NCBI GenBank assembly: GCA_964491115.1
Contig: CAZBEW010000003.1
Coordinates: 23,026-87,025 of the forward strand
From: an uncultured Pseudomonadales bacterium
GTDB lineage: Bacteria > Patescibacteriota > Microgenomatia > UBA1400 > PJMF01
Reading direction: 5' to 3'
DNA length: 64,000 nt
Shown here in pieces: positions 1 through 64,000 of this stretch. Both the position numbers and the translations under genes were made by a program. Position 1 is the first letter of the stretch. Each line of letters opens with the position of its first letter. Under the pieces are notes generated by a model. That model was given only the letters and a program-made list of their open reading frames with translations, was not told the DNA's origin and did no database searches.

Positions 1-97
1 GCGTTGTAAGCGATTGTGAATAAAGAAAATTAAGACGAACAATAATAAAAAAATTATTAAATAGTCAAAGATATTTAATTTATTAATAAAAACTTTT

Positions 98-1588
98 ATG
101 TCCTGTATAATGCGCCTTATGAGAGATTTCTTTTTAAACAAAGATTTTCGTTTTTTCATAGTTAATACAATATTTTTATTCAGTTTATTATTGGTAAATT
201 CAAACAAAGTCCTATTATTGCTTGCTTGCGCGTATTTAATCATATTGATTAAAAAAACGCAAAATTATCGCCTGAGCTTGTTTATTATGTTTTTTAACTT
301 TTTACCGCTGATTGTGGGTAGAAATATCATTGAAACTACTTTAATCGATCAAAGGGAAATCGTCGGTTTTTCAATTTTTAGTGTTAAATATTTTTTCCCA
401 ATTTATTTATCTGACTTATTTTTACTGTTAATTTATCAAAACTATTTTTCTGAAAAATTTTTTGCAAAAAATAAGCAAAATATACATAAAAAACAAGCAA
501 GCAATAAAAAACTAGCAATACCCTTTATCAGCTTAAGCTTGTTTTTTTGTCTGGTGCTGATAAGAAGCCTCAATCATGAATTTTCTGATCTATTGTTTTT
601 TGCCTCACTGATTATTGTTAAATACTTGCTCATTTTTTCTTTACCGTTAATACTTAATTTTAAAAAATCCTCAAAACTATTTACTCAATTACTAGCTAGT
701 AGTCTTTTTTTTCACAGCATCATTATTTTCATTGAACAAATAAAAGGCGGAAATATCGGTAGATTTATTGAAAACAGACTGCCTGGATTAGAAATGGGTA
801 CTCTATCCTCCGAGTCAAAAGATTTGCTGAGAGCAGATGGCATTTTTAATGAACCAAATATTAGTGCCATTTTTCTATTAATCAACATTGTGGTTTTGAG
901 CAATATTGCCATTACCCAACAAAATAAAAATAAAAAACTTAGTTATTTTTATTACATTATTATCTTTTTGGCTTTGGTAGCTATCATATTTACAGGTAGT
1001 CGAAGTTTGTATGCTATAACCATCATTTATTTATTCATCTTCTTTTATAAACACAAAAAACAAGCAATAAGATTACTAGAAAAAATCTGGAAAAATCGCC
1101 TGCTTAAAACGCTTATTATCAGCTCATTAATCTTGATTTTGCCCTACTTCCTTAGTCGGATGGATAGTGTTAAAAATGTATTTACTGATACCGGAAGTTT
1201 AACTTACCGATCAGAACTTAACCGAACAGTATTATCAATGTCTTATAAAAAATTACTTGGATTTGGTTTAGATTTGACTCCATATTATTTAGCAAAAAGT
1301 TTAAAGACTGTAGACAGTCTCCCTGTAATTTTTGATCAAGCTCCTGCGCACAATATTCTAGTGCAAATTTTGGCTGAAACCGGCATTTTTGCGTTTATCT
1401 TTTTTATTATTTTTGTTTATTATTCCTTAAAAATTGGCTTTCAAGGAAAAAATAAATATTTTAGTTTAGCTGCGCTTTTTTATTTGTTAGCTGCTCAATT
1501 TCATCCAGTGTTCACCAATCACTATGAATTAACTGCTTTTTTCTTTTTATATTTAGGCTTAGGAATGTATGAAAAAAAATATAAATAA
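98..1588 (+). CDS. Polytopic membrane protein, O-antigen ligase/polymerase-like (Wzy_C-like)
   Basis: At least 10 hydrophobic segments; a 'TGSRS' motif in a loop resembles the O-antigen ligase family; lies in a glycan-biosynthesis neighbourhood. Confidence 0.4.
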   Translation: MSCIMRLMRDFFLNKDFRFFIVNTIFLFSLLLVNSNKVLLLLACAYLIILIKKTQNYRLSLFIMFFNFLPLIVGRNIIETTLIDQREIVGFSIFSVKYFFPIYLSDLFLLLIYQNYFSEKFFAKNKQNIHKKQASNKKLAIPFISLSLFFCLVLIRSLNHEFSDLLFFASLIIVKYLLIFSLPLILNFKKSSKLFTQLLASSLFFHSIIIFIEQIKGGNIGRFIENRLPGLEMGTLSSESKDLLRADGIFNEPNISAIFLLINIVVLSNIAITQQNKNKKLSYFYYIIIFLALVAIIFTGSRSLYAITIIYLFIFFYKHKKQAIRLLEKIWKNRLLKTLIISSLILILPYFLSRMDSVKNVFTDTGSLTYRSELNRTVLSMSYKKLLGFGLDLTPYYLAKSLKTVDSLPVIFDQAPAHNILVQILAETGIFAFIFFIIFVYYSLKIGFQGKNKYFSLAALFYLLAAQFHPVFTNHYELTAFFFLYLGLGMYEKKYK

Positions 1589-4500
1589 AAAAACTAGCCA
1601 GTTATTTTTGTGGCTTGTTATTGTTGTTTTACTTGCCTTAATTTCTGTCACTTACTTATATAAAAAAAGCCAAAATTGGCAATTTTATACAGATAAAAGT
1701 ATTGGGCCAAATAATAAATTCACTATTTTTGATAATTTAATTTTTGACAATAATACAGTTTTTTTTAATAGTCAAAATAATAATACTTATGCCTTAAATA
1801 AAAATAGTGGTCAAATTAGCTGGATATTTAGTGCTGAATACTACAGCCCTTTTCCGCCAACAATTGCTGACGACAAAGTTTTTTTAGCAAATTTTGACGG
1901 CAACATTTATTGTCTCAACGAAAATACTGGCAAAAAAATTTGGCAATTTAGCACAGAAGAACAATATCAGCCTGATACACCAGTATTAAAATCAAGCAAT
2001 CATGACCTACTTTTTGTCGGTTCGAGAAATGGAGCTCTATATGCTTTAAACAGTGTCGATGGCTCATTGATATGGAAAAAACAATTTCAAGAACTCGATG
2101 CTGCTAAAGCTTTTGTTGGAGGGTCAATTCATTTTGGCAGCATTTATCTTGATAATGATGATGTCTATGTTTTTAATGCCGTAGAGAATAAGTTTTTTTC
2201 AATTGCACAATTAGATGGAACAATTAATTGGCAAATAGACAATCTAAGCTTCAGTTATAGATCGCCAATGTTTTATCCCGATCACATCATTATTAAACAA
2301 AATAAATATGCGCTTAGCATTGATAAAAAAACTGGATCAATGCAAAAAATTAATCGCAGTGGTCAAGAAAATGTCGCTTGGGAAATATTTAAAATTGAGG
2401 ACGATAAACAACAGCTATTGATTTTAGATGATCATGCTTTGCAAAAAATTGATATAAATTTTCGTGAAATTGAATGGACCGCAAATAATGTGGATAATGT
2501 TCTTTTTTGGCAAAATAACACAGAATCTCCAAGTGTAAAAACTGCTGGAGAGCAAATTATTGCCCAAACTTTCTCAAGACTAGAAAATCAGAATATTTTA
2601 CTTTTCCTTGATTATCACACTGGCGTCATCACTAAAACACAAAAAGTTGATAACTCGATTAACGATCAATTATACGATGACGACAATATTTTTCTGTCAA
2701 CGGGTACGGGAGCAGTTTATTCGATCAATTCTGCTACTTCAGCAATAAACTGGAAAGTCATAATTGACGGTGAAACAGACTCGCTACATTTAATTAAAAA
2801 TCAGCTGCTTATAATTTCACTGAAACCTAGCGGAAAGATTTCTTTAACATATTTAAATAAAGAAACAGGAGAAAAAAAGTGGACATATACCAGTAATTTT
2901 ATTAGTAATAAAAAAGACATCTATGTCAAAGATCAATCGGTATTTGTTTTTAATCAAGACAATACCCTGCTTAATAAAATTAACATCAGCAATAAAAAGC
3001 CAAAAGATAAAACAATAAAAAAAATAAATTTTGTTTATGATCAAGATCAAAACACTAAAGATCCTTATCTAAAAATTGCAAGAGCAAATAATAAGCTGTG
3101 GCAACTGACAGAAAAAATTTCAGCATTTAAATATCGCCTCAAAAATTTTAAAAATATTTATTCTTTTAATTTTGATCAAGAAATTAAAAATAATGTTTTA
3201 GAAATTTTAATCACTCATGACGAAAATCTTTATCAAAATAAATTTACTGATTTAAAAATTGAAGCAGTTTTAGAAAAAATCGACAAGCAAGACAAAATAA
3301 AGCTTAATGGTTTTTATTATGATCACAACACTTGGAAAATTCGCTTCTCCGCTCCAAGCCCCGGACAATATAAATATCAAATTAATATCAAAAGCCCATT
3401 TACTATCAAAAAGCATTCTGGAATTATCCAATTTGATGTGGGCAAAGAAGAAATTATTGGTACTCAACAAGGGTTATTGCTAATTAATAATAAAACAGTT
3501 TTCTTTCCTTTGGGCATACAGGGTGCCTTTGCAGACTGGAATTATAACGGGAACATGATGGATACAATGAGTAATTCTGCGACCGATAAGCCCGTTTCAG
3601 ATGCAAATGAGTTTTCTTATCTAAATATTGATGATTATCTTGACTTATACCAAACAGAAGCCAAAATAAATATTTTTCGTTATGGAGTTGATCATTGGAC
3701 GATGCCCCTCTGGCACTCAATTGACCCGAAAAACATTATTTTAAGTACCAATGGAGGCAAATTTGGTGACACCCTAATAGAAAAATTAAAAAATAAAGAT
3801 ATAAAAATTATCATGACGATTTTTGGCTTTTATCCTCCCTATCGTTCTTATGAAGAAATTAGCGATAAAAATAATCAACAAGCTCTAAAATTTTATCTAG
3901 ATTACGTGATTGCCCGTTATTCTGCCCACATCGATTTATGGGAATTAAGTAATGAGGCCGAAGCTCATGAACTTTGGTATGAGTTTGTGATAAATTATTT
4001 AAAAGAAAATGATCCCTACCACCATCCAATTAGCACTAACTGGGAAACTGAATCAGCTAAAGATTTAGACTTTTTATCGGTGCATTGGTATAACCCCGAC
4101 ATCACAGATCCTGGTCATTTAGCTAATCAAATGGGATATCTAAATCAGAAATATAATAATCAAGAAAAAGCTGTATTAGTTAGTGAATTTGGTTTCAAAA
4201 ATGTTAGCTATTTTGCTAATTCTGCGGAAAGCATGAGGGTGCTGAGCTGGTTAGGTAGTTTTCAAAATATGGGTTTAATTTTTTGGACTCAAGGTCAAAA
4301 TGGCATCTACAAAAATCTAGATAATGCCAATATTTATTTGGGGCCAACAGAAAGAGTTTATTTGCGCAATCTGCAAGAATTTTTACCAAAAAATTTAGCA
4401 ATACCCGTTGAAAAGGAAATGTTGGTAATTGCAGAATTACACACTCAAGCTTATTTATTAAAAAACCAAGATTACATTTTAGCCTATTTGTTAAAATTAG

Positions 4501-4688
4501 ATGAAAGTCAAGAAAAAAATGCTTGGCTAAATTTAAACTTAAATAATAAGGCCAAATTGGAATGGATCGAACCAAAAACAGGCAAGATTTTAGAAAAAGG
4601 CACCTTGGAAAAGGGTGAGCAAAGCATTCACATTCCAAATTTTGACTTAGATCTTGCCATGAAAATTACTTATTTAGATAATGAATAG
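1569..4688 (+). CDS. Secreted/anchored fusion protein: PQQ-like beta-propeller repeats plus C-terminal GH5-like glycoside hydrolase domain
   Basis: N-terminal TM/signal; repeated 'G.IYALN...G...W' blades typical of PQQ/BamB-like propellers; C-terminal 'LWELSNEAE' and 'VLVSEFGF' match the two catalytic Glu motifs (NEP / TEFG) of clan GH-A / GH5. Confidence 0.5.
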   Translation: MKKNINKKTSQLFLWLVIVVLLALISVTYLYKKSQNWQFYTDKSIGPNNKFTIFDNLIFDNNTVFFNSQNNNTYALNKNSGQISWIFSAEYYSPFPPTIADDKVFLANFDGNIYCLNENTGKKIWQFSTEEQYQPDTPVLKSSNHDLLFVGSRNGALYALNSVDGSLIWKKQFQELDAAKAFVGGSIHFGSIYLDNDDVYVFNAVENKFFSIAQLDGTINWQIDNLSFSYRSPMFYPDHIIIKQNKYALSIDKKTGSMQKINRSGQENVAWEIFKIEDDKQQLLILDDHALQKIDINFREIEWTANNVDNVLFWQNNTESPSVKTAGEQIIAQTFSRLENQNILLFLDYHTGVITKTQKVDNSINDQLYDDDNIFLSTGTGAVYSINSATSAINWKVIIDGETDSLHLIKNQLLIISLKPSGKISLTYLNKETGEKKWTYTSNFISNKKDIYVKDQSVFVFNQDNTLLNKINISNKKPKDKTIKKINFVYDQDQNTKDPYLKIARANNKLWQLTEKISAFKYRLKNFKNIYSFNFDQEIKNNVLEILITHDENLYQNKFTDLKIEAVLEKIDKQDKIKLNGFYYDHNTWKIRFSAPSPGQYKYQINIKSPFTIKKHSGIIQFDVGKEEIIGTQQGLLLINNKTVFFPLGIQGAFADWNYNGNMMDTMSNSATDKPVSDANEFSYLNIDDYLDLYQTEAKINIFRYGVDHWTMPLWHSIDPKNIILSTNGGKFGDTLIEKLKNKDIKIIMTIFGFYPPYRSYEEISDKNNQQALKFYLDYVIARYSAHIDLWELSNEAEAHELWYEFVINYLKENDPYHHPISTNWETESAKDLDFLSVHWYNPDITDPGHLANQMGYLNQKYNNQEKAVLVSEFGFKNVSYFANSAESMRVLSWLGSFQNMGLIFWTQGQNGIYKNLDNANIYLGPTERVYLRNLQEFLPKNLAIPVEKEMLVIAELHTQAYLLKNQDYILAYLLKLDESQEKNAWLNLNLNNKAKLEWIEPKTGKILEKGTLEKGEQSIHIPNFDLDLAMKITYLDNE

Positions 4689-5810
4689 TTGTTGATGTTA
4701 AAAAATAAAGTAATCATTATCCCGATTGAAAATGCTTGGGATCATAGCGCTGATTTTTTGCGCCAAACAGCCTTTGTTTTGAGTAAACACAATTTGGTTT
4801 ACATTTATGACCACAACAACCATTATTTTTTTGGCAAAAAAAAGCGGAAAAACGTTTACCCAAATTATAAAAACATCATATTTCATCAAGTTAAATATTA
4901 TTTGCCTTTTGAGAGATTTAAAATCATTGATAAGCTCAATCGCTACTTAAGTTTTAAATTATTTTTAGCAAAACATCGTCGTGCAGATAAAATTTTGTGG
5001 ATTTTTTATCCAAATTATTATGATTTTGCACAAGTAAACAGTCGAAAAATGCTAAAAATTTACGATTGTGTTGACTATAGTGAAGATCAGCAAAAAGAAA
5101 ATATTTTAATTAACAGCGTTGATTATTTTTTTGTTAACTCAAAAGCTTTAAAAAACTTGTACGCAAAAAGGAAACTGAACAAGCAAGCAATTTATATTAG
5201 CGCCCAAGGATTTTTCCAACCAAATGATAAAAAAATAAAATCAGTGCCACTTAAAAAAGGCAAAAGCAAAACTGTAATTGGTTATATTGGTGGCCTTAAT
5301 TGTCGCTTGAACTACCCACTACTTGATCAATTAATCAGCAATCACCCGGAATGGCTATTTGTATTTTATGGCCCAGAACAAAAAAATATTGAAAAAGATA
5401 AAATTTATCATACACAAAAATGGATTAAAAAATTAAAAGAACACAAAAATACTCTTTTTGGCTATAGTAATGATCGATATTTCATTTATGGTCTCATAAA
5501 AAGCTTTGATATAGCAATTATTCCTTATAATCTAGACTTGGTTTTCAATTTATATTGTTATCCAATGAAAATTTTTGAATATTTTTATCTGGGGGTGCCA
5601 GTTGTTACTAGTGCTATTCTTGAATTAAAAGAAAAACGTTTTGACGGGCTGATTAACATTGCCAATGATTATAAAAGTTGGGAAAATAGCATAGAAAAAT
5701 GGTTAGAAAACAAAATGCCTGCCAAAAAACAAAGACGACAGAGAGAGTTGGCAATAAACAATAGTTGGCAAAATAAAATTAAAAAAATAGCTAAGGTGAT
5801 AGATTGTTAA
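4689..5810 (+). CDS. Glycosyltransferase (GT1/GT4-like C-terminal domain)
   Basis: 'IGYIGGL..RLNYPLLDQL' and 'PMKIFEYFYLGVPVVTS' resemble the Glycos_transf_1 nucleotide-sugar-binding region (E-x7-E-like region). Confidence 0.45.
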   Translation: MLMLKNKVIIIPIENAWDHSADFLRQTAFVLSKHNLVYIYDHNNHYFFGKKKRKNVYPNYKNIIFHQVKYYLPFERFKIIDKLNRYLSFKLFLAKHRRADKILWIFYPNYYDFAQVNSRKMLKIYDCVDYSEDQQKENILINSVDYFFVNSKALKNLYAKRKLNKQAIYISAQGFFQPNDKKIKSVPLKKGKSKTVIGYIGGLNCRLNYPLLDQLISNHPEWLFVFYGPEQKNIEKDKIYHTQKWIKKLKEHKNTLFGYSNDRYFIYGLIKSFDIAIIPYNLDLVFNLYCYPMKIFEYFYLGVPVVTSAILELKEKRFDGLINIANDYKSWENSIEKWLENKMPAKKQRRQRELAINNSWQNKIKKIAKVIDC

Positions 5811-6701
5811 TTATTTACTTTTGGGTGATAGCTGAGGAATTGTTAACAGAAAGCGATTTGGGGAGTTGGATTCAAAAGAATCAAGTTTTATATTCGAGAT
5901 AAGCAAATTAGCTTTTGATATATAAGTGTGTAGTGTAAAAAATTCTTGCCATTTCTTTACTATACTTTCAAATTGAAGTGCTAAGCCTAAGTTTAGAATA
6001 AATATACCATTTTTATTGAGCGCGCCTTGAATGTCTTTGATAAATGCTCGATCAACAACTCCTTTATTAAAATTATAGCCATCAAACATATCTATAATTA
6101 TTAGATCGTAAGAACCGTTCACTAATTTCGGAAACTTTAAACCATCACCCTGTATTAAATTTATTTCAGAATCGTCTTTTAAAAAATACTTTTTTGCCCA
6201 TTCAATCATCGTTGGATTATATTCAATGACATCAACTTTTTTACCTATTTTATTTTCAACAAAATAACTAGCTAAAGAACAACCAGCTCCACCTAAAAGC
6301 AATATTTTTTGAGAAGATAAATTAGCGGTTAAATATTTAACTATGTCTAAAAAGAAATATTGCTTAGAATTTTTGTTAAAAAGCGGAGATCTACTACTAA
6401 AACCTGATGTTCCAGGTTGAGAAATTTCTCGAAAACTTTTATTTAAATCTCGTGGATAAATAAAATTACGCACATGATAAATATTTCCATCGATATTGCG
6501 TTTATCTAGTAAAAGAAAAAAACCTTCAGTAAAAATTTGATAAGCAATCCGTGCAAGGTAAAAAATGAGTATTCCAATAAGAATTAAGGCTATTGAGTGA
6601 CTAAAATACAAATCAGCAAATAAAATTAAAGATAAAAGAATACAAAAAAAAGTAAAAAATTCTTTTAAATTTAAACCATTTTTTAAATACATTTGCATCA
6701 A
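5811..6701 (-). CDS. Spermidine-synthase-like (aminopropyltransferase fold) protein with N-terminal TM segments
   Basis: 'LLLGGAGCSLASY', 'VDVIEYNPTMIEWAKKYF', 'INLIQGDG', 'YDLIIIDMFDG' fit the spermidine/spermine synthase Rossmann motifs; N-terminal hydrophobic helices. Confidence 0.45.
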   Translation of the reverse strand: MMQMYLKNGLNLKEFFTFFCILLSLILFADLYFSHSIALILIGILIFYLARIAYQIFTEGFFLLLDKRNIDGNIYHVRNFIYPRDLNKSFREISQPGTSGFSSRSPLFNKNSKQYFFLDIVKYLTANLSSQKILLLGGAGCSLASYFVENKIGKKVDVIEYNPTMIEWAKKYFLKDDSEINLIQGDGLKFPKLVNGSYDLIIIDMFDGYNFNKGVVDRAFIKDIQGALNKNGIFILNLGLALQFESIVKKWQEFFTLHTYISKANLLISNIKLDSFESNSPNRFLLTIPQLSPKSK

Positions 6702-6745
6702 ATTATATCATAAGTATAGGACCTCATTTTCTTTGCTATAATTCT

Positions 6746-7537
6746 TTGACTTATAAATTTAAGGTAGGTAATTCTATAGAACATAATATTTCTGATATGA
6801 AATTTTTAAATTATTTTAAAATAATTCTAAGCAAAATTGGATTGAGAGAACTTTTTATCGATTGGGGCTTGATTCATCCAGAATTACAACAAAGCCTTAT
6901 TAAGAGACAAGTTTCTAAAAAATTAATTAAAATTTACGACGGAGATGAGGGTCACGCAGTCAATTTTACTCAATACTCTTTAGGGTTTGGATATATTCAC
7001 TACGCTTTTATTCGCAATATAAAGGCTAAAAACATCCTATGCATCGGTTCTTGTAAAGGTTATATTCCAGCCATATTAGCTTTAGCTTGCAAAGATAATC
7101 AATTCGGAAGCGTTGACTTTGTTGATGCTGCTTACAGTCAATACAATAAAAAAGACAGTAAAAAACATTGGCGTGGTGTTGGCTTCTGGAAAGAAATTAA
7201 TCCAAAAAAACATTTTGCCAAAATTAAAGTAGATCAATATATTGATACTTATGTTATGACTTCGGAAGAATATGCAAAGAAATTTCCCAAGAAAAAATAC
7301 CAATATATTTACATCGACGGCGATCATTCTTATGAAGGAGTAAAGCTCGATTACAAATTATTTTGGCCCAAGCTTGAAAAAAATGGTTTTATGGTTTTTC
7401 ATGATGTGGTAGCTAAGGGATATTTAGATAAAGGCTTGTTTGGTGCTTGGAAATTTTGGCAAGAATTGAAAAATAAAAATAAAATCATTTTTCCTTTTCC
7501 CAAGGAGTCTGGTCTAGGAATTTTACAAAAGGATTAA
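6746..7537 (+). CDS. Class I SAM-dependent methyltransferase (TylF/CmcI, Methyltransf_24-like)
   Basis: 'ILCIGSCKGY' Gly-rich SAM loop; 'YIYIDGDHSYEGV...NGFMVFHD' matches the DGDHSY signature of the TylF/CmcI family. Confidence 0.55.
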   Translation: MTYKFKVGNSIEHNISDMKFLNYFKIILSKIGLRELFIDWGLIHPELQQSLIKRQVSKKLIKIYDGDEGHAVNFTQYSLGFGYIHYAFIRNIKAKNILCIGSCKGYIPAILALACKDNQFGSVDFVDAAYSQYNKKDSKKHWRGVGFWKEINPKKHFAKIKVDQYIDTYVMTSEEYAKKFPKKKYQYIYIDGDHSYEGVKLDYKLFWPKLEKNGFMVFHDVVAKGYLDKGLFGAWKFWQELKNKNKIIFPFPKESGLGILQKD

Positions 7538-7543
7538 AACAGC

Positions 7544-8791
7544 ATGTTTGGTGTAAAAACAAAAATACTAAACAAAATAAACAAAAATTTCAAAACTATT
7601 GATACTGATAAATCTATTACAAAAGTTGAGAGTTATATTTTAACGCGTTTGATAAAAAAAGAACTAAAAAAAGAGGCTGATATTAGTGACAATCAACAAG
7701 TAATAATAAAAAAAACTAATAATTTTGCTTCAAAAATCATTAAAAAAACTAGTGATTTTATGCCAAATAACTTGGGTAATTGGTCTATAAAAAACCCTCA
7801 CACACTTAGCGCTAAACTAGAACTAACCGCCATTAGAACAATAAAAAATCTTTTGGGTGCCAACAAAGAAATAATCGGGCACTTTAGTTCAGGAACAACT
7901 GAGGGTAATATTTATGCGACCTGGATAGCCCGCAATTACTTGCAAAAACAACTAAATTTAAAAGAATCACATAAAATTGTGATAATAAAAAGTTGTCTAG
8001 CCCACTATTCTATTGATAAAGCTGCAGACATAGTTGGTCTAAGACTCATAACAACTGGTATTCATCAATCCAAATATAATATTGATTTAAAATATTTAGA
8101 AAAAAATATTGCCTCTTTATATAATCAGGGAATTAGAGGGTTCATTATTCCATTAACTTTGGGTTATACGGTTACTGGCACAGATGATGAATATGTAAAA
8201 ATTGTTGATTTAGTCAAGAAGTTTGAAAAAGAAAAAGTTGATTGTAAATTCTTTTTATGGATTGATGCTGCATATTCTGGAATGCTAAAAGCTTATCTTG
8301 ACGATGATTTTCATCCTTTTGCTCAAAAAAGTATCCAATTAATCAGCACCGATTTACATAAAAGTTTAGCTATTCCTTATCCAGCTGGTATTTTGCTTTA
8401 CAGAAAAGAATTATTAGACTATATCAAAAAAACAATTCCATACATCGATCAATTTGATACTACGCTTTTAGGATCAAGGCCCGGCTCAAGCGTGTTGGCT
8501 AGTTGGTTTACTTTCATTAATCTAAGTAAAAAAGAGATTAGAAATTATTATAATAAGGCAAATGAAAGAAAAAATAACTTTTTAGAAAAGATTGTGAATG
8601 AAAATATTGGAGTACAAATAATTAACAATGCCACTAGTCTTCAGGCCTGCCTGATTAGCTTTAACAAGGCTTCCGATAAGATTTTGAACGATAAATATCA
8701 TTTAAAGAGTATTAACTATAAACTATTGTTTGGACAAAAAATTAAAACTGTTAAGCTATATAAACTATATTTCTTTATGAATCTGAAATAG
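7544..8791 (+). CDS. PLP-dependent group II decarboxylase (MfnA/tyrosine-glutamate decarboxylase-like)
   Basis: 'HFSSGTTEGNIYATWIAR' (GGTE-like) and 'STDLHKSLAIPYPAGILLYR' (S.D.HK PLP-lysine motif). Confidence 0.55.
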   Translation: MFGVKTKILNKINKNFKTIDTDKSITKVESYILTRLIKKELKKEADISDNQQVIIKKTNNFASKIIKKTSDFMPNNLGNWSIKNPHTLSAKLELTAIRTIKNLLGANKEIIGHFSSGTTEGNIYATWIARNYLQKQLNLKESHKIVIIKSCLAHYSIDKAADIVGLRLITTGIHQSKYNIDLKYLEKNIASLYNQGIRGFIIPLTLGYTVTGTDDEYVKIVDLVKKFEKEKVDCKFFLWIDAAYSGMLKAYLDDDFHPFAQKSIQLISTDLHKSLAIPYPAGILLYRKELLDYIKKTIPYIDQFDTTLLGSRPGSSVLASWFTFINLSKKEIRNYYNKANERKNNFLEKIVNENIGVQIINNATSLQACLISFNKASDKILNDKYHLKSINYKLLFGQKIKTVKLYKLYFFMNLK

Positions 8792-8794
8792 TAA

Positions 8795-9799
8795 ATGAAA
8801 AAAAGCCATCAAATAGATCTAAACACCATTAGTGAAAAAGAGTTTAAGAAAAAAATCAAAAAAAGAAGCTTTGAAAATACCAAGCTGATCGATTCTATCG
8901 AAAAGTATTTTATAGAAAAACGGGGCTATGTATTCAAAATGCCAAAACCAGAAGAATCGGTAATATTACTCTATTCTGGTGGTTTAGACTCGACAGTTGC
9001 CTGGTCTTATCTAATAGAAAAATACAAATTACATGTATATCCATTAGTATTTAAAAATAGAAACAGTTTTGGACAAAAAAAATCGATTTTTTATTTTAAA
9101 AAATATTTTAAAAAAAGATATGGTAATTATTATCACGAGCCCTTAGAAATATATAGCAATTTTTTTCCAGCAAAACTTTTCAAGCAAATGGCTGATCTAA
9201 AAAAGATTCATCCTGAAACCCTGTTGAACTACTTAATAGATAATCACAAATCTTTTAAATTTAATAATTTTTTTCCAGGATCAAATGCTTTAACTCCGAT
9301 TTCTGGCGTTATGTATCAAAAATATCTCGAAAACCAATATAATATAAAAATTAAAGCCATTTTTTTAGCAGTGCTGGCTGGAGATGGCACTGAAATTCCA
9401 TCGCAAAGTTTTACCTATTTGCGTAAGACTATGCTCTTTTTAGACGAATTTATTCAGACAGGAAATTTGCAAATTGCTTCAATTTTTTTTGAAAAGGAAA
9501 TAGGCTTGTTTTGTGAAAAAAAAGATATTATTAAACTAGGAGTTAAAACGCTTAAGATCCCCTTAGAAAAAACCTATAGTTGTTATGCAAAAAAATTATT
9601 TCACTGTAATGACTGCCTTGCCTGTTATTCAAGGCGTCTAGAGTTCAAGAAAGCAAATATTGTTGACAAAACTATGTACTATGATAAGCTTTTTATAGTA
9701 AAAAAAGTGGCTAAATTTAAGCATTTAGCGAAGTGTTATTTATTAAAAGGAAAAACTTTATGCAAGCATATCAAGCGCCAAGTTGTGAAAAAATCGTAA
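8795..9799 (+). CDS. PP-loop ATP pyrophosphatase, QueC-like (7-cyano-7-deazaguanine synthase family) with N-terminal extension
   Basis: PP-loop 'SGGLDST'; C-terminal Cys cluster 'SCYAKKLFHCNDCLACYSRR' resembles the QueC zinc-binding C..C..C..C motif. Confidence 0.45.
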   Translation: MKKSHQIDLNTISEKEFKKKIKKRSFENTKLIDSIEKYFIEKRGYVFKMPKPEESVILLYSGGLDSTVAWSYLIEKYKLHVYPLVFKNRNSFGQKKSIFYFKKYFKKRYGNYYHEPLEIYSNFFPAKLFKQMADLKKIHPETLLNYLIDNHKSFKFNNFFPGSNALTPISGVMYQKYLENQYNIKIKAIFLAVLAGDGTEIPSQSFTYLRKTMLFLDEFIQTGNLQIASIFFEKEIGLFCEKKDIIKLGVKTLKIPLEKTYSCYAKKLFHCNDCLACYSRRLEFKKANIVDKTMYYDKLFIVKKVAKFKHLAKCYLLKGKTLCKHIKRQVVKKS

Positions 9800-9871
9800 T
9801 TTCTGTTCTTTGTGGTGAAAATGAGACAATAGAATAGATAATCTTTTTTGCCAGTTTAATAGAGCCATATT

Positions 9872-10141
9872 ATGTTGCTTTATTGTCGTTCTGATTTTAT
9901 CTTCCAAAGAAAAATCGATAACACTCTTTGTTTATTAAAAAACAAAGACAAATATATTTATAGATTAAACGAAACAGCTAGTTTTTTGTGGCAAATACTG
10001 GAAAAAGAAGCCTCAAGTGAAGACCTAAGTCAAGCTTTAAGTAAAAAATACAATATCCCCTTGGCACAAGCATCCAACGATGTAGATAATTTTTTAACTT
10101 ATTGGCTGAAAGAAAAATTAATCAAAAAAGTTGTTCAATAA
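9872..10141 (+). CDS. PqqD-family protein (RiPP-recognition-element-like peptide chaperone)
   Basis: 89 aa; 'YIYRLNETASFLWQIL...EDLSQALSKKYNIP...ASNDVDNFLTYWLKEKLI' closely follows the PqqD consensus (Y.LN.t...iW.ll.g...eI...l...y.v....a..Dv..fl..L...gli). Confidence 0.5.
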   Translation: MLLYCRSDFIFQRKIDNTLCLLKNKDKYIYRLNETASFLWQILEKEASSEDLSQALSKKYNIPLAQASNDVDNFLTYWLKEKLIKKVVQ

Positions 10142-10555
10142 TCGCAATCTAAACAACAATCTTTGCCAGACGATAAATAATCGCTTATCAAAATAGCTAA
10201 GTTCACGATTTGTTTTTGATTTAGAAACAGCTAGGCCAACAAAGTCTTTTTTAGCAACTGGATCAAAATCAGCAACACTCAAATTATCACCCATGGTCAC
10301 CAACTTAATGCTAGGCTTGTTTTTTGTATATAGTTTTTTAATAACTCGGTGAATAATTAAATTTTTGTCAAAAGCTCGATAAAAACAAATTATGTCTCCA
10401 GTTTGAATTCTGGCAAACTGAGTTTTCTCCACCCAAACATTATCTCCGATTAAAAACAATGGCGCCATGCTATCACTTTTTATTTTTACTTGAAACATCG
10501 CGCCAATTGGTAAATTTAAAAATAATTTTGCAGAATTCAAAGTTTTTTTATTCAT
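10118..10555 (-). CDS. Signal peptidase I, ER/archaeal SipW-type (S26, Ser-His)
   Basis: Box B 'SDSMAPL', box C 'GDNVWV', box D 'IIHRV' (His in place of Lys), box E 'GDNLSVADFD'; translationally coupled with the ABC ATPase gene. Confidence 0.5.
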   Translation of the reverse strand: MNKKTLNSAKLFLNLPIGAMFQVKIKSDSMAPLFLIGDNVWVEKTQFARIQTGDIICFYRAFDKNLIIHRVIKKLYTKNKPSIKLVTMGDNLSVADFDPVAKKDFVGLAVSKSKTNRELSYFDKRLFIVWQRLLFRLRLLNNFFD

Positions 10556-11261
10556 TTTTTAGCATGATTAGCTTGTTGCAGTTTTCTTTTAAATATTGAA
10601 GGTTGTGACTAACTAACAAAAGTGTTGCTCCATTAGCAAACATTTCCTTCATTAATCGATTGGTTTTTTTTCTAAAATTTTCGTCACCCATGCTAATTAC
10701 TTCGTCCAATAATAGAATATCTGGCTCGGCGTGAACAGCAATACTAAAACCTAAGCGCAAGCGCATACCACTGGAATAAGTGTACAAGGGTGCAGTAATA
10801 AAATCGCCAATATCGGCAAAATCAATAATCTGCTTGAGTTTTTGTTCAATTTCTGTTTTTGACATACCCACAATTAGGCCATTTAAAAATATATTTTCTT
10901 GGCCAGTTAAGTCGGGGTGAAAACCAGCATCTAGGCTAATGAGAGAAACAATTTTACCTTTTGTTTGAACCGTCCCACTGGTTGGCTCACAAATACCGGC
11001 AATAATTTTCAACAAAGTGGTTTTGCCAGCTCCATTAGGCCCATAAAAGCCCACTTTTTCTCCCTTATGAATTGTTAAATTCACATCTTTGAGTGCCCAA
11101 AATTCTTCTTTTTTTTGGAAATGTATCATTCGACTCACATCTTCTGCAAGAGTCGGTTTTTCATGGGTGATGGTATATTTTTTGCTAATATTAGATAAAG
11201 AAATTACCACCTCATCGCTGATTTTTTTTCTTCGAATAATTGTTTCTGTTATTATTGTCAT
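10548..11261 (-). CDS. ABC transporter ATP-binding protein (Wzt/TagH-like polysaccharide exporter)
   Basis: Walker A 'GPNGAGKTT', signature 'YSSGMRLRL', Walker B 'ILLLDEV'. Confidence 0.85.
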   Translation of the reverse strand: MTIITETIIRRKKISDEVVISLSNISKKYTITHEKPTLAEDVSRMIHFQKKEEFWALKDVNLTIHKGEKVGFYGPNGAGKTTLLKIIAGICEPTSGTVQTKGKIVSLISLDAGFHPDLTGQENIFLNGLIVGMSKTEIEQKLKQIIDFADIGDFITAPLYTYSSGMRLRLGFSIAVHAEPDILLLDEVISMGDENFRKKTNRLMKEMFANGATLLLVSHNLQYLKENCNKLIMLKNE

Positions 11262-11273
11262 TTGAATCCAAAA

Positions 11274-12128
11274 TTATAGCCAATCGTCAAAGTTTTTACT
11301 TTCTTTTTTAAATACTCGCAGACCCAAATAAAAAACACAAATAATGATCACAACCGCTACCCAAATAAAGTTTGGCAAAGTTATAGGCAAACCCATCAGC
11401 GCATAATGGAACATCTCAATAATAGCTGTCATTGGATTTAAATAGAAAAGCGGTTGTAAAAATTCTGGCAATAAATTTAGTGCATAAACTACTGGTGTCG
11501 CATAAAACCACAGCATGACAGCCAGGGCCACCATAAAATTAACATCGCGAAAGCGCACATTGAGGGAAGAAGTAAATAAAGAAAAACCAACGGTAAAAAA
11601 AACTAATAATAATATGGCTGGTATTACCCACAGCATTCTCAACACGTAAAACAGCAATTGCATTAACCCATAACCCTCCAGCAATAACTTATCGCCAATT
11701 AGCACCACAATTAACAAAAGCAGGGCTACTGCAAAATGAAAAAGATTGGAAAAAATAATTGATAAGACAATGCTTTCTCTGGGAAATTTGGCCTTTTTAA
11801 TTAGACTTCCTTCATAAAAAAAAGCTGGAGTGGTTTTTGTTAAACTTTGCGCAAAAAAATTCCAAGGTAAAAGTCCAGCAAATAAATATAAAAAATAATT
11901 ATCAACCTTGACCGGCACAAAAAATTGGAAAACAAAACCCATCACCAACATTTGTAATAATGGATTTAACACAACCCATAAAAAACCAAAACTAGCCCTT
12001 TTATATCGAGCCTTAATTTCCTTTTGGGTCATGGCAGACAAAAAATCCAACCAATGGCGCTGTTTTTTGCTTAACTTCATAAACAATTTAATTGCTCTTT
12101 TTCTCTTAAAACACTCAAATAATAACAT
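11274..12128 (-). CDS. ABC-2 type transporter permease (Wzm/TagG-like)
   Basis: 6 TM; N-terminal 'KEIKARYKRASFGFLWVVLNPLL' is typical of ABC-2 polysaccharide/teichoic acid export permeases; adjacent to the ATPase. Confidence 0.7.
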   Translation of the reverse strand: MLLFECFKRKRAIKLFMKLSKKQRHWLDFLSAMTQKEIKARYKRASFGFLWVVLNPLLQMLVMGFVFQFFVPVKVDNYFLYLFAGLLPWNFFAQSLTKTTPAFFYEGSLIKKAKFPRESIVLSIIFSNLFHFAVALLLLIVVLIGDKLLLEGYGLMQLLFYVLRMLWVIPAILLLVFFTVGFSLFTSSLNVRFRDVNFMVALAVMLWFYATPVVYALNLLPEFLQPLFYLNPMTAIIEMFHYALMGLPITLPNFIWVAVVIIICVFYLGLRVFKKESKNFDDWL

Positions 12129-12174
12129 AAAAAAACATTAAGACTATCTTTAATTAACTTTTTCGATAAAATAT

Positions 12175-12867
12175 TTGCATATTACCGGGCTTATCCACAA
12201 TGAGCAGCAGCAAATGAAAAATTACAACTTTATTCATCATAGTTTTAAGGGTTTTTTGAAATCCTTTATCGATCTAATTTTAGCTTTAGTCGTTTTATGT
12301 GTTTTGTTGCCTTTTTTCATTATTTTTTGGCCAATTATGATTTGGCAAATTGGTTCACCAATTATTTTTAAACAAAAAAGAACTGGAAAAAATGGAAAAG
12401 TTTTTACCATTTATAAATTTCGTACTATGGTAAAAAATGCAGAATTAATCCGCGCAAAAAATCGGGCTAAGCTTTCTAAATTAAATTATGCCCCACTACC
12501 AATGTTTAAAATTGGTGACGATCCGCGTTTTATTAAATTTGGCAAATTCTTATCTCGCAGCGGTTTAGACGAACTTCCGCAGCTAATTAACATTATTAAA
12601 GGAGAAATGTCCTTAATTGGACCGAGACCGTTACCAGTTGCTGAAGCTAATTCTTTAAAAGATATTGATTACGACTGGTATACTTGGAGACATCAAGTTA
12701 AACCCGGTTTATTCTCACTGTGGGTTTTAGATGATAAAAGACATCAAGATCTGAAAACCTGGAAAAAATTAGAAAGAGAAACGTTAAAACTTAATCTGAT
12801 TCAGCAATATTTATTAATTTTTAAAGTAATTTTTTTACAATTACAAAGAATTTTGCAATTTAATTAA
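12175..12867 (+). CDS. Undecaprenyl-phosphate sugar phosphotransferase (bacterial sugar transferase, WbaP/WcaJ C-terminal-domain type)
   Basis: 'KFRTM...DELPQLINIIKGEMSLIGPRPL' canonical Bac_transf motif; N-terminal TM. Confidence 0.8.
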   Translation: MHITGLIHNEQQQMKNYNFIHHSFKGFLKSFIDLILALVVLCVLLPFFIIFWPIMIWQIGSPIIFKQKRTGKNGKVFTIYKFRTMVKNAELIRAKNRAKLSKLNYAPLPMFKIGDDPRFIKFGKFLSRSGLDELPQLINIIKGEMSLIGPRPLPVAEANSLKDIDYDWYTWRHQVKPGLFSLWVLDDKRHQDLKTWKKLERETLKLNLIQQYLLIFKVIFLQLQRILQFN

Positions 12868-12989
12868 TCATTTTTAAAAATAAACAAAAATAAATACCGT
12901 ATCTTTACAATTAATTGCTACTTGCCTAAGATAGTAAAAATGTATTATGCTTAATTATTAGCAATTTGTGATTGTGTATTTAATAACAT

Positions 12990-14303
12990 ATGTCTGATCT
13001 AAGCAACTTTCTACCCAAAAACCATCTAAAAACTCCAGCAGAAGATGAAATGATCAAACCCATTAGTTCTCTAAATATACCCAAGAATGATCTTCCTCAG
13101 AATTCTACAGTGGGTGGAGGTGCTGGCAATTTAGCAAATAATGATTTAGTAGCAAACAGCGCTTCTTCAGATAATAAGCTTGCAGAAACAAACACTGCTG
13201 GAGAAAAAAATGGAGGAAAAGCTACAAAAAAATTCCAAATAAAATCAGCATCCAAGAAAAAAAATATCCTTCTATTGTTGGCATTACTGTTTCTTTTGGT
13301 CGGCAGTGGAGCTGGCTTACTGTTAATGAGACAGCGTCAAGATACGAGGCAAGAAGCTTACCTAATCTCTATAACTCCAAGCCCCTCTCCTCGTACAACC
13401 CAGCCTCCTGGCGGAGGTGGTTTTTGTGGCCCAAGTGCTTATGGCACTTATTGTGAGGCTTGTCGTACTCGTCCAGGCGGTTGCACAGAAGATGAGCGCT
13501 GGTATGGAAACTGTGTTCTAATTTATTGCCCTAATGGCAATCCAACTGGACAAGGTTGTCATGAAAATGATCCTGATGCATATTGGAAATTTGGTACTTG
13601 TACTAGTTTGCTAAGCGAAGCACGCAACAATCCAGAAGTGCCTGGTTGTTGGCAAGTAGACACTGTTGATAAGAAAAATGTATATTGTCATGTGATGGGC
13701 TGTACAAGTTATGAGCACGATTTAAGTAGATGTGGCAAAACAACACCAACACCACCAACCGTGCCACCAACAGCAATCCCGCCAACAACGATACCACCGA
13801 CCAGGCCACCAACACCAGGAGTTTCAACAACGGTGCAACCGACTGTAACGCCAACAGTGGTGCCTACCAGGCCACCAACACCAGGAGTTTCAACAACGGT
13901 GCCACCAACTGTAACACCAACAACAGTGCCTCCAACAGTAACCGGGACACTGGCTCCAACATCAACTGGTACTCCTGCACCTACAACTGAGCCAACAAAA
14001 GATCCAACATCTGTTCCAAGCACTCCTACACCAATAATTACGCAAGTGATTACTACTGTTGGCTGTAATGAAGCCTGTAAAGAAAACGCCGACTGTGCCA
14101 ATATCAGTCACATTTGTTATGAGGGTTTTTGTCGCCTAGATGTAAACCCAACTGACGTTAATTGTCGACTAGCTGATGGTGGCAATGTTATAGAAAGAGC
14201 TGTAACTGTGCCAACCGAATCTGGTTTTGCCGACTGGTTTAACTTCATTAAAGTTGGCTTTGGCATTCTTGGCTTAGGAGCTTTATTACTACTGCTTCTA
14301 TAA
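12990..14303 (+). CDS. Surface protein: N-terminal TM, 14-Cys domain, Pro/Thr-rich repeat linker, second Cys-rich domain, C-terminal hydrophobic anchor
   Basis: 'ILLLLALLFLLVGSGAGLLL' near the N-terminus; Cys-rich 'CGPSAYGTYCEACRTRPGGC...'; long 'TPTPPTVPPT...' tract; C-terminal 'ILGLGALLLLLL'. Confidence 0.55.
   Translation: MSDLSNFLPKNHLKTPAEDEMIKPISSLNIPKNDLPQNSTVGGGAGNLANNDLVANSASSDNKLAETNTAGEKNGGKATKKFQIKSASKKKNILLLLALLFLLVGSGAGLLLMRQRQDTRQEAYLISITPSPSPRTTQPPGGGGFCGPSAYGTYCEACRTRPGGCTEDERWYGNCVLIYCPNGNPTGQGCHENDPDAYWKFGTCTSLLSEARNNPEVPGCWQVDTVDKKNVYCHVMGCTSYEHDLSRCGKTTPTPPTVPPTAIPPTTIPPTRPPTPGVSTTVQPTVTPTVVPTRPPTPGVSTTVPPTVTPTTVPPTVTGTLAPTSTGTPAPTTEPTKDPTSVPSTPTPIITQVITTVGCNEACKENADCANISHICYEGFCRLDVNPTDVNCRLADGGNVIERAVTVPTESGFADWFNFIKVGFGILGLGALLLLLL
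13800..13931 (+). repeat. Two tandem copies of a 66-nt (22-aa PTRPPTPGVSTTV.PTVTPT..) unit inside a longer Pro/Thr low-complexity tract (about 13738-14040)
   Basis: Direct nucleotide comparison: 'accaggccaccaacaccaggagtttcaacaacggtgc...' recurs with period 66 at 13800 and 13866. Confidence 0.8.
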
Positions 14304-14408
14304 TCTATAAATTGCTGCTTTTATCTTTTATAGAAAAGAAAGCTTTATAGTTTATAGAAAATTGGCAAATAAGTTTTCTCCAGTTGTTTGCTATAATGCA
14401 TATCAAGC

Positions 14409-14485
14409 GCGTGTGTAGCTCAATCGGTTAGAGCTCCAAGCTTATACCTTGGCGGTTTTAGGTTCGAGTCCTAACACACGCACCA
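14409..14485 (+). tRNA. tRNA-Ile with anticodon UAU (encoded CCA end)
   Basis: Manual fold: acceptor GCGTGTG/CACACGC, D-stem GCTC/GAGC, anticodon stem CCAAG/CTTGG with loop CTTATAC (anticodon TAT at 14443-14445), T-stem TTAGG/CCTAA with TTCGAGT loop, discriminator A, CCA. Confidence 0.8.
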
Positions 14486-14487
14486 TT

Positions 14488-14937
14488 ATGAAATTGCTGT
14501 CCAATTTTTTTAAAATATTGTTGGTTTGTGTGCTTTTATTAGTGCTAAGTCTTTTTCTTTATCAAAAAGGTTGGCTCAAAAGTCATCCCCTACAGGATCA
14601 ACTTGCCCAATTTCAGGAGGGAAAGATAAAAAGCCCTGCTGATTTCATTAATTCGTTTAAGAAACAAGACGAACTCAACTTAGAATTGGATCAATTAAGC
14701 AGCAACGCTGGCGAGCAAATTAAGATTACCACTCAAAAAGCTATTGAAGCGGGAAAAGTCGCCCAAGAATTTATTGCTGGATCAATTAAAACTGATGAAT
14801 CATCAGATAAAAACTTAGGAGAAAAAGCTTTTGAATATGGCCAATATGTTTATTGCAGAGCTGTTGTAGATGATTGGGAGCAACAACTTGAGAAAAATAA
14901 CTCTACAACTGAGACACAAGATGCTGAGACACAATGA
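14488..14937 (+). CDS. Hypothetical membrane-anchored protein
   Basis: ORF-track start 14449 overlaps the tRNA; the first ATG after the tRNA (14488) gives 'MKLLSNFFKILLVCVLLLVLSLFLY' as N-terminal TM. Confidence 0.45.
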   Translation: MKLLSNFFKILLVCVLLLVLSLFLYQKGWLKSHPLQDQLAQFQEGKIKSPADFINSFKKQDELNLELDQLSSNAGEQIKITTQKAIEAGKVAQEFIAGSIKTDESSDKNLGEKAFEYGQYVYCRAVVDDWEQQLEKNNSTTETQDAETQ

Positions 14938-14940
14938 GCA

Positions 14941-15741
14941 TTAACGAATACTCGTCCCCACACAGTCTCGATTTGTCAGTGCCCAATATAAATTGTCTTG
15001 CAACATCCCAGAGATGATCATTGATTCAATGCCCTTTTTTGCAAGATTTAATGATTCTTCAATTTTTAAACCCATGCCTCCAGTGACATCAAAACCTCTG
15101 GTGCGATGCAAATCTTGACTAACTTTGGTCCAATTTTGGGCAGTAATTTCTGGCACGATTTGGCCAGTTTTATCTAAAAATCCAGCCACTTCAGTGACGT
15201 GGATAATTTTATTTACCTGAATTTTTTGTTCTAAAAAATAGGGAGCAAGAAAAGCTAAAATTTCTTCAGTCGACCAAATAGTGCAACCCTGCTCTTTGTC
15301 AACTAAAACATCGCCACAAGTAACCGGTAATAAGCCTTTTCGTAAATATTCATTAATCACCTCGGCACAAAAAGCAGCCTTTTTCCTTTTCTTAGTGACA
15401 ATGGTATTACTAGCATAAAAAGAGACAGCAGGTAAATTATGTTTGAGAAATTCATGAACCACCAAACGATTGAGAGTGGCAGCGCTATCTTGGACAATGG
15501 CCATACCCAATAAGCTTTCTTCATTGATAAAACCAGCCATCGTTTGATATTTACTAGCAGGCACATGAGCAAAACTGCCTTGACCATGCCCAACAAGCAA
15601 TAATTGATCTGGGTTTTCCTGTTTAGCGCGAGCAATTTCTCCAACCAAGCGTGTTAGAATGTTTTTTCTCAGCGACATGGGAATTTCTTTATCAGTAATT
15701 ACCGAGCCGCCAAGTTTAATTAGAGTCAAATTTTTTAGCAC
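14941..15741 (-). CDS. ipk: Isopentenyl phosphate kinase (amino-acid kinase fold)
   Basis: 'LIKLGGSVITDK' (identical core to archaeal IPK 'LKIGGSVITDK'), 'VGHGQGSFAH' (HGGGSFGH), 'DVTGGMGLK', C-terminal 'VGTSIR'. Confidence 0.85.
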   Translation of the reverse strand: MLKNLTLIKLGGSVITDKEIPMSLRKNILTRLVGEIARAKQENPDQLLLVGHGQGSFAHVPASKYQTMAGFINEESLLGMAIVQDSAATLNRLVVHEFLKHNLPAVSFYASNTIVTKKRKKAAFCAEVINEYLRKGLLPVTCGDVLVDKEQGCTIWSTEEILAFLAPYFLEQKIQVNKIIHVTEVAGFLDKTGQIVPEITAQNWTKVSQDLHRTRGFDVTGGMGLKIEESLNLAKKGIESMIISGMLQDNLYWALTNRDCVGTSIR

Positions 15742-15758
15742 TGCTACCTTTTTTTAAA

Positions 15759-16655
15759 TTAGTTAAGTAATTTAGTATCTTGATAATAGTTGGTCACTTC
15801 TTCTTGAGGAATTTTTCCTTCTTCTGCTAAAAAAAGCAGTGCTGCTGGTAAGAAATCTAAAACAGCCAAGGTGGCTTTACGAATTTCCCTTTGATCTATT
15901 TCTGACAAATCCTGAAATGAATAAAGTCGCCAGCCTTCTCGTTCGATTTTTGCCAAATCGCCCTCATCAATTAAAATCGCTAGCACAAAAACCATAAAAT
16001 CATACAAGGCCTTGTTTTGCTTATTTTCGCCGATTGGCCGAATTTGTTCGATATTAAATGAAGATTTAGAAAATAAATGCACTTTGTCTTCTAAATCCGC
16101 AACCGATAAACCTGGAACTTCCTCTTCCATTTCTCTCAACATACTCAAGTATAAAGCATTAACAAAAGCTGGTGGCAAATCCCTAAAATCTAGTGAAGCA
16201 TAATTTTCACTGTTATGTAAAAAATCCAACACCACTGTAGATTCTCCATTGTCAACTTTTCCGGTGACAGTATTGATGCCAGTTGGTTTTGTAAAAATAT
16301 CTCGGCCAAAATTTATTGAGCTAGGATCAATCCAAGAATTTTGACTGTTTTTGTCTTCAGGAAAAATCACTCTTTCTCGTTTTTTACTGTCATCATCGGA
16401 TAAATTACTTTCAACATCGTCAAACAATAATATTTTTAAACCCGTTTCGGTGGCAACAAAAGTGAGTGCACCAACACCTACTGCTTTGGAGCGAAAAGCA
16501 AGCTCTTCTTTCATTGAAGAATTGCAGGCTGTGCAGACAGGGCGATCTGGTGGAAATATTTTTGCACCACAAACAGGACAAACGGCTAATTTTAACTCGC
16601 CTTCACTATTGCCATAGCGCGTTTTTTGCAAGCGCCAGTGTCTTGGAACTTCCAT
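15759..16655 (-). CDS. Hypothetical protein with N-terminal zinc ribbon (CPVCG...CTACN)
   Basis: Four-Cys ribbon at the N-terminus; rest unassignable by eye; lies between ipk and the polyprenyl synthase. Confidence 0.35.
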   Translation of the reverse strand: MEVPRHWRLQKTRYGNSEGELKLAVCPVCGAKIFPPDRPVCTACNSSMKEELAFRSKAVGVGALTFVATETGLKILLFDDVESNLSDDDSKKRERVIFPEDKNSQNSWIDPSSINFGRDIFTKPTGINTVTGKVDNGESTVVLDFLHNSENYASLDFRDLPPAFVNALYLSMLREMEEEVPGLSVADLEDKVHLFSKSSFNIEQIRPIGENKQNKALYDFMVFVLAILIDEGDLAKIEREGWRLYSFQDLSEIDQREIRKATLAVLDFLPAALLFLAEEGKIPQEEVTNYYQDTKLLN

Positions 16656-16731
16656 GATAATTCATTAGTCGGAATTCTGTCAGAAATCACGCAAATTTAG
16701 TTAATTTGCGCTTTCATAGTATGATATCTAC

Positions 16732-17838
16732 ATGACTAAACATGACCTTGTTCTTGACGAATATAAAAGCCACATCGCACAGTATTTAACTCATTTTTTA
16801 GCCCAAAAGAAGCAATCTTTTGCCCAAATTAGCCTAGACGACGATGTTTTCAAGACTATTAAAAATTTTGCTTTACGAGGAAAAATGGCTCGAGCCCACT
16901 TATTAATTCTGACTTATCAAGCATTTGGCAACAAAATTGACAAAAAATCCTTGGAAAAATGGCTTTTGCCACTGGCTAGTGCTCTAGAACTGATTCAAGC
17001 TGGTTTATTAATTCACGACGATATTATTGACCAAGATCAACAGCGTCGAGGTCAAGACTCCATTTGGCAATATTACACTTTACAAAAACAGCCAGCTGAC
17101 CAGCATTATGGAAAAAGTCAGGCTATCTGTTTAGGAGATTTGTGTTTTTTTCTTGCGAATCAACTAGTCAATGAGGGCGTGGTGAATTTGCAATTGATGA
17201 CAAATTCAAAAAAAACTTCAGCACTTGATTCTGTATCCATAAAAATTCAAGAATTAATTAATCGGGAAATTAGTCAAGTAATCATGGCCGAAATGCTTGA
17301 TGTGCAATTGGCTGCCGAAGACAAAGTGCCTTCGCTACAGCAAATCACCGAAATGAATCTTTATAAAACCGCTAGATACAGTTTTTCACTGCCTTTCATG
17401 CTGGCTGCTTATGCCGCAAGACAAAGCCATGCAAACATCGAGCAACTAAGCAAAATCGGCGAAAAACTTGGTTTAATTTTTCAAATTCAGGATGATTATT
17501 TGGGAATTTTTGGAGATGAAAAAATTACTGGTAAACCAATCCTTTCTGATGTTAGAGAAGGAAAAAAAACAATCTTTTACTATTATTTAGTGAAAAGCAA
17601 AAAGTTGAACGCTCATGAAAAGAAACTATTAGACCGCTGTTTTGGCGCAGCTTCTATCAATAAAAAAAATGTGGTGGCAGTGCAAGCAATGTTTCAAGTT
17701 CACGCCCTTAATCAAGTTACGAGCTTGCTTGATCAACTAAAGCAAGAAACCATTAAAGATATTGAGCAATTGGAGAATCAAGACTTACAAATATTACTAA
17801 CAAAGCTTTTAAACACGCTCCAGCACCGTCAGAAGTGA
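16732..17838 (+). CDS. Polyprenyl diphosphate synthase (FPP/GGPP synthase family)
   Basis: First Asp-rich motif 'LIHDDIIDQDQQRRGQ', second 'FQIQDDYLGIFGDEKITGKP'. Confidence 0.8.
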   Translation: MTKHDLVLDEYKSHIAQYLTHFLAQKKQSFAQISLDDDVFKTIKNFALRGKMARAHLLILTYQAFGNKIDKKSLEKWLLPLASALELIQAGLLIHDDIIDQDQQRRGQDSIWQYYTLQKQPADQHYGKSQAICLGDLCFFLANQLVNEGVVNLQLMTNSKKTSALDSVSIKIQELINREISQVIMAEMLDVQLAAEDKVPSLQQITEMNLYKTARYSFSLPFMLAAYAARQSHANIEQLSKIGEKLGLIFQIQDDYLGIFGDEKITGKPILSDVREGKKTIFYYYLVKSKKLNAHEKKLLDRCFGAASINKKNVVAVQAMFQVHALNQVTSLLDQLKQETIKDIEQLENQDLQILLTKLLNTLQHRQK

Positions 17839-17847
17839 TAAAAACGG

Positions 17848-19080
17848 TCAGACCTTTGGATCTTGATGCTCTTTAACCAGCAAGGTTAGCAAAACACCAA
17901 CAGCCGCAATCACAAATAGACTTATCCAGGCTTCACCAAAAAAATAGAATAAGAAAAACACTGCAGACCAAAACAGAACCGCAGCGGCACTAGTAATCAT
18001 CTGTCGATAAGTAAAATAGGATAAGCCCTCACGGCCCTTGCCTCTCACCACCCAAACACGATCAAAAAACAACCAGTGAAAACTAGAGGTGATTCGATCA
18101 AAAGTGTTGACCAGCACCACTGACCAAAAACCAGTGATAAAACTTCTAATGATCCAAAAAAAAGATAAAACTCCAGCAGAAACCACAAAAGGTTTACGAC
18201 TCTTGTTCTTATCAATGACATTGCCCACCACATAACTAATAATCATCGCTAATAACAAAGAAGAACTATACAAAAGACCAACCTTCGTGCTGGTGCCTAA
18301 TAATATAAAAATATAGAGTGGCCACAACACCAACATGCCATTGTTAAAATATTGACCAGCAAAAGTCAGACCCAGGCGTCTGAATCCAGGTTCAGACATC
18401 CATGTTGCAAATTCTTGCCAAGAAATTTTGTCTCGAATCTTAACGCCGTCCATTAAAATTGTAAAAATCAAGGCAATAACTATTAAGACCAAACCCAATA
18501 AAAATAAATTACTATAACCTAGACTAGAAATAATCACCCCACCTAAAGCTGGAGAAATCATAGTTACCAGATTAAGTAAAAAATTAACAGTTCCTAAATT
18601 GCTTCCAACTCGACGATGATCGCTATTGCGACTTAAAGAATAATAATAACTACTCCAAAAATAATTAATTTGCACACCCTCAAATAGAACGGCTAATAAA
18701 GCCCAATAGGGATTTTTCTGAGAGAAAAATAAAAGAACTGTAAATACAGCGTACAAAATTTGCCCCATGATAAAAGAGTGCTTAGTACCACGTTTAATCG
18801 TGCGATTGGCTACCCAAATTGAAGAAACAAAACTGGCCAAATAACAAAGGAGATGTAAGATGGCAATGTTAAAAATACCAATTTGTAATGCCGTAAACGG
18901 TGTTTGTCCATTTTTAATTAAGCTCCAATTAATGTTATCCCAGAAGGGAAAATGCAGATTAAAATAATAAATTGGCAAATAAAACATCACCAATTTATTT
19001 ACCAACTCCCTCATGAGACGAATAATATACAGACTCTTTAAATCAGAGTTGTTTTGAAAAGAGAACTTGGGCAGTTTCAT
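17848..19080 (-). CDS. Polytopic membrane transporter (MFS-like, about 12 TM)
   Basis: Hydropathy pattern only. Confidence 0.35.
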   Translation of the reverse strand: MKLPKFSFQNNSDLKSLYIIRLMRELVNKLVMFYLPIYYFNLHFPFWDNINWSLIKNGQTPFTALQIGIFNIAILHLLCYLASFVSSIWVANRTIKRGTKHSFIMGQILYAVFTVLLFFSQKNPYWALLAVLFEGVQINYFWSSYYYSLSRNSDHRRVGSNLGTVNFLLNLVTMISPALGGVIISSLGYSNLFLLGLVLIVIALIFTILMDGVKIRDKISWQEFATWMSEPGFRRLGLTFAGQYFNNGMLVLWPLYIFILLGTSTKVGLLYSSSLLLAMIISYVVGNVIDKNKSRKPFVVSAGVLSFFWIIRSFITGFWSVVLVNTFDRITSSFHWLFFDRVWVVRGKGREGLSYFTYRQMITSAAAVLFWSAVFFLFYFFGEAWISLFVIAAVGVLLTLLVKEHQDPKV

Positions 19081-19086
19081 AAATAA

Positions 19087-19638
19087 TTAAGCTTTAGCCC
19101 CCAACACTAGTTCCTGTAAAAGCTCTGTTATGGTTTTATGTAAAATTTGCTGTTCTTCTTTTGACATGGTTTGCAAGACATAGTCGGCTGCCGGCACAGT
19201 TCTCAGACCAGCTCTTGCATCTATTCCCAAGCGTAAATGCCAAAACTCTTTGCTGCCTAAATGCTGATAAATTGATTGTAAGCCATGATGATCTTTTGGA
19301 CCAATGCCTTTCTGAAATTTAAAAGATCCCAGCGCTAAATCTAAATCATCGTGAATAACAATTAAATCTTCAGGCCCAAGCAAAGAGCCTTGCAAATCAA
19401 TTTTTAGATAATCAAAAAAAGCTCTAATGGCTTGACCAGAATTATTCATAAAAGTTTGTGGTTTAATTAAAAAAATATCATCTCTTTTACTTGCTATATC
19501 AGCATTAATTTTCTTTTCATATTTGAAAGTTAAAGCCAGCGCTTCAGCCAAAGCATCAACAAACATAAAGCCAGCGTTGTGTCTTGTGTGTTGATACTGT
19601 TTTCCAGGATTGCCTAAGCCAAGATAAATTTTCATCAA
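19087..19638 (-). CDS. pth: Peptidyl-tRNA hydrolase
   Basis: 'MKIYLGLGNPGKQYQHTRHNAGFMFVD' canonical Pth N-terminus; 183 aa. Confidence 0.9.
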   Translation of the reverse strand: MMKIYLGLGNPGKQYQHTRHNAGFMFVDALAEALALTFKYEKKINADIASKRDDIFLIKPQTFMNNSGQAIRAFFDYLKIDLQGSLLGPEDLIVIHDDLDLALGSFKFQKGIGPKDHHGLQSIYQHLGSKEFWHLRLGIDARAGLRTVPAADYVLQTMSKEEQQILHKTITELLQELVLGAKA

Positions 19639-19690
19639 TCTTATTTTAACATTTTATTATCCTTAAAACTTATGCTTTATAATGTAATTC

Positions 19691-20821
19691 ATGAAAAAGA
19701 CGATTGGGATTTTTAGCACTAAACAAGGTCATCAAAGCATTGCCGAAGCAATTAAAGAGAAAATTGAACGAGCAGCTAATGATCGTTATCAGGTAAAAAT
19801 TTTTTACACAAAATTGCTATTAGAACAGCCATACAACTTTTTTTATCGCTTTGCCCCCTCGAGTTTTAAATTTCCCTACAATTTATCCGTCAAAATAGTG
19901 GAAAAAGACGCTGAGCTAAAGAAATTAATTTTTTATCACTTTTTTCAAACAACTTATAGATCTAGTTTGCAGTTTACAAAAAAAAATGAAATTGATTTAG
20001 CAATTAGTTGCTATTTCCCTTTTAGCCCTACTTTAGAAAAAATCCAAAATAAAATGGGTATCCCTTATCTCAACATTATTACCGACCCACGCACCATTCA
20101 CCCTTGGCAAATTTCAACTCAAGCACAAAGTAATTTCTTTTTTGATCAGACTGCTATTGCTAATTTTCACAAGCAGTGCCAAGCAGCTGTTTCTGGCTGG
20201 TTTGTGAGTGATAAATATGAAAAAAACTATGATAAGGAAAAAGTCAAACAAGAGCTAAAAATTAAAGAAGATTTGGTTTTTTTAATTGTTTCTGGTTCAG
20301 ATGGCTCAGAGGCAATTCTGAAAATTTTACCAAGCCTAATTAATTGTCAAAAACCATTAAGAGTTTTTGTGGCCTGCGGAAAAAATCAGGCTCTTTACAA
20401 GAATGTTTTGGGTGTCAAAAAAAGTTTAACTTTATTTGGTCAATCAAAAGCAGTAATTACTCCCCTAGGTTTTACTCAAGATATGCATCTCTATATGCAA
20501 GCAGCAGATTTAATTATTGGCAAAGCAGGACCAAATACCCTATTTGAAAGCGTTGCGACTTTAACTCCTTTCTTTGCTATTACCCACATGGTTCAAGAAG
20601 AGGGCAATTTAGACATTATTAAAGAAAAACACTTGGGTTATGTAGAAGAAAAAGCTGAAATAGCCAACGACAAACTTTTAAAAATCATCAATCGTCCCGA
20701 GCAGCTTAAAGTATTTCAAAAATCTTTAATAGATTTAAAAAAATATAATCAACAGTCGGGAAAAATCTTAATCAGAAAAATTGATCAAATTTTTCAAGAA
20801 CAACAAGCAAAGATAATTTAG
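19691..20821 (+). CDS. Glycosyltransferase, GT28 MGDG-synthase/UgtP-like
   Basis: N-terminal 'IGIFSTKQGHQSIAEAI' and C-terminal 'IIGKAGPNTLFES' resemble the MGDG-synthase family. Confidence 0.4.
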   Translation: MKKTIGIFSTKQGHQSIAEAIKEKIERAANDRYQVKIFYTKLLLEQPYNFFYRFAPSSFKFPYNLSVKIVEKDAELKKLIFYHFFQTTYRSSLQFTKKNEIDLAISCYFPFSPTLEKIQNKMGIPYLNIITDPRTIHPWQISTQAQSNFFFDQTAIANFHKQCQAAVSGWFVSDKYEKNYDKEKVKQELKIKEDLVFLIVSGSDGSEAILKILPSLINCQKPLRVFVACGKNQALYKNVLGVKKSLTLFGQSKAVITPLGFTQDMHLYMQAADLIIGKAGPNTLFESVATLTPFFAITHMVQEEGNLDIIKEKHLGYVEEKAEIANDKLLKIINRPEQLKVFQKSLIDLKKYNQQSGKILIRKIDQIFQEQQAKII

Positions 20822-20876
20822 GGAAAAAAGAAAAATTAGCTAAAAGAAAAATTATCCAGAAATGCCAAAATTTTGC

Positions 20877-22709
20877 TTATGCCTGCTTGATTTCTTTTAA
20901 TTCTTGCAAAGTGGTGGCTTGTTGCCAATTTTTATCACGACGAATCTTGATTAAACGAGGAAAACGCAGTGCCACTTTGGCCGTATGGCTAGGAGATTGA
21001 GAAATTTCATCAGCCGCTATTTCTAAGACAATATTTGGTTCAAGCCAAACATCAGCTTTTAATTCTTTTTTAAAATCATATTGATGATTAGCTTGATTCT
21101 GCTTGCTTAAATGTTGATCAGCTAATTTTTTAATTTCTTGAAACTGAGCGTCAGTTAAACCGGTGCCTATTTTGGATAAAGTCTTAATTTTGCCACTTTT
21201 TTGATCAAAAACACCAACCAATAAAGCTCCAATCCCAAAATTCTGTCGTTTGCCTTTACCTAAATAATAACCAAGCATGATGCAATCAAGAGTGTCGTTT
21301 AATTTACCCCGTTGACCCTCTGCCTCCTTAATCTTCACCCAGCGCCAACCCTTGCGACCAGCAAGATAAAGCGAATCAGGCTTTTTCATCACTGCCCCCT
21401 CTAAACCAAGAGCTAATTGCTGATGATGATAATCGGTTAACACCTGTGCATCGCTTATTTCTTGGAAAAGGGTTTTTTTTATCACTGGTGAATCAGTAAT
21501 TACTTGCTTTAATATTTTTTTTCGATCCAACAATTTTTCTTCGATTAATGCCTGACCATCAACATAAAGCAGATCAAAAGCATAAAAACAAATCGGCGTT
21601 TCTTGCGCTTTGAGCGCTATTTGATATTTGCGTTTTCTAGAAATAGTTTCTTGAAAAGCGACAAATTTGCCAGAATCAGGATCAAAACCAATGGCTTCAG
21701 TATCAAAAACTGCTGTTTGAGCTGAACATTGAGCTAAGACCAAATCTAATTCTGGAAACATGGCCGACACTTCTTCTAAATTGCGCGTATAAGCCTTGTA
21801 AAAACTACCGTCTGGGAAACCCTTTTTATTAATATGAATTTGAATACGTAAGCCATCATATTTTGGTTCGGCAATGACTCTGCCCATTTTTTCAATAATT
21901 TCTTGACCACTATTCAGTCGCTGACACAAAGCCGGCATTACAGGAATACCTAATTCCATGTGATATAGCTTGCTCAATTCTTCTATCTTGATATTTTCCT
22001 TAAATAAATACAATTGAGCTAATAAACCAAAATCAGCCTTTTTTTGAAAAGCTTCTTCTAGAATTGTTGCTTGACTTTTATCTCCAGTTTTCGCCCAAGA
22101 CAAGGCATCGAGCATCGTCATTGTTGAAAAACCTAAACGCATTTTTCCTAAAATAATTCGTGAAATATATTTGGCTGATAAAGCATTGACCTGCCCCAAT
22201 AAATCAGCCAGTAAATTAATTTTTTTATCTTGAGAGCCTTCACCGCCAACCCTAGCCAGGGCAATTAGTTGCTGATGAACTTGCCCAATGCTTAATTCAT
22301 TTTTCGCCGTCGAAGACGCTGGCAAATCGCCAACCACTTGATAGAACAAGTCGCCTAAATCGCCTAAATCTTTATATCGCTTATTTAATTTATCTATGGT
22401 TAGATCTTGATTAGCATCTTCAAACAAACTTTGCTCGGCAGACAACTGGCTTTGTTCGAGAGGTCCTTCGTGACGAATATAAAAATTCGCTAAAGCACGA
22501 ATCAACATTTTACTTGACAACTGAAATTCTAAACTTTGATAGCTAGCCATCAAACTTCCCTGCAATAAATAGCTCGCGGGAACAATTTCTTCTCGATTTA
22601 ATTCTTGGAATAGTTGAGCTAACAACTCAGTCATCGCTAAACGAGAATTAAGTTTTTCTAAATCAGCTAAATATTGGGCAAAATGATTAAAAAACATATA
22701 TTCCTTCAA
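20877..22709 (-). CDS. ATP-dependent DNA ligase (Lig-I-like, with DNA-binding, adenylation and OB domains)
   Basis: Motif I 'AEPKYDGLRIQIH' (adenylated Lys); length 610 aa. Confidence 0.85.
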   Translation of the reverse strand: MKEYMFFNHFAQYLADLEKLNSRLAMTELLAQLFQELNREEIVPASYLLQGSLMASYQSLEFQLSSKMLIRALANFYIRHEGPLEQSQLSAEQSLFEDANQDLTIDKLNKRYKDLGDLGDLFYQVVGDLPASSTAKNELSIGQVHQQLIALARVGGEGSQDKKINLLADLLGQVNALSAKYISRIILGKMRLGFSTMTMLDALSWAKTGDKSQATILEEAFQKKADFGLLAQLYLFKENIKIEELSKLYHMELGIPVMPALCQRLNSGQEIIEKMGRVIAEPKYDGLRIQIHINKKGFPDGSFYKAYTRNLEEVSAMFPELDLVLAQCSAQTAVFDTEAIGFDPDSGKFVAFQETISRKRKYQIALKAQETPICFYAFDLLYVDGQALIEEKLLDRKKILKQVITDSPVIKKTLFQEISDAQVLTDYHHQQLALGLEGAVMKKPDSLYLAGRKGWRWVKIKEAEGQRGKLNDTLDCIMLGYYLGKGKRQNFGIGALLVGVFDQKSGKIKTLSKIGTGLTDAQFQEIKKLADQHLSKQNQANHQYDFKKELKADVWLEPNIVLEIAADEISQSPSHTAKVALRFPRLIKIRRDKNWQQATTLQELKEIKQA

Positions 22710-22754
22710 AGCATATTATGCCAAAATAAGTAGAAAAACCAAGCCAAAACTAAA

Positions 22755-23867
22755 TTAATCAAGACTGTAAGAAACTCCTTTAGTCACACCGTGTTTCTTA
22801 ACTACTCCTTTAACAATTAGGTCTTTGAGATCTCGCAAAATTGTGTCAACAGAGACATTGGGCAACATCTTCTGCGCATCATCAGAAGTCATGCTGCCTT
22901 GATTTTGCAATAATTCTAATAAAATAATCTGCCGCTCAGATAAAGCTACTTGTTGGCCCAACTCGCGTTTCAGTTTCAAATCTTGAGATAATTTGGCGAC
23001 TTTAGCTTTAACTTTATCAATTTCCAAGGCCAAACCATAGGTAAAATATTCTAGCCAATAAGTTAAATCTTGTTTAGGATTTTGTTGAACAGACAGTAAG
23101 GCTTGATAGTAGGCATCAACATCATTGTCAAAATACTCTTCAAGAGAGAAAAAACGCTTAAAATCATAGCCTGCCTCATAAAGGGCTAAGGTTGCAAAAG
23201 CACGGGCTGTTCGACCATTGCCCTCAACGTATGGATGAATATACACCAATTGATAATGGAGGATGGCCGCTCGAAGAATGGGGTGAAGATTTTGACTCTC
23301 CTCACTTTTTACCCAAGAAAACAAGTCATCTAATAAAAAAGGAATTTCAGCTGCCACCGGTGGGCGAAACACCACCTGACCATCTCTGGCCCCACGCACG
23401 ATTACTTGTTTAGTGCGCAATGTAGCAACCTGTTCGTCTTCCAACAACATGTTCATGGTCAAACGATGTAATAAATTCAAAGTTTCAACATTAATTAAAG
23501 AGGATTCTGCCACTTGCTCTGTTTTAAGCAATGGCTGCTGATCAATCCAAGCCAAGACATTACGATAATTAATTACCTCTTGAATATCTCTTTCTCTGGC
23601 AATTAGTCCTGTTTGTTCTAACACGGCCTGCGCATCATTGGTTTTTTCTAAAGATAGCACTTGCCCTGCTTGTTCAGCACTCAGATCATTACCCTCAATT
23701 TTAGTACCATAATGAACACTGCGAACTAGAGCCTCGTCACGAAATTTAGCTTCCCAAGCTGGAACTAATGGCGAATTGTCGATAATAGCTTTTGCTGACT
23801 CAATAGCGGAGATATAAGTTAAAAGATTATTGCTAATTTGGAAATGAGGTTGGTACATTAAAGTCAT
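22755..23867 (-). CDS. Fic family protein (AMPylator-type) with C-terminal winged-helix
   Basis: Fic motif 'HPYVEGNGRTARAF'; start moved to internal Met (MTLMYQP...) because the first 62 codons of the track ORF are low-complexity Cys/Phe/Leu read-through. Confidence 0.75.
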   Translation of the reverse strand: MTLMYQPHFQISNNLLTYISAIESAKAIIDNSPLVPAWEAKFRDEALVRSVHYGTKIEGNDLSAEQAGQVLSLEKTNDAQAVLEQTGLIARERDIQEVINYRNVLAWIDQQPLLKTEQVAESSLINVETLNLLHRLTMNMLLEDEQVATLRTKQVIVRGARDGQVVFRPPVAAEIPFLLDDLFSWVKSEESQNLHPILRAAILHYQLVYIHPYVEGNGRTARAFATLALYEAGYDFKRFFSLEEYFDNDVDAYYQALLSVQQNPKQDLTYWLEYFTYGLALEIDKVKAKVAKLSQDLKLKRELGQQVALSERQIILLELLQNQGSMTSDDAQKMLPNVSVDTILRDLKDLIVKGVVKKHGVTKGVSYSLD

Positions 23868-24002
23868 ATTTTGGCACAGTTTGATAGCTAAAACAAGAGT
23901 TATTTTTGCAAACCGTGCGATTTTAAGCAAAATAAAAATAGAAAAAATTGACAAGCATTTAAAAAGACAACAACATGCAAAAAAACATAGTAAAATAAAA
24001 AG

Positions 24003-24893
24003 GTGTCTAAAGATCAAGAACAAACAGCGCCAACTCAGCAAATAATTGAACAAAGTTTCCGCGATTTAAAAATTGCTGAAAAAGACTCTCATAAAGGCCA
24101 AAATGGAAAGTTATTAATCATTGGTGGCTCACAGCTTTTTCATGCGGCCAGCAAATGGAGTTTAGATATAGCCAGCAAAATAGTTGATATGGTCTTTTAC
24201 AGCTCAGTGCCCAGCAATAATTGTTTAATCAGCATGTGGCAAAAGGGAGAGCTTGATCAGCAACTCAATCAAGAGGCGAAGAAAAATTTTTGGCAAGGCA
24301 TAGTTATCAGCCGCAATCAGATTAAAAACTACATAGAAGAAGCTGACTGTGTTTTGTTAGGCCCAGGCATGGAAAGAGGAGCTTATACCGCTCGTTTAAG
24401 CAATCGTTTATTAAAAAAATATCCAGAAAAAAAATGGGTGATTGATGCGGGCGCCTTGCAAATGCTTAATCCAAATTTGCTAAACGCCAATTGTGTAATT
24501 ACCCCGCACCAAAGAGAACTTGAAGTTCTGAGAAAAAAAGACCCACGCTTTAGTCCAGAAAACTATCAAGCTTTGCCCATCTGTTTGCTCAAGGGACCAG
24601 AAGATCAAATTTTCTTTGGTCAAGATTTTAAGCAACTTGCTCTACCCAAGTCGATTTTACTCAAAGGCGGTAATGCTGGTATGACCAAAGGAGGAACGGG
24701 AGATGTCTTAGCTGGACTACTGGCGGCCTTGTATTGCAAAAATTCAGCTGTAGTTAGCACTGTGATTGCTAGTTATATCAATAAAAAAACTGGTGATTAT
24801 CTTTTTGACAGTGTTGGTCCACACTTCAATGCCAGCGATTTGGTTAATAATATTCCTAAAATATTGTGGCAAGTTAAGAAAAACATAACTTGA
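24003..24893 (+). CDS. ADP-dependent NAD(P)H-hydrate dehydratase (YjeF C-terminal / carbohydrate kinase fold)
   Basis: 'GQNGKLLIIGGSQLFHAA', 'LLGPGM', 'GGTGDVLAGLLAAL'. Confidence 0.65.
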   Translation: MSKDQEQTAPTQQIIEQSFRDLKIAEKDSHKGQNGKLLIIGGSQLFHAASKWSLDIASKIVDMVFYSSVPSNNCLISMWQKGELDQQLNQEAKKNFWQGIVISRNQIKNYIEEADCVLLGPGMERGAYTARLSNRLLKKYPEKKWVIDAGALQMLNPNLLNANCVITPHQRELEVLRKKDPRFSPENYQALPICLLKGPEDQIFFGQDFKQLALPKSILLKGGNAGMTKGGTGDVLAGLLAALYCKNSAVVSTVIASYINKKTGDYLFDSVGPHFNASDLVNNIPKILWQVKKNIT

Positions 24894-24990
24894 AAAGTTG
24901 ACAAAAAAGATTAGAATATCCAAGTCTGTTTAAGACAAAAGCAAGGTAAAAGTAAATTTTTTAGATTTAATTTAAATAGAACAATCAATT

Positions 24991-25326
24991 ATGCGTAATA
25001 AAGAGCATTTGCCAAAACCAGCTGGTGAAGAAGGCGATTTTTTAACCAATGAGTTAGCAAAAAATAAATTTAGAGATTATTCCCTTGAGGAAATTATAAA
25101 AATCGAGGCTGATCCTGATCATTATTATGACCCTGATTTACAGATGATTAGAGAGTGTCTTGAAGCGCTGAAAATATCAATTGGACTATGCAATACGTTT
25201 ATCGGTGGAGAAATAGTTAAAACTAATAAGGCACACGCTAAATATCTCACGAAGATCTTAAAGCAACATCGCTGGTTTAACGAATTACTAAATGAAAACA
25301 AATCTCGCTTTAATAAGCCTAGATAA
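24991..25326 (+). CDS. Hypothetical protein
   Basis: ORF only. Confidence 0.3.
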   Translation: MRNKEHLPKPAGEEGDFLTNELAKNKFRDYSLEEIIKIEADPDHYYDPDLQMIRECLEALKISIGLCNTFIGGEIVKTNKAHAKYLTKILKQHRWFNELLNENKSRFNKPR

Positions 25327-25365
25327 CGAAGCAAATAAACAAAATAAATACATTTTTAAATATTT

Positions 25366-26508
25366 TTAATTTAGTTTGATTAGCTGACAATGTTTAATAG
25401 TTTTTCTTAATTCTTTTGCCAAATCGTCATCAGCCGTCGTCAAAACCACCTGATAGTTTTCCAGAAGACTTAACACCATAGCCTTACTATCTTGATCCAG
25501 TTCAGACATAATATCGTCCAAAAGTAAAATTGGTTGATAATTAATTCGACTATGTAAAAATTGCAGTTCCGCAATTTTTAACCAGAGCACTCCCAAGCGT
25601 TGCTGACCCCTTGATCCATAAGCCAATAAACTCAAATCTTCAATCTTTTTTTTAGGCAAAGAAAATTTAACTAAAAAATCATCTTTGTGCGGACCAATTA
25701 AGCTATGTCCAACAAGAATTTCCTTATTTAAATATTTGTTTAAGCGAGCCTCATTAATTAGAGAAGGCAAATACTCGATATTTAATTCAAAGGGGAAAAT
25801 TACTTCACGAATAAAATCGATAAAATTACTACGTTCTCTTTGTAAAAATTCTCCATGTTTAATCAGATTTAAATTCCAAAAAGACAGAATATTTGCTGCT
25901 TCTTCGCCATCTCGCACTTTTTGCAACAAGAGGTTGCGTCGTTTGAGAATCTGTTCATATTGTTGCAGCGAGCGCTGGTATTCCCAATCCAACATCGATA
26001 AAGTTTGATTTAAAAAAAGGCGGCGGCGGTAGGGGCTGCCCTCAATTAGTCTTAAATCTTCGGGGCGAAAAACCACCACCGACAAATTTTTTAAAAAATC
26101 GGCACGCCGCCGCCGCACATCATTGACACTAAATAAACGATATTGGCTTTTTTTACCAGCCACCACACCTCTGGTTAGCATTATTTCCAATTTTAATTCT
26201 TCTGGAGACTTGGCTTTATTATTTAATACATCTACAGCGCTTAAACTTGGCTTAGAAAGAGAAACAGAATTTTCTGGTGTTTCCACCTCAAACAAAGCTT
26301 GCACTCTACTCAATTCAGATTCTAAACGAATCATTTCTTCAACTCGACCCGCTCGAAAACTGTCGCCGCTTGCTAATAAATTTAATGCCTCAATAATTGA
26401 AGTTTTACCACTCCCATTTTGACCAAGAAAAATCGTCGTCCGAGCAAAATCCCAATGCTGATTGCTAAAATTTCGAAAATTTTGTAATGCTAACTTGCGC
26501 AAAAACAT
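25366..26508 (-). CDS. recF: DNA replication and repair protein RecF
   Basis: 'LALQNFRNF', Walker A 'GQNGSGKTSIIEAL', 'LLLDDIMSELD'. Confidence 0.85.
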   Translation of the reverse strand: MFLRKLALQNFRNFSNQHWDFARTTIFLGQNGSGKTSIIEALNLLASGDSFRAGRVEEMIRLESELSRVQALFEVETPENSVSLSKPSLSAVDVLNNKAKSPEELKLEIMLTRGVVAGKKSQYRLFSVNDVRRRRADFLKNLSVVVFRPEDLRLIEGSPYRRRLFLNQTLSMLDWEYQRSLQQYEQILKRRNLLLQKVRDGEEAANILSFWNLNLIKHGEFLQRERSNFIDFIREVIFPFELNIEYLPSLINEARLNKYLNKEILVGHSLIGPHKDDFLVKFSLPKKKIEDLSLLAYGSRGQQRLGVLWLKIAELQFLHSRINYQPILLLDDIMSELDQDSKAMVLSLLENYQVVLTTADDDLAKELRKTIKHCQLIKLN

Positions 26509-26528
26509 ATTCTTAAAATATTCTACAA

Positions 26529-26837
26529 CTAATTGCGAAAGGCTCGTTTAAAACGCCAATACAAATAAAACAATAATATCTGCCACAATAAAAAGAAAAA
26601 GAAAAAAGACCTATAAATCAATCTAAAAATTAATGAGCCGTCATAAAATAAGCCTAACAACCACCAAGCAAACAAAAGATAAAAAATAATGGCTAAAAAA
26701 GTTGGCAAGAACATTAAAGGAATGAAAACCCGATCTCGAACTAAATTTTGCATGCTTTGATATGGGTGCACAAACAAACCAAAAATAATTTGTCCTAATG
26801 AATAAAAAAATGAGTTAATGACTGAAATTTTATCCAT
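26529..26837 (-). CDS. Small polytopic membrane protein
   Basis: ORF plus hydropathy. Confidence 0.3.
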   Translation of the reverse strand: MDKISVINSFFYSLGQIIFGLFVHPYQSMQNLVRDRVFIPLMFLPTFLAIIFYLLFAWWLLGLFYDGSLIFRLIYRSFFFFFLLWQILLFYLYWRFKRAFRN

Positions 26838-27039
26838 TGCTTCCTTGATAAAAAAAACATTCCCACAAAACTGAAATAAAAAAAGCCAAAAGCATTAGTA
26901 TTTGCCAGGGATGAGAAGCCACCAGATTAGCCAAAGTGCTCAAGCGATCGGGTACAAATTTTTCTTTTTTGAGAGCACTTATTACTTTTGCTTCAGCTTT
27001 TAATTTTTCTAAAAATTCCCGCTGTTTGTTTTTTAACAT
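26830..27039 (-). CDS. Small single-TM protein immediately downstream of the ECF sigma (possible anti-sigma)
   Basis: 69 aa, charged N-terminus followed by one TM; position only. Confidence 0.3.
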   Translation of the reverse strand: MLKNKQREFLEKLKAEAKVISALKKEKFVPDRLSTLANLVASHPWQILMLLAFFISVLWECFFYQGSNG

Positions 27040-27051
27040 TTTTACTCTTAA

Positions 27052-27612
27052 TTAAGTATTTTGATCAATATCAGCCCACAATAAGCGAAATTCTTTCCTG
27101 GCTCTAAATAATTCTGATTCAATGGCTTTTTCTGTTCGCCCCCATTCCTTAGCTAATTCTTTAATTTTCTTTTCATCTACATATTTTTTTATTAATAATT
27201 CTCTTGATTGGCTAGTCATTTTCTTTAAAACTAACTTCACCATCTCTGCCGTTTCATGAGCGTCTTTGTATTCATGATCTAATAAAAACTCAGACAAGGG
27301 AATGATTTGAATGAACTTTTTTGCATAACGCTTGCGGTAAAAATCATTGATTTCATGACGCAAAATGCTTTGCATGTAAGTTAGTAGTGAACTATCTCCC
27401 TTAAACAGGGTGATACTGCGCAAACAATTAATAAAAGTTTCTTGAGTAATTTCTTCAGCTATTGATGGGCTGGGTAATTTTTGCAGGGCTAATTTATATA
27501 GCTTTTGATAATAATTTTTAAACCAATATTCAATTGCCAGCTCATGGCCATTTTTGATGGCTTCAACTAAAATTTGCTCGTTTGTAAATCCAACAAAACG
27601 TTTCATAATCAA
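27052..27612 (-). CDS. ECF-type sigma-70 family RNA polymerase sigma factor
   Basis: Region-2-like 'AEEITQETFINCLRSITLFKGDSSLLTYMQSILRHEINDFYRK'; region-4 HTH 'IKELAKEWGRTEKAIESELFRARKEF'. Confidence 0.6.
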   Translation of the reverse strand: MIMKRFVGFTNEQILVEAIKNGHELAIEYWFKNYYQKLYKLALQKLPSPSIAEEITQETFINCLRSITLFKGDSSLLTYMQSILRHEINDFYRKRYAKKFIQIIPLSEFLLDHEYKDAHETAEMVKLVLKKMTSQSRELLIKKYVDEKKIKELAKEWGRTEKAIESELFRARKEFRLLWADIDQNT

Positions 27613-27647
27613 ACTACCCTATCATATCAGAAAATTTTATTTTATAA

Positions 27648-28103
27648 TTGTTGTTGATGAAAAAGAAATTAAGGTCCTTCTTTCTAATTTTATTATTTCT
27701 CATCTCACATTTTTTAAGTTTAAAAACTTTAAATGTCAACTTTTTACCTCAAGTTAATGCACAAAGTCAAAGTCCGAGCCCAAGTCCAGGTGACGAAGAA
27801 GTAGAAATTGATTTAGGAAGTTATTTAAAATTAAGTGGTGGCCAAAAAGTCAGTGATGTTTTTCAAAAACCTAGCGATATGCTTAATTTAGTTATAAAAG
27901 TGGTTTTTGTTGTAGTTGGTTTACTTCTTTTTGCAATGGTGGTCATTGCTGGTTTGTCAATGATTGCTTCAGGCACAACTGATAGTAAAGATAAGGCTAA
28001 AGGCACGATGACTTCAGCTTTAATGGGGTTTATCGTTATTTTTGCTGCCTATTGGATTATGCAAATTATTCAAGTTCTAACTGGAACAGATATTGGCTTT
28101 TAA
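27648..28103 (+). CDS. VirB2/TrbC-like T4SS pilin family protein (paralog 1 of 7)
   Basis: Signal peptide, then two hydrophobic helices flanking a short 'SG.TDSKDKAKG' loop. Confidence 0.55.
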   Translation: MLLMKKKLRSFFLILLFLISHFLSLKTLNVNFLPQVNAQSQSPSPSPGDEEVEIDLGSYLKLSGGQKVSDVFQKPSDMLNLVIKVVFVVVGLLLFAMVVIAGLSMIASGTTDSKDKAKGTMTSALMGFIVIFAAYWIMQIIQVLTGTDIGF

Positions 28104-28132
28104 AAAGGAGCTTAGTATAATGAGGGTTTGAA

Positions 28133-28573
28133 ATGAAAAAAAATATCTTAATTTTACTCATAACAATTTTTTCTTTATTCCTAATTACAAACAAACCTGT
28201 TCTGGCCCAGAGCCCAGCGCCAATTGTGAGCGAAGATCCTTTTGGGGCTATCGAAGCTCCTCCGGGAGTGGACAAGTTTAATCAACAAGCTGGAGCAAGC
28301 GGCATTGGTCTTATTATTTTTTTCTCCAACTTAATTAAATTTCTCGCTGTTATTGCTGGTTTATGGACAATGTTAAACTTTATTTCTGCTGGTTTTACGT
28401 ATATCACCTCATCTGATTCAGGATCTATCAGTAAAATTGGTACAAAACTAACGCTAAGCGTAGTTGGCTTGGCCATAATTGTCGCTTCTTACACCATAGC
28501 AGCCGTTCTTGGATTAATACTCTTTGGAGATGCTACTTTTATTATCAATCCAAAAATACCAAGTCCTATTTAA
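28133..28573 (+). CDS. VirB2/TrbC-like pilin (paralog 2)
   Basis: Signal peptide 'ILLITIFSLFLITNKPVLAQ'; two TM hairpin around 'ISAGFTYITSSDSGSISKIGTKL'. Confidence 0.55.
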   Translation: MKKNILILLITIFSLFLITNKPVLAQSPAPIVSEDPFGAIEAPPGVDKFNQQAGASGIGLIIFFSNLIKFLAVIAGLWTMLNFISAGFTYITSSDSGSISKIGTKLTLSVVGLAIIVASYTIAAVLGLILFGDATFIINPKIPSPI

Positions 28574-28592
28574 TTAATAATAATTAACAATT

Positions 28593-29030
28593 ATGACAAA
28601 AATCACCAAACTCATAGCTGACGTAGATATTGGCTCCATCCAACCTGTTACTGATGTGCGTCAACCCGCAAATTTGCAAGAAACCACAGTTTTATCTACT
28701 CTGGAAACCTGGATCAGCGACATTATTGGCGTGATCACCATTTTAGCCACCTTATTCTTTATTGTTTATGCCTTTGTAGCTGCCTTTAATTGGATTACAG
28801 CTGCGGGAGATAAAAGTAAAATTGAACAAGCTAGAAATCGTTTGGTAATGAGCACGCTTGGCTTAATTCTCATTGTCGCTACCCATGCGATTATTGGTTT
28901 AATCGGAGGCATCATTGGTTTAGAACTATTAAACCCAGGAAACATGATTCGACAAATTCTTCCAAACGCAGGTTCGCTAACACCAACCATAATGCCGCCA
29001 GTAATTACAATTTCGCCAGCTCCTTTTTAA
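28593..29030 (+). CDS. VirB2/TrbC-like pilin (paralog 3)
   Basis: 'NWITAAGDKSKIEQARNRLVMSTLGLILIV' motif between two TM segments. Confidence 0.6.
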   Translation: MTKITKLIADVDIGSIQPVTDVRQPANLQETTVLSTLETWISDIIGVITILATLFFIVYAFVAAFNWITAAGDKSKIEQARNRLVMSTLGLILIVATHAIIGLIGGIIGLELLNPGNMIRQILPNAGSLTPTIMPPVITISPAPF

Positions 29031-29039
29031 TAAAAAATT

Positions 29040-29474
29040 ATGAAAAAAAATAAACAATTAACCTTGAGCCAAAAACTAATTGCCAGCTTTAATTTGTTTC
29101 TAATTAGTTTTTTTTACAGCGCAAAATCCGTTTCTGCTCAAATTACTAATCCTGTGACAGGCAATTTGGGAGTTAGCGATCCAGACGCTCCAAGTGGTAG
29201 TAGATTTATTCAATATGTTGTTTATTTGTGGCGAGCTTCTGTTACCCTCGGCGCTTTAGCAGTCATCGTTTTTTTTCTACTAGGAGCTTTTACTTGGATT
29301 ACTGCTGGAGGAGATAAAAACAAAATTGAACAAGCCCGCAATCAAATTATGAACTCTATTGTTGGCTTGGTATTATTAGTTAGCTCTTTTGTTTTACTTA
29401 GTTTTCTAAGTAAATTATTATTTGCTGGAGAATTTGATATATTTCAATTAAGTCTTCCAGGAACAAACAATTAG
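29040..29474 (+). CDS. VirB2/TrbC-like pilin (paralog 4)
   Basis: 'TWITAGGDKNKIEQARNQIMNSIVGLVLLV'. Confidence 0.6.
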   Translation: MKKNKQLTLSQKLIASFNLFLISFFYSAKSVSAQITNPVTGNLGVSDPDAPSGSRFIQYVVYLWRASVTLGALAVIVFFLLGAFTWITAGGDKNKIEQARNQIMNSIVGLVLLVSSFVLLSFLSKLLFAGEFDIFQLSLPGTNN

Positions 29475-29492
29475 CGTTAAAAAGCAAAAAAT

Positions 29493-29852
29493 ATGAATAA
29501 ACTTATACTTACAGCACAAGCCAGTGAAGGAACCGTTCTAAATATAGCTGAAGAAGCTCAAAGACAAGGTCTACTCGGTGCCGAAAACGCCAATACTGAA
29601 GATGGGGGTTTTGGTCTTTGGCTCAGCAATCTTTTGAAAGTAGCCATGACTCTTGGGGCCGTGGTTTGTTTAGCCTTTATCATCTTGGGAGCGGTTCAAT
29701 GGATTACTTCAGGTGGCGATAAAAGCAAAATTGAAGAAGCACGTAATAAAATTACTAATGCTGTTATTGGTCTGATTGTTTTAGCAGCCACTATGGCTCT
29801 TTTTAATCTGGTGGCTAGTTTTCTTGGTATTGATGTAATAAGAATCATCTAG
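29493..29852 (+). CDS. VirB2/TrbC-like pilin (paralog 5)
   Basis: 'QWITSGGDKSKIEEARNKITNAVIGLIVLAA'. Confidence 0.6.
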   Translation: MNKLILTAQASEGTVLNIAEEAQRQGLLGAENANTEDGGFGLWLSNLLKVAMTLGAVVCLAFIILGAVQWITSGGDKSKIEEARNKITNAVIGLIVLAATMALFNLVASFLGIDVIRII

Positions 29853-29857
29853 ATTTT

Positions 29858-29903
29858 TTTGCTAAATACTAATAAACTTGATATAATAAAAGTAGAAAAG
29901 TAT
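29858..29903 (+). promoter_or_regulatory. Candidate promoter (TTGCTA ... TATAAT) and AAAGGAG ribosome-binding site for pilin paralog 6
   Basis: TATAAT at about 29883-29888; TTGCTA 19 nt upstream (spacing slightly long); AAAGGAG at 29897-29903. Confidence 0.25.
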
Positions 29904-29916
29904 AAAAGGAGAAATT

Positions 29917-30321
29917 ATGAAATCTATAAAAAAAATTGCTTTAGGCTCCGCTAGCGCGTTGGGCAGCATGTTTTTAACAGCAAAAACTGTCTTGGCGGCA
30001 TCAATCTCAGATATTGAGGTCAGTCCAGGAACTGGTTATGCCACTGATTTTGGCAAGATGTTTAGCTCTGTCTTAAACATTGTGATGTTAATTGCTGCAG
30101 TTTTAGTATTTGCCTTCCTTATTTTCGGTGGTATTCAATGGATTACTTCCGGTGGTGATAAAAGCAAAGCTGAAGAGGCACGTAATAAAATTACATCAGC
30201 CGTTATTGGTTTAATCATTGTTGCTGCTTCTTACGCGGTAATTAACCTAGTGGTTAACTTCCTCGGATTTTCTGACTTCAACAGTGTTTTCAAAAACGTA
30301 ACCCCTATTAGCGGTAATTAA
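29917..30321 (+). CDS. VirB2/TrbC-like pilin (paralog 6)
   Basis: 'QWITSGGDKSKAEEARNKITSAVIGLIIVAA'; AAAGGAG RBS 7 nt upstream. Confidence 0.6.
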   Translation: MKSIKKIALGSASALGSMFLTAKTVLAASISDIEVSPGTGYATDFGKMFSSVLNIVMLIAAVLVFAFLIFGGIQWITSGGDKSKAEEARNKITSAVIGLIIVAASYAVINLVVNFLGFSDFNSVFKNVTPISGN

Positions 30322-30331
30322 ATAAATCACT

Positions 30332-30378
30332 ATCCCCTCTCTTTTCATGAAAACTTGGAATGAGAGGGGATTATTGTT
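30332..30378 (+). terminator. Hairpin (ATCCCCTCTC ... GAGAGGGGAT) followed by a T-rich run
   Basis: 10-bp perfect inverted repeat at 30332-30341 / 30362-30371 after the paralog-6 stop, then 'tattgttat'. Confidence 0.4.
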
Positions 30379-30390
30379 ATAATTAATATC

Positions 30391-30801
30391 ATGAATAGAG
30401 CAATCTCCCTATTTCCCATTGTTAAACAGGTCCAGGCCCAGACTAAAGAGTGGCAAACTATTAGTGAATACTGTGTTATTAATGATGTCGCTACCGTCCA
30501 AGGTGTGGGTTGTTTATTAGCTAATGTTTTGTCAGTTGCCCTGCGCTTACTTGGAATTACCGGCTTTATCATGATTGTTTATGCAGCTTTTAACCTATTG
30601 ATGTCGGCAGGAAATAGTCAAAAAATGGAAGAATCAAAAAAGACCATCACTTTTGCAATTATTGGAATTATTTTAGCTTTATCAGCCTTTATTATTATTA
30701 ATTTAATTGCAAATTTCACTGGAGTTAGTCTGGTGAAGGAATTTACCATCCCCAGTTCAGAAAAAAATTGGGTTTCACCTACGCCCACTCCCATTCCCTA
30801 A
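30391..30801 (+). CDS. VirB2/TrbC-like pilin (paralog 7, divergent)
   Basis: 'NLLMSAGNSQKMEESKKTITFAIIGIILALSAF' motif; true start uncertain. Confidence 0.5.
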   Translation: MNRAISLFPIVKQVQAQTKEWQTISEYCVINDVATVQGVGCLLANVLSVALRLLGITGFIMIVYAAFNLLMSAGNSQKMEESKKTITFAIIGIILALSAFIIINLIANFTGVSLVKEFTIPSSEKNWVSPTPTPIP

Positions 30802-30813
30802 AAATTTGAAATT

Positions 30814-31542
30814 TTATTGACCAAAGCGTCTTTGTCTTGAAGAATAGTCTGCGAGGGCTTTGGCAAATTGTTTTTCATCAAAATCTGGCATCAAAGTCGG
30901 GCAAAAATACAATTCGCTATAAACTGCTTGCCAAGGCAAATACCCAGACAAACGCTGCTCTCCACCCGGCCTAATTATTAGTTCTGGATCTGGTAATTTA
31001 ATGTCTTGCTGAGTATCTAAATATTTTTCTAGGAGCTCAACGCTTATTTGATGACTCTTTAAGTTTTTTTCTTCAGCAATTAAACGCTGAACCGCTCTAA
31101 TTATTTCGTCACGACCTCCGTAATTTAGTGCAAAAGTGACCACTAATTTGTGGTTATTTGCCGTTTCTTTTTTCCAATCTTCTACTCCACTTCTAATATC
31201 TTCAGGAAAATGACTTAAATCTCCAATGCTGTGCACCCTCACACCTTTTTTGTGCAAGCGTTCGGCTGCCGTCGCAAAAGTTTCACGAAATAGATTCATA
31301 ATTCCATCCACTTCTTCTTGATCACGCTGCCAATTTTCGGTACTAAAAGCCCAGAGCGTTAAAAATTTAATGCCAACTTGAATTGAGTAATCTGCTAAAC
31401 GCTCAATGGTTTCTTCTGCTGTTTTACGATGACCTTGTATAATCGCCAAGCCGCGTTTTTTTGCCCAGCGACGATTGCCATCCATGATAATTGCTACGTG
31501 TTGAGGGACTGCTACTTGCTGAGAAATTGTGCTTTTTTTCAT
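30814..31542 (-). CDS. uppS: Undecaprenyl diphosphate synthase
   Basis: 'HVAIIMDGNRRWAKKRGL', 'LTLWAFSTENWQR', 'RPGGEQRLSGYLPWQ'. Confidence 0.9.
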   Translation of the reverse strand: MKKSTISQQVAVPQHVAIIMDGNRRWAKKRGLAIIQGHRKTAEETIERLADYSIQVGIKFLTLWAFSTENWQRDQEEVDGIMNLFRETFATAAERLHKKGVRVHSIGDLSHFPEDIRSGVEDWKKETANNHKLVVTFALNYGGRDEIIRAVQRLIAEEKNLKSHQISVELLEKYLDTQQDIKLPDPELIIRPGGEQRLSGYLPWQAVYSELYFCPTLMPDFDEKQFAKALADYSSRQRRFGQ

Positions 31543-31546
31543 AATT

Positions 31547-32206
31547 TTAATTAGTTAAATTACTCGATTCTTCTAAAAATTGTTCAATAGCTTGAATAAT
31601 TTTGGGCTCCTGTAAAAACAGTTTAAACCAGGGCGTCAATATTAAACCAGGAATTTGCTGATTTTCTTTTAATTCTGACCAACTAAGCCAACGCACTTCA
31701 CTCACTTCTGCTGGATTCAATCCTATTGTTAAATCTTTAAGTCCTGACTCAGCAACTTGTTGCTCATCTAAAAAGAGAGCAAAAATATGATCTATTTCTC
31801 GCTCACTGTACTGATGATTACAAGCAACATGATACTTAAATACAAATATTTCTTTTAACTGTCGCTGAATATTTTTGGGGAAATTAATCCCCAACTCTTG
31901 ACGCAAGCGTCTCCATAAGCATTGTTGATGAGTCTCACCCTCAGCCACATTGCCACAGACTGTATTAGCCCATTGCTCTGCACCAACTATTTTTTGTTGA
32001 CTGCGCTTTTGCATTAACAATTCAACATCACCCTGTTGATTTTTTCTGAATAAAAATAAAGAAATTGCTTGATGAAGCAATGCTTCTCCCAAGTGAGCCT
32101 CATACTTGTCGGCACTAGCAATAATTTCATCATTGTCATTAACCAAATTCACTCGATCATAATTCACTGCGTTCTTTGTCATCTTTAGTATTTTAACAGA
32201 CAACAA
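31547..32206 (-). CDS. idi: Isopentenyl-diphosphate delta-isomerase, type 1 (Nudix fold)
   Basis: Aligns by eye with E. coli Idi: 'LHQAISLFLF' (LHLAFSSWLF), 'WANTVCGNV' (WTNSVCGHP), 'WRRLRQELGI' (RRCRYELGV), 'TPWFKLFL' (SPWMVM). Confidence 0.75.
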   Translation of the reverse strand: MLSVKILKMTKNAVNYDRVNLVNDNDEIIASADKYEAHLGEALLHQAISLFLFRKNQQGDVELLMQKRSQQKIVGAEQWANTVCGNVAEGETHQQCLWRRLRQELGINFPKNIQRQLKEIFVFKYHVACNHQYSEREIDHIFALFLDEQQVAESGLKDLTIGLNPAEVSEVRWLSWSELKENQQIPGLILTPWFKLFLQEPKIIQAIEQFLEESSNLTN

Positions 32207-32260
32207 GCAAAAACTGCTCTGCTAGAGTCGAACCAGCTTCGATGCTATAATTAAAGGTTC

Positions 32261-34588
32261 ATGGATAAACACTACCAAGCACAAGAAAATGAGCAAGAAA
32301 TCTATCAGCTTTGGCAAAAAGCTGATGCTTTTAATCCAGATAGCGAAGTTAATCAAAAGTTAAAAAACAATGATTTACCAAGCTTTTCTATTATAATGCC
32401 TCCGCCAAATGCTAATGATCCCCTACATCTTGGTCATGCTTGTTTTATTACCCTAGAAGATATTTTAATTCGTCACGCGCGAATGAAAGGCCACGACACT
32501 CTCTGGCTGCCTGGAGCAGATCACGCCGGAATCGAAACTCAATTTGTCTTTGAAAAAAAACTCAAAAAAGAAGGAAAAAGTCGTTTTCAATTTGATCGGC
32601 AAGATTTATATCAAATGATCTGGGATTACGTGGCAGAAAATAGTCAAACTGCCATTCAGCAAAGCAAACAGCTTGGTGCTAGTGCCGACTGGAGTCGTTT
32701 CAAATTTACCCTAGATGAAGATATCGTCAACAGCGTTTTAACTAATTTTGCAAAAATGATTAATGATGGATTGATTTATCGCGCTAATCGCTTGGTAAAT
32801 TATTGTCCAAAATGTGGCACTAGTTTTAGTAATCTAGAAGTCGATCATCAAGAAGAACGAGGCGCTCTTTATTATTTAAAATATGGGCCAATTACTATTG
32901 CTACCACTAGACCTGAAACTATTTTCGCTGATGTGGCTATTGCCGTTCACCCTCAGGATAAAAGATATCAAAAATATCACGGTCAAATTATTGAATATCA
33001 AGGCTTGCTAGGTTTGGTTAAACTTAAAGTTATCGCTGATGACTTTGTTGATCCAGAGTTTGGTACTGGCGCAGTCAAAATCACCCCTTTTCATGATTTT
33101 AATGATTTTGCTTTTTGGCAGAGACATCAAGCAGAACTAGAATCAGCTGTGGCAAAAAATGGGCTGGGTTATGTGGACTTGAAAGAACTACTGATTAAAG
33201 AAAAAGAACTGAGCGAAGAAGAAATAAAATCACCAGCAATTGCTGTAGATTTTAGCGGTAAATTAACCAAATTTACTGGCAAATATGCTGGAACAAAAGC
33301 TCTAATTGCCAGAGAAGCAATCGTCAAAGATTTGCAAGAAAGCAATCTCATCGAAAAAATTGATAATAATTACCTGCACGCCGTCACCAAGTGCTATCGC
33401 TGTAATAGCAACATCGAACCTCTAGCTCTTCCCCAGTTTTACGTCAAAGTTGCTCCACTCACTCAGGCAGTTTTAGAAAAAATCGACAATAAAACATTAA
33501 CTATTCATGGTGCTGGTTACGACAAAATCCTCAAGCATTGGTTAAAAAATTTAGAAGACTGGAATATTAGTCGGCAAATTGTTTGGGGTATTCGTTTGCC
33601 TATCTGGTATGACATTGAGCAAAATCCTAACTTAAGAATTAGCTTTATAGATAAAAATCAAGAAAGGGTGACCGGACTAATTGCCGAGCTAATAAAAAAA
33701 CACAGCTTTCAAGAAATCGAGTCTGGCCTACAAAGCTTAAGCGCCCCAATTAATGCCCAGTTTATCGTGAATAAAAATAAACCAGATGAAAACGGGCAGT
33801 TTTTACAAGAAACCGACACTTTTGATACTTGGTTTTCTTCAAGTCAGTGGCCAGTTATTACTCTACAAAATAATCAAAAAAGTGACTTTGAGCGCTTCTA
33901 CCCCACCACCGTTATGGAAACTGCCTACGACATTCTAGTTTTTTGGGTGATGCGCATGCTGATGATGGGTCTCTATCTCACTAAAGAATTGCCTTTTAAG
34001 AAAATTTACTTGCACGGGCTCATTAGAGATGCTAAAGGTCAAAAAATGAGCAAGAGCAAGGGAAATGTGGTTAATCCACTAGAAATAGGCGAAAAATACG
34101 GCACTGACGCGCTTAGAATGGCCATCGTCATTCGATCTACTGCTGGTTTAGACAAAAGTATTAGCGAAGCAGATTTTAAGGCTATGCGCAACCTTAATAA
34201 CAAGCTCTGGAACGCTGCTCGTTTTATTCTGTTGCAAATAAAGCAAGATTCCAAAGCCAAGACAGAAGAAAAAAAATTAGACGAGCAATTTACTAAAAAA
34301 TTGCAAGAAATTGTGGCAAGCGTTAGTCGCAATCTTGACCAACTACAAATTGGTTTAGCAGCAGATACTTTACACAATGAATTTTGGCACTGGTTTTGCG
34401 ATCAATGTATAGAAGAATCAAAAAAAGACTTGATAAGTCAAGAAAAATTGCTTGAGGGTTTAATAGTTTTTTTGAAATTATTTCACCCTTTTATTCCCTT
34501 TGTTACAGAAAAAATTTGGCAAATTCTAGTTACTGAACAGCTAGTCGATGAGCCTATGCTTATGACTAGCCCCTGGCCCAGATGTTAA
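32261..34588 (+). CDS. valS: Valine--tRNA ligase (compact form lacking the long C-terminal coiled coil)
   Basis: HIGH motif 'PPPNANDPLHLGHA', KMSKS 'KMSKSKGN'; N-terminal region tracks E. coli ValRS closely (MDKHYQAQENEQEIYQLW...). Confidence 0.9.
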   Translation: MDKHYQAQENEQEIYQLWQKADAFNPDSEVNQKLKNNDLPSFSIIMPPPNANDPLHLGHACFITLEDILIRHARMKGHDTLWLPGADHAGIETQFVFEKKLKKEGKSRFQFDRQDLYQMIWDYVAENSQTAIQQSKQLGASADWSRFKFTLDEDIVNSVLTNFAKMINDGLIYRANRLVNYCPKCGTSFSNLEVDHQEERGALYYLKYGPITIATTRPETIFADVAIAVHPQDKRYQKYHGQIIEYQGLLGLVKLKVIADDFVDPEFGTGAVKITPFHDFNDFAFWQRHQAELESAVAKNGLGYVDLKELLIKEKELSEEEIKSPAIAVDFSGKLTKFTGKYAGTKALIAREAIVKDLQESNLIEKIDNNYLHAVTKCYRCNSNIEPLALPQFYVKVAPLTQAVLEKIDNKTLTIHGAGYDKILKHWLKNLEDWNISRQIVWGIRLPIWYDIEQNPNLRISFIDKNQERVTGLIAELIKKHSFQEIESGLQSLSAPINAQFIVNKNKPDENGQFLQETDTFDTWFSSSQWPVITLQNNQKSDFERFYPTTVMETAYDILVFWVMRMLMMGLYLTKELPFKKIYLHGLIRDAKGQKMSKSKGNVVNPLEIGEKYGTDALRMAIVIRSTAGLDKSISEADFKAMRNLNNKLWNAARFILLQIKQDSKAKTEEKKLDEQFTKKLQEIVASVSRNLDQLQIGLAADTLHNEFWHWFCDQCIEESKKDLISQEKLLEGLIVFLKLFHPFIPFVTEKIWQILVTEQLVDEPMLMTSPWPRC

Positions 34589-35007
34589 AAAAAATCAAAA
34601 ATTTTATTTTACTGGCTATATTCATTATCCGCCTGTTAACCAGCCTGCTTGTTTTTGGCACTCAGTTTCTCTTGCTAAAATTAAACAAAAAGAGAGCTTT
34701 AACTCCCCTATTGTTACTTGTTTTTTTAATTATTTGTCTAATTAATTGGCAATTGTGGCAAAAGAAGAAAAACCCGATAATTCAACTAAAACCCGCTCTT
34801 AGCCAAAATTCTGGTGAAATTTTGTTTGCGCTGGATCAGCAGGAAATGCAAAGTTTAAAAAACTTTTACTATAATTTAGAAAATAGACAAAAAAACAATC
34901 GAGATGTCTTATTTAATTTAGGTAAATTGCTAGAATTAGACGATCAAGATCTGGCTGAAGAAAAATTTAGACAGTCTTGGGAACTCGATCCAAATTATTT
35001 AAGGTAA
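34582..35007 (+). CDS. Hypothetical membrane protein
   Basis: ORF with two N-terminal TM segments. Confidence 0.3.
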   Translation: MLKKIKNFILLAIFIIRLLTSLLVFGTQFLLLKLNKKRALTPLLLLVFLIICLINWQLWQKKKNPIIQLKPALSQNSGEILFALDQQEMQSLKNFYYNLENRQKNNRDVLFNLGKLLELDDQDLAEEKFRQSWELDPNYLR

Positions 35008-35061
35008 ACTTTAGCTGTCAACTCACACTGGCAAACCATTAAATGTCGACGCTGATTTTCT

Positions 35062-35757
35062 TTAATCCTCGCTCTTTTCTGACCCTGATCCCTGATTAGC
35101 CTCGGCTTTTTCAGCTTCAGCTTTTTCTGAACGTTCTGCTTCGCCAATTACTTCTGGTTCTACCAATTCTTCGCTAACTTCTTCCACCTCTTCTTCTGCT
35201 TGGGCCTGGACAGACACCAATACCCGCTCGCTGGGATCTTCATCTTCTGCTAAAACCAATTGAATTTTTTCTTTGTCATAGATTAAATCAGCCAATGAAA
35301 AACTGTCGCCAATGGCTTTTAGATTACTAGCATCAAAAACAAATTTCTCTGGAAAATCGGTTGGTAAAGCTTCGATTTCCACTTCATCTTGAACCGTGAT
35401 TAACACTGCATCTACAACATCGAATTCGCCAACAACTTCTACTGGAATCTTGGCAGTGATTTTTTCTTTTAAGTCAACGCCACGAAAAACCACGTGTTCA
35501 AAGTTGCTACCTAAATAATCTTTAGTTACTTGATCAATAAGCGCTGGAATGGCCTTGCTTTCTCCCTCAATGTTTAAATAGACAAGTCCAGTCTCCCCAA
35601 CTTCTTGATAAAGCTTAGTAAAAGCGACTGGATTGATTTCCAAAGCAATCGAATCCTTTTTTGGAATATAAACGTTAGCTGGCAAAAGACCAAGTCGACG
35701 TAGTTGCTTGGCTTTTTTAGCCGAGCGTTTGTTTGCATTAAATTTAGTTTGTGTCAT
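35062..35757 (-). CDS. rplY: 50S ribosomal protein L25 / general stress protein Ctc form with acidic C-terminal tail
   Basis: 'RSAKKAKQLRRLGLLPANVY' N-terminus and 'HVVFRGVDL' resemble the L25/Ctc family; Glu/Ala-rich tail. Confidence 0.7.
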   Translation of the reverse strand: MTQTKFNANKRSAKKAKQLRRLGLLPANVYIPKKDSIALEINPVAFTKLYQEVGETGLVYLNIEGESKAIPALIDQVTKDYLGSNFEHVVFRGVDLKEKITAKIPVEVVGEFDVVDAVLITVQDEVEIEALPTDFPEKFVFDASNLKAIGDSFSLADLIYDKEKIQLVLAEDEDPSERVLVSVQAQAEEEVEEVSEELVEPEVIGEAERSEKAEAEKAEANQGSGSEKSED

Positions 35758-35969
35758 AAGCAGATTTCCTATTTTTCTCGAAAGTTTCCTTTGACAGGGT
35801 AAACGGTTTACTATTCTACCACATAGCTCGCAAAATCTCTCAAATGATTTACCCGAAATTCAGCGAATGAAATAGATCAATTAAATCCGACTTTTCTTAA
35901 AAAAAATAAGGCAATAAAGCGCCATAGATCGTTGTATTTAGATAAAAAAGGCCATTTTATCACGTGAAA

Positions 35970-38900
35970 TTAAAAAGCGACGGCAAAGAGAAAATTGTCC
36001 TGATTATTATTTACAAAGTTAATTTCTTTATTTTCATATGTTGCTTGAGGCGCAATCAACTTAGCTTGAAAACTTTCCGCAAACAAAACTCTATAGTTAC
36101 TTGTTTTGTTAAAGATGCCCGCTTGTTTTTGGTCTAAAAACACATAGGAAAATGGCACTTTTAACTGATGTGGTATTAAATAAATTAACTCTAGTTCTCC
36201 AGTCGAAAGAATTGGCACTGTAAACTTATGAGAGAGCACCAACCTGTTGCTTTCCTCAAATAAATTGTAGTCACCAGAGGGGAGCGCTATTCCATTAAAA
36301 CTAATTTTTTCCAACTGAGCGCTTTTTGGTAAATAAAATTTTAAATAACTTTGATAATTTCCCTCAGGCCAGTAGTTTTGCCGACTCAAATTATTAAATT
36401 TAATCACCCGCTTGTGTCTAATAAATTTATCACTTATCCCAACGCTGTGATTAATTTCTTGAGTAATTAGACGATTAACCTTATTCAAACCAACATTATT
36501 TTCCAACTGATAAATTCCATCGGTAAAACACTGCTCAGAGTTATTGCTAAAGTCGCTTGGGCAAGGCGTGTCCAGAATGCCACCAGACCATAGGTTTTTT
36601 TGTAAAATGTTTGCCAACTGTTCGTCTCTACTAGTCATAAAAGTTTCTCGAGTTTCTAGGGTTGAAATAAATTCTGCGAATACTTGCTCGAACTCAGTGG
36701 CTGACATAGCTAACAGTCGATTGGCTATCTCCTTACTTAGCTCGCTAAAATCAAAATTCTCTTGTCTCAACAATTCTTCAAAAAAGTTGTTTTCGTTTAC
36801 AGAAACATTATTTATTGTAATGGGGTAGAGGGGCTCAGCAATCTCGGCCAAATTCTTACTGTTTATACCGATAATTAAATCAGGAGTTAAACTCAAACTT
36901 TGCTCGATAAACCAAGCTATATCTGTTCCAGCATCAACAAAATTAACCGGCCAATTAGCATCTCTCAATTGTAGTTTTTCTGCAAGCAACAATTGCTTAA
37001 TTTCATCATTAGCAATTCGATCGCCATAAATTCTTTGGTCAAGAGTTGGCACATCATAAACTTGCCAATTCAACAAACGACTATTTTCAAAACTTAAAGT
37101 AATTACTGAAACTAAAAAACCACCGCCAGAGCGCAACTCATTGCTGTCTTGAACCAGTAACACAATGTTACTGCGCGCCGGACTAAGAATGAGCTGACTT
37201 AAAGCCTCTAAAAATACATGTACTCGCTGCTGAATTTTTATTTGTTTAAGCAACTGTGTTTGATAATTTGAGATTATTTTAGCCCTGTTTTCAGACAAAA
37301 TATCTAAATTAAGTTGCTCCAGCTGGTTATATAACACTTGTTGCTGTTGAGAGTGCTCCTTGCTTTTATTTAAGAAAATTGACCAGAATTCTTCTGGGTC
37401 GCCATTAGTTGTTAAAACTTCTTGATATAAGTTATATGAATCAGTCCTTAAATCTTTGGCAAGTTTTTGTTCTTGAGATATTTCATTAAAAATTTGCCAA
37501 TAATTTAGTGGAGTAGAGAGGATGTCACGACCAAGAATTTTTTGATAATTGTCTAATTGCCATTTAAAAAAACCAGTTTTTCTCTGGCTCACGTCAAAAC
37601 TCTGCTCAAAAGATTGAGTTTCTTGTTTTTCCATAAACGACAGTAAATTATTTTCAAAGCTTTTTTGTGATAAATAAAAAGTTGCAAATAAAATTAGGGT
37701 TAAGCTGCCGCAAGTTGCCAAAAATATTCCAATGTAAAAAGATAGGCGACGAAATTTACTTTTTTTAACAATTTTATGCGCGCCTTTCAGATTTTTGTTA
37801 AAACGATCGTCTTGTCGCTCTCTTTGTTCACTGCGAAAAATATCTTGTAGTTTTTTATCAATATTAACTGATTTATCAATCTTTTTTTTAATTACTTTGT
37901 TTTCATTGCTTTTAACAATAGGCTTTTCTTCTACAAAATTATTAGTTTTTGACAAGTTTTTTTTCTCTTCCGCCTTATTGCTAGGCGGGGGAACTGCTTC
38001 CTCACCTAAGGGAGCTGTTTCCTCATCTAACTGTGTTTTTTCCTCACTCACTTGTATTTTTATTTTGTCTTTTGCGGGCTCTGGCTCGCTCACTTTCGGC
38101 GTTTTAACTTCTTCCTGGCTAGTTCTTTGTGCGGGACTGTTGTCGGTAGTTTTTTGAGCCTGAATTGTCAGCAAATCCTGAGAAAGATGTTTTAACTCTG
38201 TGTTTAGAGATACGGGTAAACGACGAATTTTTTGATCTAGGATTCTATTGACAGATTCATTAGGGTAATAGGTTTTAATAAAATTGGCTAAAAGAGCCTC
38301 ATTTTCTTGTTTTTTTACAAAAAGTTGGGCAATGCTAAATTTTTCAAGAAAATAACGATCGCAAAGATCACGCGCCTTTTCTAAAAAATTCGCCGCTGTT
38401 TCTTTCTGACCCCTTAACAACAACCTTCCTCCAGGTTTAGCTTGAAAAAATATTTTCTCAAAATGTTTTAAAAAACCCTCTTTGCTTTGCCAACAACACT
38501 GATCCTGACTGTTTAAGAGTAAGTGTTGATCAAAAAGGGAAAAATATAAATTAAACTTCGGGCTAAAATCAAACTCTAGATCAACATAGTCTTCCAGCAA
38601 ACAGAATTGCGCTAAAGGAAAACTTTTTAAAGCCTTGTTTAAAAAGCTATTTTGCCTAGTCCAAAATAATTTAAAACTGTCCAGCCTCAAGTCAATAGCA
38701 TCAATCGGGCTCGAATAATTAATCAAGAAAGATGTTGGCAGAGCCTGACTTTCTTGAACAAAACTTTCTTCAATCGCTTGAACCACCCTCAATAAAAAAT
38801 CGGGATTTTCTGCAAAATTAGGCTTAAAACCTGTGACAACTAGCAATTTATAAACCGCTATTTGTCTTATTGCTTGGTATTCGGCCAGCGCTTGTTCTGG

Positions 38901-39062
38901 CTCAAGAAACGACTTTGCAAATAAGAGCTTAACATTCAAATTGTTGTTTTCAAAAAAAGTTATTAATTGTCTGGTGAAAGCGTTTTCCTCCTCAACTAAC
39001 AATAACACCGTCGGTTGCACCTCGGAAACTTCAGTGATTAACTGTTTTTTTTGGCCAAACAT
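35970..39062 (-). CDS. Large bitopic membrane protein: cytoplasmic N-domain, Lys/Glu-rich linker, TM, extracytoplasmic DUF4012-like domain
   Basis: 'LLVQDSNELRSGGGFLVSVITLSFENSRL' resembles the DUF4012 signature (N.E.R.tGG.ig); single TM 'LSFYIGIFLATCGSLTLILFATFYL'. Confidence 0.45.
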   Translation of the reverse strand: MFGQKKQLITEVSEVQPTVLLLVEEENAFTRQLITFFENNNLNVKLLFAKSFLEPEQALAEYQAIRQIAVYKLLVVTGFKPNFAENPDFLLRVVQAIEESFVQESQALPTSFLINYSSPIDAIDLRLDSFKLFWTRQNSFLNKALKSFPLAQFCLLEDYVDLEFDFSPKFNLYFSLFDQHLLLNSQDQCCWQSKEGFLKHFEKIFFQAKPGGRLLLRGQKETAANFLEKARDLCDRYFLEKFSIAQLFVKKQENEALLANFIKTYYPNESVNRILDQKIRRLPVSLNTELKHLSQDLLTIQAQKTTDNSPAQRTSQEEVKTPKVSEPEPAKDKIKIQVSEEKTQLDEETAPLGEEAVPPPSNKAEEKKNLSKTNNFVEEKPIVKSNENKVIKKKIDKSVNIDKKLQDIFRSEQRERQDDRFNKNLKGAHKIVKKSKFRRLSFYIGIFLATCGSLTLILFATFYLSQKSFENNLLSFMEKQETQSFEQSFDVSQRKTGFFKWQLDNYQKILGRDILSTPLNYWQIFNEISQEQKLAKDLRTDSYNLYQEVLTTNGDPEEFWSIFLNKSKEHSQQQQVLYNQLEQLNLDILSENRAKIISNYQTQLLKQIKIQQRVHVFLEALSQLILSPARSNIVLLVQDSNELRSGGGFLVSVITLSFENSRLLNWQVYDVPTLDQRIYGDRIANDEIKQLLLAEKLQLRDANWPVNFVDAGTDIAWFIEQSLSLTPDLIIGINSKNLAEIAEPLYPITINNVSVNENNFFEELLRQENFDFSELSKEIANRLLAMSATEFEQVFAEFISTLETRETFMTSRDEQLANILQKNLWSGGILDTPCPSDFSNNSEQCFTDGIYQLENNVGLNKVNRLITQEINHSVGISDKFIRHKRVIKFNNLSRQNYWPEGNYQSYLKFYLPKSAQLEKISFNGIALPSGDYNLFEESNRLVLSHKFTVPILSTGELELIYLIPHQLKVPFSYVFLDQKQAGIFNKTSNYRVLFAESFQAKLIAPQATYENKEINFVNNNQDNFLFAVAF

Positions 39063-39096
39063 TGTTTGCCATCATTGTAAATTAAAGCCAGGACAA

Positions 39097-39525
39097 TTAA
39101 CAAGCTCGATCCATTGCTTCGTTTGCCAAATAGTCTGCGTTTTGATTTTTTTCTCTAAGCAAATGATTGATCTTAATCGAGTAGGGTAGGGTGCTTAAAT
39201 TTTTCCAAGCGTTGTCTGCTAAACTTTTTAACTCAGTTTTTTTAATTTTCCAACGGCGATTGATTTGTTCAACCACTAATTTTGAATCTAGATAAAACTC
39301 GACACCACCAATCACCCCGGGGTTTTTAATTTCATATTGCATTAAATAATCAAGTGCCAACAAAAAAGCCAAATATTCTGCCTCATTGTTGGTTTTAGTA
39401 CCTAAAAAGCGTGATTCTCGATAAAATTCTTGGCCATTAGCATCTTCCATATACACTCCCGCACCTGCTAAGCCAGGATTCCCCCTAGAACCACCATCAG
39501 TGAAGACTTTTATGTTTTTTTTCAT
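39097..39525 (-). CDS. rnhA: Ribonuclease HI
   Basis: 'VFTDGGSRGNPGLAGAGV', 'TNNEAEYLAFLLAL', 'DSKLVVEQI', 'NADYLANEA'. Confidence 0.85.
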   Translation of the reverse strand: MKKNIKVFTDGGSRGNPGLAGAGVYMEDANGQEFYRESRFLGTKTNNEAEYLAFLLALDYLMQYEIKNPGVIGGVEFYLDSKLVVEQINRRWKIKKTELKSLADNAWKNLSTLPYSIKINHLLREKNQNADYLANEAMDRAC

Positions 39526-39571
39526 GACTCTCTGATTATTAACGCATAATTAGCGCATTATTCTCGCAAGC

Positions 39572-40030
39572 TCAAGTGTTTTTCAATTCTACAATTAGCA
39601 CTCGGCCCAAATCTCTATCTTCAGAATGACTGTGTAAATCTTTAAACTCTGGGTTTTCTGCTATCAATTCGTGAACCAAGTGTCTTTCGTAGGAATTTAA
39701 ATAGCGAAGTTCACTAGGCCTGCCAGTTTCTAAAACCCGCTGTGCCAAATCATAAGCCTTTTCTTTTAAACGCTCTTCTTGGCGAACTTTATATTGATTA
39801 ATATCTAAGACAATTAGCTTATCGGGATATTCGTCTTTAAAGCTTAACTTGCACAACAACTCGATTGCCTCAAGTGTTTCGCCTCGATTGCCAATGAGCA
39901 GGGCCGTATCTTCTTCGTCGGTTTGAATATAAATTTGTACCCGTTTTTCTCCTTCCTCAATTTTGATTTCAATCTCACCCTCAAAACCAAGGTGCTCTAT
40001 AAGTTTGCTTAGGTATTCTTCAATTTTCAT
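39572..40030 (-). CDS. jag: Jag/KhpB-like RNA-binding protein (KH + R3H)
   Basis: 'ALLIGNRGETLEAIELL' (KH) and 'LNSYERHLVHELIAENPE...HSHSED' (R3H); directly downstream of yidC. Confidence 0.6.
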   Translation of the reverse strand: MKIEEYLSKLIEHLGFEGEIEIKIEEGEKRVQIYIQTDEEDTALLIGNRGETLEAIELLCKLSFKDEYPDKLIVLDINQYKVRQEERLKEKAYDLAQRVLETGRPSELRYLNSYERHLVHELIAENPEFKDLHSHSEDRDLGRVLIVELKNT

Positions 40031-40048
40031 ATAAAATCTTTGGGTTGT

Positions 40049-41056
40049 TTATCTTTTACCTCGTTTTTTCTTTTTTCGGTTTTTTTTAATTTTCTCTTGA
40101 ATTTTAGCCTTGGTTGCACGAGTGTTCTTTTTAGGTAAAGGCTCGGTGCTACCATCTTTTTTAGCCAATAGATTGGCTAAATCACTTGTTTCTTTACTTG
40201 CTGCCGGACTCTTAAAAAGCTTGCTGGCAAAAGACTCTTTAATATTTTTTTGCTCTTTTTCTTCTTGCAACAAGAGGTTCTTCCCTTGCTCTTCCGGCAA
40301 CAATTTTCCTCCAAAATATCCTTTTTTAGCAACGTGATTGTTCCAAAACACAGCAATTCCGCCTAGTCCAGAAATAAAATATTGCGTGACAATACTAAAG
40401 ACAGTGCCAATTATCCAATAAAGGGCAAGTCCAGAGGGTAATTTTAGAGCAATAAAACCAGTCATCAGTGGCATCATAAACATCATTTGACCCTGCATGC
40501 TGGCTGCCATTTCTGCCACATCCTCTTCTTTTTCATTGGCTTTTTTTAATAAGTCGCTTTGTGTTTTGTTTGGCACTATGTCTCTGGTTTGTGTAGCAGG
40601 AGAAACCATTAAAGACAAAATAAATTGAGTTGCAGCAGCCAAAATAGGAAAAATATATTTCCCGTCTGGCTTGCTAAGATCTAGCCATAAAAAATTAAAA
40701 TTAAGACCGCTGTCTTGACTGAACAAGCGGGTTATCGACTGATACAAAACAATCAAAATCACTAATTGCAGTATTTGTGGTAAACATCCGGCTAAAGGAT
40801 TGATATTATAACTTTTATAAAGTTGAGACTGAGCCAGCGCAAAACCTTGCTGGTCGTTTTTATATTTTTCTTTAATTTTATCTAGCTCTGGTTGAAGTTT
40901 TTTAATTTTTTGAGACGACTTAATACTTGGTAAGGTTAAGGGCAAAATTAACGCGCGAATTATTATGGTAAAAACTATCAAAGCCCAACCGGCGTTGCCA
41001 AAAATACTATTCAAATAAAGCAAAGAGTTAGAGAAAAAATTAATTAAAAAATCCAT
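40049..41056 (-). CDS. yidC: Membrane protein insertase YidC (short Gram-positive/CPR type)
   Basis: 'GNAGWALIVFTIIIRALILPL', 'KLQPELDKIKEKYKND', 'YNINPLAGCLPQILQL'; Lys/Arg-rich C-tail. Confidence 0.85.
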   Translation of the reverse strand: MDFLINFFSNSLLYLNSIFGNAGWALIVFTIIIRALILPLTLPSIKSSQKIKKLQPELDKIKEKYKNDQQGFALAQSQLYKSYNINPLAGCLPQILQLVILIVLYQSITRLFSQDSGLNFNFLWLDLSKPDGKYIFPILAAATQFILSLMVSPATQTRDIVPNKTQSDLLKKANEKEEDVAEMAASMQGQMMFMMPLMTGFIALKLPSGLALYWIIGTVFSIVTQYFISGLGGIAVFWNNHVAKKGYFGGKLLPEEQGKNLLLQEEKEQKNIKESFASKLFKSPAASKETSDLANLLAKKDGSTEPLPKKNTRATKAKIQEKIKKNRKKKKRGKR

Positions 41057-41063
41057 AGATAAA

Positions 41064-41246
41064 TTAGTGGTGACAGTGCAATACTCGCCACATTCCTTTC
41101 GTTAGCCCAACGATTATACCATTTTTTTTAATTTCGATTGCGGTGTATTGACTACAACTTGGTTGCTGACGACACACTGGAGAATAACCAAAAGCACTAT
41201 ACATAATATTGTGGTAAATGGTGCTTAATAACTTATAAAGTTTCAT
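41064..41246 (-). CDS. yidD: Membrane protein insertion efficiency factor YidD
   Basis: 'YSPVCRQQPSCSQYTAIEIKKNGIIVG' canonical YidD motif. Confidence 0.75.
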   Translation of the reverse strand: MKLYKLLSTIYHNIMYSAFGYSPVCRQQPSCSQYTAIEIKKNGIIVGLTKGMWRVLHCHH

Positions 41247-41250
41247 GAGA

Positions 41251-41616
41251 TTAATCTAAAATTTTTAAAAAAACTACGTCTAGGTCTTTTTTTAAATCTA
41301 TGATGGAAAAGTCCTTTTTTTTATAGACTAGTACCACGTCAACACTCTCTTTAAAGATGTTTTTAGCAGCACTCTTGTTCAGCTCGTCGGCTTTTTCTCT
41401 AATTAAATTATAAATTAATCGACGATGGTGGTTGCGCTTAGTTGCCTCTGGGAAAAGGCGAGAGGGTGCAAGTGCGGCAACTCTCAAGAGCGAAAGATTG
41501 TTGTGTTGATAATATACAATTAAGTTTTCAGTTAACAGTCGCTTGCTTTTTTGAAAATCAAAACCATTATTATCTATCGCTAAAGATAGATTAAGGCGGT
41601 GTTTTTTTGCTAACAT
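41251..41616 (-). CDS. rnpA: Ribonuclease P protein component
   Basis: Size, position between rpmH and yidD, basic 'ATKRNHHRRLI' RNR-like motif. Confidence 0.55.
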   Translation of the reverse strand: MLAKKHRLNLSLAIDNNGFDFQKSKRLLTENLIVYYQHNNLSLLRVAALAPSRLFPEATKRNHHRRLIYNLIREKADELNKSAAKNIFKESVDVVLVYKKKDFSIIDLKKDLDVVFLKILD

Positions 41617-41639
41617 TGAATTAATTTAGTTTAAAAGGG

Positions 41640-41786
41640 TTATCCCTTTTTGATAACCGTTAGTTTGCTTCGTTTTTTAGCCCGACGCCTAGCTAAAACT
41701 TGACGTCCGCCAAGACTAGACATTCTAGCCAAAAAACCATGCATTCTGAGGCGCTTTTTTTTCTTAGGATTCCAAGTTCTTTTCAT
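41640..41786 (-). CDS. rpmH: 50S ribosomal protein L34 (not in ORF track; found by reverse-complement reading)
   Basis: Reverse complement translates to [48 protein letters not shown]. Confidence 0.85.
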
Positions 41787-41807
41787 AAGTGGCAATTATA
41801 ACACAAG

Positions 41808-42953
41808 CTAGTCATTAACTCTAAACGGCATGCTGATGTAAAAATAGTCTTTATTGTTCTGACCAACGAAGCGAGCCGGCTTGAGGCTTTCATTAATTGA
41901 TATAGAAATTTTTTCCGAATGAACGGCGTTAATAAAATCAATTAAATAAAGAGCATTAAAGGCAATTTGCAAATCATCTACTTCTTGATCACTCAAATCT
42001 GTTTTTATCTCAACCGTGATTTCGCTATTATATTCGCCAAAACTAGGAGAAATCGCCTTAATCATCAAGCCACTTTCTTCTTTAGTTTTTTTAAAGGAAA
42101 AACGAACAATATTAGATGTTTCTCTAGCAAAAATTTGCGCTCTTTTAAGTTGGCTTAAAAATTCATCGCTATCCACTTCAAGCGTAAGTTTAAAGCTTGG
42201 AGGAATAATTTTTTGATACGGAGGAAAATCTCCCTCAATTAAACGCACAAAAAAATCAACGTTACCCACTTTAAACAACAATTGTTTAAGCTCATTAGAG
42301 ACAACAACCGACACCTCTTCAATTTGCCCTTGCTTAGCAATTCTTAATAATTCAGCAATCGCTTTAGCTGGCACCAATAGGTTTTGTTTGAAAGAGAAAT
42401 TAAGCTGTTTTAAGCTAAAACTAGCCAGGCGAAAACCGTCCGTTCCAATTACCAACAAGCCTTTTTCAGAAAAATCCATTAACAACGAAGTTAAAACTGG
42501 CCGCGTTTGATCATTGCTAGAAGCAAACACAGTTAAACTATTAATTTTTTCTAGATCAGCGACATTTAAGTTAAAATTATCACCAGTTACTTTGGGAAAT
42601 TTTGGATACTCCTCTGCAGATTGACAACTTAATTTAGCTATTGTTTTTCCCTGACTAATATACAAAACAGCCTCTTTTAGTTCTAGAGTAATTTTTCCAG
42701 GAGGAAGAGAGCTAATAAGACTTCTAAAAGTATCTCCATCGACTACTAAGCTTCCGCTTTCTTTAACTTCAACTACCAAGCTAGCTCGCATTCCTAAATA
42801 TAAGTCAGTGGCTGCTAAAACGAGCTTGTTGTTTTTTGCTTCTAAAAAAATTGATGACAAGATTGGCAACTGCGGTTTGTTTGGCACTATCTTTTGCAGA
42901 TAGTCCAATTGTTGTTTTAAGGTTTCCTGAAGAACACTTATTTTCATATTCAT
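41808..42953 (-). CDS. dnaN: DNA polymerase III beta sliding clamp
   Basis: 'MKISVLQETLKQQLDYLQKIV...LSSIFLEAKNNKLVLAATDL'; 381 aa; position next to dnaA. Confidence 0.85.
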   Translation of the reverse strand: MNMKISVLQETLKQQLDYLQKIVPNKPQLPILSSIFLEAKNNKLVLAATDLYLGMRASLVVEVKESGSLVVDGDTFRSLISSLPPGKITLELKEAVLYISQGKTIAKLSCQSAEEYPKFPKVTGDNFNLNVADLEKINSLTVFASSNDQTRPVLTSLLMDFSEKGLLVIGTDGFRLASFSLKQLNFSFKQNLLVPAKAIAELLRIAKQGQIEEVSVVVSNELKQLLFKVGNVDFFVRLIEGDFPPYQKIIPPSFKLTLEVDSDEFLSQLKRAQIFARETSNIVRFSFKKTKEESGLMIKAISPSFGEYNSEITVEIKTDLSDQEVDDLQIAFNALYLIDFINAVHSEKISISINESLKPARFVGQNNKDYFYISMPFRVND

Positions 42954-42959
42954 TTTTTA

Positions 42960-43280
42960 TTTTAGTATTGTTTATTCATATTGTAACTGATGATTATGTT
43001 TAATATTTATTAAATTTTTAAAAAGTAATAGTAGTAGTAGGGCATGTGGTAAAGTGAAAAATAGCAAAATAAACAAAAAAAACAACGATTGTTTGCGATT
43101 ATTTAATAATAAGATTTGTGGATAAGTATAATATTCTTTGTGAATATTTTATTAAAAATAACTTAATTTATGTAGAAAACTTTTAAAGAAATTAACATTA
43201 TGGGTGAAGTTATTCACAATTATTCACAATGTATTCAGAAGATTTCCACAAAATCGAAAATTTATGTGGAAAAGAGAATA
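42960..43280. promoter_or_regulatory. Candidate oriC: AT-rich unwinding region plus DnaA boxes
   Basis: Perfect TTATCCACA (complement strand) at 43117-43125; two TTATTCACA boxes 10 bp apart at 43210-43218 and 43220-43228; TTTTCCACA-like at 43242-43250 and 43265-43273; AT-rich 42960-43100; additional TTATACACA at 44925-44933 upstream of dnaA. Confidence 0.55.
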
Positions 43281-43341
43281 GGTGTTAAGTGCTTTTTTCT
43301 AAAAAAGCCTTAATCATCAGTTTTTTAATGTGCTTGCTTTC

Positions 43342-44859
43342 TTATTTAGAAACAGCAATTAAAGACATTTTTAGGGCAGAAAGATCCTGGGCGAGGTCTT
43401 CATCGACTAAAAGTTCTTGTTCGATTTTTTTTACCGCGTGGATAACGCTGGTGTGGTCGCGTCCCCCAAACCACTGACCAATTTCTTCCAAAGAACTATT
43501 CAGCTCTTGTCTTAACAGGTACATGGCCACGTGTCGCGCCCTGACCAAGTGTTTGTTGCGACGTCCACCTTTAATTGCGCTTTGCTTGAGGTGATAGTGG
43601 TTACCGACGCTTTGAATAATGTCTTGAGGTTTAACGCGCAGGGTTGTTTGGTGGTTTTGTCTAATTTCTTTTTTTAAAATGATGTCAATTAATTCGCTGT
43701 TAATTTCAGCTCCTTGTAATTCGACAGCGCTGCGGATTTTTTGAATAATTCCCTCAATTCGTCTTGCGCTATCAACTTGAGAAGCAATTTTTTGCGCCAA
43801 ATGGTTGGGAATGTTAATGTGACCCGTTTCTGCTTTAAGCAATAAAATCGCGGTGCGTAATTCCAGAGTGGGCTGCTGGATGTCAATTATTAGTCCTGCC
43901 TCGAAGCGCGAGCGAATTCTGTCTTCTAGTAAACTTATTTCATGTGGCGGAAGATCAGAGGTTAGAACAACCTGAGAGTTGTTAGCAGTCAGTGCGTTAA
44001 ATGTGTGAAAAAACTCTTCTTGAACACTTTTTTTACCAGCAATAAATTGAATGTCGTCTAATAAAAGCAGATCGGCTTTTCGATATTTATTGCGAAACTG
44101 AGCAGAGTTTTTATTTTGTATTGAGCGAATGATTTCGTTAGTGAATTGTTCTCCAGTGCAAAAAACAATGTTGGAATCTGGGTTGTTTTTTAACACATAA
44201 TTGGCAATCGCGTGCATGAGGTGGGTTTTACCAACGCCTACGCCACCATACAAAAAAAGAGGATTGTAACTCGTCCCTAAACTGCTAGCAACCTTGGTTG
44301 CCGCAGCGTGAGCCATCTGATTGCTTGGGTCGACGGCGAAGTTTTTAAAGGTATAATCTGTTTTTAAGCCAATTTGTTTAGCTGTTAAAATATACCTATC
44401 AACAGTGTTATTTTTAATATTTGAGTAAGAAAATAGTTCATCAACGGTGGGTGATAAAAGGTCTGGTCTGCTGCTTGTGTCGTCCATTACGCTTTCATTA
44501 CTTAGCGCTGTTTTTTTGTTTTTTTGAATTCTTTGGTCGGCTTGGGCGAAACCCTCGCGTCCTTGTTGTAGAGTTCGATTACCAACAATAAAATTAATTT
44601 CGATCGGTCGATTAACATATTTCTCCAAAGCAGTCTTAATTGGCAAATAAAGGTTAGACTTGAGGTTGGTTACGTGAAAAGCGGTCATGCAACTAATGGT
44701 GGCCTCGGCTTTTAAATCGTCGACAATTGTCAGTTGTACTAGGGGACTTGGCAAAATCCAGGTGTTGAAAATCGCAGGACTGAGACTGTTTTCTAGATCA
44801 TTTTTAGCCATTTGCCAAATTTGTTCTACGGTTTGAACATCATAGTTTTGTTCAGACAT
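43342..44859 (-). CDS. dnaA: Chromosomal replication initiator protein DnaA
   Basis: Walker A 'GGVGVGKTHLMHAIANY', 'LLLDDIQFIAGK', C-terminal 'HTSVIHAVKKIE' DnaA-box-binding helix. Confidence 0.9.
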   Translation of the reverse strand: MSEQNYDVQTVEQIWQMAKNDLENSLSPAIFNTWILPSPLVQLTIVDDLKAEATISCMTAFHVTNLKSNLYLPIKTALEKYVNRPIEINFIVGNRTLQQGREGFAQADQRIQKNKKTALSNESVMDDTSSRPDLLSPTVDELFSYSNIKNNTVDRYILTAKQIGLKTDYTFKNFAVDPSNQMAHAAATKVASSLGTSYNPLFLYGGVGVGKTHLMHAIANYVLKNNPDSNIVFCTGEQFTNEIIRSIQNKNSAQFRNKYRKADLLLLDDIQFIAGKKSVQEEFFHTFNALTANNSQVVLTSDLPPHEISLLEDRIRSRFEAGLIIDIQQPTLELRTAILLLKAETGHINIPNHLAQKIASQVDSARRIEGIIQKIRSAVELQGAEINSELIDIILKKEIRQNHQTTLRVKPQDIIQSVGNHYHLKQSAIKGGRRNKHLVRARHVAMYLLRQELNSSLEEIGQWFGGRDHTSVIHAVKKIEQELLVDEDLAQDLSALKMSLIAVSK

Positions 44860-44963
44860 ATTAACGTAACCCTTAAATTTACTGGGGCAGAATTAGAATA
44901 ATAAGTGAAAACTAGCAAGCATAGTTATACACAGAGTTTTTCACATTTGACAAGGGGCAATTT

Positions 44964-47216
44964 TTATTCTGAGCCTTTGTAGTCGTCAATAGAGTAGCCG
45001 TATAGCTGTCTGGTTTTTGGTTGAGCTTCTTGTTCAAGCTCTTGAGTGTTGTCAAAATTATTGTTTAAATCGCTGTTTTGGCTACTTGCTGTCTCGTTTT
45101 GAATGTTTGTTTCTTCGTTTTGTCCACTCGCCACCTCATTTTCAGCAACTGTTTGTTGTTTTTGTTCAGCATCAAAAATATTTTTGATTTGCGGTAGAGT
45201 GTTGCTTTGACGTAATCTGATTTCTGCTTGACGCTCGGCATTTTCTAGTAAATCAGTCTCTATTTTAACCTTTTCTCCTTGCCAGGGAATTTTTTCAGGT
45301 CTGCTAAATTCTCCAACTTTTTCCTCGCTTTTCTCAATCGTGCTTTCTTGTTCTAGTCGACGACGTCTAAGCTCACGCTCTGCCTCAGCCTGTTTCTTTT
45401 TGGCTAAAATTTCTTCAGGATCTGTTGTGATTGCTCTATCTTCTTTTTCTGACGCAATAACTCGTAGTGCCACGTGATTTTGGCCAGCAAAAAAGATGCC
45501 TTCGCCAACATCTGAAGTCACCAACAGCTGTCTTTCTCCCTCAGACAAATAAAAAGTTTGCGCTAAAAGAGGAATCGAGGAGGTTGATTGCTTCATTAGA
45601 AACTGAATAGAAGAGTTAGAAACGATTGCTCGCCCATAATCGTTGCGCAAAAAGTCTTCAACGTCTTGAGTAATGGTGGTAATACCAAGGAAATATTTAC
45701 GAGCGCGTTTAACCATCGAATATACAAAAGCAGAGCTATCTTGATGCATCATGAAGTACCAGGCTTCATCAATCACTAAAATTCGTTTTTTAAGATCTTT
45801 TTTCACTTTTGTCCAAATGAAATCAAGAATCACGTACATGGCAATTGGTCGCATTTCTTCTTCCATTTCTCTGACGCTAAAAACAGTGAAGGGGGAGCGA
45901 ATGTCAATGTTTGAAGCTTTATCAAAAATTCCCCGAAAAGACCCCGTAATAAATTTTTCTAAACGTGCTGACAAATCATCGCTTTCATCTTGTTCCATGC
46001 CGACTAAGGCCTTGTATAGGTCTTCCATTAGGGGTGGAGTATTAGTTTGAGTGTTGGGATCGGGAGTAATGCCCTTGGCTTTATAGCTGGCAATGATTGC
46101 TCGATCAAGAATTGCTTCTTGTTGAGGAGTCATTTCTCCCAACATCACTTTTAGCAGACCATGCAAGGACAAAATCTTTTGACCAAGCTCATTTTCTCCC
46201 TCTTCGTACAAATTAGATAGGTCAAATGGATTAATTTTTGCCTTAGAACCAAAAGTAAAATTAATATATTCTCCGCCAACCATATTACATAGCTCTTCAT
46301 ATTCATGTTCTGGATCTAGCACGATAATTTCCGTGTCAAACATGAGCTGGCGCAAAATTTCTAGTTTTACTGTGTAGGATTTTCCTGCACCAGATTTAGC
46401 AAAAATAACCATGTTGGCATTTTCCATTTTAAAACGATCAAAAATTACCAAAGAATCGTTGTGTTCGTTGATGCCATAAACAATGCCAGTTTCCATGGTT
46501 AATTCTGAGGAAGTAAAGGGAAAGGTTGTGGCTAACGAAGTGGTGTCCATGTTTCTAGTGATTAACAGGCGATCGGTGCCCATTGGCAAGGTGTTTTTGA
46601 AGCCCTCATCCATTTGTAAAGCGGTTTTTTTTGAAACAATTAATAAAGAGCCTAAAGAAGATTGAATGGCTTTGGTGATTTTGTCTAATTGCTCTCTAGT
46701 TTCGCTTTTAATAGTGACGTATAAGCTAAATTGGAAAAATCTTTCCGAGCCAGCCGCCAGTTGCTCTCGCATGACTCGCGCGTCATTTAATTTAATTTCA
46801 GTGTTAATATTACTAATTTTACCGTTGCGGAGATCTGAGGTTATTTCTGCCTCCATTTCAGTGATTTTTCTTTTCAAATCATCTAAAATTTTGCTGGTGT
46901 CAGACGGAAAAACAAACATCGAAATATTAGCTTGAGTGGGAAAATTAATTAGCGGTGACAACCAGTTGGCTGGGACAGTACGCGGATAACCAGCCACAAA
47001 AATAGTTCTTGTATATGTTGAATTAATTTTTTGATAGGTGAAATCCACCTCTATTGCTTCTGGGGCAATAATATCTTGAATAGTCACTAGACCACGAGAA
47101 AAATCTTTCAATCTTTCTTGAGTATATTGCTCTGCATCAATCTTTTTTTTCTCAACAGGATCAGTGACTGTTTCTTTCTTTTTAAAAAATGGTAGGTTTA
47201 GGTTTAGTAATGACAT
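44964..47216 (-). CDS. VirB4/TrbE/CagE-family T4SS ATPase with a 130-aa acidic/Gln-rich C-terminal tail
   Basis: Walker A 'AKSGAGKSYTVK', Walker B 'ILVIDEAWYF'; N-terminal 'GYPRTVPANWLSPL' VirB4 N-domain. Confidence 0.8.
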   Translation of the reverse strand: MSLLNLNLPFFKKKETVTDPVEKKKIDAEQYTQERLKDFSRGLVTIQDIIAPEAIEVDFTYQKINSTYTRTIFVAGYPRTVPANWLSPLINFPTQANISMFVFPSDTSKILDDLKRKITEMEAEITSDLRNGKISNINTEIKLNDARVMREQLAAGSERFFQFSLYVTIKSETREQLDKITKAIQSSLGSLLIVSKKTALQMDEGFKNTLPMGTDRLLITRNMDTTSLATTFPFTSSELTMETGIVYGINEHNDSLVIFDRFKMENANMVIFAKSGAGKSYTVKLEILRQLMFDTEIIVLDPEHEYEELCNMVGGEYINFTFGSKAKINPFDLSNLYEEGENELGQKILSLHGLLKVMLGEMTPQQEAILDRAIIASYKAKGITPDPNTQTNTPPLMEDLYKALVGMEQDESDDLSARLEKFITGSFRGIFDKASNIDIRSPFTVFSVREMEEEMRPIAMYVILDFIWTKVKKDLKKRILVIDEAWYFMMHQDSSAFVYSMVKRARKYFLGITTITQDVEDFLRNDYGRAIVSNSSIQFLMKQSTSSIPLLAQTFYLSEGERQLLVTSDVGEGIFFAGQNHVALRVIASEKEDRAITTDPEEILAKKKQAEAERELRRRRLEQESTIEKSEEKVGEFSRPEKIPWQGEKVKIETDLLENAERQAEIRLRQSNTLPQIKNIFDAEQKQQTVAENEVASGQNEETNIQNETASSQNSDLNNNFDNTQELEQEAQPKTRQLYGYSIDDYKGSE

Positions 47217-48329
47217 TTAAAGTTCTACAGGTGCAGGTGAGTTATTTGCTTTCTTGCTAATTGTTGTTGGGTTGGGGTTTGCTTCTTCTCCATAATCGAG
47301 GTGTTTCTGAACGGCAGGTGCCTGTCCTGTATCTCGAATCATGGGATTTTGCTGATTAATTTGTGTTTGAAGTGAGGGAATTTCTTCTCTAAAGCTAGAG
47401 GAGGAGCTTGTTTGCCAATGGGGGGCTACCGGACTTGTTGGTCTAGTGGCGGGAGCAATTTCCTCTTGCTTGGGTCTTGGCACTGGCGACTCAACTTTTT
47501 CTTGTCTGCGCTCTGATGCTGGCGCTTTGATTTCTTCTTGGTCAGGCGCTGTAGTTGCTGTTGTCGCATCGTCATCTCTTAACGCCCCACTTTCTGTATA
47601 GAGTGTTTGGCGGAAATTCTGGCGTATTCGTTGTGGATCTTGTTCTTCAGCAAGGCTGGCTCTCACGATTGGTGTAGTGTAACTGTCGCTATTAGCCACC
47701 TCCTGACCCTCCGTGGACTCTGGATTGTAATTGACGTAAAAATTTTGAATGATTTCTTGAGTGTCTAGTTGTCTGGCAAATAAGCCCACTCGGTTGAATT
47801 GGGCAATGAGATGATCTCTTCTTGGATCGAGAATAGCGCTAGCTTTTTCAACTAAAACGGTTTTTTCGTGGTTGTTAATATCAAACTTGGTTTTACCGGG
47901 TAAGACACTTTCTGCGGTGTATAAACCCATTTCAGCTGCGTTAGTAGGTACAACAACAAAAAACTTTTTTTCTAAAACATTGCGCTCGTAGATTAAGTTG
48001 GCTACAAATTCTCTATATTCAGCAATTAATTGAGACTTAGCTCTTGATTTACTTTCCTTAATTTGATTGTCTAACAATCTTAAATAGCGACTAGCATCCT
48101 TGACGTTCGACTGAATATTAATTTGAATTGGAAAATTTAAAGAATTAAGCAACGCTCCATAAGTGTACATGATGGCGTCTTGTTCTTGTTCCGCCAAGAG
48201 ACTAAAGTTCATGGTGCCAATTTGCATAATTATTGACACCACGCCATCTTTAAGAATCACCATATCATTGGTGATGTCATAAACATCTAGAAATTCCTGC
48301 GTGGTAGAGTTGATACTGTTGTCACTCAT
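47217..48329 (-). CDS. Hypothetical T4SS-associated protein (globular N-domain plus Pro/Thr/Glu-rich tail); abuts the VirB4 start
   Basis: Position only; no recognisable motif. Confidence 0.35.
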   Translation of the reverse strand: MSDNSINSTTQEFLDVYDITNDMVILKDGVVSIIMQIGTMNFSLLAEQEQDAIMYTYGALLNSLNFPIQINIQSNVKDASRYLRLLDNQIKESKSRAKSQLIAEYREFVANLIYERNVLEKKFFVVVPTNAAEMGLYTAESVLPGKTKFDINNHEKTVLVEKASAILDPRRDHLIAQFNRVGLFARQLDTQEIIQNFYVNYNPESTEGQEVANSDSYTTPIVRASLAEEQDPQRIRQNFRQTLYTESGALRDDDATTATTAPDQEEIKAPASERRQEKVESPVPRPKQEEIAPATRPTSPVAPHWQTSSSSSFREEIPSLQTQINQQNPMIRDTGQAPAVQKHLDYGEEANPNPTTISKKANNSPAPVEL

Positions 48330-48380
48330 AAAGCTATTTCAGTTTACTAGATTTTAAGTGCTAATAAAAGAGCTTTGTCC

Positions 48381-49397
48381 CTAATTAGCAATAATTTTAA
48401 TTTCTGGTACTATCCTTCCGGTTAATCTAATAGAGATGGGGTCAAAGTTTAAATCCTTTGCTTCGGTTTTAATGAGGTATTCGCCGTTAGGAAGGGCAGT
48501 TTTAATGGCAAATTCACCCTCAATGTTGCTTTTGCTAATGCGTAAAGCCTGGTCGTCATTGCTGGCAAAAACTTCAATTAAGGCATTGCTTACTGGCTCG
48601 TTTTCTTGATTAAAAACAAGACCAAACAGTTGGTTTGCTAACATGCTCTCTCTTTCCGACTGCTTTTCTTCATCAGCTTGATCTTCTTTGTTGGTATTTT
48701 TTAGAGGGTAGTTTTCTTGGACCTTTTTTGCCTCGGTTTTTTCCTGTATTTCTTGTTTAGCTGGCAATGGATCGCTTTCTTGGGCGTATTGTACTTGTTG
48801 TTGTTCCTGAATTTGCTCAAGGCTTTTAATTTTTCTCACTCTTGTTTTTAAATGAGGTTTGTCCACCCTAATATCTTTTTGAACAGAAATATTTTCTGCC
48901 TTAATTTCTACTTGACTAAAATTGGCCAGCAAATCTTCTGCTCTTTGATTGTAATGTAAATCCCATTGGTCAAGATCTTCGTTGGCACTAGGAACGCTTT
49001 TTAGATATTCTTGAACGCGCTGTTTTCTAGCTGGCGAGTAATTTACCTCTGGAGTAATATCTAAATTTTGATTTTGATCCGCTTGGTAGTTAAAAAAATC
49101 GGGGACCTTGGGTGCTTTTTTCCAAAAAAATTTAGTTGGTTTCCATATGTTTTTGAAAAAAGTTACGATCCAAAAATCTAAGGGTCTTTCTTCAACCGGA
49201 ACAAAAGCAATCATGACAGCCAAAATGATAATAAAAATAAACAGTGGCCACTTTACTATGGCAATTAAGTTACTTTTGAAAACAATAAAAGCAATGATAG
49301 CGCCAGCAGCCAATTCGCCAAACTGCTTTAGAGTCATGCTGCCGATTAGGTGAAACTTGTAGCCAGTTATATCTTGGGGAATAGAGTGTTGTATCAT
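48381..49397 (-). CDS. PrgI/VirB3-like two-TM protein fused to a C-terminal carboxypeptidase-regulatory-like beta-sandwich domain
   Basis: N-terminal 'SIPQDITGYKFHLIGSMTLKQFGELAAGAIIAFIVF ... PLDFWIVTFFKNIWKP' matches the PrgI-family pattern; C-terminal 'NALIEVFASNDDQALRISKSNIEGEFAIKTALPNGEYLIKTEAKDLNFDP'. Confidence 0.45.
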   Translation of the reverse strand: MIQHSIPQDITGYKFHLIGSMTLKQFGELAAGAIIAFIVFKSNLIAIVKWPLFIFIIILAVMIAFVPVEERPLDFWIVTFFKNIWKPTKFFWKKAPKVPDFFNYQADQNQNLDITPEVNYSPARKQRVQEYLKSVPSANEDLDQWDLHYNQRAEDLLANFSQVEIKAENISVQKDIRVDKPHLKTRVRKIKSLEQIQEQQQVQYAQESDPLPAKQEIQEKTEAKKVQENYPLKNTNKEDQADEEKQSERESMLANQLFGLVFNQENEPVSNALIEVFASNDDQALRISKSNIEGEFAIKTALPNGEYLIKTEAKDLNFDPISIRLTGRIVPEIKIIAN

Positions 49398-49822
49398 AGG
49401 GACAGCTTATTTGACTGATATTCAAAGCGACTACTGTCGATATCGCCAAATCCTTTTTCATTTAACCATATTTCGAGCGCTTTTTCTGTAGCATTTAGAC
49501 CCATGTCCGATTTGACAACAAAACCGCCGGTTTTATAAGAAAATTCGATGGTGAAATTTGACGTGCTTACTGGAGTGATGTTTTTTAATTCTGTGATCTG
49601 ACGATGTTGCTCGGTAACTTCTTCACTAAAATCTGGCTGGTCTGTGGGATAACCATGATCATGAATGTTTTTAATTTTTTCGAACTCTGGAGTGGGCGAC
49701 GCTTGTTGTGGCACGTTTCCTTCCTGACCACCTTGCTGAGTTACTCTTTGCAATACTATTATGGCAATTAGAATAAGTATTAATAAGATGATAATAAGCA
49801 GGGTTTTTTTCTTTTTTTTCAT
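49394..49822 (-). CDS. Small N-terminally anchored protein
   Basis: 'LLIIILLILILIAIIVL' TM; overlaps neighbouring genes by 4 nt (operon). Confidence 0.35.
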   Translation of the reverse strand: MKKKKKTLLIIILLILILIAIIVLQRVTQQGGQEGNVPQQASPTPEFEKIKNIHDHGYPTDQPDFSEEVTEQHRQITELKNITPVSTSNFTIEFSYKTGGFVVKSDMGLNATEKALEIWLNEKGFGDIDSSRFEYQSNKLSL

Positions 49823-49826
49823 ATTT

Positions 49827-52800
49827 TTAATTTACTATTAGCACAAGATTTTTAAATACTGTTTCAGACCCAACTTGGTGAACTACATTTTTTCCCCACC
49901 ACGGGTCGTAGGCAGTGACGGTGCCGGGGGTTTCAACACAAACAATAACGTAATAATGGCCAAAGCCTTTAGTGTCTGTGTGTGCTAGCAAAAGATTACC
50001 TTGTGCTAAATAATTACTAATTTCGTTAGTAATCTCAGTTGGAGAACCTGTTGGAGTTGCCACCCAGGTGGCAGTTACACCATTGCTGTTGAGAGTATCA
50101 ATTAAGTCACTAAGGTAACTACCAGCACATGTTGTTTTACCGCAACCTAGATAGCCCTCTCTAATAGACATTTGCTCAGGATCTTCATTTAAAATCATTG
50201 CGATGCTTGTTGGGCCACAAGCAACATCACCAAACCAACATCCACCGCAAATCCTAATATGACTCATGCTTTTCTGATCATAATAAGTTAGATTTCCCAC
50301 ATTTGTCCCATTACAATAAACGGTTTCTCCGCCACCGCCACCACCATCAGTGGGGAAATGGGTTAAAAAAGCACTATTTATTGTAGTTTGGTAAAAAAGA
50401 GTTCCGCCAGCTACCAAACCAAAGGCTGTGATAACAGCTTGGCCGGCAGTGGCCATAACGCCTTTGCCTAGAGCCGTTGCTGACGATAAACCGCCAGCAC
50501 TTAGCGCTTTAGCTCGAACACTAATTGGGCCTTGAGCTTCAGCACCCAAGGTGTCTGGTGCTGAGGCAGCTACGCCTTTTCCTCTTCCAAGCAGAGAGTT
50601 AATGATTGATGCGGAGGCGTTAGTAGCTTGTGAGAACAAACTATTTTGAGTTGAAACCGCACCCGCTCCTTTTGCTCCGCCACCCAAGCCAAAAAAATTA
50701 AGAGCCTTTATGGTTAAAGCTATTAAGGCGCCGAAAGCAGCCACTGTTGCAGCCAATATTAGTTTTAATAGAGGTTCTACTATTTTTCTAATTCTTCCCC
50801 AAGCCTCTTGCTCTATCATTTGCTTTATTGGCTCAGGTAGACTTTCAAAAGCACCGGCTGTGGCGTAATTAAGTCCAGCCCTAACAGCCTTTTGGCCAAC
50901 AAAATCCATCGCTTTATTACCAATATTTTTAACAGCGGTAAAACCATCTTGGAGACTATTCTCGATCCCTCCCTCATCATTTAATGATCTGTACAGCGGA
51001 TATTCATTGTTTTCATAATCTCCAAAAGCTTGATTGTAATTGATTGCGCCCAAGTCATAAGGGGAAAATTGTGTCAAAGTGTTGGCTTGTAGGACCATAT
51101 TGCCCGTGGTGTATTTTTCTCCAGGCAAATAATAATGTAAGGTAACAATTTGTGCTTGAGGACCAGAATCATTAATTACGTCCAAAAAGCTTTGCCGATA
51201 CACTGTTGTTAGCTTGTTTAAGTTGTCAATTTCCTCGCTACTAAAGCGAGAAAAGTCTATTTGATCTTGAGAGAAACCAGCTATTTTTTTGCTAACAACC
51301 TCCGCATCAATGAGGTTATAACTTGCTTGGTGTTTTATTTGTTGAAAATAAATGTTTTGTTTTTGTAAAATTTGTTTATCTTTTTTTGAAAGATTTTTAC
51401 GAGCTTTATCTTTTGAATCAAACTTGCTTGGTTCAACACTGTCGAACTCATCCCAGATTTGTTCAAGATCTTCTGGAGTGTAAATTTCATTATCAATACC
51501 CTGGTGAATGTTATGACTCCATTCAGCCCGCTGCGTTTTCCAGTAACAAGTGAGCAGGTCTTTAATAACACGCTCATTGGCAACAAAAGTGTTCTCTCCA
51601 ATAATATCTCGGCCAAAATGTGCTTGAAATCGTGTCCAATTAAGATTTTCTATATATTCAACCGGATAATTTTGTTGAATAAATACATCGATAACTGGCA
51701 AAATGTTGTCTTCAACCAAGAAAGCTTTATCAACAGCGCTTTTATCATTAGCAATAATTTTGGTCCATTCACCTAAAAAATTGTTTTTGGTAACTCTGGT
51801 AAAACTGGCACCGATATTTGCTAAAAAGTCTTGATTAAGGTCTTTTTTTTCATCAATTGCGGCAAAAAACGCTTCAGCCTCTTCAGTGGATAATTCTTCC
51901 AACTGTTCTTTTAAATCTTCAGGAACATTTTCGCCATTAACACTGAATTTTGCATCAAGTAGTTTTTGTCTAAATTTTTGTTCCTCGTTTGCGATTAACT
52001 GCTTTTTTAGCTCTAAAGGATCTTGCCCACTCTGAGTTAATCGACCAAGTTCTCGGGCAAATATTTCGCCACCCCTAATATCGGTCATGACTTTCAGAGC
52101 AACTTCTTTAGAGAAGCTGATGCGCATCGACGGAGTGCTAATTAATTTTTCTAAATTATATTGACCACCTATTAGCAAGCTTTCAATTTTAGAAAAAGTA
52201 ATACCCAATAATTGTTGTCTACTTTCTAAAGATAGTTGATTAAAGTTGGGAATTTGTTCAAAGCCCATGTTCATTAGTTGCTCTTTAGTTAAATTAGCAA
52301 ATTGAAAAATTAGGGCTTGGTTAACTGAAACAATAGCCAAAGAGCGAATATACAGTTTCGAATTGTCGTCAAGACGAGCCAAGTTAAATTCTTTAGAAAA
52401 ATTTTCTGGTAGTCTTTGTTGATGGTCTTCTTCGGCACCACCAGTGTCTGATTCATCTTCTGCTTGGGTTTCTGTTGATTTACTAAGCAGGCCAGGCGCT
52501 GTCGCTGGGGCTTTACTTTCTTCTTGGTCTGGTTCCTTTTCTGGCTCTTTATCTTCTACTTTTTCTTCTTCAGCAATGATGTCCAAGAGTGTTTGGCCAA
52601 TCTCGTTGCTAATCTTTTGCCAATAATCAGAACTATCTTCAAGTTTTTTTAATTCTGACAAAGCTATCTGGTCAGTACTTATTTTTGATGCTAAGCCTAT
52701 TCGCCTAAAATAATCGTTGCCGAGTTTAGCCAAAGTCTGTTTGTTATTTTGCTTAAGATATTTGGAGAGTGGAAGCGTGCTTTGCTCAAGAAAAGCTAAT

Positions 52801-53153
52801 ACATCACTGGCAAATATATTGTTTTCTAAGATTTCGTTTTCTTGTTTTTTTAATTTGTCAATTTCTTTTTCTTTTTCTTCTGGAGGAAGCGATTGATCTT
52901 GACCAACTCTAGCTATAAGAGCGAGATACTTTTCAACCTCATCACTTTTTATTAATTTAAAAGTTTTCCCAGCAAAACCCCGGACTGAAAAGGGCAGATT
53001 AAAACTCTTCTTAAATTGTTGGGGCAAATCTTGATCAAAAAAATCAGCACAAAAGGTAATAATTTCTTTTAATTCCGCTAGCTCAAGACTATCTTGACTA
53101 GCAAGCTCTTTTAGAGGAATTAAAAACCTATCGCTATTAGTTCGATCCGCCAT
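49827..53153 (-). CDS. 1108-aa membrane protein: about 780-aa N-domain, TM/Gly-Ala-rich segment, C-terminal papain-fold C39-like cysteine peptidase domain (candidate T4SS cell-wall hydrolase, VirB1/PrgK analogue)
   Basis: 'ACGPTSIAMILNE' (catalytic Cys context of Peptidase_C39_2) and 'GHYYVIVCVETPGTVTAYDPWWG' (His/Asp); 'LLKLILAATVAAFGALIALTIKAL' TM; poly-Gly 'TDGGGGGGE'. Confidence 0.5.
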   Translation of the reverse strand: MADRTNSDRFLIPLKELASQDSLELAELKEIITFCADFFDQDLPQQFKKSFNLPFSVRGFAGKTFKLIKSDEVEKYLALIARVGQDQSLPPEEKEKEIDKLKKQENEILENNIFASDVLAFLEQSTLPLSKYLKQNNKQTLAKLGNDYFRRIGLASKISTDQIALSELKKLEDSSDYWQKISNEIGQTLLDIIAEEEKVEDKEPEKEPDQEESKAPATAPGLLSKSTETQAEDESDTGGAEEDHQQRLPENFSKEFNLARLDDNSKLYIRSLAIVSVNQALIFQFANLTKEQLMNMGFEQIPNFNQLSLESRQQLLGITFSKIESLLIGGQYNLEKLISTPSMRISFSKEVALKVMTDIRGGEIFARELGRLTQSGQDPLELKKQLIANEEQKFRQKLLDAKFSVNGENVPEDLKEQLEELSTEEAEAFFAAIDEKKDLNQDFLANIGASFTRVTKNNFLGEWTKIIANDKSAVDKAFLVEDNILPVIDVFIQQNYPVEYIENLNWTRFQAHFGRDIIGENTFVANERVIKDLLTCYWKTQRAEWSHNIHQGIDNEIYTPEDLEQIWDEFDSVEPSKFDSKDKARKNLSKKDKQILQKQNIYFQQIKHQASYNLIDAEVVSKKIAGFSQDQIDFSRFSSEEIDNLNKLTTVYRQSFLDVINDSGPQAQIVTLHYYLPGEKYTTGNMVLQANTLTQFSPYDLGAINYNQAFGDYENNEYPLYRSLNDEGGIENSLQDGFTAVKNIGNKAMDFVGQKAVRAGLNYATAGAFESLPEPIKQMIEQEAWGRIRKIVEPLLKLILAATVAAFGALIALTIKALNFFGLGGGAKGAGAVSTQNSLFSQATNASASIINSLLGRGKGVAASAPDTLGAEAQGPISVRAKALSAGGLSSATALGKGVMATAGQAVITAFGLVAGGTLFYQTTINSAFLTHFPTDGGGGGGETVYCNGTNVGNLTYYDQKSMSHIRICGGCWFGDVACGPTSIAMILNEDPEQMSIREGYLGCGKTTCAGSYLSDLIDTLNSNGVTATWVATPTGSPTEITNEISNYLAQGNLLLAHTDTKGFGHYYVIVCVETPGTVTAYDPWWGKNVVHQVGSETVFKNLVLIVN

Positions 53154-53223
53154 GACTTTATTATAGACAGAAATTTAATGCGTGACTAGGCAAAAAAATT
53201 GAAAAATAGTATAATAACTAATT

Positions 53224-55815
53224 ATGAGCGCAAATCCAAATATTGTTGGAGGCTTTTCTCCAGAGCGGGGCTTTTTTAACCAAGCGGACACTGGGATGGG
53301 TGGTGGTGCAGGTAGTGGCAAGGATGATGAGCCAGTTGCTAAAAATCCTGATCAAGAGTCCGGTCAGGAACCCACTGATAAAAAACCAGATATTGCGAGT
53401 CAATTAAGCGTTAATTTAGGCCAAATTGAATCTTTCATTCGTGGCAAGGAGCCTAAGCCTGGTCAGGCTAGAGATTTGGTGAAAGAATCTCTGAAACTAA
53501 TAGAGGACTACGAACCAAGCTCTGAGGATGAAAAGGCCGACATACTTTTCTTTATTGATAAGTTAATATTGAGGGCAAAAGCTCTTTACCCACCCGAATT
53601 GAAGACAGAAGCTATTAACCTTAAATCAAAATTAGAAGTTTCTTACTATGGTGAAGAAAGTATAAAGAAATCAAATGTGAGTTCAGCAAAACAAGATAAG
53701 CTGAGTCCTTCTAAAATTAAAGAAAGCGATTCTGAAGGTGATGAACAAAGTGAAGATGATCGAATTGAAGACCTTACTCAGTTACTGATGAATTTTGATG
53801 ACGAGTTAAAAATTCTAGAAGACCAGTCTTTTGTTTTTGCAGATGATCGAGATTGGGTGAGCGAATCTTTTGAAGAGATAAATGGCCATCTTGCCACATT
53901 GAAAGGATCAAATAATGTTGATAAGGAAGTAATAAAAACTAAAGAGATTTTGTTGTTGCAACTTGAGTATAAAAAAAGAAGAGAGGCGATGTTTAAAACA
54001 CTCACCGAAATGGAAGGGAGTCAGTCGTTAACTGAAGGTTTTTTTGCTAGAGCTATTGAGGGTCCGGGTTTGACTAGAATGAATAATATTGTGTCTAGAT
54101 TAAAACTGTTAGCGGGTGGGGCAGAAAACATAAAGTATCAAGAAGATTTAGAAAAAATCAACAAGCATTATTTGGCAAGGAAGTGGTTGCTTCTTACTTG
54201 GTTGTATGTTAATCCTAAGATATATGAGGGTTCGGGTGCAGAGGGAGCAAGAACCTCTTTTGGACAAGTTGGTGACAATCAATTTCCAATTAAGGGTAAA
54301 GACTTCCAGGAACTTATACTTGGCGGATTAGATTTTAACCCTGAGTTTGGAGGTTTGTTGAATCAGAAACTAGGTGTTGAGTCAGTTCAGCTTGGCGAAA
54401 ATGAAAAGAAAGATATCGAGGTAACTTTATTTACCTTTTGTATGCGGGAGTTTGATAGAATCTACAAAGATAAAGATGGGACGGGTAGTACTGATCCTGA
54501 AGATAAAAATAAAACTATTACTAAAATTACAACGCAAAACTTAAGAGAAAATAACGGCCCCCTAATTGATTATGTTTGGAAAAAGGCAAAACAATATAAG
54601 AAAGAACACGATGGCGATTTTGCTAATCAGACTGGAGTTGAAATAGACAAACATGCGGTTGACATGGCTTTTAGAACTCATTTAATTTTAACCATGCATC
54701 ATTGTCGTTATGCTAGTGGGAGTCCTAGTTTGAGAGATGATTGGTACTATGCCTTTAATTGGCCTAAATATGTTCTTAGTTATCGTGAAAAAGGAGTTGA
54801 TAAATTTGATTGGTTGGTTACGATGTTGCAGTTTGGACTCAGGCCTGGTTTTAATGGTGATCAAGTGTCTGATAAAAATCTTCTTGCTCTGTTATTTGAT
54901 GCTTCTGCGGTTCGAAAAGCTAAAAGAAAACTAGAAGCTAGAGGGATGTTAAATGAAGGAGACAGGGGTTTGAGGTCATTAAGGGGCTTAATAAATGGAT
55001 ATGCAATTAGCTTGCCAGATGTATCTCCTCAAGTAACTCAAGCGACTGAAGATGCTCCAGACTCCGATAAAAAACCAGATAAACAGCCAGAGTACTCGTT
55101 TCTCGCACCCCCACTTAGGTATCTAAGGCAAAAAGGCGAAGACGGAAAGTTTGTTACTCATCCTGCTCCTGAAGGATCAAATGGATTGCATGTTTTTTTG
55201 GATGAAATTAGAGATGAAAAAGGTGATTTGCTCTATGAGGAATTTAATTATGAACAACTGGGCAATGATTTAATGGATTATTACAACAATATGAATGCGC
55301 ACGGTATTGATAATTTTTTAAACAAATTTATAAAAACAGAGCGTTTTGAATTTATGGAAAACGCCACAAGTCCTAAGGTTTTAAAAAATTGGAAGAATGA
55401 GGCTAGATATTGCGCAACACTTCTGCCTAGGGTTGGAAAGTTTGCGCTAATGAATATGAAAGACTCTGGAGATCCAGTAAAACTAAACCCTAGTAGGTAT
55501 CCTACTGAAGAATCTAAAAAAGGAGCGCGGAAATCAAGTGTTGCTGAAGCGGTTATGGATAGAATTTTATACCAAATTGTTTTTATCAATTGTATGCTTC
55601 GTACCGATTATACTGTTGATGATAAATATTTTTGGTCAGACGTTGAGGTGAGAAAGTATTTATCCGATCTTAGTAGTGAACAAATTTTAACCACTCAAGA
55701 AGCTGATGCAATTTATGAAGTGGTTATTGCTTATCGCGGTCAAGTAAAAATATTTGTTGAGGGAGTTAGAAAAGAAACAGCCAAACAGATTGTGCACTCA
55801 AACCTTTTTAAGTAA
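53224..55815 (+). CDS. Hypothetical 863-aa soluble acidic protein, opposite strand inside the T4SS-like locus
   Basis: ORF only; N-terminal Gly-rich 'GMGGGAGSGKDDEP'. Confidence 0.35.
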   Translation: MSANPNIVGGFSPERGFFNQADTGMGGGAGSGKDDEPVAKNPDQESGQEPTDKKPDIASQLSVNLGQIESFIRGKEPKPGQARDLVKESLKLIEDYEPSSEDEKADILFFIDKLILRAKALYPPELKTEAINLKSKLEVSYYGEESIKKSNVSSAKQDKLSPSKIKESDSEGDEQSEDDRIEDLTQLLMNFDDELKILEDQSFVFADDRDWVSESFEEINGHLATLKGSNNVDKEVIKTKEILLLQLEYKKRREAMFKTLTEMEGSQSLTEGFFARAIEGPGLTRMNNIVSRLKLLAGGAENIKYQEDLEKINKHYLARKWLLLTWLYVNPKIYEGSGAEGARTSFGQVGDNQFPIKGKDFQELILGGLDFNPEFGGLLNQKLGVESVQLGENEKKDIEVTLFTFCMREFDRIYKDKDGTGSTDPEDKNKTITKITTQNLRENNGPLIDYVWKKAKQYKKEHDGDFANQTGVEIDKHAVDMAFRTHLILTMHHCRYASGSPSLRDDWYYAFNWPKYVLSYREKGVDKFDWLVTMLQFGLRPGFNGDQVSDKNLLALLFDASAVRKAKRKLEARGMLNEGDRGLRSLRGLINGYAISLPDVSPQVTQATEDAPDSDKKPDKQPEYSFLAPPLRYLRQKGEDGKFVTHPAPEGSNGLHVFLDEIRDEKGDLLYEEFNYEQLGNDLMDYYNNMNAHGIDNFLNKFIKTERFEFMENATSPKVLKNWKNEARYCATLLPRVGKFALMNMKDSGDPVKLNPSRYPTEESKKGARKSSVAEAVMDRILYQIVFINCMLRTDYTVDDKYFWSDVEVRKYLSDLSSEQILTTQEADAIYEVVIAYRGQVKIFVEGVRKETAKQIVHSNLFK

Positions 55816-55849
55816 TTTAAAGTGTCAGGTTTTTTTGGATATTTGTGTT

Positions 55850-55975
55850 GCGCTAATTTATTCGCCTACTACTTGATCTGCTACCTCTTTCGCTTCTGCA
55901 GTTTCTGGTATGGAACTAGGCAAACCCTGTTCACCTGTTTCTGGCTTTGTGCTTAATGAGTCACTTATTGCACTT
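55850..55975. repeat. Direct repeat copy A (about 88 percent identical to 56138-56263)
   Basis: 'gcgctaatttattcgcctactacttgatctgctacctctttc...gcagtttctggtatggaactaggca' present at both positions. Confidence 0.8.
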
Positions 55976-56106
55976 GCTGCAGCACTCGTACTTTGGTTGT
56001 CTTTACGTATTTCTTTTTGTCTTTGACTGTCTTGAAGAGCACCAATAAGTTTTATATTTAAAGAGTCGCTTAATTGACCTAAAAAAATATCTTTAATTTT
56101 TGTCAT
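55858..56106 (-). CDS. 82-aa protein whose C-terminal 38 aa duplicate the C-terminus of the downstream VirB6-like protein
   Basis: 'SDSLSTKPETGEQGLPSSIPETAEAKEVADQVVGE' vs 'RDALSTSPEANEQVMPSSIPETAGGKEVADQVVGE'; about 125-nt direct repeat. Confidence 0.35.
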   Translation of the reverse strand: MTKIKDIFLGQLSDSLNIKLIGALQDSQRQKEIRKDNQSTSAAASAISDSLSTKPETGEQGLPSSIPETAEAKEVADQVVGE

Positions 56107-56137
56107 ATCAAAACAATTTTCTGTATAAAATTAACCA

Positions 56138-56263
56138 GCGCTAATTTATTCGCCTACTACTTGATCTGCTACCTCTTTCCCTCCTGCAGTTTCTGGTATG
56201 GAACTAGGCATAACCTGTTCATTTGCTTCTGGACTTGTGCTCAATGCGTCTCTTATCGCTTCT
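56138..56263. repeat. Direct repeat copy B (3' end of the VirB6-like gene and its stop-proximal flank)
   Basis: See copy A. Confidence 0.8.
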
Positions 56264-57885
56264 TCTGCAGCACCTCCTCTTTGACTTGCTTGAGCTATTT
56301 CTTTAGCCTTTTTACGAGTTGCATATGCTTCTGTTGCTCTTGTGCTTAGTCCTTGTTGAGCCTGTTGAATACCCGTGTTAATAGTGCCTGTTACTAATTT
56401 GGGAACGTTAGCAATTACGGTTGGAGCTGCAACACCAAAAGCTCCACCCTTAATTGCTCCTTCACCAGCTGCTTTTAATCTATCTTGAAAAGACGCTCCT
56501 TCACCAGCTCTAGCAAAACCTACACCAGCTCCTGCCAAGCCACCAAGAGCCCCTGTTCCTGCCGACACTCCTGCTCCCACCATGAATTTACCTCCTTTAT
56601 TCCAACCTTCTTGCAACTGCTTCATTGCCGCTCCAGCTAAATTGCCCATGATTCCCTCTGATAGTCCCAACATTTTCTTTACCTCTTTCATAATTTCTGG
56701 AATTATTAGTAATATGCCGATACCTACTAAAACTGGAAAAACTGCACCTTGACCAGATCCTAGTAAATAGGGTGGCATAAATCCGCCCGATGAGCCACCT
56801 TCATAATAAGTAGAACTGGTTAACATTCTATTAACTAAAAGACATATTAGAATTATGGGCCACATAATTAAATTACCAGTCAAATTTTTTAACCAAGATA
56901 CAAAGGTGTTTTGGCCAGGAATAGCGCCAACCATTAAAATTACTGGAGCAAAGACTACTTGTAAAATAATTGAGACATATGATTTTAATAGCTCTAAAAA
57001 GATTTTAAAAACACTAAATAAGATTGCTAATCCTACAATCATTGATGCTGACAATGAAGAAAATAAGACTAAGGCATCTGCAACAAAACCTTCTCCTAAC
57101 AAGTTTTCCATCAAAGCTGTCACAGCTTGCCTAACGTCAGGCCCAAAGCTCCTAAACATGCTTCCCACTAAAGTAAAAATACTACCTGAAATTAAGTCTT
57201 GTTGACCATCAAACAGTGAAGTTAATAAGTATAACAAAAGATACATTATATCAATCATAAATCCGGCAATGGCATAGGAAAAGGTAACTGCTAATAGGGC
57301 AACAATGATGTTGGGAATGGCCTGTTGCACGGTAATGGCTACTTGGCCAATTTTAGCTCGAAACATAATCATAAAGCCAATCACTAAAAAAATGACCACA
57401 AAAAACAGATAAGCTATATTACGAAACTGCTTCCAGGTTTCAAGGATTGGATCTAATGAGGCAAAACCTAGGCCTTGTGCTTGTGCTTCTGGAATAATTT
57501 TAGCGTTTTGTAGTAAATCAGCTAAGTAAACTTGAGAATTAATGGGAGAATCATACATGGCCACAATACTACTATTAACTGTGCCAATTAGCCCTGAACC
57601 AACACTTTGTTGCAACATGGCGCTTTCGCTAGATTCACTCTCTGTAGTGCCGAGAACATGAAGATTAATCACGTTCATTAAGTTTGAAGTTGTTTCTGTA
57701 ACGTGTTTTTCTCCACTTACACCTTCTTGAGTAATGCTAGTCTGCATGTTTTCACTAGCTTCTTTTGAGCGAAATTGAGCTCTAATCCAATCCCAGACGT
57801 TGGCTTGAGCGGGTTTAACAGCCACTGACCACGCCATTAGAAAGGTTAAAGCAAAGACTAACAAACGAGAAGCAGATTTTCTCAT
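56146..57885 (-). CDS. VirB6/TrbL-like polytopic membrane protein with signal peptide and Gly-rich C-terminal region
   Basis: Signal peptide 'LLVFALTFLMAWSVAVKPAQA'; at least 6 TM; Gly-rich 'GAGVSAGTGALGGLAGAGVGFARAGEG' as in TrbL. Confidence 0.45.
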   Translation of the reverse strand: MRKSASRLLVFALTFLMAWSVAVKPAQANVWDWIRAQFRSKEASENMQTSITQEGVSGEKHVTETTSNLMNVINLHVLGTTESESSESAMLQQSVGSGLIGTVNSSIVAMYDSPINSQVYLADLLQNAKIIPEAQAQGLGFASLDPILETWKQFRNIAYLFFVVIFLVIGFMIMFRAKIGQVAITVQQAIPNIIVALLAVTFSYAIAGFMIDIMYLLLYLLTSLFDGQQDLISGSIFTLVGSMFRSFGPDVRQAVTALMENLLGEGFVADALVLFSSLSASMIVGLAILFSVFKIFLELLKSYVSIILQVVFAPVILMVGAIPGQNTFVSWLKNLTGNLIMWPIILICLLVNRMLTSSTYYEGGSSGGFMPPYLLGSGQGAVFPVLVGIGILLIIPEIMKEVKKMLGLSEGIMGNLAGAAMKQLQEGWNKGGKFMVGAGVSAGTGALGGLAGAGVGFARAGEGASFQDRLKAAGEGAIKGGAFGVAAPTVIANVPKLVTGTINTGIQQAQQGLSTRATEAYATRKKAKEIAQASQRGGAAEEAIRDALSTSPEANEQVMPSSIPETAGGKEVADQVVGE

Positions 57886-57983
57886 ACTAGGTATATTCTA
57901 ATTGATAATTGTGTTTTGTGTAAAGTGAAGTTTATTATTTTAACTCTTGACAAGATATCGCAAAGTATTTAAAACTATCACAA

Positions 57984-58871
57984 GTGATCGATCAAAACCA
58001 AACAACGCGTCTACTTGAGTTTTTAGCTCTTAGTCCAAAGATTTTTTTATTATTTTCAAGCAGTCAACAGCTAGATATTTTTTTAACGACGCTTGCTTGT
58101 TATTTGTTTTTTCAAGACGTGGCTAATCTTAATCTCGAGCAGTATCCCTTAAAGGAGCCGTTGCTTTTTGGGCCAAAGAAAATTAAGCAAACACTCAATA
58201 GATATGCAGAATTATCCAATTATTTAGAAAGCCAAAAAATATTGTCTATTTGTCAACATGATTTGGGCAGAGAGAATTTATTAATCACTTTTCCTTATCA
58301 GCCGGAGCAAGTTGATCAAGTTTCTTCTCAAATTGGGGACAATGGTCAACGCTTTTATTTGAATATTAAACCTAAAAAAGGTCATTTGCCATTAAATTAT
58401 GAAGACGTTGAGTTTAGTTATGTTGGTGCGAGTGCTGATTTGCTGATTTTATTTGGAATTGATGATTTGTCAGATTTAAAAGATCTTTATTTCAAAAACA
58501 AAGAGCTTTATCAAAACACTCCTTTAATCAGTGTAAATAATTTTTTGCCAGATTTTGGCACGCTCAATTTAGATATCAGTGGAAGTAGTTGCTATGGAGA
58601 AGCGGTTTTTTATTTAATTAAAAATGTGGCTAGTTTAATGAACATCGAGCTAAATTCTCTAGAGAGTATTAAACAATTAGCCGCCTTATTGCTTGCAAGT
58701 ATTAGCTTAAAAACAAACAATTTTAGTCATCCAAAAATGACAACTAACAGTTTTTTGGCAGTGGCAGAACTTTTACAACTAGGGGCTCAGCGCTTAAATT
58801 TAGAACCATCGGCAAAAGCAGTAAAAGCCAAAAAAACAAAAAATACTAAAACAGAAGATCAGCTGGCTTAA
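57984..58871 (+). CDS. Hypothetical 295-aa protein (opposite strand within locus)
   Basis: ORF only. Confidence 0.35.
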   Translation: MIDQNQTTRLLEFLALSPKIFLLFSSSQQLDIFLTTLACYLFFQDVANLNLEQYPLKEPLLFGPKKIKQTLNRYAELSNYLESQKILSICQHDLGRENLLITFPYQPEQVDQVSSQIGDNGQRFYLNIKPKKGHLPLNYEDVEFSYVGASADLLILFGIDDLSDLKDLYFKNKELYQNTPLISVNNFLPDFGTLNLDISGSSCYGEAVFYLIKNVASLMNIELNSLESIKQLAALLLASISLKTNNFSHPKMTTNSFLAVAELLQLGAQRLNLEPSAKAVKAKKTKNTKTEDQLA

Positions 58872-58890
58872 AATTCTTAACTTAAAATTA

Positions 58891-61719
58891 TTAATGACTG
58901 TTGTGCATAATTATTGCAGTTGTTAGCACACCCAATCGTTGGAAAAGTGGATACTTAGTGGTGTTATTGTTAGTAGTGTCTGGATTACAAGCCACGCCAC
59001 CCATAAAACAATTTGTTAGAGCGCTACTTACAAATTCTGCACTTGGTGATCTGCCCATTACAGCAGTGTAACGATCTATAATATCGTTGCTGTCGCTTGC
59101 TTGAGCTGCTCGATTACAGGTAAATTCAACCGCATCCATACAAAAAATTAGATCCATTTCTTGATGTTTGTCATCGAGCCAATTGGCAGGATAAATATGA
59201 TCATCTCCCTCAAGAGAAACGGGACAATAGCCAGCTGCTCGCCAACGAGTTGGTCGCTCTTGATTTAAAAAGCTGTCAAAAGTACAGTTGCCATTACCTC
59301 CGCCATTATATCTAGCTAAACCCATTAATAATTTTTCGTAATCAAGCTGAACTTGGTCTGGAGCTACACCCTCGATGCCCATTTTTCCTTTCAAATGCTC
59401 CATGGCTGCAGTAGCATCTTCCAAGAGGGTGCCACGTAAAGCACCGCCATCAAAAACTGATTGATTTGGATTCATGCCGCCTTCAATCCAGTGCACCCCA
59501 GCTACTATTTCACAAGGAATACCAGTATCAGCTTCAACTTGACCATATACTGACACTAGTTCTTCTGTAACTCTTGAAGAGACATAAGTTTCAAAATTGC
59601 TTTTAGCAACTTCTGGAATACCAGAAAATTCTGGCAAACCCTCAATTTTTTCAAATGCTAAACCCTCACAGGTGGCTTCTAACTCTCCTGGCATTCGCCC
59701 TCGACAGCGACCTAAAAATAAGTCCTCAACGCGTTCACAAGAAGCAATATATTTGTATGCTTCTTCGGTGGTGCTACGAATTGTGGTCTGAATTTTTCTA
59801 ATGAACCAGCCTAAACCAAAATCGGGGAAGAGAATGGGGTTTTCTGGTTTACCTGCCACAGTTACTCCAAATGTTTTTTCATCACAAATCTCAATGTAGA
59901 TGGGATTTCCTAATGGATCAACTGCGCCACTTGGATCTGGTTCTAGGCGACAATTAGTTTTCCAAGTATAGGCATCACTACTACTATAATTAACATTGCT
60001 ATTTTTTATGGTGTAATATTTTGGTATCGCTCCAGTTTTTCCCTCCATATCAACTACAACATTGTTTTTAACCAGCTCAAACAAAGTATCACGATTCCAA
60101 AAAATACTAAAAGCCTTGTTAACATCTTTTACATTTTCTCCCATTGGTAAAACGAGATAAGCGCGCACTTTGATTTTGTCATCATTATTCAAACTCAATC
60201 CAGGACTACTAACTGTAATATTCCAAGAGAAATTTGTTTCGGTCTTGCTTTCTAATCGATCTAATAATTTAGTATTCAGTGGGTTATTTTTATAAGGATT
60301 ACGGGCAGTGTCATCAAAATATTTAATTGCTGGAGTAAAAAGATCACCCGCTTTCTCAAAAGTAAGATCATTGGTGTTGATGATATCTTCAATGTGTAAA
60401 TCACTGTCCGGATCGTCTAATTCGACCACGCCAATTGCCTCAACATCACAAGAGGGCTCGGCGCCATTAATAATGTCAACTAAAACATTTTCAAGAACGT
60501 TATCCTGTGAGCGCTGACATTGAGGCATGCCAGCACATTTAATTGTTTTTTCATTTTCTGACCAAGAATTAGCTTCGATTGCAGCTTCGGCCAAGGATTC
60601 TCTTGCTAAGTTTTGATCAGCAAAATCTTGGACATTCAGGTCGTGACTTTGTAAAACAGCTTTGGTTAATTCTAGGCTATCAACATTGTCCAAAGTTCGA
60701 GATTTATTGGTGGCAAATTCGGGAATTTTAAAAGCAATGAAAATTGGAGCATCTTTATCGTGGATGCCGCCATTAGTTTGCAAAAATTGCAGCTGACCAT
60801 CGCTTGACGATTGTCTTGGAACTAAAACTAGGAAAGCCAAGCGATAAAGGTTGTCTAAATCGAAGTTAACTTTTTCAATAGCTGCTCGGCTAAGGGCTAG
60901 TGTTTCAGCATCAGCTGAGCTGGTAGTAGCGCCTTCTGGATATAAATCACCACAAATAGTCGAATTTTTTTCAGTTCTTTCTTCCTTAGATCCACTGCTC
61001 AATTCTGGACGGAGATCGTCTAAGCGTTTTTTAATGTTTAAATAGTCAAGATTGGCAGTAGGAATATTTAGTGCTGGATTGCCCTCAATTTTAACTTCTC
61101 TGTTTAAGAAACAATTAATAAAAAATTTACTGCACAATTCTTCAATCACGTCCAAATTGTTTTTCTTATAAAAACACTGCCAATAAGAACTTAATAATCT
61201 GCCAGCTACGCCGGTGGCATTTTCATAATCAAGTGCAGTAAAAGTTTTTTGTAAATTTGCGCCAAACATTCCCTCAAATGAATCATTTTTATCGGTTAAT
61301 TCGCCATCTTCCATCCCTCTTAAAAGAGGAATGCGCGCCTTGTCAAAATCTACATATTGAGGGCTGGTGCCACTAAAAAGTCTGGGTGAGTCGGGAAATT
61401 CAGCAAAATAATCGACAACATCTCCCCAAACACTGGCATCAATTAACCACTCTTTTTGAGCGCAATGAGCTTCATAACCCTGGTCTAAAACCATATTCGA
61501 TAAAAGATCGTCATGAGCACTACTAGCCATGCCTGGATTAAGCACCAGTGGTAATATGTTGTAGGTAGCGGGATCTCTTTTTTCAGGATTAAGATCAAAG
61601 GTTCCAGATGCAGTTGACTCTTGGGCAAAAACAGTAAAATTTGGCTTAGTAAATAAGTTTAACAATAAAAAAAACGTAAACAACAATTTGACAGCTTTTA
61701 GCACAACTTTATTATACAA
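58891..61719 (-). CDS. 942-aa secreted cysteine-rich protein; C-terminal region possibly lysozyme-like
   Basis: Signal peptide 'LLFTFFLLLNLFTKPNFTVFA'; more than 25 Cys; 'HWIEGGMNPNQSVFDGGALRGTLLED ... GLARYNGGGNG' weakly resembles the SLT/lysozyme E...AYNAG pattern. Confidence 0.4.
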   Translation of the reverse strand: MYNKVVLKAVKLLFTFFLLLNLFTKPNFTVFAQESTASGTFDLNPEKRDPATYNILPLVLNPGMASSAHDDLLSNMVLDQGYEAHCAQKEWLIDASVWGDVVDYFAEFPDSPRLFSGTSPQYVDFDKARIPLLRGMEDGELTDKNDSFEGMFGANLQKTFTALDYENATGVAGRLLSSYWQCFYKKNNLDVIEELCSKFFINCFLNREVKIEGNPALNIPTANLDYLNIKKRLDDLRPELSSGSKEERTEKNSTICGDLYPEGATTSSADAETLALSRAAIEKVNFDLDNLYRLAFLVLVPRQSSSDGQLQFLQTNGGIHDKDAPIFIAFKIPEFATNKSRTLDNVDSLELTKAVLQSHDLNVQDFADQNLARESLAEAAIEANSWSENEKTIKCAGMPQCQRSQDNVLENVLVDIINGAEPSCDVEAIGVVELDDPDSDLHIEDIINTNDLTFEKAGDLFTPAIKYFDDTARNPYKNNPLNTKLLDRLESKTETNFSWNITVSSPGLSLNNDDKIKVRAYLVLPMGENVKDVNKAFSIFWNRDTLFELVKNNVVVDMEGKTGAIPKYYTIKNSNVNYSSSDAYTWKTNCRLEPDPSGAVDPLGNPIYIEICDEKTFGVTVAGKPENPILFPDFGLGWFIRKIQTTIRSTTEEAYKYIASCERVEDLFLGRCRGRMPGELEATCEGLAFEKIEGLPEFSGIPEVAKSNFETYVSSRVTEELVSVYGQVEADTGIPCEIVAGVHWIEGGMNPNQSVFDGGALRGTLLEDATAAMEHLKGKMGIEGVAPDQVQLDYEKLLMGLARYNGGGNGNCTFDSFLNQERPTRWRAAGYCPVSLEGDDHIYPANWLDDKHQEMDLIFCMDAVEFTCNRAAQASDSNDIIDRYTAVMGRSPSAEFVSSALTNCFMGGVACNPDTTNNNTTKYPLFQRLGVLTTAIIMHNSH

Positions 61720-61748
61720 GAACTAGAAACGAAGAACTAGCTTCTTTC

Positions 61749-62330
61749 TTAAACTCCTAAAATTGCTATTCCAAAAACTACTTCGATTAATTGGATTATC
61801 CAGTAAGAAGCAAAAAGAATGATAAATCCGATAATAGCTGTAGTAATGATTTGTTTGCCTTCATCCATATTTTTGGAATTAGTAGCACCAGTGAGCATTT
61901 TAACACCAGCTAAAACTAACATGCCAAATAGAATCATCCCAGCTATAGGGAAAGCATATTTCAAAACTTCGCTAATAATTCCGCCTGGAGTTGATAATTT
62001 TTCAGCTTTAGTCGAAAAAAGTTTAAGTGGGTTGAGGTTGTCTAATAGCTCTTGATCTACTGGAGGAATGGGTACGGCTAGAGTGGGAGTAGCTGTTGGA
62101 GCAGCTGTTGGTGGTGGAGAAGCATGGCACCCCGTTGTAGAATCGTACCAGCCGCAACACCATATAGGAGGATTCCAACCAACGTGGACTTTATTTGCAC
62201 AATTACATGCACCATAGGCAAAATATTCTCCGCATTCAGCTGGATCAAGTAGTCCACCTTTTACTGGTTTGGCTGGAAAGGCAAATATTAGAGAAAAAGC
62301 AATTAATAAATAAAGGATTGTTTTTTTCAT
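61749..62330 (-). CDS. Pilin-fusion protein: signal peptide, 8-Cys ectodomain, Pro/Thr/Ala linker, C-terminal VirB2-like two-TM pilin module
   Basis: 'CGEYFAYGACNCANKVHVGWNPPIWCCGWYDSTTGCH'; 'PPPTAAPTATPTLAVP'; C-terminal 'GMILFGMLVLAGVKMLTGATNSKNMDEGKQIITTAIIGFIILFASYWII'. Confidence 0.5.
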   Translation of the reverse strand: MKKTILYLLIAFSLIFAFPAKPVKGGLLDPAECGEYFAYGACNCANKVHVGWNPPIWCCGWYDSTTGCHASPPPTAAPTATPTLAVPIPPVDQELLDNLNPLKLFSTKAEKLSTPGGIISEVLKYAFPIAGMILFGMLVLAGVKMLTGATNSKNMDEGKQIITTAIIGFIILFASYWIIQLIEVVFGIAILGV

Positions 62331-62333
62331 TTC

Positions 62334-63281
62334 TTATGGTTGTCCAAAACCAGGTATTTTAATAACTGAAACGCCAATAAATTGCAATATGGTCACAGAG
62401 AAAATGATAAATAAGAGTCCTACAATGGCTGAGGTAATGATCTCTTTTGCATCTTGAGTTTTTTTAGGGTCACCTTTAGAGGTAGAAAGCATAAAGGCGC
62501 CAACTAAAATCATAACTAAAACAATGCCTCCACCTAGTATAAGACCGATTCTCATTATTGTATAAATAATGCCTTCAGAACTGCTTGGTATACAGCCAAT
62601 TGCTGTCCAAATTCCTCCCGAATTAAAGCAGGTTATACAACGACTAAAAGCATTGGTGTTGCTGGAACTAATTTGTGTCAAGCAAAGATCAAATTCAGTG
62701 CCTTCAGCATCTGTTGGCTCTGAACTACAACTATTAGGATTACAGCTATTGGACACTATGAAAGGGGCGCTTTGTTTTATATCACATAATATACTTTGGT
62801 TATAAATAATCTTGCGATAAGATACGCCAACAAGATATCTTCCCTCTTCTTCATCGATCATTAGGGAAGCGGAAGCCGTATTATTTATAATATCTGCTGT
62901 CGCTTCCGAGGAAGTCGCAACAGCCCTATCACCAACCATTTTCCTTAGTGTAAACCTAACTTTTTCTGGAATTATTGAGCTATCATTTTTAGGATCGTTC
63001 CAAGTGAGATTCTCAATTGTAATATTTACGTCTGAGCCAGATTGAATGCAACTTGGGGGGTAGTAACATTTTTTTCCATCTCTTTCTTGATAAATTTGGA
63101 AACCTGATGCTGTAAAAGTTGCATCTAAGACTGATGGAGGATTAAGACCACCAGTAAACCACAAACACTGTCCTGGTACAAAGTCATCAGCAAAAACCGA
63201 AAATTGGCTCTTTTGAAATTTTGTAACAAGTGAGGTTAATAGTAGGAGTGATAACAATATTCTCAATATTTTATTTTTCAC
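62334..63281 (-). CDS. Pilin-fusion protein: signal peptide, about 230-aa Cys-containing ectodomain, C-terminal VirB2-like pilin module
   Basis: C-terminal 'IGLILGGGIVLVMILVGAFMLSTSKGDPKKTQDAKEIITSAIVGLLFIIFSVTIL' has the same architecture as the 27.6-30.8 kb paralogs. Confidence 0.5.
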   Translation of the reverse strand: MKNKILRILLSLLLLTSLVTKFQKSQFSVFADDFVPGQCLWFTGGLNPPSVLDATFTASGFQIYQERDGKKCYYPPSCIQSGSDVNITIENLTWNDPKNDSSIIPEKVRFTLRKMVGDRAVATSSEATADIINNTASASLMIDEEEGRYLVGVSYRKIIYNQSILCDIKQSAPFIVSNSCNPNSCSSEPTDAEGTEFDLCLTQISSSNTNAFSRCITCFNSGGIWTAIGCIPSSSEGIIYTIMRIGLILGGGIVLVMILVGAFMLSTSKGDPKKTQDAKEIITSAIVGLLFIIFSVTILQFIGVSVIKIPGFGQP

Positions 63282-63345
63282 CCCTCTATTTTAACTCAAA
63301 AATCTCAATCATAAAAGCAATAGAAAAATTTGTTACAATGAAAAG

Positions 63346-64000
63346 GTGTTAAAGAAGTTATCATCAGCGCTAATTATCCTATTGGTTTTAGTACTGTCGG
63401 GAGTATTAATGCCAACAGCGTTGACTTTTTTGCGTCAACAGCCTCAAGTTTTGGCAATCAGCGATGTCGACAAGCTGCAAGAAGAAATCGACGAACTACA
63501 ACACTTGAAAGAACTATCTGAATCAGCCACCGCTCCTCTAGAAACAGAAGTGGCCAATCTTGAGTCGCGCATTCGTTCAGCTCAGGCTGGAATTAATAGT
63601 GCCAAACAGCAAGCGGTTGAATTAGCTACTAGTATTGAGCAAAGAGAGGAAGACTTAGCTTATCATTATCAACTTTTTGCTAATCGAATTGCCGAAAGTT
63701 ATAGACGGATACGTAGTTTTAATCCTTTAAGCCTAATTTTTTCAAGTCCAAATGCTACTATTTTTAGTAAAAATTTAGTTTATCAAGATTCAGCCAAGGC
63801 TCAAGATGATCGACTAATTCGCTCAATTTCTGGAGAATTAAAGCAATTGGCTGATGATAAGCAAGAATTAGAAGCGACTCAAGTTCATTTAACTGCTCTG
63901 CAAAGTCAACTTGACGGGCAAGCAGATTTTTTTAAGGGGGAAATCGCTAAAGCCAAACAATATCAACAAGAATTGGGTAGTCAAATAGCTGAATTATCGG
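63346..64000 (+). CDS. Partial CDS (runs off window): N-terminal TM plus long coiled coil, EnvC / M23-peptidase-activator-like N-terminus
   Basis: Open frame from GTG 63346 to window end with no stop: 'VLKKLSSALIILLVLVLSGVLMP...LQEEIDELQHLKELSES...' heptad-rich; start codon uncertain. Confidence 0.3.
   Translation, partial: MLKKLSSALIILLVLVLSGVLMPTALTFLRQQPQVLAISDVDKLQEEIDELQHLKELSESATAPLETEVANLESRIRSAQAGINSAKQQAVELATSIEQREEDLAYHYQLFANRIAESYRRIRSFNPLSLIFSSPNATIFSKNLVYQDSAKAQDDRLIRSISGELKQLADDKQELEATQVHLTALQSQLDGQADFFKGEIAKAKQYQQELGSQIAELS

What the first reader, a model, noticed from the sequence alone, without database searches (positions are those of the whole stretch)
6746..12128. PqqD-like protein, QueC-like PP-loop ATPase, PLP decarboxylase, TylF-like methyltransferase, SipW-type signal peptidase and ABC exporter in one neighbourhood
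PqqD-family proteins normally act as peptide-binding RiPP recognition elements. Here an 89-aa PqqD-like gene sits immediately after a QueC-like PP-loop ATPase (SGGLDS plus a C-terminal 4-Cys zinc site), a group-II PLP decarboxylase and a DGDHSY-type methyltransferase. Immediately downstream, on the opposite strand and translationally coupled, are an ER-type signal peptidase I and a Wzm/Wzt-type ABC exporter. This could be an undescribed peptide or small-molecule modification and export system embedded in a glycan locus, or a novel sugar/polyamine decoration pathway. No precursor peptide gene was confidently identified.
Basis: inference. Interest (0 to 1): 0.6.

Follow-up and report, generated by a model that had tools for sequence, protein, structure and literature searches.

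The report
QueC-type ribosomal peptide modification cassette
The gene cluster is real, and it contains a previously missed 25-codon gene for a small peptide, which makes it look like an undescribed pathway in tiny uncultured (CPR/Patescibacteria) bacteria that modifies, trims and exports a ribosomally made peptide using an enzyme family so far known only from nucleobase chemistry and phage defence.

Summary
Pfam assigns Methyltransf_24, Pyridoxal_deC, QueC, PqqD, S24/S26 peptidase, ABC_tran and ABC2_membrane to the stated ORFs.

The missing precursor gene exists at 9760-9837 (+): MQAYQAPSCEKIVISVLCGENETIE. It overlaps the QueC-like stop and lies just upstream of PqqD.

I compared 48 distinct QueC-like homologues, nearly all from Patescibacteria.
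- 31 have a PqqD gene, 31 have such a peptide and 30 have the S26 peptidase.
- The 32 distinct peptides are 20-31 aa. All share an ungapped YxxP-x8-[AV]-h-[ACL] block followed by a variable tail of 2-8 residues.
- Every strong peptide hit lies within 132 nt of the QueC-like gene.
- Natural fusions exist: QueC-PqqD, QueC-S26, ABC ATPase-S26 and GT1-S26.

The QueC-like protein is not an orthodox QueC. It scores 38.5 bits against a cut-off of 150.3, and only the PP-loop and Zn ribbon align.

Best reading: this is an RRE-guided RiPP-like pathway. A QueC-family ATP-dependent ligase modifies a carboxylate of the short peptide tail. A cytoplasmic SipW-type peptidase removes the YxxP leader, and a Wzm/Wzt-type ABC-2 pump exports the product. 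The decarboxylase, methyltransferase and SpeE-like genes are variable accessories that probably supply an amine.

The parts have 2026 precedents: LPP peptides, FzmA/PesC, and Cap9/QatC. I found no report of this combination.

The chemistry and the link to the surrounding glycan genes remain inferred.

The parts
9760..9837 (+). Candidate precursor peptide gene, 25 aa: MQAYQAPSCEKIVISVLCGENETIE. It has a YxxP leader motif, a conserved 15-residue block and a variable 7-residue tail.
   Evidence: ATG start with an aaagga sequence 8 nt upstream. Homologous ORFs lie next to the QueC-like gene in 31 of 48 distinct loci. An HMM built from 22 distant peptides found no hit with E<1e-5 anywhere else among 21,038 small ORFs in 781 kb. 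The window's own peptide scores only E=2.5 with that HMM. There is no Pfam or NCBIfam family for the peptide.
8795..9799 (+). QueC-family PP-loop ATPase with a Zn ribbon. Proposed RRE-guided ATP-dependent carboxylate-activating ligase.
   Evidence: PF06508 E=7e-14, but TIGR00364 scores 38.5 against a cut-off of 150.3. SGGxDS, four Cys, R43, R210, R280, D291 and Y295 are invariant in 37 homologues. AF2 model has pLDDT 87.8. Top folds are QueC 3bl5 and Cap9 9nto. Only the PP-loop and Zn ribbon align to QueC, Cap9 and QatC. Fusions to PqqD and to S26 occur in homologues.
9872..10141 (+). Discrete PqqD-type RiPP recognition element (RRE).
   Evidence: PF05402 E=1e-14. The best NCBIfam hits are lasso PqqD chaperones, below cut-off. 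The four nearest solved structures are lasso/LPP-type discrete RREs: TbiB1 5v1u, 9x90_B, 9x8z_B and TfuB1.
10118..10555 (-). Soluble SipW/SEC11-type S26 serine peptidase. Proposed leader peptidase.
   Evidence: TIGR02228 scores 64.1, above its cut-off of 51.85. It aligns to the human SEC11A/C catalytic core. The SxSMxP serine (Ser29), HR[VI] histidine (His69) and KGD(N) box are conserved in 31 distinct homologues, including the fused ones. There is no TM segment: maximum Kyte-Doolittle 19-residue mean is 0.94. The precedent is LppS in PMC13381572.
10548..11261 (-). Wzt/TagH-like ABC ATPase of the exporter.
   Evidence: ABC_tran E=5e-24. TagH and Wzt are the best NCBIfam hits, below cut-offs. 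In L005, L007, L009, L017, L031, L033, L035 and L050 the orthologue carries the S26 peptidase domain at its C-terminus.
11274..12128 (-). ABC-2 (Wzm-like) permease of the exporter.
   Evidence: ABC2_membrane E=8e-17. Wzm/RfbD is the best NCBIfam hit. It is found with the ATPase in 25 of 48 loci.
6746..7537 (+). Methyltransf_24 class I SAM-dependent methyltransferase. A frequent accessory gene.
   Evidence: PF13578 E=2e-18. Present within 6 kb of 27 of 48 distinct QueC-like genes and usually adjacent to the decarboxylase. No NCBIfam or PDB sequence hit.
7544..8791 (+). Group II PLP-dependent amino-acid decarboxylase. A variable accessory and the proposed source of an amine.
   Evidence: PF00282 E=2.5e-13. 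Nearest structures are histidine, tyrosine/aspartate (MfnA) and serine decarboxylases, at about 1e-16. Present in 16 of 48 loci. Absent in L001 and L022-L027 but present in L021. An Orn/DAP/Arg decarboxylase occupies the same place in L007.
5811..6701 (-). Membrane-anchored spermidine-synthase-like (aminopropyltransferase-fold) protein. An occasional accessory.
   Evidence: Spermine_synth E=3e-10. It has an N-terminal hydrophobic segment (KD 2.25). It accompanies the cassette in 7 of 48 loci, for example L001, L003, L010 and L034.
4689..5810 (+). GT1 (TuaH-like) glycosyltransferase. Context gene that may be linked to the cassette.
   Evidence: Glycos_transf_1 E=5e-8. A homologous GT1 domain is fused to the S26 peptidase domain in L028/L057, in a 508-aa protein.

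Best explanation
This is a RiPP-like cassette that is conserved in CPR/Patescibacteria.

**Proposed mechanism**
1. A 25-aa peptide (9760-9837) is translated.
2. Its N-terminal YxxP-containing block of 15 ungapped residues is bound by the discrete PqqD-type RRE.
3. The RRE presents the peptide to the QueC-family PP-loop enzyme. In many relatives the RRE is fused to this enzyme.
4. The enzyme uses ATP to adenylate a carboxylate of the short variable tail. This is most likely the C-terminal alpha-carboxylate, or otherwise the frequent Glu.
5. The enzyme then replaces AMP with a nitrogen nucleophile. This could be ammonia, as in QueC. Where the decarboxylase, methyltransferase or SpeE-like genes are present, it could be an amine they make.
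6. The soluble SipW-type S26 peptidase, also RRE-assisted, cuts off the leader about 11-13 residues after the Pro.
7. The Wzm/Wzt-type ABC-2 transporter exports the product. In many relatives the transporter carries the peptidase domain on its ATPase.

**Shown here**
- The genes and the peptide family.
- Their tight co-occurrence.
- The fusions.
- Conservation of the catalytic motifs.
- The fact that the enzyme is not an orthodox QueC.

**Inferred**
- The binding partners.
- The site and chemistry of the modification.
- The cleavage site.
- What is exported.
For: **The peptide**
- I found 32 distinct peptides of 20-31 aa. Y and P are invariant, the 15-residue block has no gaps, and the tail is hypervariable at 2-8 residues.
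- Every strong HMM hit lies within 132 nt of a QueC-like gene, and none lies elsewhere in 781 kb.
- The peptide moves with the QueC-like gene when gene order changes, as in L005, L015, L017 and L050.

**Co-occurrence**
- PqqD occurs in 31, the peptide in 31 and S26 in 30 of 48 distinct homologues.
- 30 of 31 PqqD-positive loci have the peptide.

**Fusions**
- QueC-PqqD: P0073, P0143, P0147, P0152, P0154, P0161.
- QueC-S26: P0088.
- ABC ATPase-S26: L005, L007, L033.
- GT1-S26: L028.
- The QueC-PqqD fusion locus L062 also carries YxxP ORFs.

**Individual components**
- The S26 catalytic Ser, His and Asp motifs are conserved in 31 sequences, and there is no TM segment.
- The PqqD protein is nearest to lasso/LPP-type RREs.

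**Published precedents**
- A SipW-like peptidase plus RRE plus YxxP leader is an experimentally shown leader-processing unit (PMC13381572).
- PP-loop AS-like enzymes with a fused RRE amidate or nitrilate the C-terminal carboxylate of about 22-mer YxxP peptides (PMC13622209, PMC13060819).
- QueC-family enzymes adenylate a carboxylate and pass it to NH3 or to a protein amine (PMC13279940, PMC13329287).
Against: - No expression or product data exist.
- In the window's own clade the peptide ORF overlaps the QueC-like 3' end. It is recovered only weakly by an HMM trained on distant clades: E=2.5 for the window and 0.0027 for L027.
- A PqqD-less clade of QueC-like genes keeps the methyltransferase, decarboxylase, GT1 and ABC-2 genes but has no peptide: L011, L013, L016, L044, L051, L058. 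The enzyme family can therefore work on something other than a peptide.
- 8 of 32 tails lack an acidic residue and two tails are only 2 residues long. No single side-chain target is universal.
- The exporter is of a type known for lipid-linked glycans and teichoic acids, not for peptides.
- The constant embedding among GT, Wzy_C and Bac_transf genes is unexplained.
Confidence: 0.7

Rival explanations
1. This is glycan or small-molecule decoration only. The QueC-like enzyme amidates a carboxylate on a sugar or polymer, such as a uronic acid, with an amine made by the decarboxylase, methyltransferase or SpeE-like enzymes. The product is exported by Wzm/Wzt, and the peptide, PqqD and S26 genes are not substrates of the ligase.
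For: A PqqD-less clade retains the QueC-like, MT24, DC2, GT1 and ABC-2 genes. The locus sits among Wzy_C, GT1 and Bac_transf genes. PF06508 already includes the O-antigen amidotransferase WbpG (PMC13329287). Two non-homologous decarboxylases occupy the same position, which argues that an amine is needed.
Against: QueC-PqqD and QueC-S26 fusions exist. The peptide gene always abuts the QueC-like gene, even after rearrangement. PqqD, S26 and the peptide co-occur. The closest relatives sampled (63-81% identity) have no decarboxylase at all.
Confidence: 0.12
2. This is a lasso-like macrolactam pathway. After the S26 peptidase exposes a new N-terminus, the QueC-like enzyme adenylates the tail's Glu or C-terminal carboxylate, and the new alpha-amine attacks it to give a very small cyclic peptide.
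For: The component logic matches lasso B1/B2/C/D: RRE, protease, PP-loop ATPase and ABC exporter. The RRE is nearest to lasso B1 proteins. 24 of 32 tails contain Asp or Glu and 15 of 32 end in Glu. Cap9 and QatC use a protein N-terminal amine as nucleophile (PMC13279940).
Against: Tails are only 2-8 residues, whereas lasso rings need 7-9 residues plus a tail. 8 of 32 tails have no acidic residue. The protease and ATPase are not the lasso families. This reading does not explain the methyltransferase and decarboxylase.
Confidence: 0.08
3. This is an anti-phage defence module of the Cap9/QatC type. The QueC-like enzyme would attach a 7-deazaguanine carboxylate to the N-terminus of a partner protein or peptide.
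For: The profile's best PDB sequence hits are Cap9 (4e-9) and QatC (3e-5). The family shares the D-x-T-x-Y motif after the Zn ribbon with QatC. PADLOC gives partial QueC and QatC hits.
Against: No CD-NTase, Cap10, QatA, QatB or QatD was found in the window or in related loci. The central region that carries the CDG-binding motifs in QueC and Cap9 does not align. The context is cell-envelope glycan genes. The peptides lack the N-terminal MG motif.
Confidence: 0.04
4. This is an ordinary queuosine-precursor QueC that lies by chance next to unrelated genes.
For: It passes the Pfam QueC gathering score. Several database records name homologues '7-cyano-7-deazaguanine synthase'.
Against: The TIGR00364 equivalog scores 38.5 bits against a cut-off of 150.3. 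The protein is 334 aa against about 220 aa, with N-terminal and internal additions. Only the PP-loop and Zn ribbon align to QueC. No queD or queE gene is among its conserved neighbours, but PqqD, the peptide and S26 are.
Confidence: 0.01

Closest known systems
LPP (linear polyphosphorylated peptide) RiPP clusters of Bacillota: LppA/LppB/LppS (Popov et al., Nat Commun 2026, PMC13381572)
   Same: Both have a discrete PqqD-type RRE, a soluble archaeal/SipW-type signal peptidase I used as leader peptidase, and a precursor with an N-terminal YxxP motif. The catalytic Ser is at position 29 and the His at about 68-69 in both. Both are embedded in polysaccharide loci.
   Different: The window has no HprK-like kinase. 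NTP_transf_5 appears only in a few relatives (L018, L062). The exporter is ABC-2 Wzm/Wzt rather than MsbA-like. Precursors are 20-31 aa rather than 35-200 aa. The signature enzyme is a QueC-family ligase. The host phylum is Patescibacteria.
C-terminal carboxylate modification of short scaffold peptides by asparagine-synthetase-like enzymes: FzmA/FzmZ in fosfazinomycin (PMC13622209) and PesC in nitrilobacillins (PMC13060819)
   Same: The peptides are very short, at about 22 aa, and have an N-terminal YxxP motif. A PP-loop ATP-dependent enzyme, often fused to a C-terminal RRE, acts on them. A SAM methyltransferase follows. Proteolysis then releases a small C-terminal fragment.
   Different: The ATPase here is QueC-family (Zn ribbon, no glutaminase domain), not AS-like. 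A dedicated S26 leader peptidase and an ABC-2 exporter are present. The chemistry here is unproven.
QueC-family protein ligases Cap9 (type IV CBASS) and QatC (QatABCD) (PMC13279940, PMC13329287)
   Same: The fold is the same: SGGxDS PP-loop plus Cys4 Zn ribbon. These are the best PDB sequence hits. The QueC scaffold is repurposed to act on a polypeptide. A D-x-T-x-Y motif after the Zn ribbon is shared with QatC.
   Different: Cap9 and QatC activate 7-carboxy-7-deazaguanine and transfer it to a protein N-terminus within defence operons. Here there is no CD-NTase, QatA, QatB or QatD, the central substrate region does not align, and substrate recruitment is through an RRE.
Lasso peptide biosynthesis (B1 RRE, B2 protease, C cyclase, D ABC exporter)
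   Same: The division of labour is the same, and so are the YxxP leader motif and the RRE type (TbiB1 and TfuB1 are the nearest structures).
   Different: The protease is S26 rather than a transglutaminase-like Cys protease. The ATPase is QueC-like rather than AS-like. The tail is too short for a threaded lasso.
Wzm/Wzt (TagG/TagH) ABC-2 exporters of lipid-linked glycans
   Same: The permease and ATPase families match, and the neighbourhood contains Wzy_C, GT and Bac_transf genes.
   Different: In many relatives the C-terminal domain of the ATPase is an active-looking S26 peptidase. That position corresponds to the C-terminal carbohydrate-binding module some Wzt proteins carry (my own recollection, not checked here). 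The arrangement is reminiscent of peptidase-containing bacteriocin exporters.

Membership tests
[quoted passage not shown] | SGGxDS PP-loop and C-terminal Cys4 Zn site | tested here: met
   SGGLDS at residues 61-66 and Cys263/271/274/277 are invariant in 37 homologues.
[quoted passage not shown] | Score above the equivalog cut-off, length of about 220 aa, and the substrate motifs YxQxHxxE, VPxRN and YPDC (PMC13329287) | tested here: not met
   38.5 bits against a cut-off of 150.3. The protein is 334 aa. The family consensus shows none of the three motifs. Only the PP-loop and Zn ribbon align to 3bl5.
[quoted passage not shown] | Genomic linkage to queD/queE, and a complete queuosine pathway in the genome | tested here: inconclusive
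   No QueD or QueE family appears among the neighbours in eight Pfam-annotated loci. The whole genomes could not be scanned with these tools.
RRE-dependent RiPP pathway | Short precursor gene with a conserved recognition sequence and a variable core | tested here: met
   32 distinct peptides of 20-31 aa, with invariant Y and P, a 15-residue ungapped block and a variable 2-8-residue tail.
RRE-dependent RiPP pathway | PqqD-type RRE, discrete or fused to the modifying enzyme | tested here: met
   PF05402 E=1e-14. QueC-PqqD fusions exist.
RRE-dependent RiPP pathway | Demonstrated post-translational modification of the peptide | not testable with these tools
   This needs co-expression or in-vitro reconstitution with mass spectrometry.
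LPP family (PMC13381572) | SipW-like SpI leader peptidase, discrete RRE and YxxP leader | tested here: met
   TIGR02228 is above its cut-off. The Ser/His/Asp motifs are conserved. The PqqD protein and YxxP peptide are present.
LPP family (PMC13381572) | HprK-like kinase, NTP transferase, MsbA-like exporter and precursors of 35-200 aa | tested here: not met
   None of these is among the ten ORFs from 4689 to 12867. The exporter is ABC-2. The peptides are 20-31 aa. NTP_transf_5 appears only in L018 and L062.
Lasso peptide pathway | Transglutaminase-like B2 protease, AS-like cyclase, and a core of at least about 14 aa with Asp or Glu at position 7-9 | tested here: not met
   Pfam finds S24/S26 and QueC instead. 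Tails are 2-8 residues.
Cap9/QatC deazaguanylation systems | Partner CD-NTase/Cap10 or QatA/QatB/QatD in the operon, and a substrate with an N-terminal Met-Gly motif | tested here: not met
   There are no such neighbours. PADLOC hits only the QueC-like protein itself. The peptides begin MK, MQ or MR.
Wzm/Wzt-type ABC-2 exporter | ABC2_membrane permease plus a TagH/Wzt-like ATPase | tested here: met
   PF01061 and PF00005 match. The best NCBIfam hits are TagH, Wzt and Wzm, but all are below the equivalog cut-offs. The substrate is unknown.

The most novel reading that the evidence does not exclude
The ribosomal peptide is not a free product. The QueC-like ligase joins it, through its C-terminal or Glu carboxylate or through its newly exposed N-terminus, to an amine or uronic acid on a lipid-linked surface glycan. 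The Wzm/Wzt transporter recognises the leader as an export tag, and its fused S26 domain clips the leader off during export. The result would be a cell-surface polysaccharide capped or decorated with a gene-encoded peptide, a hybrid of RiPP and glycan biosynthesis in CPR bacteria.

Several observations are compatible with this reading:
- the S26 fusions to the Wzt-like ATPase and to a GT1 glycosyltransferase;
- the invariable glycan-locus context;
- the PqqD-less sister clade that keeps the ligase, methyltransferase and decarboxylase with GT and ABC-2 genes.
Probability: 0.12. Interest if true: 0.9.

Novelty: new variant of a known kind. Interest (0 to 1): 0.72.

Why it matters
CPR/Patescibacteria have tiny genomes and are thought to have very little specialised biosynthesis. 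A conserved, diversified RiPP-like cassette gives them a dedicated peptide product. About 244 clusters at 50% identity match the enzyme profile at E<=1e-30. The variable core suggests the product is involved in interaction with hosts or neighbours, or in their unusual cell envelope.

The cassette also adds a third function to the QueC scaffold, after nucleobase synthesis and defence-related protein deazaguanylation. That function is RRE-guided action on a ribosomal peptide. It would be a second, independent recruitment of PP-loop chemistry to peptide carboxylates, alongside the asparagine-synthetase-like enzymes FzmA and PesC.

The peptidase-ABC-2 fusions suggest a previously unrecognised analogue of peptidase-containing bacteriocin exporters.

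The system is small: the peptide plus three to five genes. It is directly testable by co-expression in E. coli.

Tried and rejected
**Hypotheses rejected**
- Orthodox QueC: rejected on the equivalog score, length, alignment extent and gene context.
- Known defence system: PADLOC found only partial QueC and QatC hits and no partner proteins.
- RNA element in the QueC-PqqD gap: Rfam at gathering threshold found only a tRNA at 14409-14482 in the whole window.

**Searches that found nothing**
- An existing family for the peptide: none in Pfam or NCBIfam, even at E<=10.
- Literature searches for QueC+RiPP+PqqD and for 'QueC-like'+'precursor peptide' returned nothing.
- The 2026 survey of PF06508 does not mention PqqD, peptides or Patescibacteria.
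- The methyltransferase has no PDB sequence relative and no NCBIfam family.

**Analyses that were uninformative or limited**
- The decarboxylase substrate could not be assigned. Histidine, tyrosine/aspartate and serine decarboxylases are all equally distant.
- An HMM built from the window's own peptide clade does not reach the distant clades. The reverse search reaches the window clade only weakly. The link between the two clades therefore rests on the anchored motif, the fixed spacing and the position.
- I did not scan the whole window for queuosine genes, because their absence from 64 kb would not be informative.
- AF2 co-folding of the peptide with PqqD, the ligase or the peptidase was not possible under the tool's input rules.

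Full report
**1. Observation**

- 6746-7537(+): Methyltransf_24, with the DGDHSY motif.
- 7544-8791(+): Pyridoxal_deC.
- 8795-9799(+): QueC, with SGGLDS and four C-terminal Cys.
- 9872-10141(+): PqqD.
- 10118-10555(-): Peptidase_S24/S26.
- 10548-11261(-): ABC_tran.
- 11274-12128(-): ABC2_membrane.

NCBIfam adds three points.
- The peptidase passes the archaeal/ER-type signal peptidase I model TIGR02228, at 64.1 bits against a cut-off of 51.85.
- The transporter is most like TagH/Wzt and Wzm.
- The PP-loop protein fails the QueC equivalog, at 38.5 bits against 150.3.

The flanks hold a Wzy_C-like protein, a 1039-aa beta-propeller/DUF5060 protein, a TuaH-like GT1, a membrane-anchored spermidine-synthase-like protein and a Bac_transf phosphoglycosyl transferase.

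**2. The cassette is conserved**

A search with the QueC-like protein returned 81 clusters, almost all from Patescibacteria. Neighbourhood look-ups gave 7 related loci, and two collection scans gave 54 more, for 61 in total. I annotated them with HMMs seeded from the window proteins.

The counts among 48 distinct QueC-like proteins are:

| Feature within 6 kb | Loci |
|---|---|
| PqqD gene | 31 |
| S26 peptidase | 30 |
| Methyltransf_24 | 27 |
| ABC ATPase | 25 |
| Group II decarboxylase | 16 |
| SpeE-like gene | 7 |

The typical order is MT24-(decarboxylase)-QueC-like-PqqD, converging on S26-ABC-ABC2. This order holds down to about 35% identity.

The decarboxylase is variable. It is present in the window and in L021 (94% identity). 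It is absent from L001 and L022-L027 (63-81%). In L007 a non-homologous Orn/DAP/Arg decarboxylase takes its place.

A profile search of 1.84 billion representative proteins found 244 clusters at E<=1e-30.

**3. The missing precursor peptide**

I translated the stretch between the QueC-like and PqqD genes in all loci. This revealed a conserved small ORF.

In the window it lies at 9760-9837(+). It has an ATG start and an aaagga sequence 8 nt upstream, and it overlaps the last 40 nt of the QueC-like ORF. It encodes MQAYQAPSCEKIVISVLCGENETIE.

I collected 32 distinct peptides of 20-31 aa.
- When anchored on the Tyr, all share an ungapped 15-residue block.
- The block reads Y-x-x-P-x-x-[KE]-[KR]-[IV]-x-[IL]-[KS]-[AV]-[LI]-[LAC], and Y and P are invariant.
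- A hypervariable tail of 2-8 residues follows.
- 24 of 32 tails contain Asp or Glu, and 15 of 32 end in Glu.

An HMM built from 22 distant peptides finds no hit with E<1e-5 anywhere except within 132 nt of a QueC-like gene. The search covered 21,038 candidate small ORFs in 781 kb. The same HMM picks up the window clade only weakly: E=0.0027 for L027 and 2.5 for the window.

Within the window clade, the peptide frame stays conserved even where the overlapping QueC tail frame diverges or terminates earlier, as in L024 and L025.

Where gene order is inverted to PqqD then QueC-like (L005, L015, L017, L050), the peptide gene sits on the opposite strand directly after the QueC-like gene. So it travels with that gene and does not act as a leader of PqqD.

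30 of 31 PqqD-positive loci have the peptide. No Pfam, NCBIfam or Rfam family covers it.

**4. Fusions tie the parts together**

Pfam confirms the following fusions:
- QueC-like fused to a C-terminal PqqD domain: P0073, P0143, P0147, P0152, P0154, P0161.
- QueC-like fused to the S26 peptidase: P0088, encoded next to a Pyridoxal_deC gene in L063.
- Wzt-like ABC ATPase fused to a C-terminal S26 domain: L005, L007, L033.
- GT1 fused to S26: L028.
- S26 fused to NTP_transf_5: L018.

By my local HMMs, L009, L017, L031, L035 and L050 also carry the ABC ATPase-S26 fusion.

The locus of the QueC-PqqD fusion P0073 also carries YxxP ORFs, with a radical SAM, ScmC, NTP_transf_5 and a second PqqD.

**5. 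The individual proteins**

*QueC-like protein.* The alignment of 37 homologues keeps several residues invariant: SGGxDS, four Cys, R43, P50, R210, R280, D291 and Y295. The AF2 model is confident, at pLDDT 87.8. It is closest to QueC 3bl5 and Cap9 9nto_B, with roughly 100 extra residues.

At sequence level only the PP-loop and Zn ribbon align to Cap9, QatC or QueC. The central, substrate-binding part does not align. A D-x-T-x-Y motif after the Zn ribbon is shared with QatC.

A July 2026 survey defines the canonical QueC motifs as YxQxHxxE, VPxRN and YPDC. The family consensus shows none of them. That survey describes no peptide-linked cluster.

*S26 protein.* It aligns to the catalytic core of human SEC11A/C. 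Ser29 (SxSMxP), His69 (HRV) and the GDN box are kept in all 31 distinct homologues, including the fused ones. It has no transmembrane segment. In the fusions it must be cytoplasmic.

*PqqD protein.* Its four nearest solved structures are all discrete lasso/LPP-type RREs: TbiB1, 9x90_B, 9x8z_B and TfuB1.

*Decarboxylase and methyltransferase.* The decarboxylase is equally distant from histidine, tyrosine/aspartate and serine decarboxylases. The methyltransferase has no informative relative.

**6. What is known**

Three 2026 lines of work supply precedents.

(i) Popov et al. (PMC13381572) showed in Bacillota that a SipW-like signal peptidase I (LppS, catalytic S29/H68/D93) is a RiPP leader peptidase.
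- It needs a discrete RRE (LppB) bound to a YxxP leader.
- Those LPP clusters lie in capsule loci.
- They use an HprK kinase, an NTP transferase and an MsbA-type pump.

(ii) AS-like PP-loop enzymes act on the C-terminal carboxylate of peptides.
- Some carry a fused C-terminal RRE.
- The substrates include about 22-mer YxxP scaffold peptides.
- The products are a hydrazide, amide or nitrile.
- Methylation and proteolytic release follow (FzmA/FzmZ in PMC13622209; PesC in PMC13060819).

(iii) QueC-family enzymes Cap9 and QatC adenylate a carboxylate and hand it to a protein N-terminal amine instead of ammonia (PMC13279940; PMC13329287).

No paper in the searchable library links QueC-family proteins to RREs or precursor peptides.

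**7. Most likely mechanism**

*Shown.* The evidence above establishes a gene-encoded short peptide with a lasso/LPP-type recognition motif, and an RRE. It also establishes a QueC-family ATPase that is often fused to that RRE or to the peptidase. The remaining parts are an active-looking soluble S26 peptidase and an ABC-2 exporter that often carries the peptidase.

*Inferred.*
1. The RRE binds the YxxP block and presents the tail to the QueC-like enzyme.
2. The enzyme adenylates a carboxylate and couples it to a nitrogen nucleophile.
3. The S26 peptidase then removes the leader about 11-13 residues after the Pro. In the window this is around Cys18/Gly19. The estimate comes from the conserved small/hydrophobic triad and from the analogy with P-13 in LPP.
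4. The transporter exports the product.

I favour the C-terminal alpha-carboxylate as the target. It is the only carboxylate common to all 32 tails.

I also favour a nucleophile that is partly supplied by the decarboxylase/methyltransferase pair. That pair accompanies QueC-like genes even in the PqqD-less clade, and two unrelated decarboxylase families occupy the same slot.

These chemical details carry low confidence.

**8. Rivals and open points**

A PqqD-less clade (L011, L013, L016, L044, L051, L058) keeps the QueC-like, MT24, DC2, GT1 and ABC-2 genes without PqqD, S26 or a peptide. Part of the enzyme family therefore probably modifies something else, plausibly a glycan carboxylate.

The PqqD-containing cassettes may be connected to the surrounding glycan machinery. 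The GT1-S26 and Wzt-S26 fusions point that way. This underlies the most novel reading, a peptide-capped glycan.

The other rivals fare as follows:
- A lasso-like mini-macrolactam is possible but disfavoured by the tail length.
- Defence-type deazaguanylation lacks its partner proteins.
- Orthodox queuosine synthesis is rejected.

**9. Verdict**

It is a new variant of a known kind. It is an RRE-dependent RiPP-type pathway with a SipW-type leader peptidase. It is built around an enzyme family not previously tied to RiPPs, paired with an ABC-2 exporter, and found in CPR bacteria.

Interest is 0.72.

Noticed in passing
window 1-10000 versus 10001-64000: G+C is 28-31% across the first 10 kb (Wzy_C through the QueC-like gene), against 33-40% in the rest of the window. 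The plus-strand half of the cassette sits in an AT-rich block that may have been acquired separately.
   Followed up: no
window 7544-8791; compare L001 9996-10001 and L007 8760-9977: The decarboxylase gene is an indel among close relatives. It is present in the window and L021 and absent in L001 and L022-L027, where MT24 abuts the QueC-like gene. In L007 a non-homologous Orn/DAP/Arg decarboxylase occupies the same slot.
   Followed up: partly
window 12990-14303 (+): This ORF encodes a 437-aa protein with an N-terminal hydrophobic segment, long Pro/Thr-rich repeats, Cys-rich blocks and a C-terminal hydrophobic tail. It lies just downstream of the Bac_transf gene and is a possible surface glycoprotein. 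A 429-aa counterpart with no Pfam hit sits at the same place in L002.
   Followed up: no
window 14409-14482 (+): A tRNA gene, the only Rfam match in the 64-kb window. It overlaps the start of a mechanically listed 162-aa ORF at 14449-14937.
   Followed up: no
window 43342-47216 (-) and 49827-61719: dnaA (43342-44859) lies next to a TraG/VirB4-like P-loop ATPase (44964-47216). Three very large ORFs (1108, 863 and 942 aa) have no Pfam hit at E<=1e-5. A DUF4012 protein of 1030 aa lies at 35970-39062.
   Followed up: no
L062 5900-10450: The locus of the QueC-PqqD fusion P0073 has a different architecture. It holds two YxxP ORFs (9287-9421 and 7829-7966, minus strand), a radical SAM protein, a ScmC-family protein, NTP_transf_5 and a second discrete PqqD. 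There is no S26 peptidase within 8 kb.
   Followed up: partly
P0170 (481 aa) and L006 1-820: One family member is fused to a Ham1/ITPase-like domain. In L006 a second QueC-family gene lies next to a MazG-like gene. Both partners are nucleotide pyrophosphatases, which hints that some relatives handle nucleotide-like substrates.
   Followed up: no
window 5811-6701 (-): The membrane-anchored SpeE-like protein matches the PADLOC model 'mad2' (mads_2) at E=5e-16. This is probably a shared methyltransferase-fold similarity.
   Followed up: no
L014 (CP011212.1) versus P0050: The same protein and contig (853,053 bp) is titled 'candidate division TM6 bacterium GW2011_GWF2_28_16' in one collection and 'Candidatus Pacebacteria bacterium GW2011_GWF2_38_9' in another source. 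Several MAG loci carrying the cassette are labelled 'uncultured Gammaproteobacteria'. The taxonomic labels of these records should be treated with caution.
   Followed up: no
window 20877-24053 (-): An ATP-dependent (archaeal/eukaryal-type) DNA ligase (20877-22709) lies next to a Fic/DOC family protein (22755-24053).
   Followed up: no

Follow-up and report, generated by a model that had tools for sequence, protein, structure and literature searches.

A tRNA-Ile(UAU) gene in the chromosomal origin region of a Patescibacteria bacterium, its family across the CPR, and a likely lysidine-independent reading of AUA

How is the isoleucine codon AUA read in a bacterium that encodes a tRNA with the anticodon UAU? 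The canonical AUA reader is tRNA-Ile2(CAU), which depends on TilS and lysidine. A chromosomal gene for a tRNA-Ile(UAU) raises the question of whether that system is replaced, duplicated or simply supplemented. The gene studied here lies in a stretch of 64 kb, hereafter the window, which was analysed as a whole.

The tRNA gene and its surroundings

The window has a GC content of 35% and is densely filled with ORFs under the standard bacterial code. These include dnaA, dnaN, rnpA, yidC, jag, recF and the genes for valyl-tRNA synthetase (ValRS), Pth and ribosomal protein L25. Others encode an archaeal-type isopentenyl phosphate kinase (IPK) and an ATP-dependent DNA ligase, and the window also contains a low-GC polysaccharide cluster and a type IV secretion set that comes with many pilin paralogues. 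The window is the chromosomal origin region (dnaA–dnaN) of a Microgenomates-type Patescibacteria (CPR) bacterium. Its closest public relatives by synteny are MAGs, labelled as Paceibacterota AS06rmzACSIP_209 (L180), Woesebacteria Go_SlDig_bin_357 (L184) and Pacebacteria UBA1364 (L233). In L180 the tRNA is identical and the adjacent proteins are 83–97% identical to those of the window.

ARAGORN found a single tRNA in the 64 kb, a tRNA-Ile with the anticodon tat starting at gene position 35. Rfam RF00005, the sole Rfam family above threshold in the window, matches positions 14409–14482 over the full model (1–71); the match scores 70.9 bits (E = 1.7e-13), where the gathering score is 29. By segment, the gene reads GCGTGTG-TA-GCTC-AATCGGTTA-GAGC-T-CCAAG-CTTATAC-CTTGG-CGGTT-TTAGG-TTCGAGT-CCTAA-CACACGC-A-CCA. 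None of its four stems contains a mispair, the seven-nucleotide anticodon loop has U33 and A37, and the discriminator is A73. The UAU anticodon within a CUUAUAC loop, proposed earlier by a sequence-only reading of this DNA, is thus borne out by both programs and by the letters themselves, and ARAGORN called the same anticodon and isotype as that reading. The tRNA and the elements around it are as follows.

12990–14303, + strand: upstream neighbour, a secreted Cys-rich, Thr/Pro-rich protein with a C-terminal anchor (from the translation)
14389–14397, + strand: promoter-like element of the extended −10 type, TGCTATAAT, whose last base is 11 nt from the mature 5′ end, with no good −35 (from the sequence)
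14409–14485, + strand: tRNA-Ile(UAU) gene, 77 nt, CCA encoded (ARAGORN, Rfam RF00005, covariation over 98 distinct sequences)
14436–14452, + strand: anticodon arm CCAAG-CTTATAC-CTTGG, a signature common to Patescibacteria (pattern scans)
14441–14447, + strand: anticodon loop CTTATAC (C32 U33 U34 A35 U36 A37 C38), with the anticodon TAT at 14443–14445 (sequence, ARAGORN)
14488–14937, + strand: downstream ORF of 149 aa with an N-terminal membrane helix, its ATG 2 nt after the CCA (ORF list)
41251–41616, − strand: rnpA, the RNase P protein (Pfam PF00825)

The minimum free energy fold of the single sequence is not the cloverleaf. Such folds are common for tRNAs, and the covariation evidence described below was given precedence.

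The element TGCTATAAT is probably the promoter of the tRNA. It was missed by a two-hexamer promoter scan because it lacks a good −35. The same element, TTTGCTATAATG, is found at an unchanged distance from the tRNA in L180, L184 and the further relative L190. On the 3′ side, the ORF at 14488–14937 gave no Pfam or NCBIfam match, and its homologue also follows the tRNA in L180, L184, L190, L135 and L204. Since the gap is only 2 nt and no terminator lies between the two (none was found on the + strand in 14000–15000), the tRNA is probably co-transcribed with this ORF. On the 5′ side, ORFs of 19 tRNA-bearing loci find their best counterpart within the window in the ORF at 12990–14303. In the syntenic loci it sits immediately 5′ of the tRNA, and among Microgenomates-type relatives it is the tRNA's partner in synteny. 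The association of the tRNA with IPK, polyprenyl synthase, Pth and DNA ligase is likewise kept in relatives, at 55–97% amino-acid identity.

A tRNA family across the Patescibacteria

GTDB species genomes and metagenome contigs were scanned with a pattern made of the anticodon arm and the T loop, in which position 34 could be C or T and position 38 was left free. At least 120 matches were obtained in the GTDB species genomes, with T34 in all 120 listed, and at least 120 in the metagenome contigs, with T34 in 118 and C34 in two of the matches listed. The two scans together thus give U34 in 238 of the 240 matches listed. Because the pattern itself fixed the anticodon stem, the lack of variation there is no measure of conservation. 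Two observations are free of this bias. One is the composition of position 38, where the 238 listed matches with U34 have C in 219 cases, U in 18 and A in one. The other is the absence of the arm from the 120 viral UAU tRNAs listed, which were collected with a generic pattern.

The genome records named among the listed matches fall into about 19 CPR lineages. They comprise Saccharibacteria, Woesebacteria, Daviesbacteria, Pacebacteria, Berkelbacteria, Doudnabacteria, WWE3 and the Paceibacteria/Parcubacteria groups, the last represented by Uhrbacteria, Kaiserbacteria, Vogelbacteria, Liptonbacteria, Terrybacteria, Yanofskybacteria, Yonathbacteria, Colwellbacteria, Nealsonbacteria and Spechtbacterales. 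Some of the matching MAGs carry generic or evidently mislabelled titles (‘uncultured Pseudomonadales’), and several of these are syntenic with the window. The two metagenome matches with C34 were considered as tRNA-Ile2(CAU) siblings and rejected: their bodies are unrelated and have A38, and one of them lies in a phage-like tRNA cluster.

Aligned with 97 relatives, the window tRNA gives a set of 98 distinct sequences in which 100% of the 2058 stem cells are paired. Compensatory double changes occur at ten pairs, namely all seven of the acceptor stem and three of the T stem. The covariation score is 0.414; shuffled controls reach 0.10, and sliding the partners gives no more than 0.067. The canonical U8, A14, G18, G19 and GTTC are kept across the alignment. 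The window tRNA therefore belongs to an orthologous family present in many Patescibacteria, and its UAU anticodon is not a one-off oddity, as many of these bacteria have the same tRNA. From the gene call, the fold and this conservation, the window gene can be taken with high confidence to be a real and functional tRNA-Ile(UAU).

The body of the tRNA also appears to be of the isoleucine type. A73 is invariant in the family and U12-A23 is present in 97 of the 98 distinct sequences. The identity elements of E. coli IleRS include A73, U12-A23, A38, C29-G41 and C4-G69; at the last three of these the window tRNA differs from E. coli, having C38, A29-U41 and U4-A69. The isotype itself was assigned from the anticodon alone.

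The sequence-only reading had called a UAU isoleucine tRNA rare. That description agrees with the published surveys and fails for the gene's own lineage, where at least 120 GTDB species records, and 118 or more metagenome contigs, contain the U34 arm. The published counts of bacterial tRNA-Ile(UAU) are nine tilS-less species in three clades (2013), 19 species in tRNADB-CE and, from the survey with tRNAscan-SE 2.0, 17 genomes, with Bifidobacterium, Mycoplasma and Neorickettsia given by name; a 2026 preprint still terms the tRNA rare. In an incomplete literature collection, no paper was found that connects CPR, Patescibacteria or Saccharibacteria with lysidine, TilS or TIGR02432. Genes for tRNAs of this kind are routinely annotated in GenBank entries.

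Reading of AUA in the absence or presence of TilS

The earlier expectation that AUA would be frequent in such an AT-rich genome proved correct. In the window ORFs AUA makes up 14.5 per 1000 codons, close to the frequency of AUG, and 18% of the isoleucine codons; it occurs in 52 of the 56 ORFs, including dnaA (3 codons), dnaN (5), valS (9) and yidC (7). The overall figure falls in the ‘high’ usage class of PMC12514573. With AUA this frequent and present in genes such as dnaA and valS, a reader of the codon must be indispensable.

We consider it likely that this reader is the window tRNA, a functional chromosomal tRNA-Ile(UAU) of the CPR orthologous family that would read AUA without TilS or lysidine, as in Mycoplasma mobile. 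Transcription would be driven by the tRNA's own extended −10 promoter, TGCTATAAT, and may run on into the downstream ORF. Removal of the short 5′ leader, to give the mature 5′ end, is expected to fall to RNase P, while the 3′ CCA is already encoded. IleRS would charge the tRNA with isoleucine through A73, U12-A23, A35-U36 and A37, the last expected to carry t6A. On the ribosome U34 would pair with the third A of AUA, a codon found here in essential genes, and AUU and AUC would be read by a tRNA-Ile(GAU) encoded elsewhere. Misreading of AUG may be limited by competition from tRNA-Met, by the lineage-specific arm, by the ribosome or by a mixture of these. The features of the arm that could contribute are C32, the pyrimidine at position 38 and the A-U pairs 29-41 and 30-40. 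From the general effects of positions 32 and 38, the conserved loop with C32 and pyrimidine 38 and the lower stem, rich in A-U pairs, are candidates for such tuning.

Whether the tRNA acts alone depends on tilS, whose loss the sequence-only reading had associated with such tRNAs. No TilS or other PF01171 protein was found in the 64-kb window by a PP-loop scan and profile searches. A tblastn search with E. coli TilS, covering the window and 120 loci each from genomes and metagenomes (1.69 Mb of CPR DNA around 238 tRNA genes), gave nothing better than E = 1.6; this non-detection is weak, since only about two hits would be expected in such an amount of DNA if tilS were universal at one copy per ~0.9 Mb genome. 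A large class I synthetase in the window was considered as IleRS and turned out to be ValRS. When this ValRS was used as bait for IleRS in the window and the fetched loci, the only match was the ValRS in L124, and no IleRS was recovered.

The genome might nevertheless hold both tilS and a tRNA-Ile2(CAU), in which case the UAU tRNA would be a second, partly redundant reader of AUA. Such double systems exist in Lactobacillus casei, L. plantarum and Cyanothece, about 98% of annotated bacterial genomes are reported to have tilS, and the window represents 64 kb of the genome. Some CPR loci do have CAU tRNAs, any of which might be an Ile2. In eight loci two CAU tRNAs stand side by side; judged by eye, they look like an fMet/Met pair, an initiator type (with a 1:72 mismatch) and an elongator, and a third CAU tRNA is present in no locus. 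Together with the TilS search, what speaks against redundancy is that U34 is kept across very divergent CPR lineages and that no C34 sibling with the body of the window tRNA occurs among the 240 matches listed. We hold a redundant role to be possible, though doubtful. Absence of tilS from the genome appears more likely than its presence, and the tRNA-Ile(UAU) is plausibly the sole AUA decoder of a tilS-less genome.

A further possibility concerns the wobble base. Pseudouridine, a 5-substituted U or the product of some lineage-specific enzyme might stand in place of U34 (or U36), and this modification would then provide the discrimination between AUA and AUG. This is a variant of the reading preferred here and not an alternative identity for the tRNA. 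The anticodon of eukaryotic tRNA-Ile is pseudouridine-A-pseudouridine, and cnm5U occurs in haloarchaeal mutants. Two genes upstream of the tRNA could also be brought into such a scheme.

7544–8791: PLP-dependent decarboxylase, directly before the QueC-like gene
8795–9799: QueC-like PP-loop ATPase, 4.6 kb upstream of the tRNA

The pairing of the two products (7544–9799) resembles the logic of TilS and TiaS chemistry, in which adenylation is followed by amine addition. A scan of the window and the genome loci for the PP-loop motif SGGxDS recovered the QueC-like protein of the window together with homologues at three further tRNA-bearing loci. The gene was rejected as a wobble-modifying enzyme. 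Among the loci scanned it is limited to syntenic relatives, and it lies next to an ABC exporter inside the low-GC glycan cluster, and its product is 29–42% identical between them, compared with mostly 49–97% for the flanking genes (34% for one signal-peptidase-like ORF). Its low identity and its position in the glycan cluster fit a variable glycan-modification gene rather than a conserved tRNA enzyme. No other gene of the window suggests an enzyme that modifies U34; MnmA/E/G, CmoA/B and TruA-like genes were not found there. U34 is moreover unmodified in both bacterial cases that have been studied. In M. mobile, tRNA-Ile2(UAU) combines an unmodified U34 with t6A37 and works on a ribosome that rejects AUG (Taniguchi et al. 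2013, PMC3575796); in B. subtilis, an unmodified UAU tRNA-Ile, obtained as a suppressor, sustains AUA decoding without TilS (PMC3919564). The special modification at U34 that the sequence-only reading associated with such tRNAs is therefore not a rule, and the M. mobile case shows that it is not required. A modified wobble base in the window tRNA is unlikely.

Horizontal acquisition, with a tRNA from a phage or other mobile element boosting the reading of AUA, was weighed against the orthologous family. Viral contigs are rich in tRNA(UAU) genes (at least 120 matches to the generic pattern), a low-GC block lies upstream, at 1–12 kb, and in L180 an additional gene is inserted just 3′ of the tRNA. 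This insertion has no flanking repeats. The low-GC block, with a GC step at ~12 kb, was examined as a genomic island and rejected: it is the polysaccharide cluster and not a prophage, and neither an integrase nor attachment or tRNA-end repeats lie nearby. The anticodon arm of the window tRNA occurs in none of the 120 viral UAU tRNAs listed, a search of 50,697 phage genomes gave at best a match of 86% over 57 nt, and the tRNA stands in conserved housekeeping synteny in several relatives. A search of E. coli genomes with the window tRNA gave no match. An origin from a phage or another mobile element is very improbable.

The meaning of AUA was assessed from 35 pairs of orthologous genes, each consisting of a window gene and its counterpart in a related locus. 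Codons ATA of the window face ATT, ATA or ATC at 47% of the orthologous positions, leucine codons at 20.5%, valine codons at 9.6% and ATG at only 3.6%; this substitution profile is like those of ATT and ATC and unlike that of ATG, and AUA is accordingly isoleucine here. Hence, even though UGA is recoded in some CPR lineages and the isotype call comes from the anticodon, it is scarcely credible that the gene specifies a non-Ile tRNA (with AUA read as Met, for example, as in mitochondria) or, given its perfect covariation and invariant tertiary nucleotides, a pseudogene.

Lineage-wide significance and comparison with known systems

Taken alone, the gene is of modest interest, being a known if uncommon type of bacterial tRNA; it accounts for the reading of AUA in a 35% GC genome that uses the codon in nearly every gene. 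The distribution across the lineage matters more, given that reviews and surveys up to 2026 treat bacterial tRNA-Ile(UAU) as exceptional and rare, and describe tilS as present almost everywhere. The wider proposition is that the CPR as a whole reads AUA with an encoded tRNA-Ile(UAU) and has no TilS or lysidine, the anticodon arm being lineage-specific and near-invariant (C32, pyrimidine 38, A-U at 29-41 and 30-40). We see the chances for and against this proposition as evenly balanced. If it is true, lysidine-independent decoding of AUA would be a deep trait of a major bacterial clade, one that makes up a large share of bacterial diversity, and not the outcome of a few late, independent losses. 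The CPR would then offer a natural test of UAU as the ancestral AUA reader, a proposal of Taniguchi et al. (2013). Should tilS be missing in the CPR, the lineage would have to be exempted wherever annotation pipelines or ‘essential gene’ lists take TilS for granted, and antibacterial ideas that target TilS would not apply to CPR organisms. The arm with its conserved C32 and C38 would then lend itself well to studies of how AUG is avoided by a plain U34.

In the canonical systems, tRNA-Ile2(CAU) with TilS (lysidine) or with ava2C fills an equal role, that of a dedicated minor AUA isoacceptor. The window gene differs in having T at position 34, so that no C2 modification is needed or possible.

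The nearest parallel is M. mobile. There too, a chromosomally encoded bacterial tRNA with a UAU anticodon reads AUA as isoleucine in a small AT-rich genome, with A37 available for t6A. In M. mobile the absence of tilS, the adapted IleRS and the discriminating ribosome are demonstrated, whereas the CPR tRNA is known here from genes; the adaptation of IleRS is a single Trp-to-Arg change (Arg865, equivalent to E. coli Trp905) that permits recognition of UAU (PMC3575796). The M. mobile tRNA is isolated within the Tenericutes and is thought to be recently derived from a CAU gene, whereas the window tRNA is common to divergent Patescibacteria, and the conserved arm with C38 belongs to the CPR tRNA.

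In Nanoarchaeum equitans, Korarchaeum, Bifidobacterium and Neorickettsia, an encoded tRNA-Ile3(UAU) replaces the CAU/modification system in reduced or symbiotic genomes. These organisms belong to other phyla and the bodies of their tRNAs are unrelated to that of the window tRNA; the IleRS of Bifidobacterium and Neorickettsia is of the eukaryote type. The eukaryotic cytosolic tRNA-Ile(UAU) is also dedicated to AUA, but its intron directs pseudouridylation, and the window gene has no intron. The tRNA-Ile(UAU) genes common in viral contigs share the anticodon and have other anticodon arms in all 120 cases listed. Finally, the suppressor of tilS loss in B. subtilis, a tRNA-Ile1(UAU), arose in the laboratory by a G34-to-U mutation of the major tRNA-Ile1 (PMC3919564), whereas the window gene is natural and conserved within its lineage.

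The junction of tRNA-Ile(UAU) with its neighbours

The gene for the AUA-reading tRNA-Ile(UAU) ends in an encoded CCA, from which the ATG of ORF 14488-14937 is separated by a gap of only 2 nt (window 14485-14490). Neither a Shine-Dalgarno sequence nor a terminator is present between the two genes in this interval, and maturation of the tRNA at its 3′ end would give a nearly leaderless mRNA for the ORF. The spacing is ∼16 nt in L190 (2852-2870), a relative with a homologue of the ORF. In a second such relative, L180 (5153-6453), a gene for a 337-aa membrane-anchored protein is interposed between the tRNA and the ORF homologue; no repeats flank the inserted gene, and the L180 tRNA-Ile(UAU) is without an encoded CCA.

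The other side of the tRNA is occupied by a gene for a secreted protein.

12990-14303, + strand: secreted protein in which a long Thr/Pro-rich linker joins a Cys-rich domain to a second Cys-rich module, with an anchor at the C-terminus

In the syntenic relatives examined, the gene for this secreted protein immediately precedes tRNA-Ile(UAU). The protein is the best window match of an ORF in 19 tRNA-bearing loci, the matches being short (∼100-130 aa). No family match was obtained for the protein.

CAU tRNAs and the public records carrying the tRNA

Initiator-type and elongator CAU tRNAs occur near each other, at a distance of a few kb from tRNA-Ile(UAU), in eight CPR loci; the initiator type was read by eye from a 1:72 mismatch.

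CAU tRNA pairs in public loci matched on the anticodon arm of tRNA-Ile(UAU)
L125, 6731-6905
L128, 4881-5088
L136, 321-686 (220 nt apart)
L192, 1289-2370 (940 nt apart)
L201, 6970-7120
L211, 3723-3874
L284, 6798-6951
L329, 3233-3407

The two tRNAs are adjacent in all but L136 and L192 (6/8), and no locus contains a third CAU tRNA. Another elongator CAU body type (GCCGGTG...), either Met or Ile2, is found in L192 and L239.

The CPR-type tRNA-Ile(UAU) is also present in public MAGs whose record titles read 'uncultured Pseudomonadales', 'Gammaproteobacteria' or 'archaeon' (L123, L131, L134, L147, L161, L171, L176, L188, L190, L196, L204, L234 and others; also L124). Several of these are syntenic with the Patescibacteria window, and the titles look like taxonomic mislabels. 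Two MAGs, CAYGDK01 (L136 and L221) and CAZDNW01 (L179 and L215), have one pattern match on each of two separate contigs, so that in each case the gene is present twice or the bin is mixed.

A low-GC polysaccharide block

The GC content is 29-31% in window 1-12900 versus 35-39% elsewhere, and ATA is used 21 times per 1000 codons in this block versus 12.7 in the remaining window. The block is the site of a polysaccharide cluster.

Genes within the 1-12900 polysaccharide cluster
Wzy_C O-antigen-ligase-like protein
BamB/PQQ-repeat giant protein
TuaH-like GT1
two methyltransferases
TagG/TagH-like ABC exporter
S24/S26 peptidase-like ORF
sugar-phosphate transferase

7544-9799, + strand: PLP-dependent decarboxylase (histidine/tyrosine-decarboxylase-like), followed 4 nt on by a QueC-like PP-loop ATPase

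The QueC-like ATPase scores well under the true QueC cut-off. Homologues in L135, L180 and L204 are just 29-42% identical, whereas genes nearby are mostly 49-97% identical. The locus is probably an amine-adding glycan-modification module.

ValRS, CPR-type genes and the type IV secretion system

32261-35007, + strand (span including the overlapping next ORF): ValRS of only 775 aa
14941-17838, 20877-22709 and 30814-32206 (jointly): archaeal-type isopentenyl phosphate kinase, polyprenyl synthase, UppS, NUDIX hydrolase and archaeal/eukaryotic-type ATP-dependent DNA ligase
27648-30801: seven small ORFs in tandem
44964-47216: VirB4/TraG-type ATPase
48381-49397: PrgI-like protein
61749-63281: two larger pilin-domain ORFs

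ValRS aligned to the NCBIfam model (860 positions) over positions 2-696, indicating that it is without the C-terminal coiled-coil arm. The next ORF, of 141 aa, overlaps ValRS and encodes a small membrane protein rather than the missing domain. The isopentenyl phosphate kinase, polyprenyl synthase, UppS, NUDIX hydrolase and ATP-dependent DNA ligase, found together in a bacterial chromosome, are typical of CPR. A T4SS_pilin domain (PF18895) was detected in six of the seven tandem ORFs, the second having no Pfam match, and the T4SS ATPase gene adjoins dnaA. The pilins, the VirB4/TraG-type ATPase and the PrgI-like protein of the window constitute a T4SS of the Patescibacteria type.

Follow-up and report, generated by a model that had tools for sequence, protein, structure and literature searches.

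The locus described here raises two questions: whether a row of seven VirB2/TrbC-like pilin genes encodes subunits with distinct roles or interchangeable variants of one pilin, and what the sigma factor operon diverging from this row has to do with it. The window (the whole stretch of 64,000 nucleotides that was analyzed) belongs to the chromosome of an ultrasmall bacterium, a Microgenomatia/“Pacebacteria” (Patescibacteria) member, and lies near dnaA. Seven consecutive genes of 119-151 aa, as claimed in the initial annotation, were confirmed as open reading frames on the + strand at 27648-30801:

27657..28103, + strand: pilin gene 1, 148 aa from ATG 27657; PF18895 31.3 bits
28133..28573, + strand: pilin gene 2, 146 aa; divergent member, PF18895 15.1 bits, two-helix architecture as in the others
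28593..29030, + strand: pilin gene 3, 145 aa; PF18895 30.6 bits; no clear signal peptide
29040..29474, + strand: pilin gene 4, 144 aa; PF18895 34.0 bits; N-region signal-peptide-like
29493..29852, + strand: pilin gene 5, 119 aa; PF18895 42.4 bits; acidic N-tail, without signal peptide
29873..29887, + strand: extended -10 promoter of gene 6, AAACTTGATATAAT; 10/12 sigma-70-like site with TG
29917..30321, + strand: pilin gene 6, 134 aa; PF18895 36.6 bits; AAGGAG SD
30332..30371, + strand: stem-loop after gene 6, terminator-like hairpin (inverted repeat)
30391..30801, + strand: pilin gene 7, 136 aa; PF18895 30.5 bits; own TATAAT box at 30378-30383

The longest reading frame of gene 1 begins at TTG 27648. 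ATG 27657 is most likely the start rather than this TTG, since the latter overlaps a TATAAT box (27643-27648), and from the ATG the array extends over 27657-30801.

Profile searches supported a reading of the predicted products, at the family level, as VirB2/TrbC-like T4SS pilins. The gathering threshold of PF18895 (T4SS_pilin; 26.6 bits) was passed by six of the seven genes (1 and 3-7; 30.5-42.4 bits), gene 2 remaining below it at 15.1 bits, and the orthologues in related genomes also carry a precomputed PF18895 assignment. The TrbC model (PF04956), which the initial annotation had named alongside PF18895, matched gene 3 alone, and weakly (15.8 bits against a cut-off of 27.9). By hydropathy and loop charge, all seven genes encode a pair of long hydrophobic helices enclosing a short loop of net positive charge (+1/+2), and each of them has the hairpin typical of PF18895 (about 70 residues, two hydrophobic helices, short polar loop); in the AF2 model of gene 6 this hairpin occupies residues 45-77/82-115 with a pLDDT >90. 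The helical part of the common architecture first proposed for the array therefore held, but its other two parts applied to fewer members. The strict motif W-I-T-[SA]-G-G-D-K-S-K-I-E-[EQ]-A-R-N was confined to genes 3-6 (the loop of gene 3 reads GDKSKIEQARNR), the loops of genes 1, 2, and 7 having diverged. A signal-peptide-like N-terminus, judged by a hydropathy heuristic only, was clear in genes 1, 2, 4, and 6: the N-region of genes 1, 2, and 4 was plainly hydrophobic, that of gene 6 was rich in Ala/Gly, and A-x-A/AQ followed in all four. By the same heuristic, no signal-peptide-like N-region was present in genes 3, 5, and 7, that of gene 5 having a net charge of -4.

A T4SS-like core 14 kb away from the array had also been reported, and it was located in the following context:

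43342-44859: dnaA, next to the T4SS core operon
44964..53153, - strand: T4SS core operon, with Pfam P-loop_TraG/AAA_10 and PrgI; adjoins dnaA
44964-47216, - strand: VirB4-like ATPase, 14.2 kb from the array
47217-48329, - strand: TrsD-like; NCBIfam TrsD match, below cut-off
48381-49397, - strand: PrgI/VirB3-like; Pfam PrgI
61749..63281, - strand: two further PF18895 proteins, 193 and 315 aa; PF18895 38.9 and 29.1 bits

The core operon, which also holds a 142-aa gene and a 1108-aa gene, is presumably the machine served by the pilins. The array itself is not new in kind: VirB2 arrays of 2-11 genes have already been published for Patescibacteria (PMC12102498; PMC10633639), defined as at least two VirB2/PF18895 genes in tandem or one gene apart in a genome with a Patescibacteria-clade VirB4 (PMC12102498). 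Judged from its sequence, the present locus corresponds to that definition, with seven tandem genes in the window and VirB4-like, TrsD-like, and PrgI genes next to dnaA. It also shares with the published arrays the family (PF18895; Quinonero-Coronel et al., 2025, PMC12102498; PMC10633639), the tandem arrangement of sequence-divergent, structurally similar genes that is found especially in Microgenomatia, and the relaxase-less monoderm-type T4SS (VirB4/TrsD/PrgI) near dnaA, the layout being the same (PMC12102498). Nevertheless, the array lies here 14 kb from virB4 and not inside the cluster.

With the VirB2/TrbC/TraA pilins of diderm T4SSs (PF04956; Agrobacterium T-pilus, F-pilus), the genes have in common the small size, a putative leader, the two-helix hairpin with a short basic loop and the company of a VirB4-type ATPase system. 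Nevertheless, no significant sequence match was obtained (PF04956 at most 15.8 bits), and a profile-profile comparison (hhalign) between the gene-6 family and 8 plasmid VirB2/TrbC proteins was weak (probability 15%, E 0.0017), its collinear part being limited to the leader, the AQ cleavage region and TM1. Moreover, the host is monoderm here, seven paralogs take the place of one, and VirB1, VirB5, and a cyclase were not identified here, unlike in the diderm systems. The best curated match of gene 6 outside Pfam was NF045849, the Mbov_0395 pilin-like conjugal transfer protein of Mycoplasma ICE and Firmicutes plasmids (E 6.6e-8, residues 41-115; 32.1 bits, under the family cut-off of 40). A Pontibacillus plasmid homologue was 39% identical and carried the same pilin-like annotation; it was the single match in its record and not part of a seven-gene chromosomal array. 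Mbov_0395-type systems represent monoderm or wall-less MPF_FATA conjugation, a class related to the Patescibacteria VirB4 (PMC12102498).

These relationships bear on the possibility that the PF18895 proteins are integral-membrane components of the monoderm T4SS channel or of some other complex, called pilins by analogy and forming no extracellular filament. Gram-positive-type (MPF_FATA) systems are generally without pili (PMC12102498; PMC12857230), and the “pilin-like” proteins that come closest among curated relatives belong to Mycoplasma ICEs and to a Pontibacillus plasmid, monoderm or wall-less systems. The weak link to real VirB2, in sequence and in profile, and the non-specific fold match in a structure search with the pilin model point in the same direction. 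This explanation was nevertheless considered unlikely, as the succession of putative leader, TM, basic loop, and second TM fits VirB2/TraA. Furthermore, the 193- and 315-aa proteins have long Cys-rich N-terminal ectodomains in the alignment, and seven distinct subunits with two such pilin-domain proteins are easier to understand as parts of a heteromeric fibre that carries tip or adaptor subunits. In Southlakia epibionticum, the homologous 6-gene array is essential alongside the T4SS, which is required for epibiotic growth (Wang et al., 2023; PMC10633639). In the preferred reading, the array products would form a filament; the pilus of Patescibacteria has been termed “putative” or a “possibility” in the literature.

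Concerning the first question, the best match of every one of the seven genes occupied the corresponding array position in the related loci L001, L003, and L008, and the arrays of L004 and L006 were collinear. Orthologues were more alike than paralogs, across genomes with sigma factors only 56-79% identical. Identities to L001/L003/L008 went from 56/39/38% at position 1, the least conserved, through 68/53/41% for gene 2 and 69/64/49% for gene 7, to 75/65/54% for gene 6, the most conserved position. Position 5 was the shortest gene in every related array (orthologues of 113/112/111 aa). By these alignments each of the seven genes has one counterpart at its own position in related species, a 1:1 positional orthology that speaks for non-redundant subunits and against both recent duplication and rapid antigenic variation. 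Recent duplication, as the initial annotation had suggested, was rejected on account of these positional best matches and of the closeness of orthologues relative to paralogs.

That suggestion had been based on nearly identical tracts of about 55 nt. Compared as first given, 29701-29755 and 30139-30193 agreed at only 19/55 positions, but a shift of one base (30140-30194 vs 29701-29755) raised this to 50/55 (91%), in a tract common to genes 5 and 6. Its similarity is attributed mainly to purifying selection on the conserved loop motif, which is kept in about 60 species. Core identity between genes 5 and 6 was 0.735 within genomes and 0.683 between them (pairing permutation p ~1e-4). Most of the codon sharing within genomes was background codon usage, and any additional sharing in this tract was small, with a within-genome excess of +0.083 in the core versus +0.063 in the rest of the gene.

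An explanation by antigenic or host-range variation, with the paralogs as interchangeable major pilins whose diversity arose through duplication, recombination, or gene conversion, could draw on this tract and on the higher identity within genomes. The same derived loop residue also appears in both paralogs of several genomes (K to Q in L031, I to L in L022), the paralogs differ in sequence outside the loop in the alignment, and array size ranges from 4 to 10 among species. Variation or host adaptation has been proposed for Patescibacteria arrays too, and in Anaplasma and Bartonella several tandem VirB2-family genes serve one T4SS (PMC12102498), there thought to provide antigenic variation or host-range breadth. 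However, the strict positional orthology between such divergent genomes, the length signature kept at each position, the mostly background nature of the codon sharing and a promoter/SD/terminator architecture found at gene 6 alone make this explanation very improbable. Because positional orthology is stable, multiple major and minor subunits are favoured of the two roles initially proposed, and antigenic variation by copy-number or recombination turnover disfavoured. In contrast to the Anaplasma and Bartonella arrays, and to the host adaptation or variation preferred in the Patescibacteria papers, order-conserved orthologues argue for fixed, non-redundant roles.

The promoters of the array were then compared across loci. 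The TATAAT box of gene 1 lies 8 nt before its ATG, an arrangement conserved in 61 loci, with a perfect TATAAT in 55 of them; a TAnAAT-leaderless layout was also present at 24% of unrelated genes. Gene 2 has a TATAAT box at 28116-28121, 11 nt before its ATG, that of gene 7 lies 7 nt before the ATG (promoter scan), and many pilin genes have -10 boxes of their own. These look like ordinary leaderless TATAAT promoters, and the array would not be one simple operon, several of its genes probably being transcribed from their own boxes as leaderless or near-leaderless messages.

Gene 6 differed from the remaining genes. Its extended -10 sequence recurred ahead of the orthologous gene in about 13 of the 15 loci examined, and extended -10, SD, and terminator were conserved across some 11-14 of these 15, a combination unique to gene 6 within the array. 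The spacer between genes 6 and 7 folds at -23.6 kcal/mol, against -6.5 or weaker for the remaining spacers of the array that are long enough to fold, and hairpins with a GC-stem and a T-run occupy the place after gene 6 in 10 other loci. By its sequence features, gene 6 is thus a conserved, putatively monocistronic unit that combines an extended -10 box with a strong SD and a predicted intrinsic terminator, and for this reason it is likely the major subunit.

Regarding the second question, a divergent ECF sigma factor and a small single-TM protein had been described beside the array, and both were confirmed, together with a third gene:

27052..27606, - strand: ECF-type sigma factor, 184 aa; divergent from gene 1; alternative TTG 27612 gives 186 aa
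26830..27039, - strand: 69-aa single-TM protein, candidate anti-sigma; directly downstream of the sigma gene
26529..26837, - strand: 102-aa 3-TM orphan, last of the three genes in the sigma operon; 8-nt overlap with the 69-aa gene

The start of the sigma gene is most likely ATG 27606, since the orthologues, which are 41-99% identical, have 184 aa. Sigma70_r2 (44.8 bits) and Sigma70_r4_2 (36.6 bits) were found without r1 or r3, and TIGR02937 (sigma70-ECF) scored 71.6 bits against a cut-off of 42.9; by its predicted domains the protein is an ECF (group 4) sigma factor with sigma-2 and sigma-4 only. The 69-aa protein was detected in at least 73 of 88 loci with a local HMM, and its N-terminal FLxKLxxEA helix and TM segment were conserved in the six genomes aligned. 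Its position and architecture fit the proposed anti-sigma, but homology gave no support: searches of Pfam and NCBIfam returned no match and no anti-sigma domain, and the HxxxCxxC zinc motif was absent. An anti-sigma function is likely for this protein, which has a fitting architecture. The 3-TM orphan, present in 84/88 loci, bears the motif GLLxHPYQTMQxLVR...WQxxLLYLxxRF and forms a family of only 56 clusters among 1.84 billion representatives; its AF2 model (pLDDT 93) had no PDB fold match, and the protein no Pfam match. Both the sigma factor and the third-gene family are lineage-restricted.

The divergent array adjoined the sigma operon in 63 of the 65 species-level loci with at least 5 kb upstream, with a modal array size of 7. 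One exception (L062) has a single gene inserted between them, and one locus (L087) keeps the sigma operon without a pilin gene within 10 kb upstream. As a linkage control, the 41 loci flanked by 9 kb or more on each side were used: adjacency was kept in 39 and the third gene in all 41, RecF lay within 10 kb in 26 and ValS in 17, and UppS was split 19 vs 17 between the sides. Hence, the flanking genes were rearranged while the array and the sigma operon stayed linked.

This linkage does not by itself mean that the sigma factor transcribes the array. In the intergenic regions of the 61 loci, TATAAT-type -10 boxes were present, but no shared -35, no k-mer enriched after multiple testing and no ECF-type or sigma-specific promoter motif were found, so direct transcription by this sigma factor is unsupported. 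The operon might instead be an envelope-stress-type sensor of pilin load or T4SS assembly that drives other genes, or might merely share a bidirectional control region with the array. The housekeeping-type TATAAT of gene 1, in a layout common among unrelated genes, the pilin genes' own -10 boxes and the sigma operon of L087 without an adjacent array would all agree with this. However, adjacency in nearly all species despite rearranged flanks is most simply explained by cis-regulatory coupling, and a TATAAT-like -10 box may still be compatible with this sigma factor; we regard linkage without transcription as rather doubtful. The sigma operon probably regulates or monitors the array, a direction of control that we infer.

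Taken together, the explanation that we hold with moderate confidence is that of an old, order-conserved array of seven non-redundant VirB2-like hairpin subunits, gene 6 encoding the major one, coupled to the sigma operon. The T4SS served by the seven subunits would be the chromosomal, monoderm-type system of this patescibacterium (Microgenomatia, “Pacebacteria”). Each protein would be inserted in the membrane as TM1, short basic cytoplasmic loop, and TM2, with a cleavable signal peptide in the products of genes 1, 2, 4, and 6 and a short translocated N-tail in those of genes 3, 5, and 7. The VirB4/TrsD/VirB3 machine is presumed to extract the subunits and to assemble them into a pilus-like or channel structure, with gene 6 supplying the bulk and the other six conserved minor or specialised subunits. 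The sigma/69-aa/3-TM module may switch pilin and T4SS expression on a membrane or surface signal, or may monitor the membrane pilin pool.

What is new is the conservation of gene order across dozens of species and the linkage to the sigma operon. The word “sigma” occurs 0 times in PMC12102498, no sigma factor is mentioned in the Patescibacteria array papers, and neither positional orthology nor the gene-6 monocistron is reported in PMC12102498 or PMC10633639. A more specific proposal, which we advance only tentatively, is that the sigma factor, the 69-aa anti-sigma and the HPYQTMQ 3-TM protein form a dedicated pilus switch or sensor, acting on a heteromeric fibre whose shaft would come from gene 6 and whose fixed minor subunits would come from the other six. 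If true, this would give a first handle on the regulation of the Patescibacteria T4SS, together with a first model of its subunits.

Pairs of an ECF sigma factor and a single-pass anti-sigma are known to control surface-structure genes, as do sigma-BldN/RsbN with the chaplin and rodlin genes in Streptomyces, and CnrH/CnrY/CnrX. In such systems, as here, a two-domain sigma factor is followed by a co-oriented small single-TM gene with a short cytoplasmic N-terminus and by a third membrane component. They differ from the present operon in that its 69-aa protein has no recognisable anti-sigma domain or zinc motif, no ECF-type promoter motif was found here and the third protein is an orphan without PDB fold match. 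In common with such pairs, the module lies beside several related genes for small hydrophobic surface proteins. Among the sub-threshold matches of the sigma factor was the BldN-family model TIGR02952 (58 bits).

Seven consecutive ORFs of 119-151 aa, separated by spacers of 9-69 nt, were found on the + strand at 27648-30801, with three genes (hereafter the sigma module) on the opposite strand beside them:

26529-26837, - strand, 102-aa protein with three TM segments (3-TM)
26830-27039, - strand, 69-aa protein with a single TM segment
27052-27606, - strand, sigma factor of 184/186 aa
27657-28103, + strand, pilin gene 1
28133-28573, + strand, pilin gene 2
28593-29030, + strand, pilin gene 3
29040-29474, + strand, pilin gene 4
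29493-29852, + strand, pilin gene 5
29917-30321, + strand, pilin gene 6
30391-30801, + strand, pilin gene 7

Each of the seven products showed two long hydrophobic segments flanking a short polar loop, net charge +1/+2. Six of them matched Pfam PF18895 (T4SS_pilin) above the gathering cut-off of 26.6 bits (30.5-42.4 bits), and gene 2 fell under it with 15.1 bits. The divergently transcribed sigma factor consisted of sigma-2 and sigma-4 domains only and matched TIGR02937 (sigma70-ECF) above cut-off. The initial annotation had thus rightly recognised a real feature, a T4SS-pilin array adjoining an ECF-type sigma. The loop motif WIT[SA]GGDKSKIE[EQ]ARN, which it had attributed to all seven genes, was present in genes 3-6, the loops of genes 1, 2 and 7 having diverged. 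Similarly, the signal peptide proposed for the whole array was clear, by a heuristic prediction, in genes 1, 2 and 4 and took an Ala/Gly-rich form in gene 6, but was not recovered in genes 3, 5 and 7. The near-identical tract of 55 nt in genes 5 and 6 (29701-29755) was identical at 50/55 positions once the second copy was moved by one base, to 30140-30194. In a repeat search, a loop-coding segment of 63 nt was present four times, 65-81% identical to its reference copy, and genes 5 and 6 matched each other over 158 nt at 73%.

When wider databases were searched, gene 6 matched NCBIfam NF045849 (“Mbov_0395 family pilin-like conjugal transfer protein”) with an E value of 6.6e-8, under the family cut-off, and its sole match in the plasmid database was a Pontibacillus protein carrying the same annotation. 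Among PDB sequences, the profile of the pilin family retrieved only a chance match, to heme A synthase (E 0.84). Eight genuine VirB2/TrbC proteins encoded on MPF_T plasmids served for a profile-profile comparison (hhalign), which aligned leader, AQ region and TM1 collinearly at a probability of only 15%. Hence, the tie of the array proteins to experimentally defined pilins consists of common architecture plus weak sequence similarity. Two further proteins, of 193 and 315 aa, encoded on the - strand at 61749-62330 and 62334-63281, carried a C-terminal PF18895 hairpin behind long Cys-rich N-terminal ectodomains, and may belong to the same system, as pilins of the tip or of an adhesin type.

The window is a chromosome segment of low GC content (about 0.28-0.40) carrying dnaA, dnaN, rnpA, yidC, recF, valS and uppS, and its closest matches were MAGs labelled Candidatus Pacebacteria, Paceibacterota or Woesebacteria, i.e., Patescibacteria (Minisyncoccota). 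A T4SS core was located adjoining dnaA:

44964-47216, VirB4-like ATPase
47217-48329, TrsD-like protein
48381-49397, PrgI/VirB3-like protein

Five large proteins of the T4SS region (44964-53153 and 53224-61719), of 1108, 863, 579, 295 and 942 aa, gave no Pfam match, and four of the five gave none in the NCBIfam scan either. The layout of the window corresponded exactly to that of the Patescibacteria described by Quinonero-Coronel et al. 2025, who reported 441 VirB2 arrays, each with 2-11 genes, from 383 assemblies, particularly of Microgenomatia and Saccharimonadia; identities averaged 25% (PMC12102498). The window array is therefore another case of a feature catalogued in hundreds of assemblies, and this kind of array is already known. 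In Southlakia epibionticum, a homologous 6-gene array is essential (PMC10633639, PMC12857230), and T4SS and pilin array are required for epibiotic growth in this single genetically tested patescibacterium (PMC10633639).

The history of the array was analyzed by comparing all of its pilins with those of loci in related genomes, obtained through orthologues of the sigma factor. In three of these loci (L001, L003 and L008) the best match of each window gene was the gene at the same array position, for all seven genes, and in two others (L004 and L006) the gene order was collinear with that of the window, plus two extra genes. Apart from gene 5 in the most distant comparisons, orthologues always scored above the best paralog within the window. 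Furthermore, lengths were specific to each position and were kept, as at position 5 (119, 113, 112 and 111 aa). These same-position matches and conserved lengths refuted the recent duplication that the initial annotation had proposed on the basis of the similar tracts. They also argued against rapid turnover or antigenic variation, the role put forward by the initial annotation and by PMC12102498. On this comparative evidence, the pilin array is old and conserved in order. In more distant loci (L004, L006, L030, L032, L038 and L040, among others) arrays of 9-10 genes were found, collinear with the window's seven; in L004 and L006, for example, the extra pilin genes occupied positions 3 and 8. 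Nearby, another large PF18895 protein was encoded, 428 aa long in L004.

Gene conversion had been suggested as an alternative source of the similar tracts, and the loop tract of genes 5 and 6 was indeed more alike within genomes (identity 0.735) than between them (0.683), with a significant permutation of the pairing. Nevertheless, when non-core codons were used as a control, the same-codon excess between the two genes was +0.083 in the loop tract against +0.063 in the remainder of the genes. Since the tract barely exceeded this background, most of the signal reflects genome-specific codon usage; conversion between genes 5 and 6, at most minor, is not claimed. Additionally, the same derived loop residue was seen in the gene-5 and gene-6 orthologues of one genome in some loci (Q for K in L031, L for I in L022), and S replaced T in the loops of both orthologues in L008 and L075. 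Such shared residues could come from occasional short-tract conversion or from co-evolution of contacting loops.

The three best sigma-70-like sites of the region were located directly upstream of genes 2, 6 and 7, and a TATAAT box lay 8 nt ahead of the ATG of gene 1. Over all the loci, a TAnAAT box 5-13 nt ahead of an in-frame ATG was present in 31% of 593 pilin ORFs (1.3% in the control frame), and the same layout was found in 24% of 673 non-pilin ORFs of at least 200 aa (1.2% in the control frame). Leaderless TATAAT promoters were thus rejected as a speciality of the array; with 24% of unrelated genes carrying them, promoters of the leaderless type seem to characterise this lineage in general. 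Within the window the pattern was seen at 27643-27657, 30378-30393 and 53153/53224, the last being the start of the T4SS operon and its divergent neighbor, with TATAAT 6-8 nt ahead of the ATG.

Gene 6 was organized with a conserved extended -10 box (AAACTTGATATAAT), a leader of about 25-45 nt and an AAGGAG-type SD, and was directly followed by a strong stem-loop/terminator (hairpin at 30332-30371), its spacer folding at -23.6 kcal/mol. Of the remaining spacers within the array, those with sufficient length for folding gave no comparable structure (MFE of -6.5 kcal/mol or higher). The extended -10, the SD and the stem-loop were found again in most of the 15 loci examined. Gene 6 was also the most conserved paralog (75, 65 and 54% identity). 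From this layout, together with the highest conservation, we infer that gene 6 encodes the bulk subunit.

To follow the sigma module beyond the window, sigma orthologues were surveyed in one genome per GTDB species, and 80 loci were returned. The orthologues were 41-99% identical, the next matches being unrelated sigmas at 31% or less. A directly adjacent divergent pilin array was observed in 63 of the 65 loci that reached 5 kb or further upstream of sigma; 60 of these 63 arrays had at least five genes, the modal size being seven. In one of the two remaining loci (L062, sigma at 9998-10525) a single 282-aa gene was inserted between sigma and an 8-gene array. The other (L087, sigma at 9734-10537), which kept the sigma, small-TM and 3-TM genes with no pilin gene within 10 kb upstream, was the only true exception. 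Starting from sigma, the operon order was sigma, 69-aa ORF and 3-TM ORF, the last two overlapping by 8 nt; of 88 loci, 84 had the 3-TM gene and 73 or more had the 69-aa gene. As a control of linkage, the 41 loci extending 9 kb or more to either side of sigma were used. Adjacency of the array was kept in 39 of them and the third gene in all 41, whereas RecF lay within 10 kb in 26 and ValS in 17, and UppS was split 19 versus 17 between the two sides. This persistence despite rearranged flanks indicated that the sigma module and the array are functionally coupled.

The 69-aa protein had the architecture of a short membrane anti-sigma, with no anti-sigma homology detectable in Pfam or NCBIfam. The 3-TM protein matched no known family in Pfam, NCBIfam, a word search of 5.8 billion proteins, an HMM search of 1.84 billion proteins or a PDB fold search. 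Its own family comprised 56 clusters among the 1.84 billion representatives, with an invariant P25, a nearly invariant HPY(Q) and a C-terminal WQxxLLYLxxRF, and the AF2 model reached a pLDDT of 93. One family member appears to include a NUDIX gene, through either fusion or a gene-calling error.

A distinctive promoter, of ECF type or other, was searched for in 61 upstream regions aligned on the -10 box, using 5-mer enrichment against 92 other leaderless promoters. Pilin gene 1 had a perfect TATAAT in 55/61 loci. No shared -35 element was found upstream of it, and no ECF-type or otherwise distinctive element survived multiple testing in the 61 loci. The sigma may thus drive the array or, alternatively, sense it.

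Taken with the positional orthology and the monocistronic gene 6, the linkage to the sigma operon makes the following model the best supported: seven fixed subunits would form a heteromeric fibre, and a dedicated membrane-tethered sigma module would govern the pilin array, both the structural and the regulatory steps being inferred. Three points go beyond the literature searched, namely that the genes are positional orthologues, that gene 6 is monocistronic in architecture and that the sigma/69-aa/3-TM operon is linked near-invariantly to the array; no report of a sigma factor linked to VirB2 arrays was found there. In place of a loosely defined “variation”, a conserved seven-gene order, one gene built like a major-subunit gene and the linked sigma operon offer two hypotheses open to test: a heteromeric fibre of fixed subunits, and a dedicated sigma switch tethered to the membrane.

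Elsewhere in the window, a 145-aa Peptidase_S24/S26-like protein was encoded at 10118-10555 (- strand), adjoining an ABC-2 transporter; certain conjugation systems use S26-type peptidases to process or cyclise their TrbC pilins. Finally, the block at 1-10000 was lower in GC (0.28-0.31, versus about 0.36 elsewhere) and carried a surface-glycan-type gene set, including a Wzy_C O-antigen ligase-like protein, a 1039-aa PQQ/beta-propeller protein, a GT1 glycosyltransferase, methyltransferases, a PLP decarboxylase and a QueC-like protein. This block may be a variable glycosylation island.
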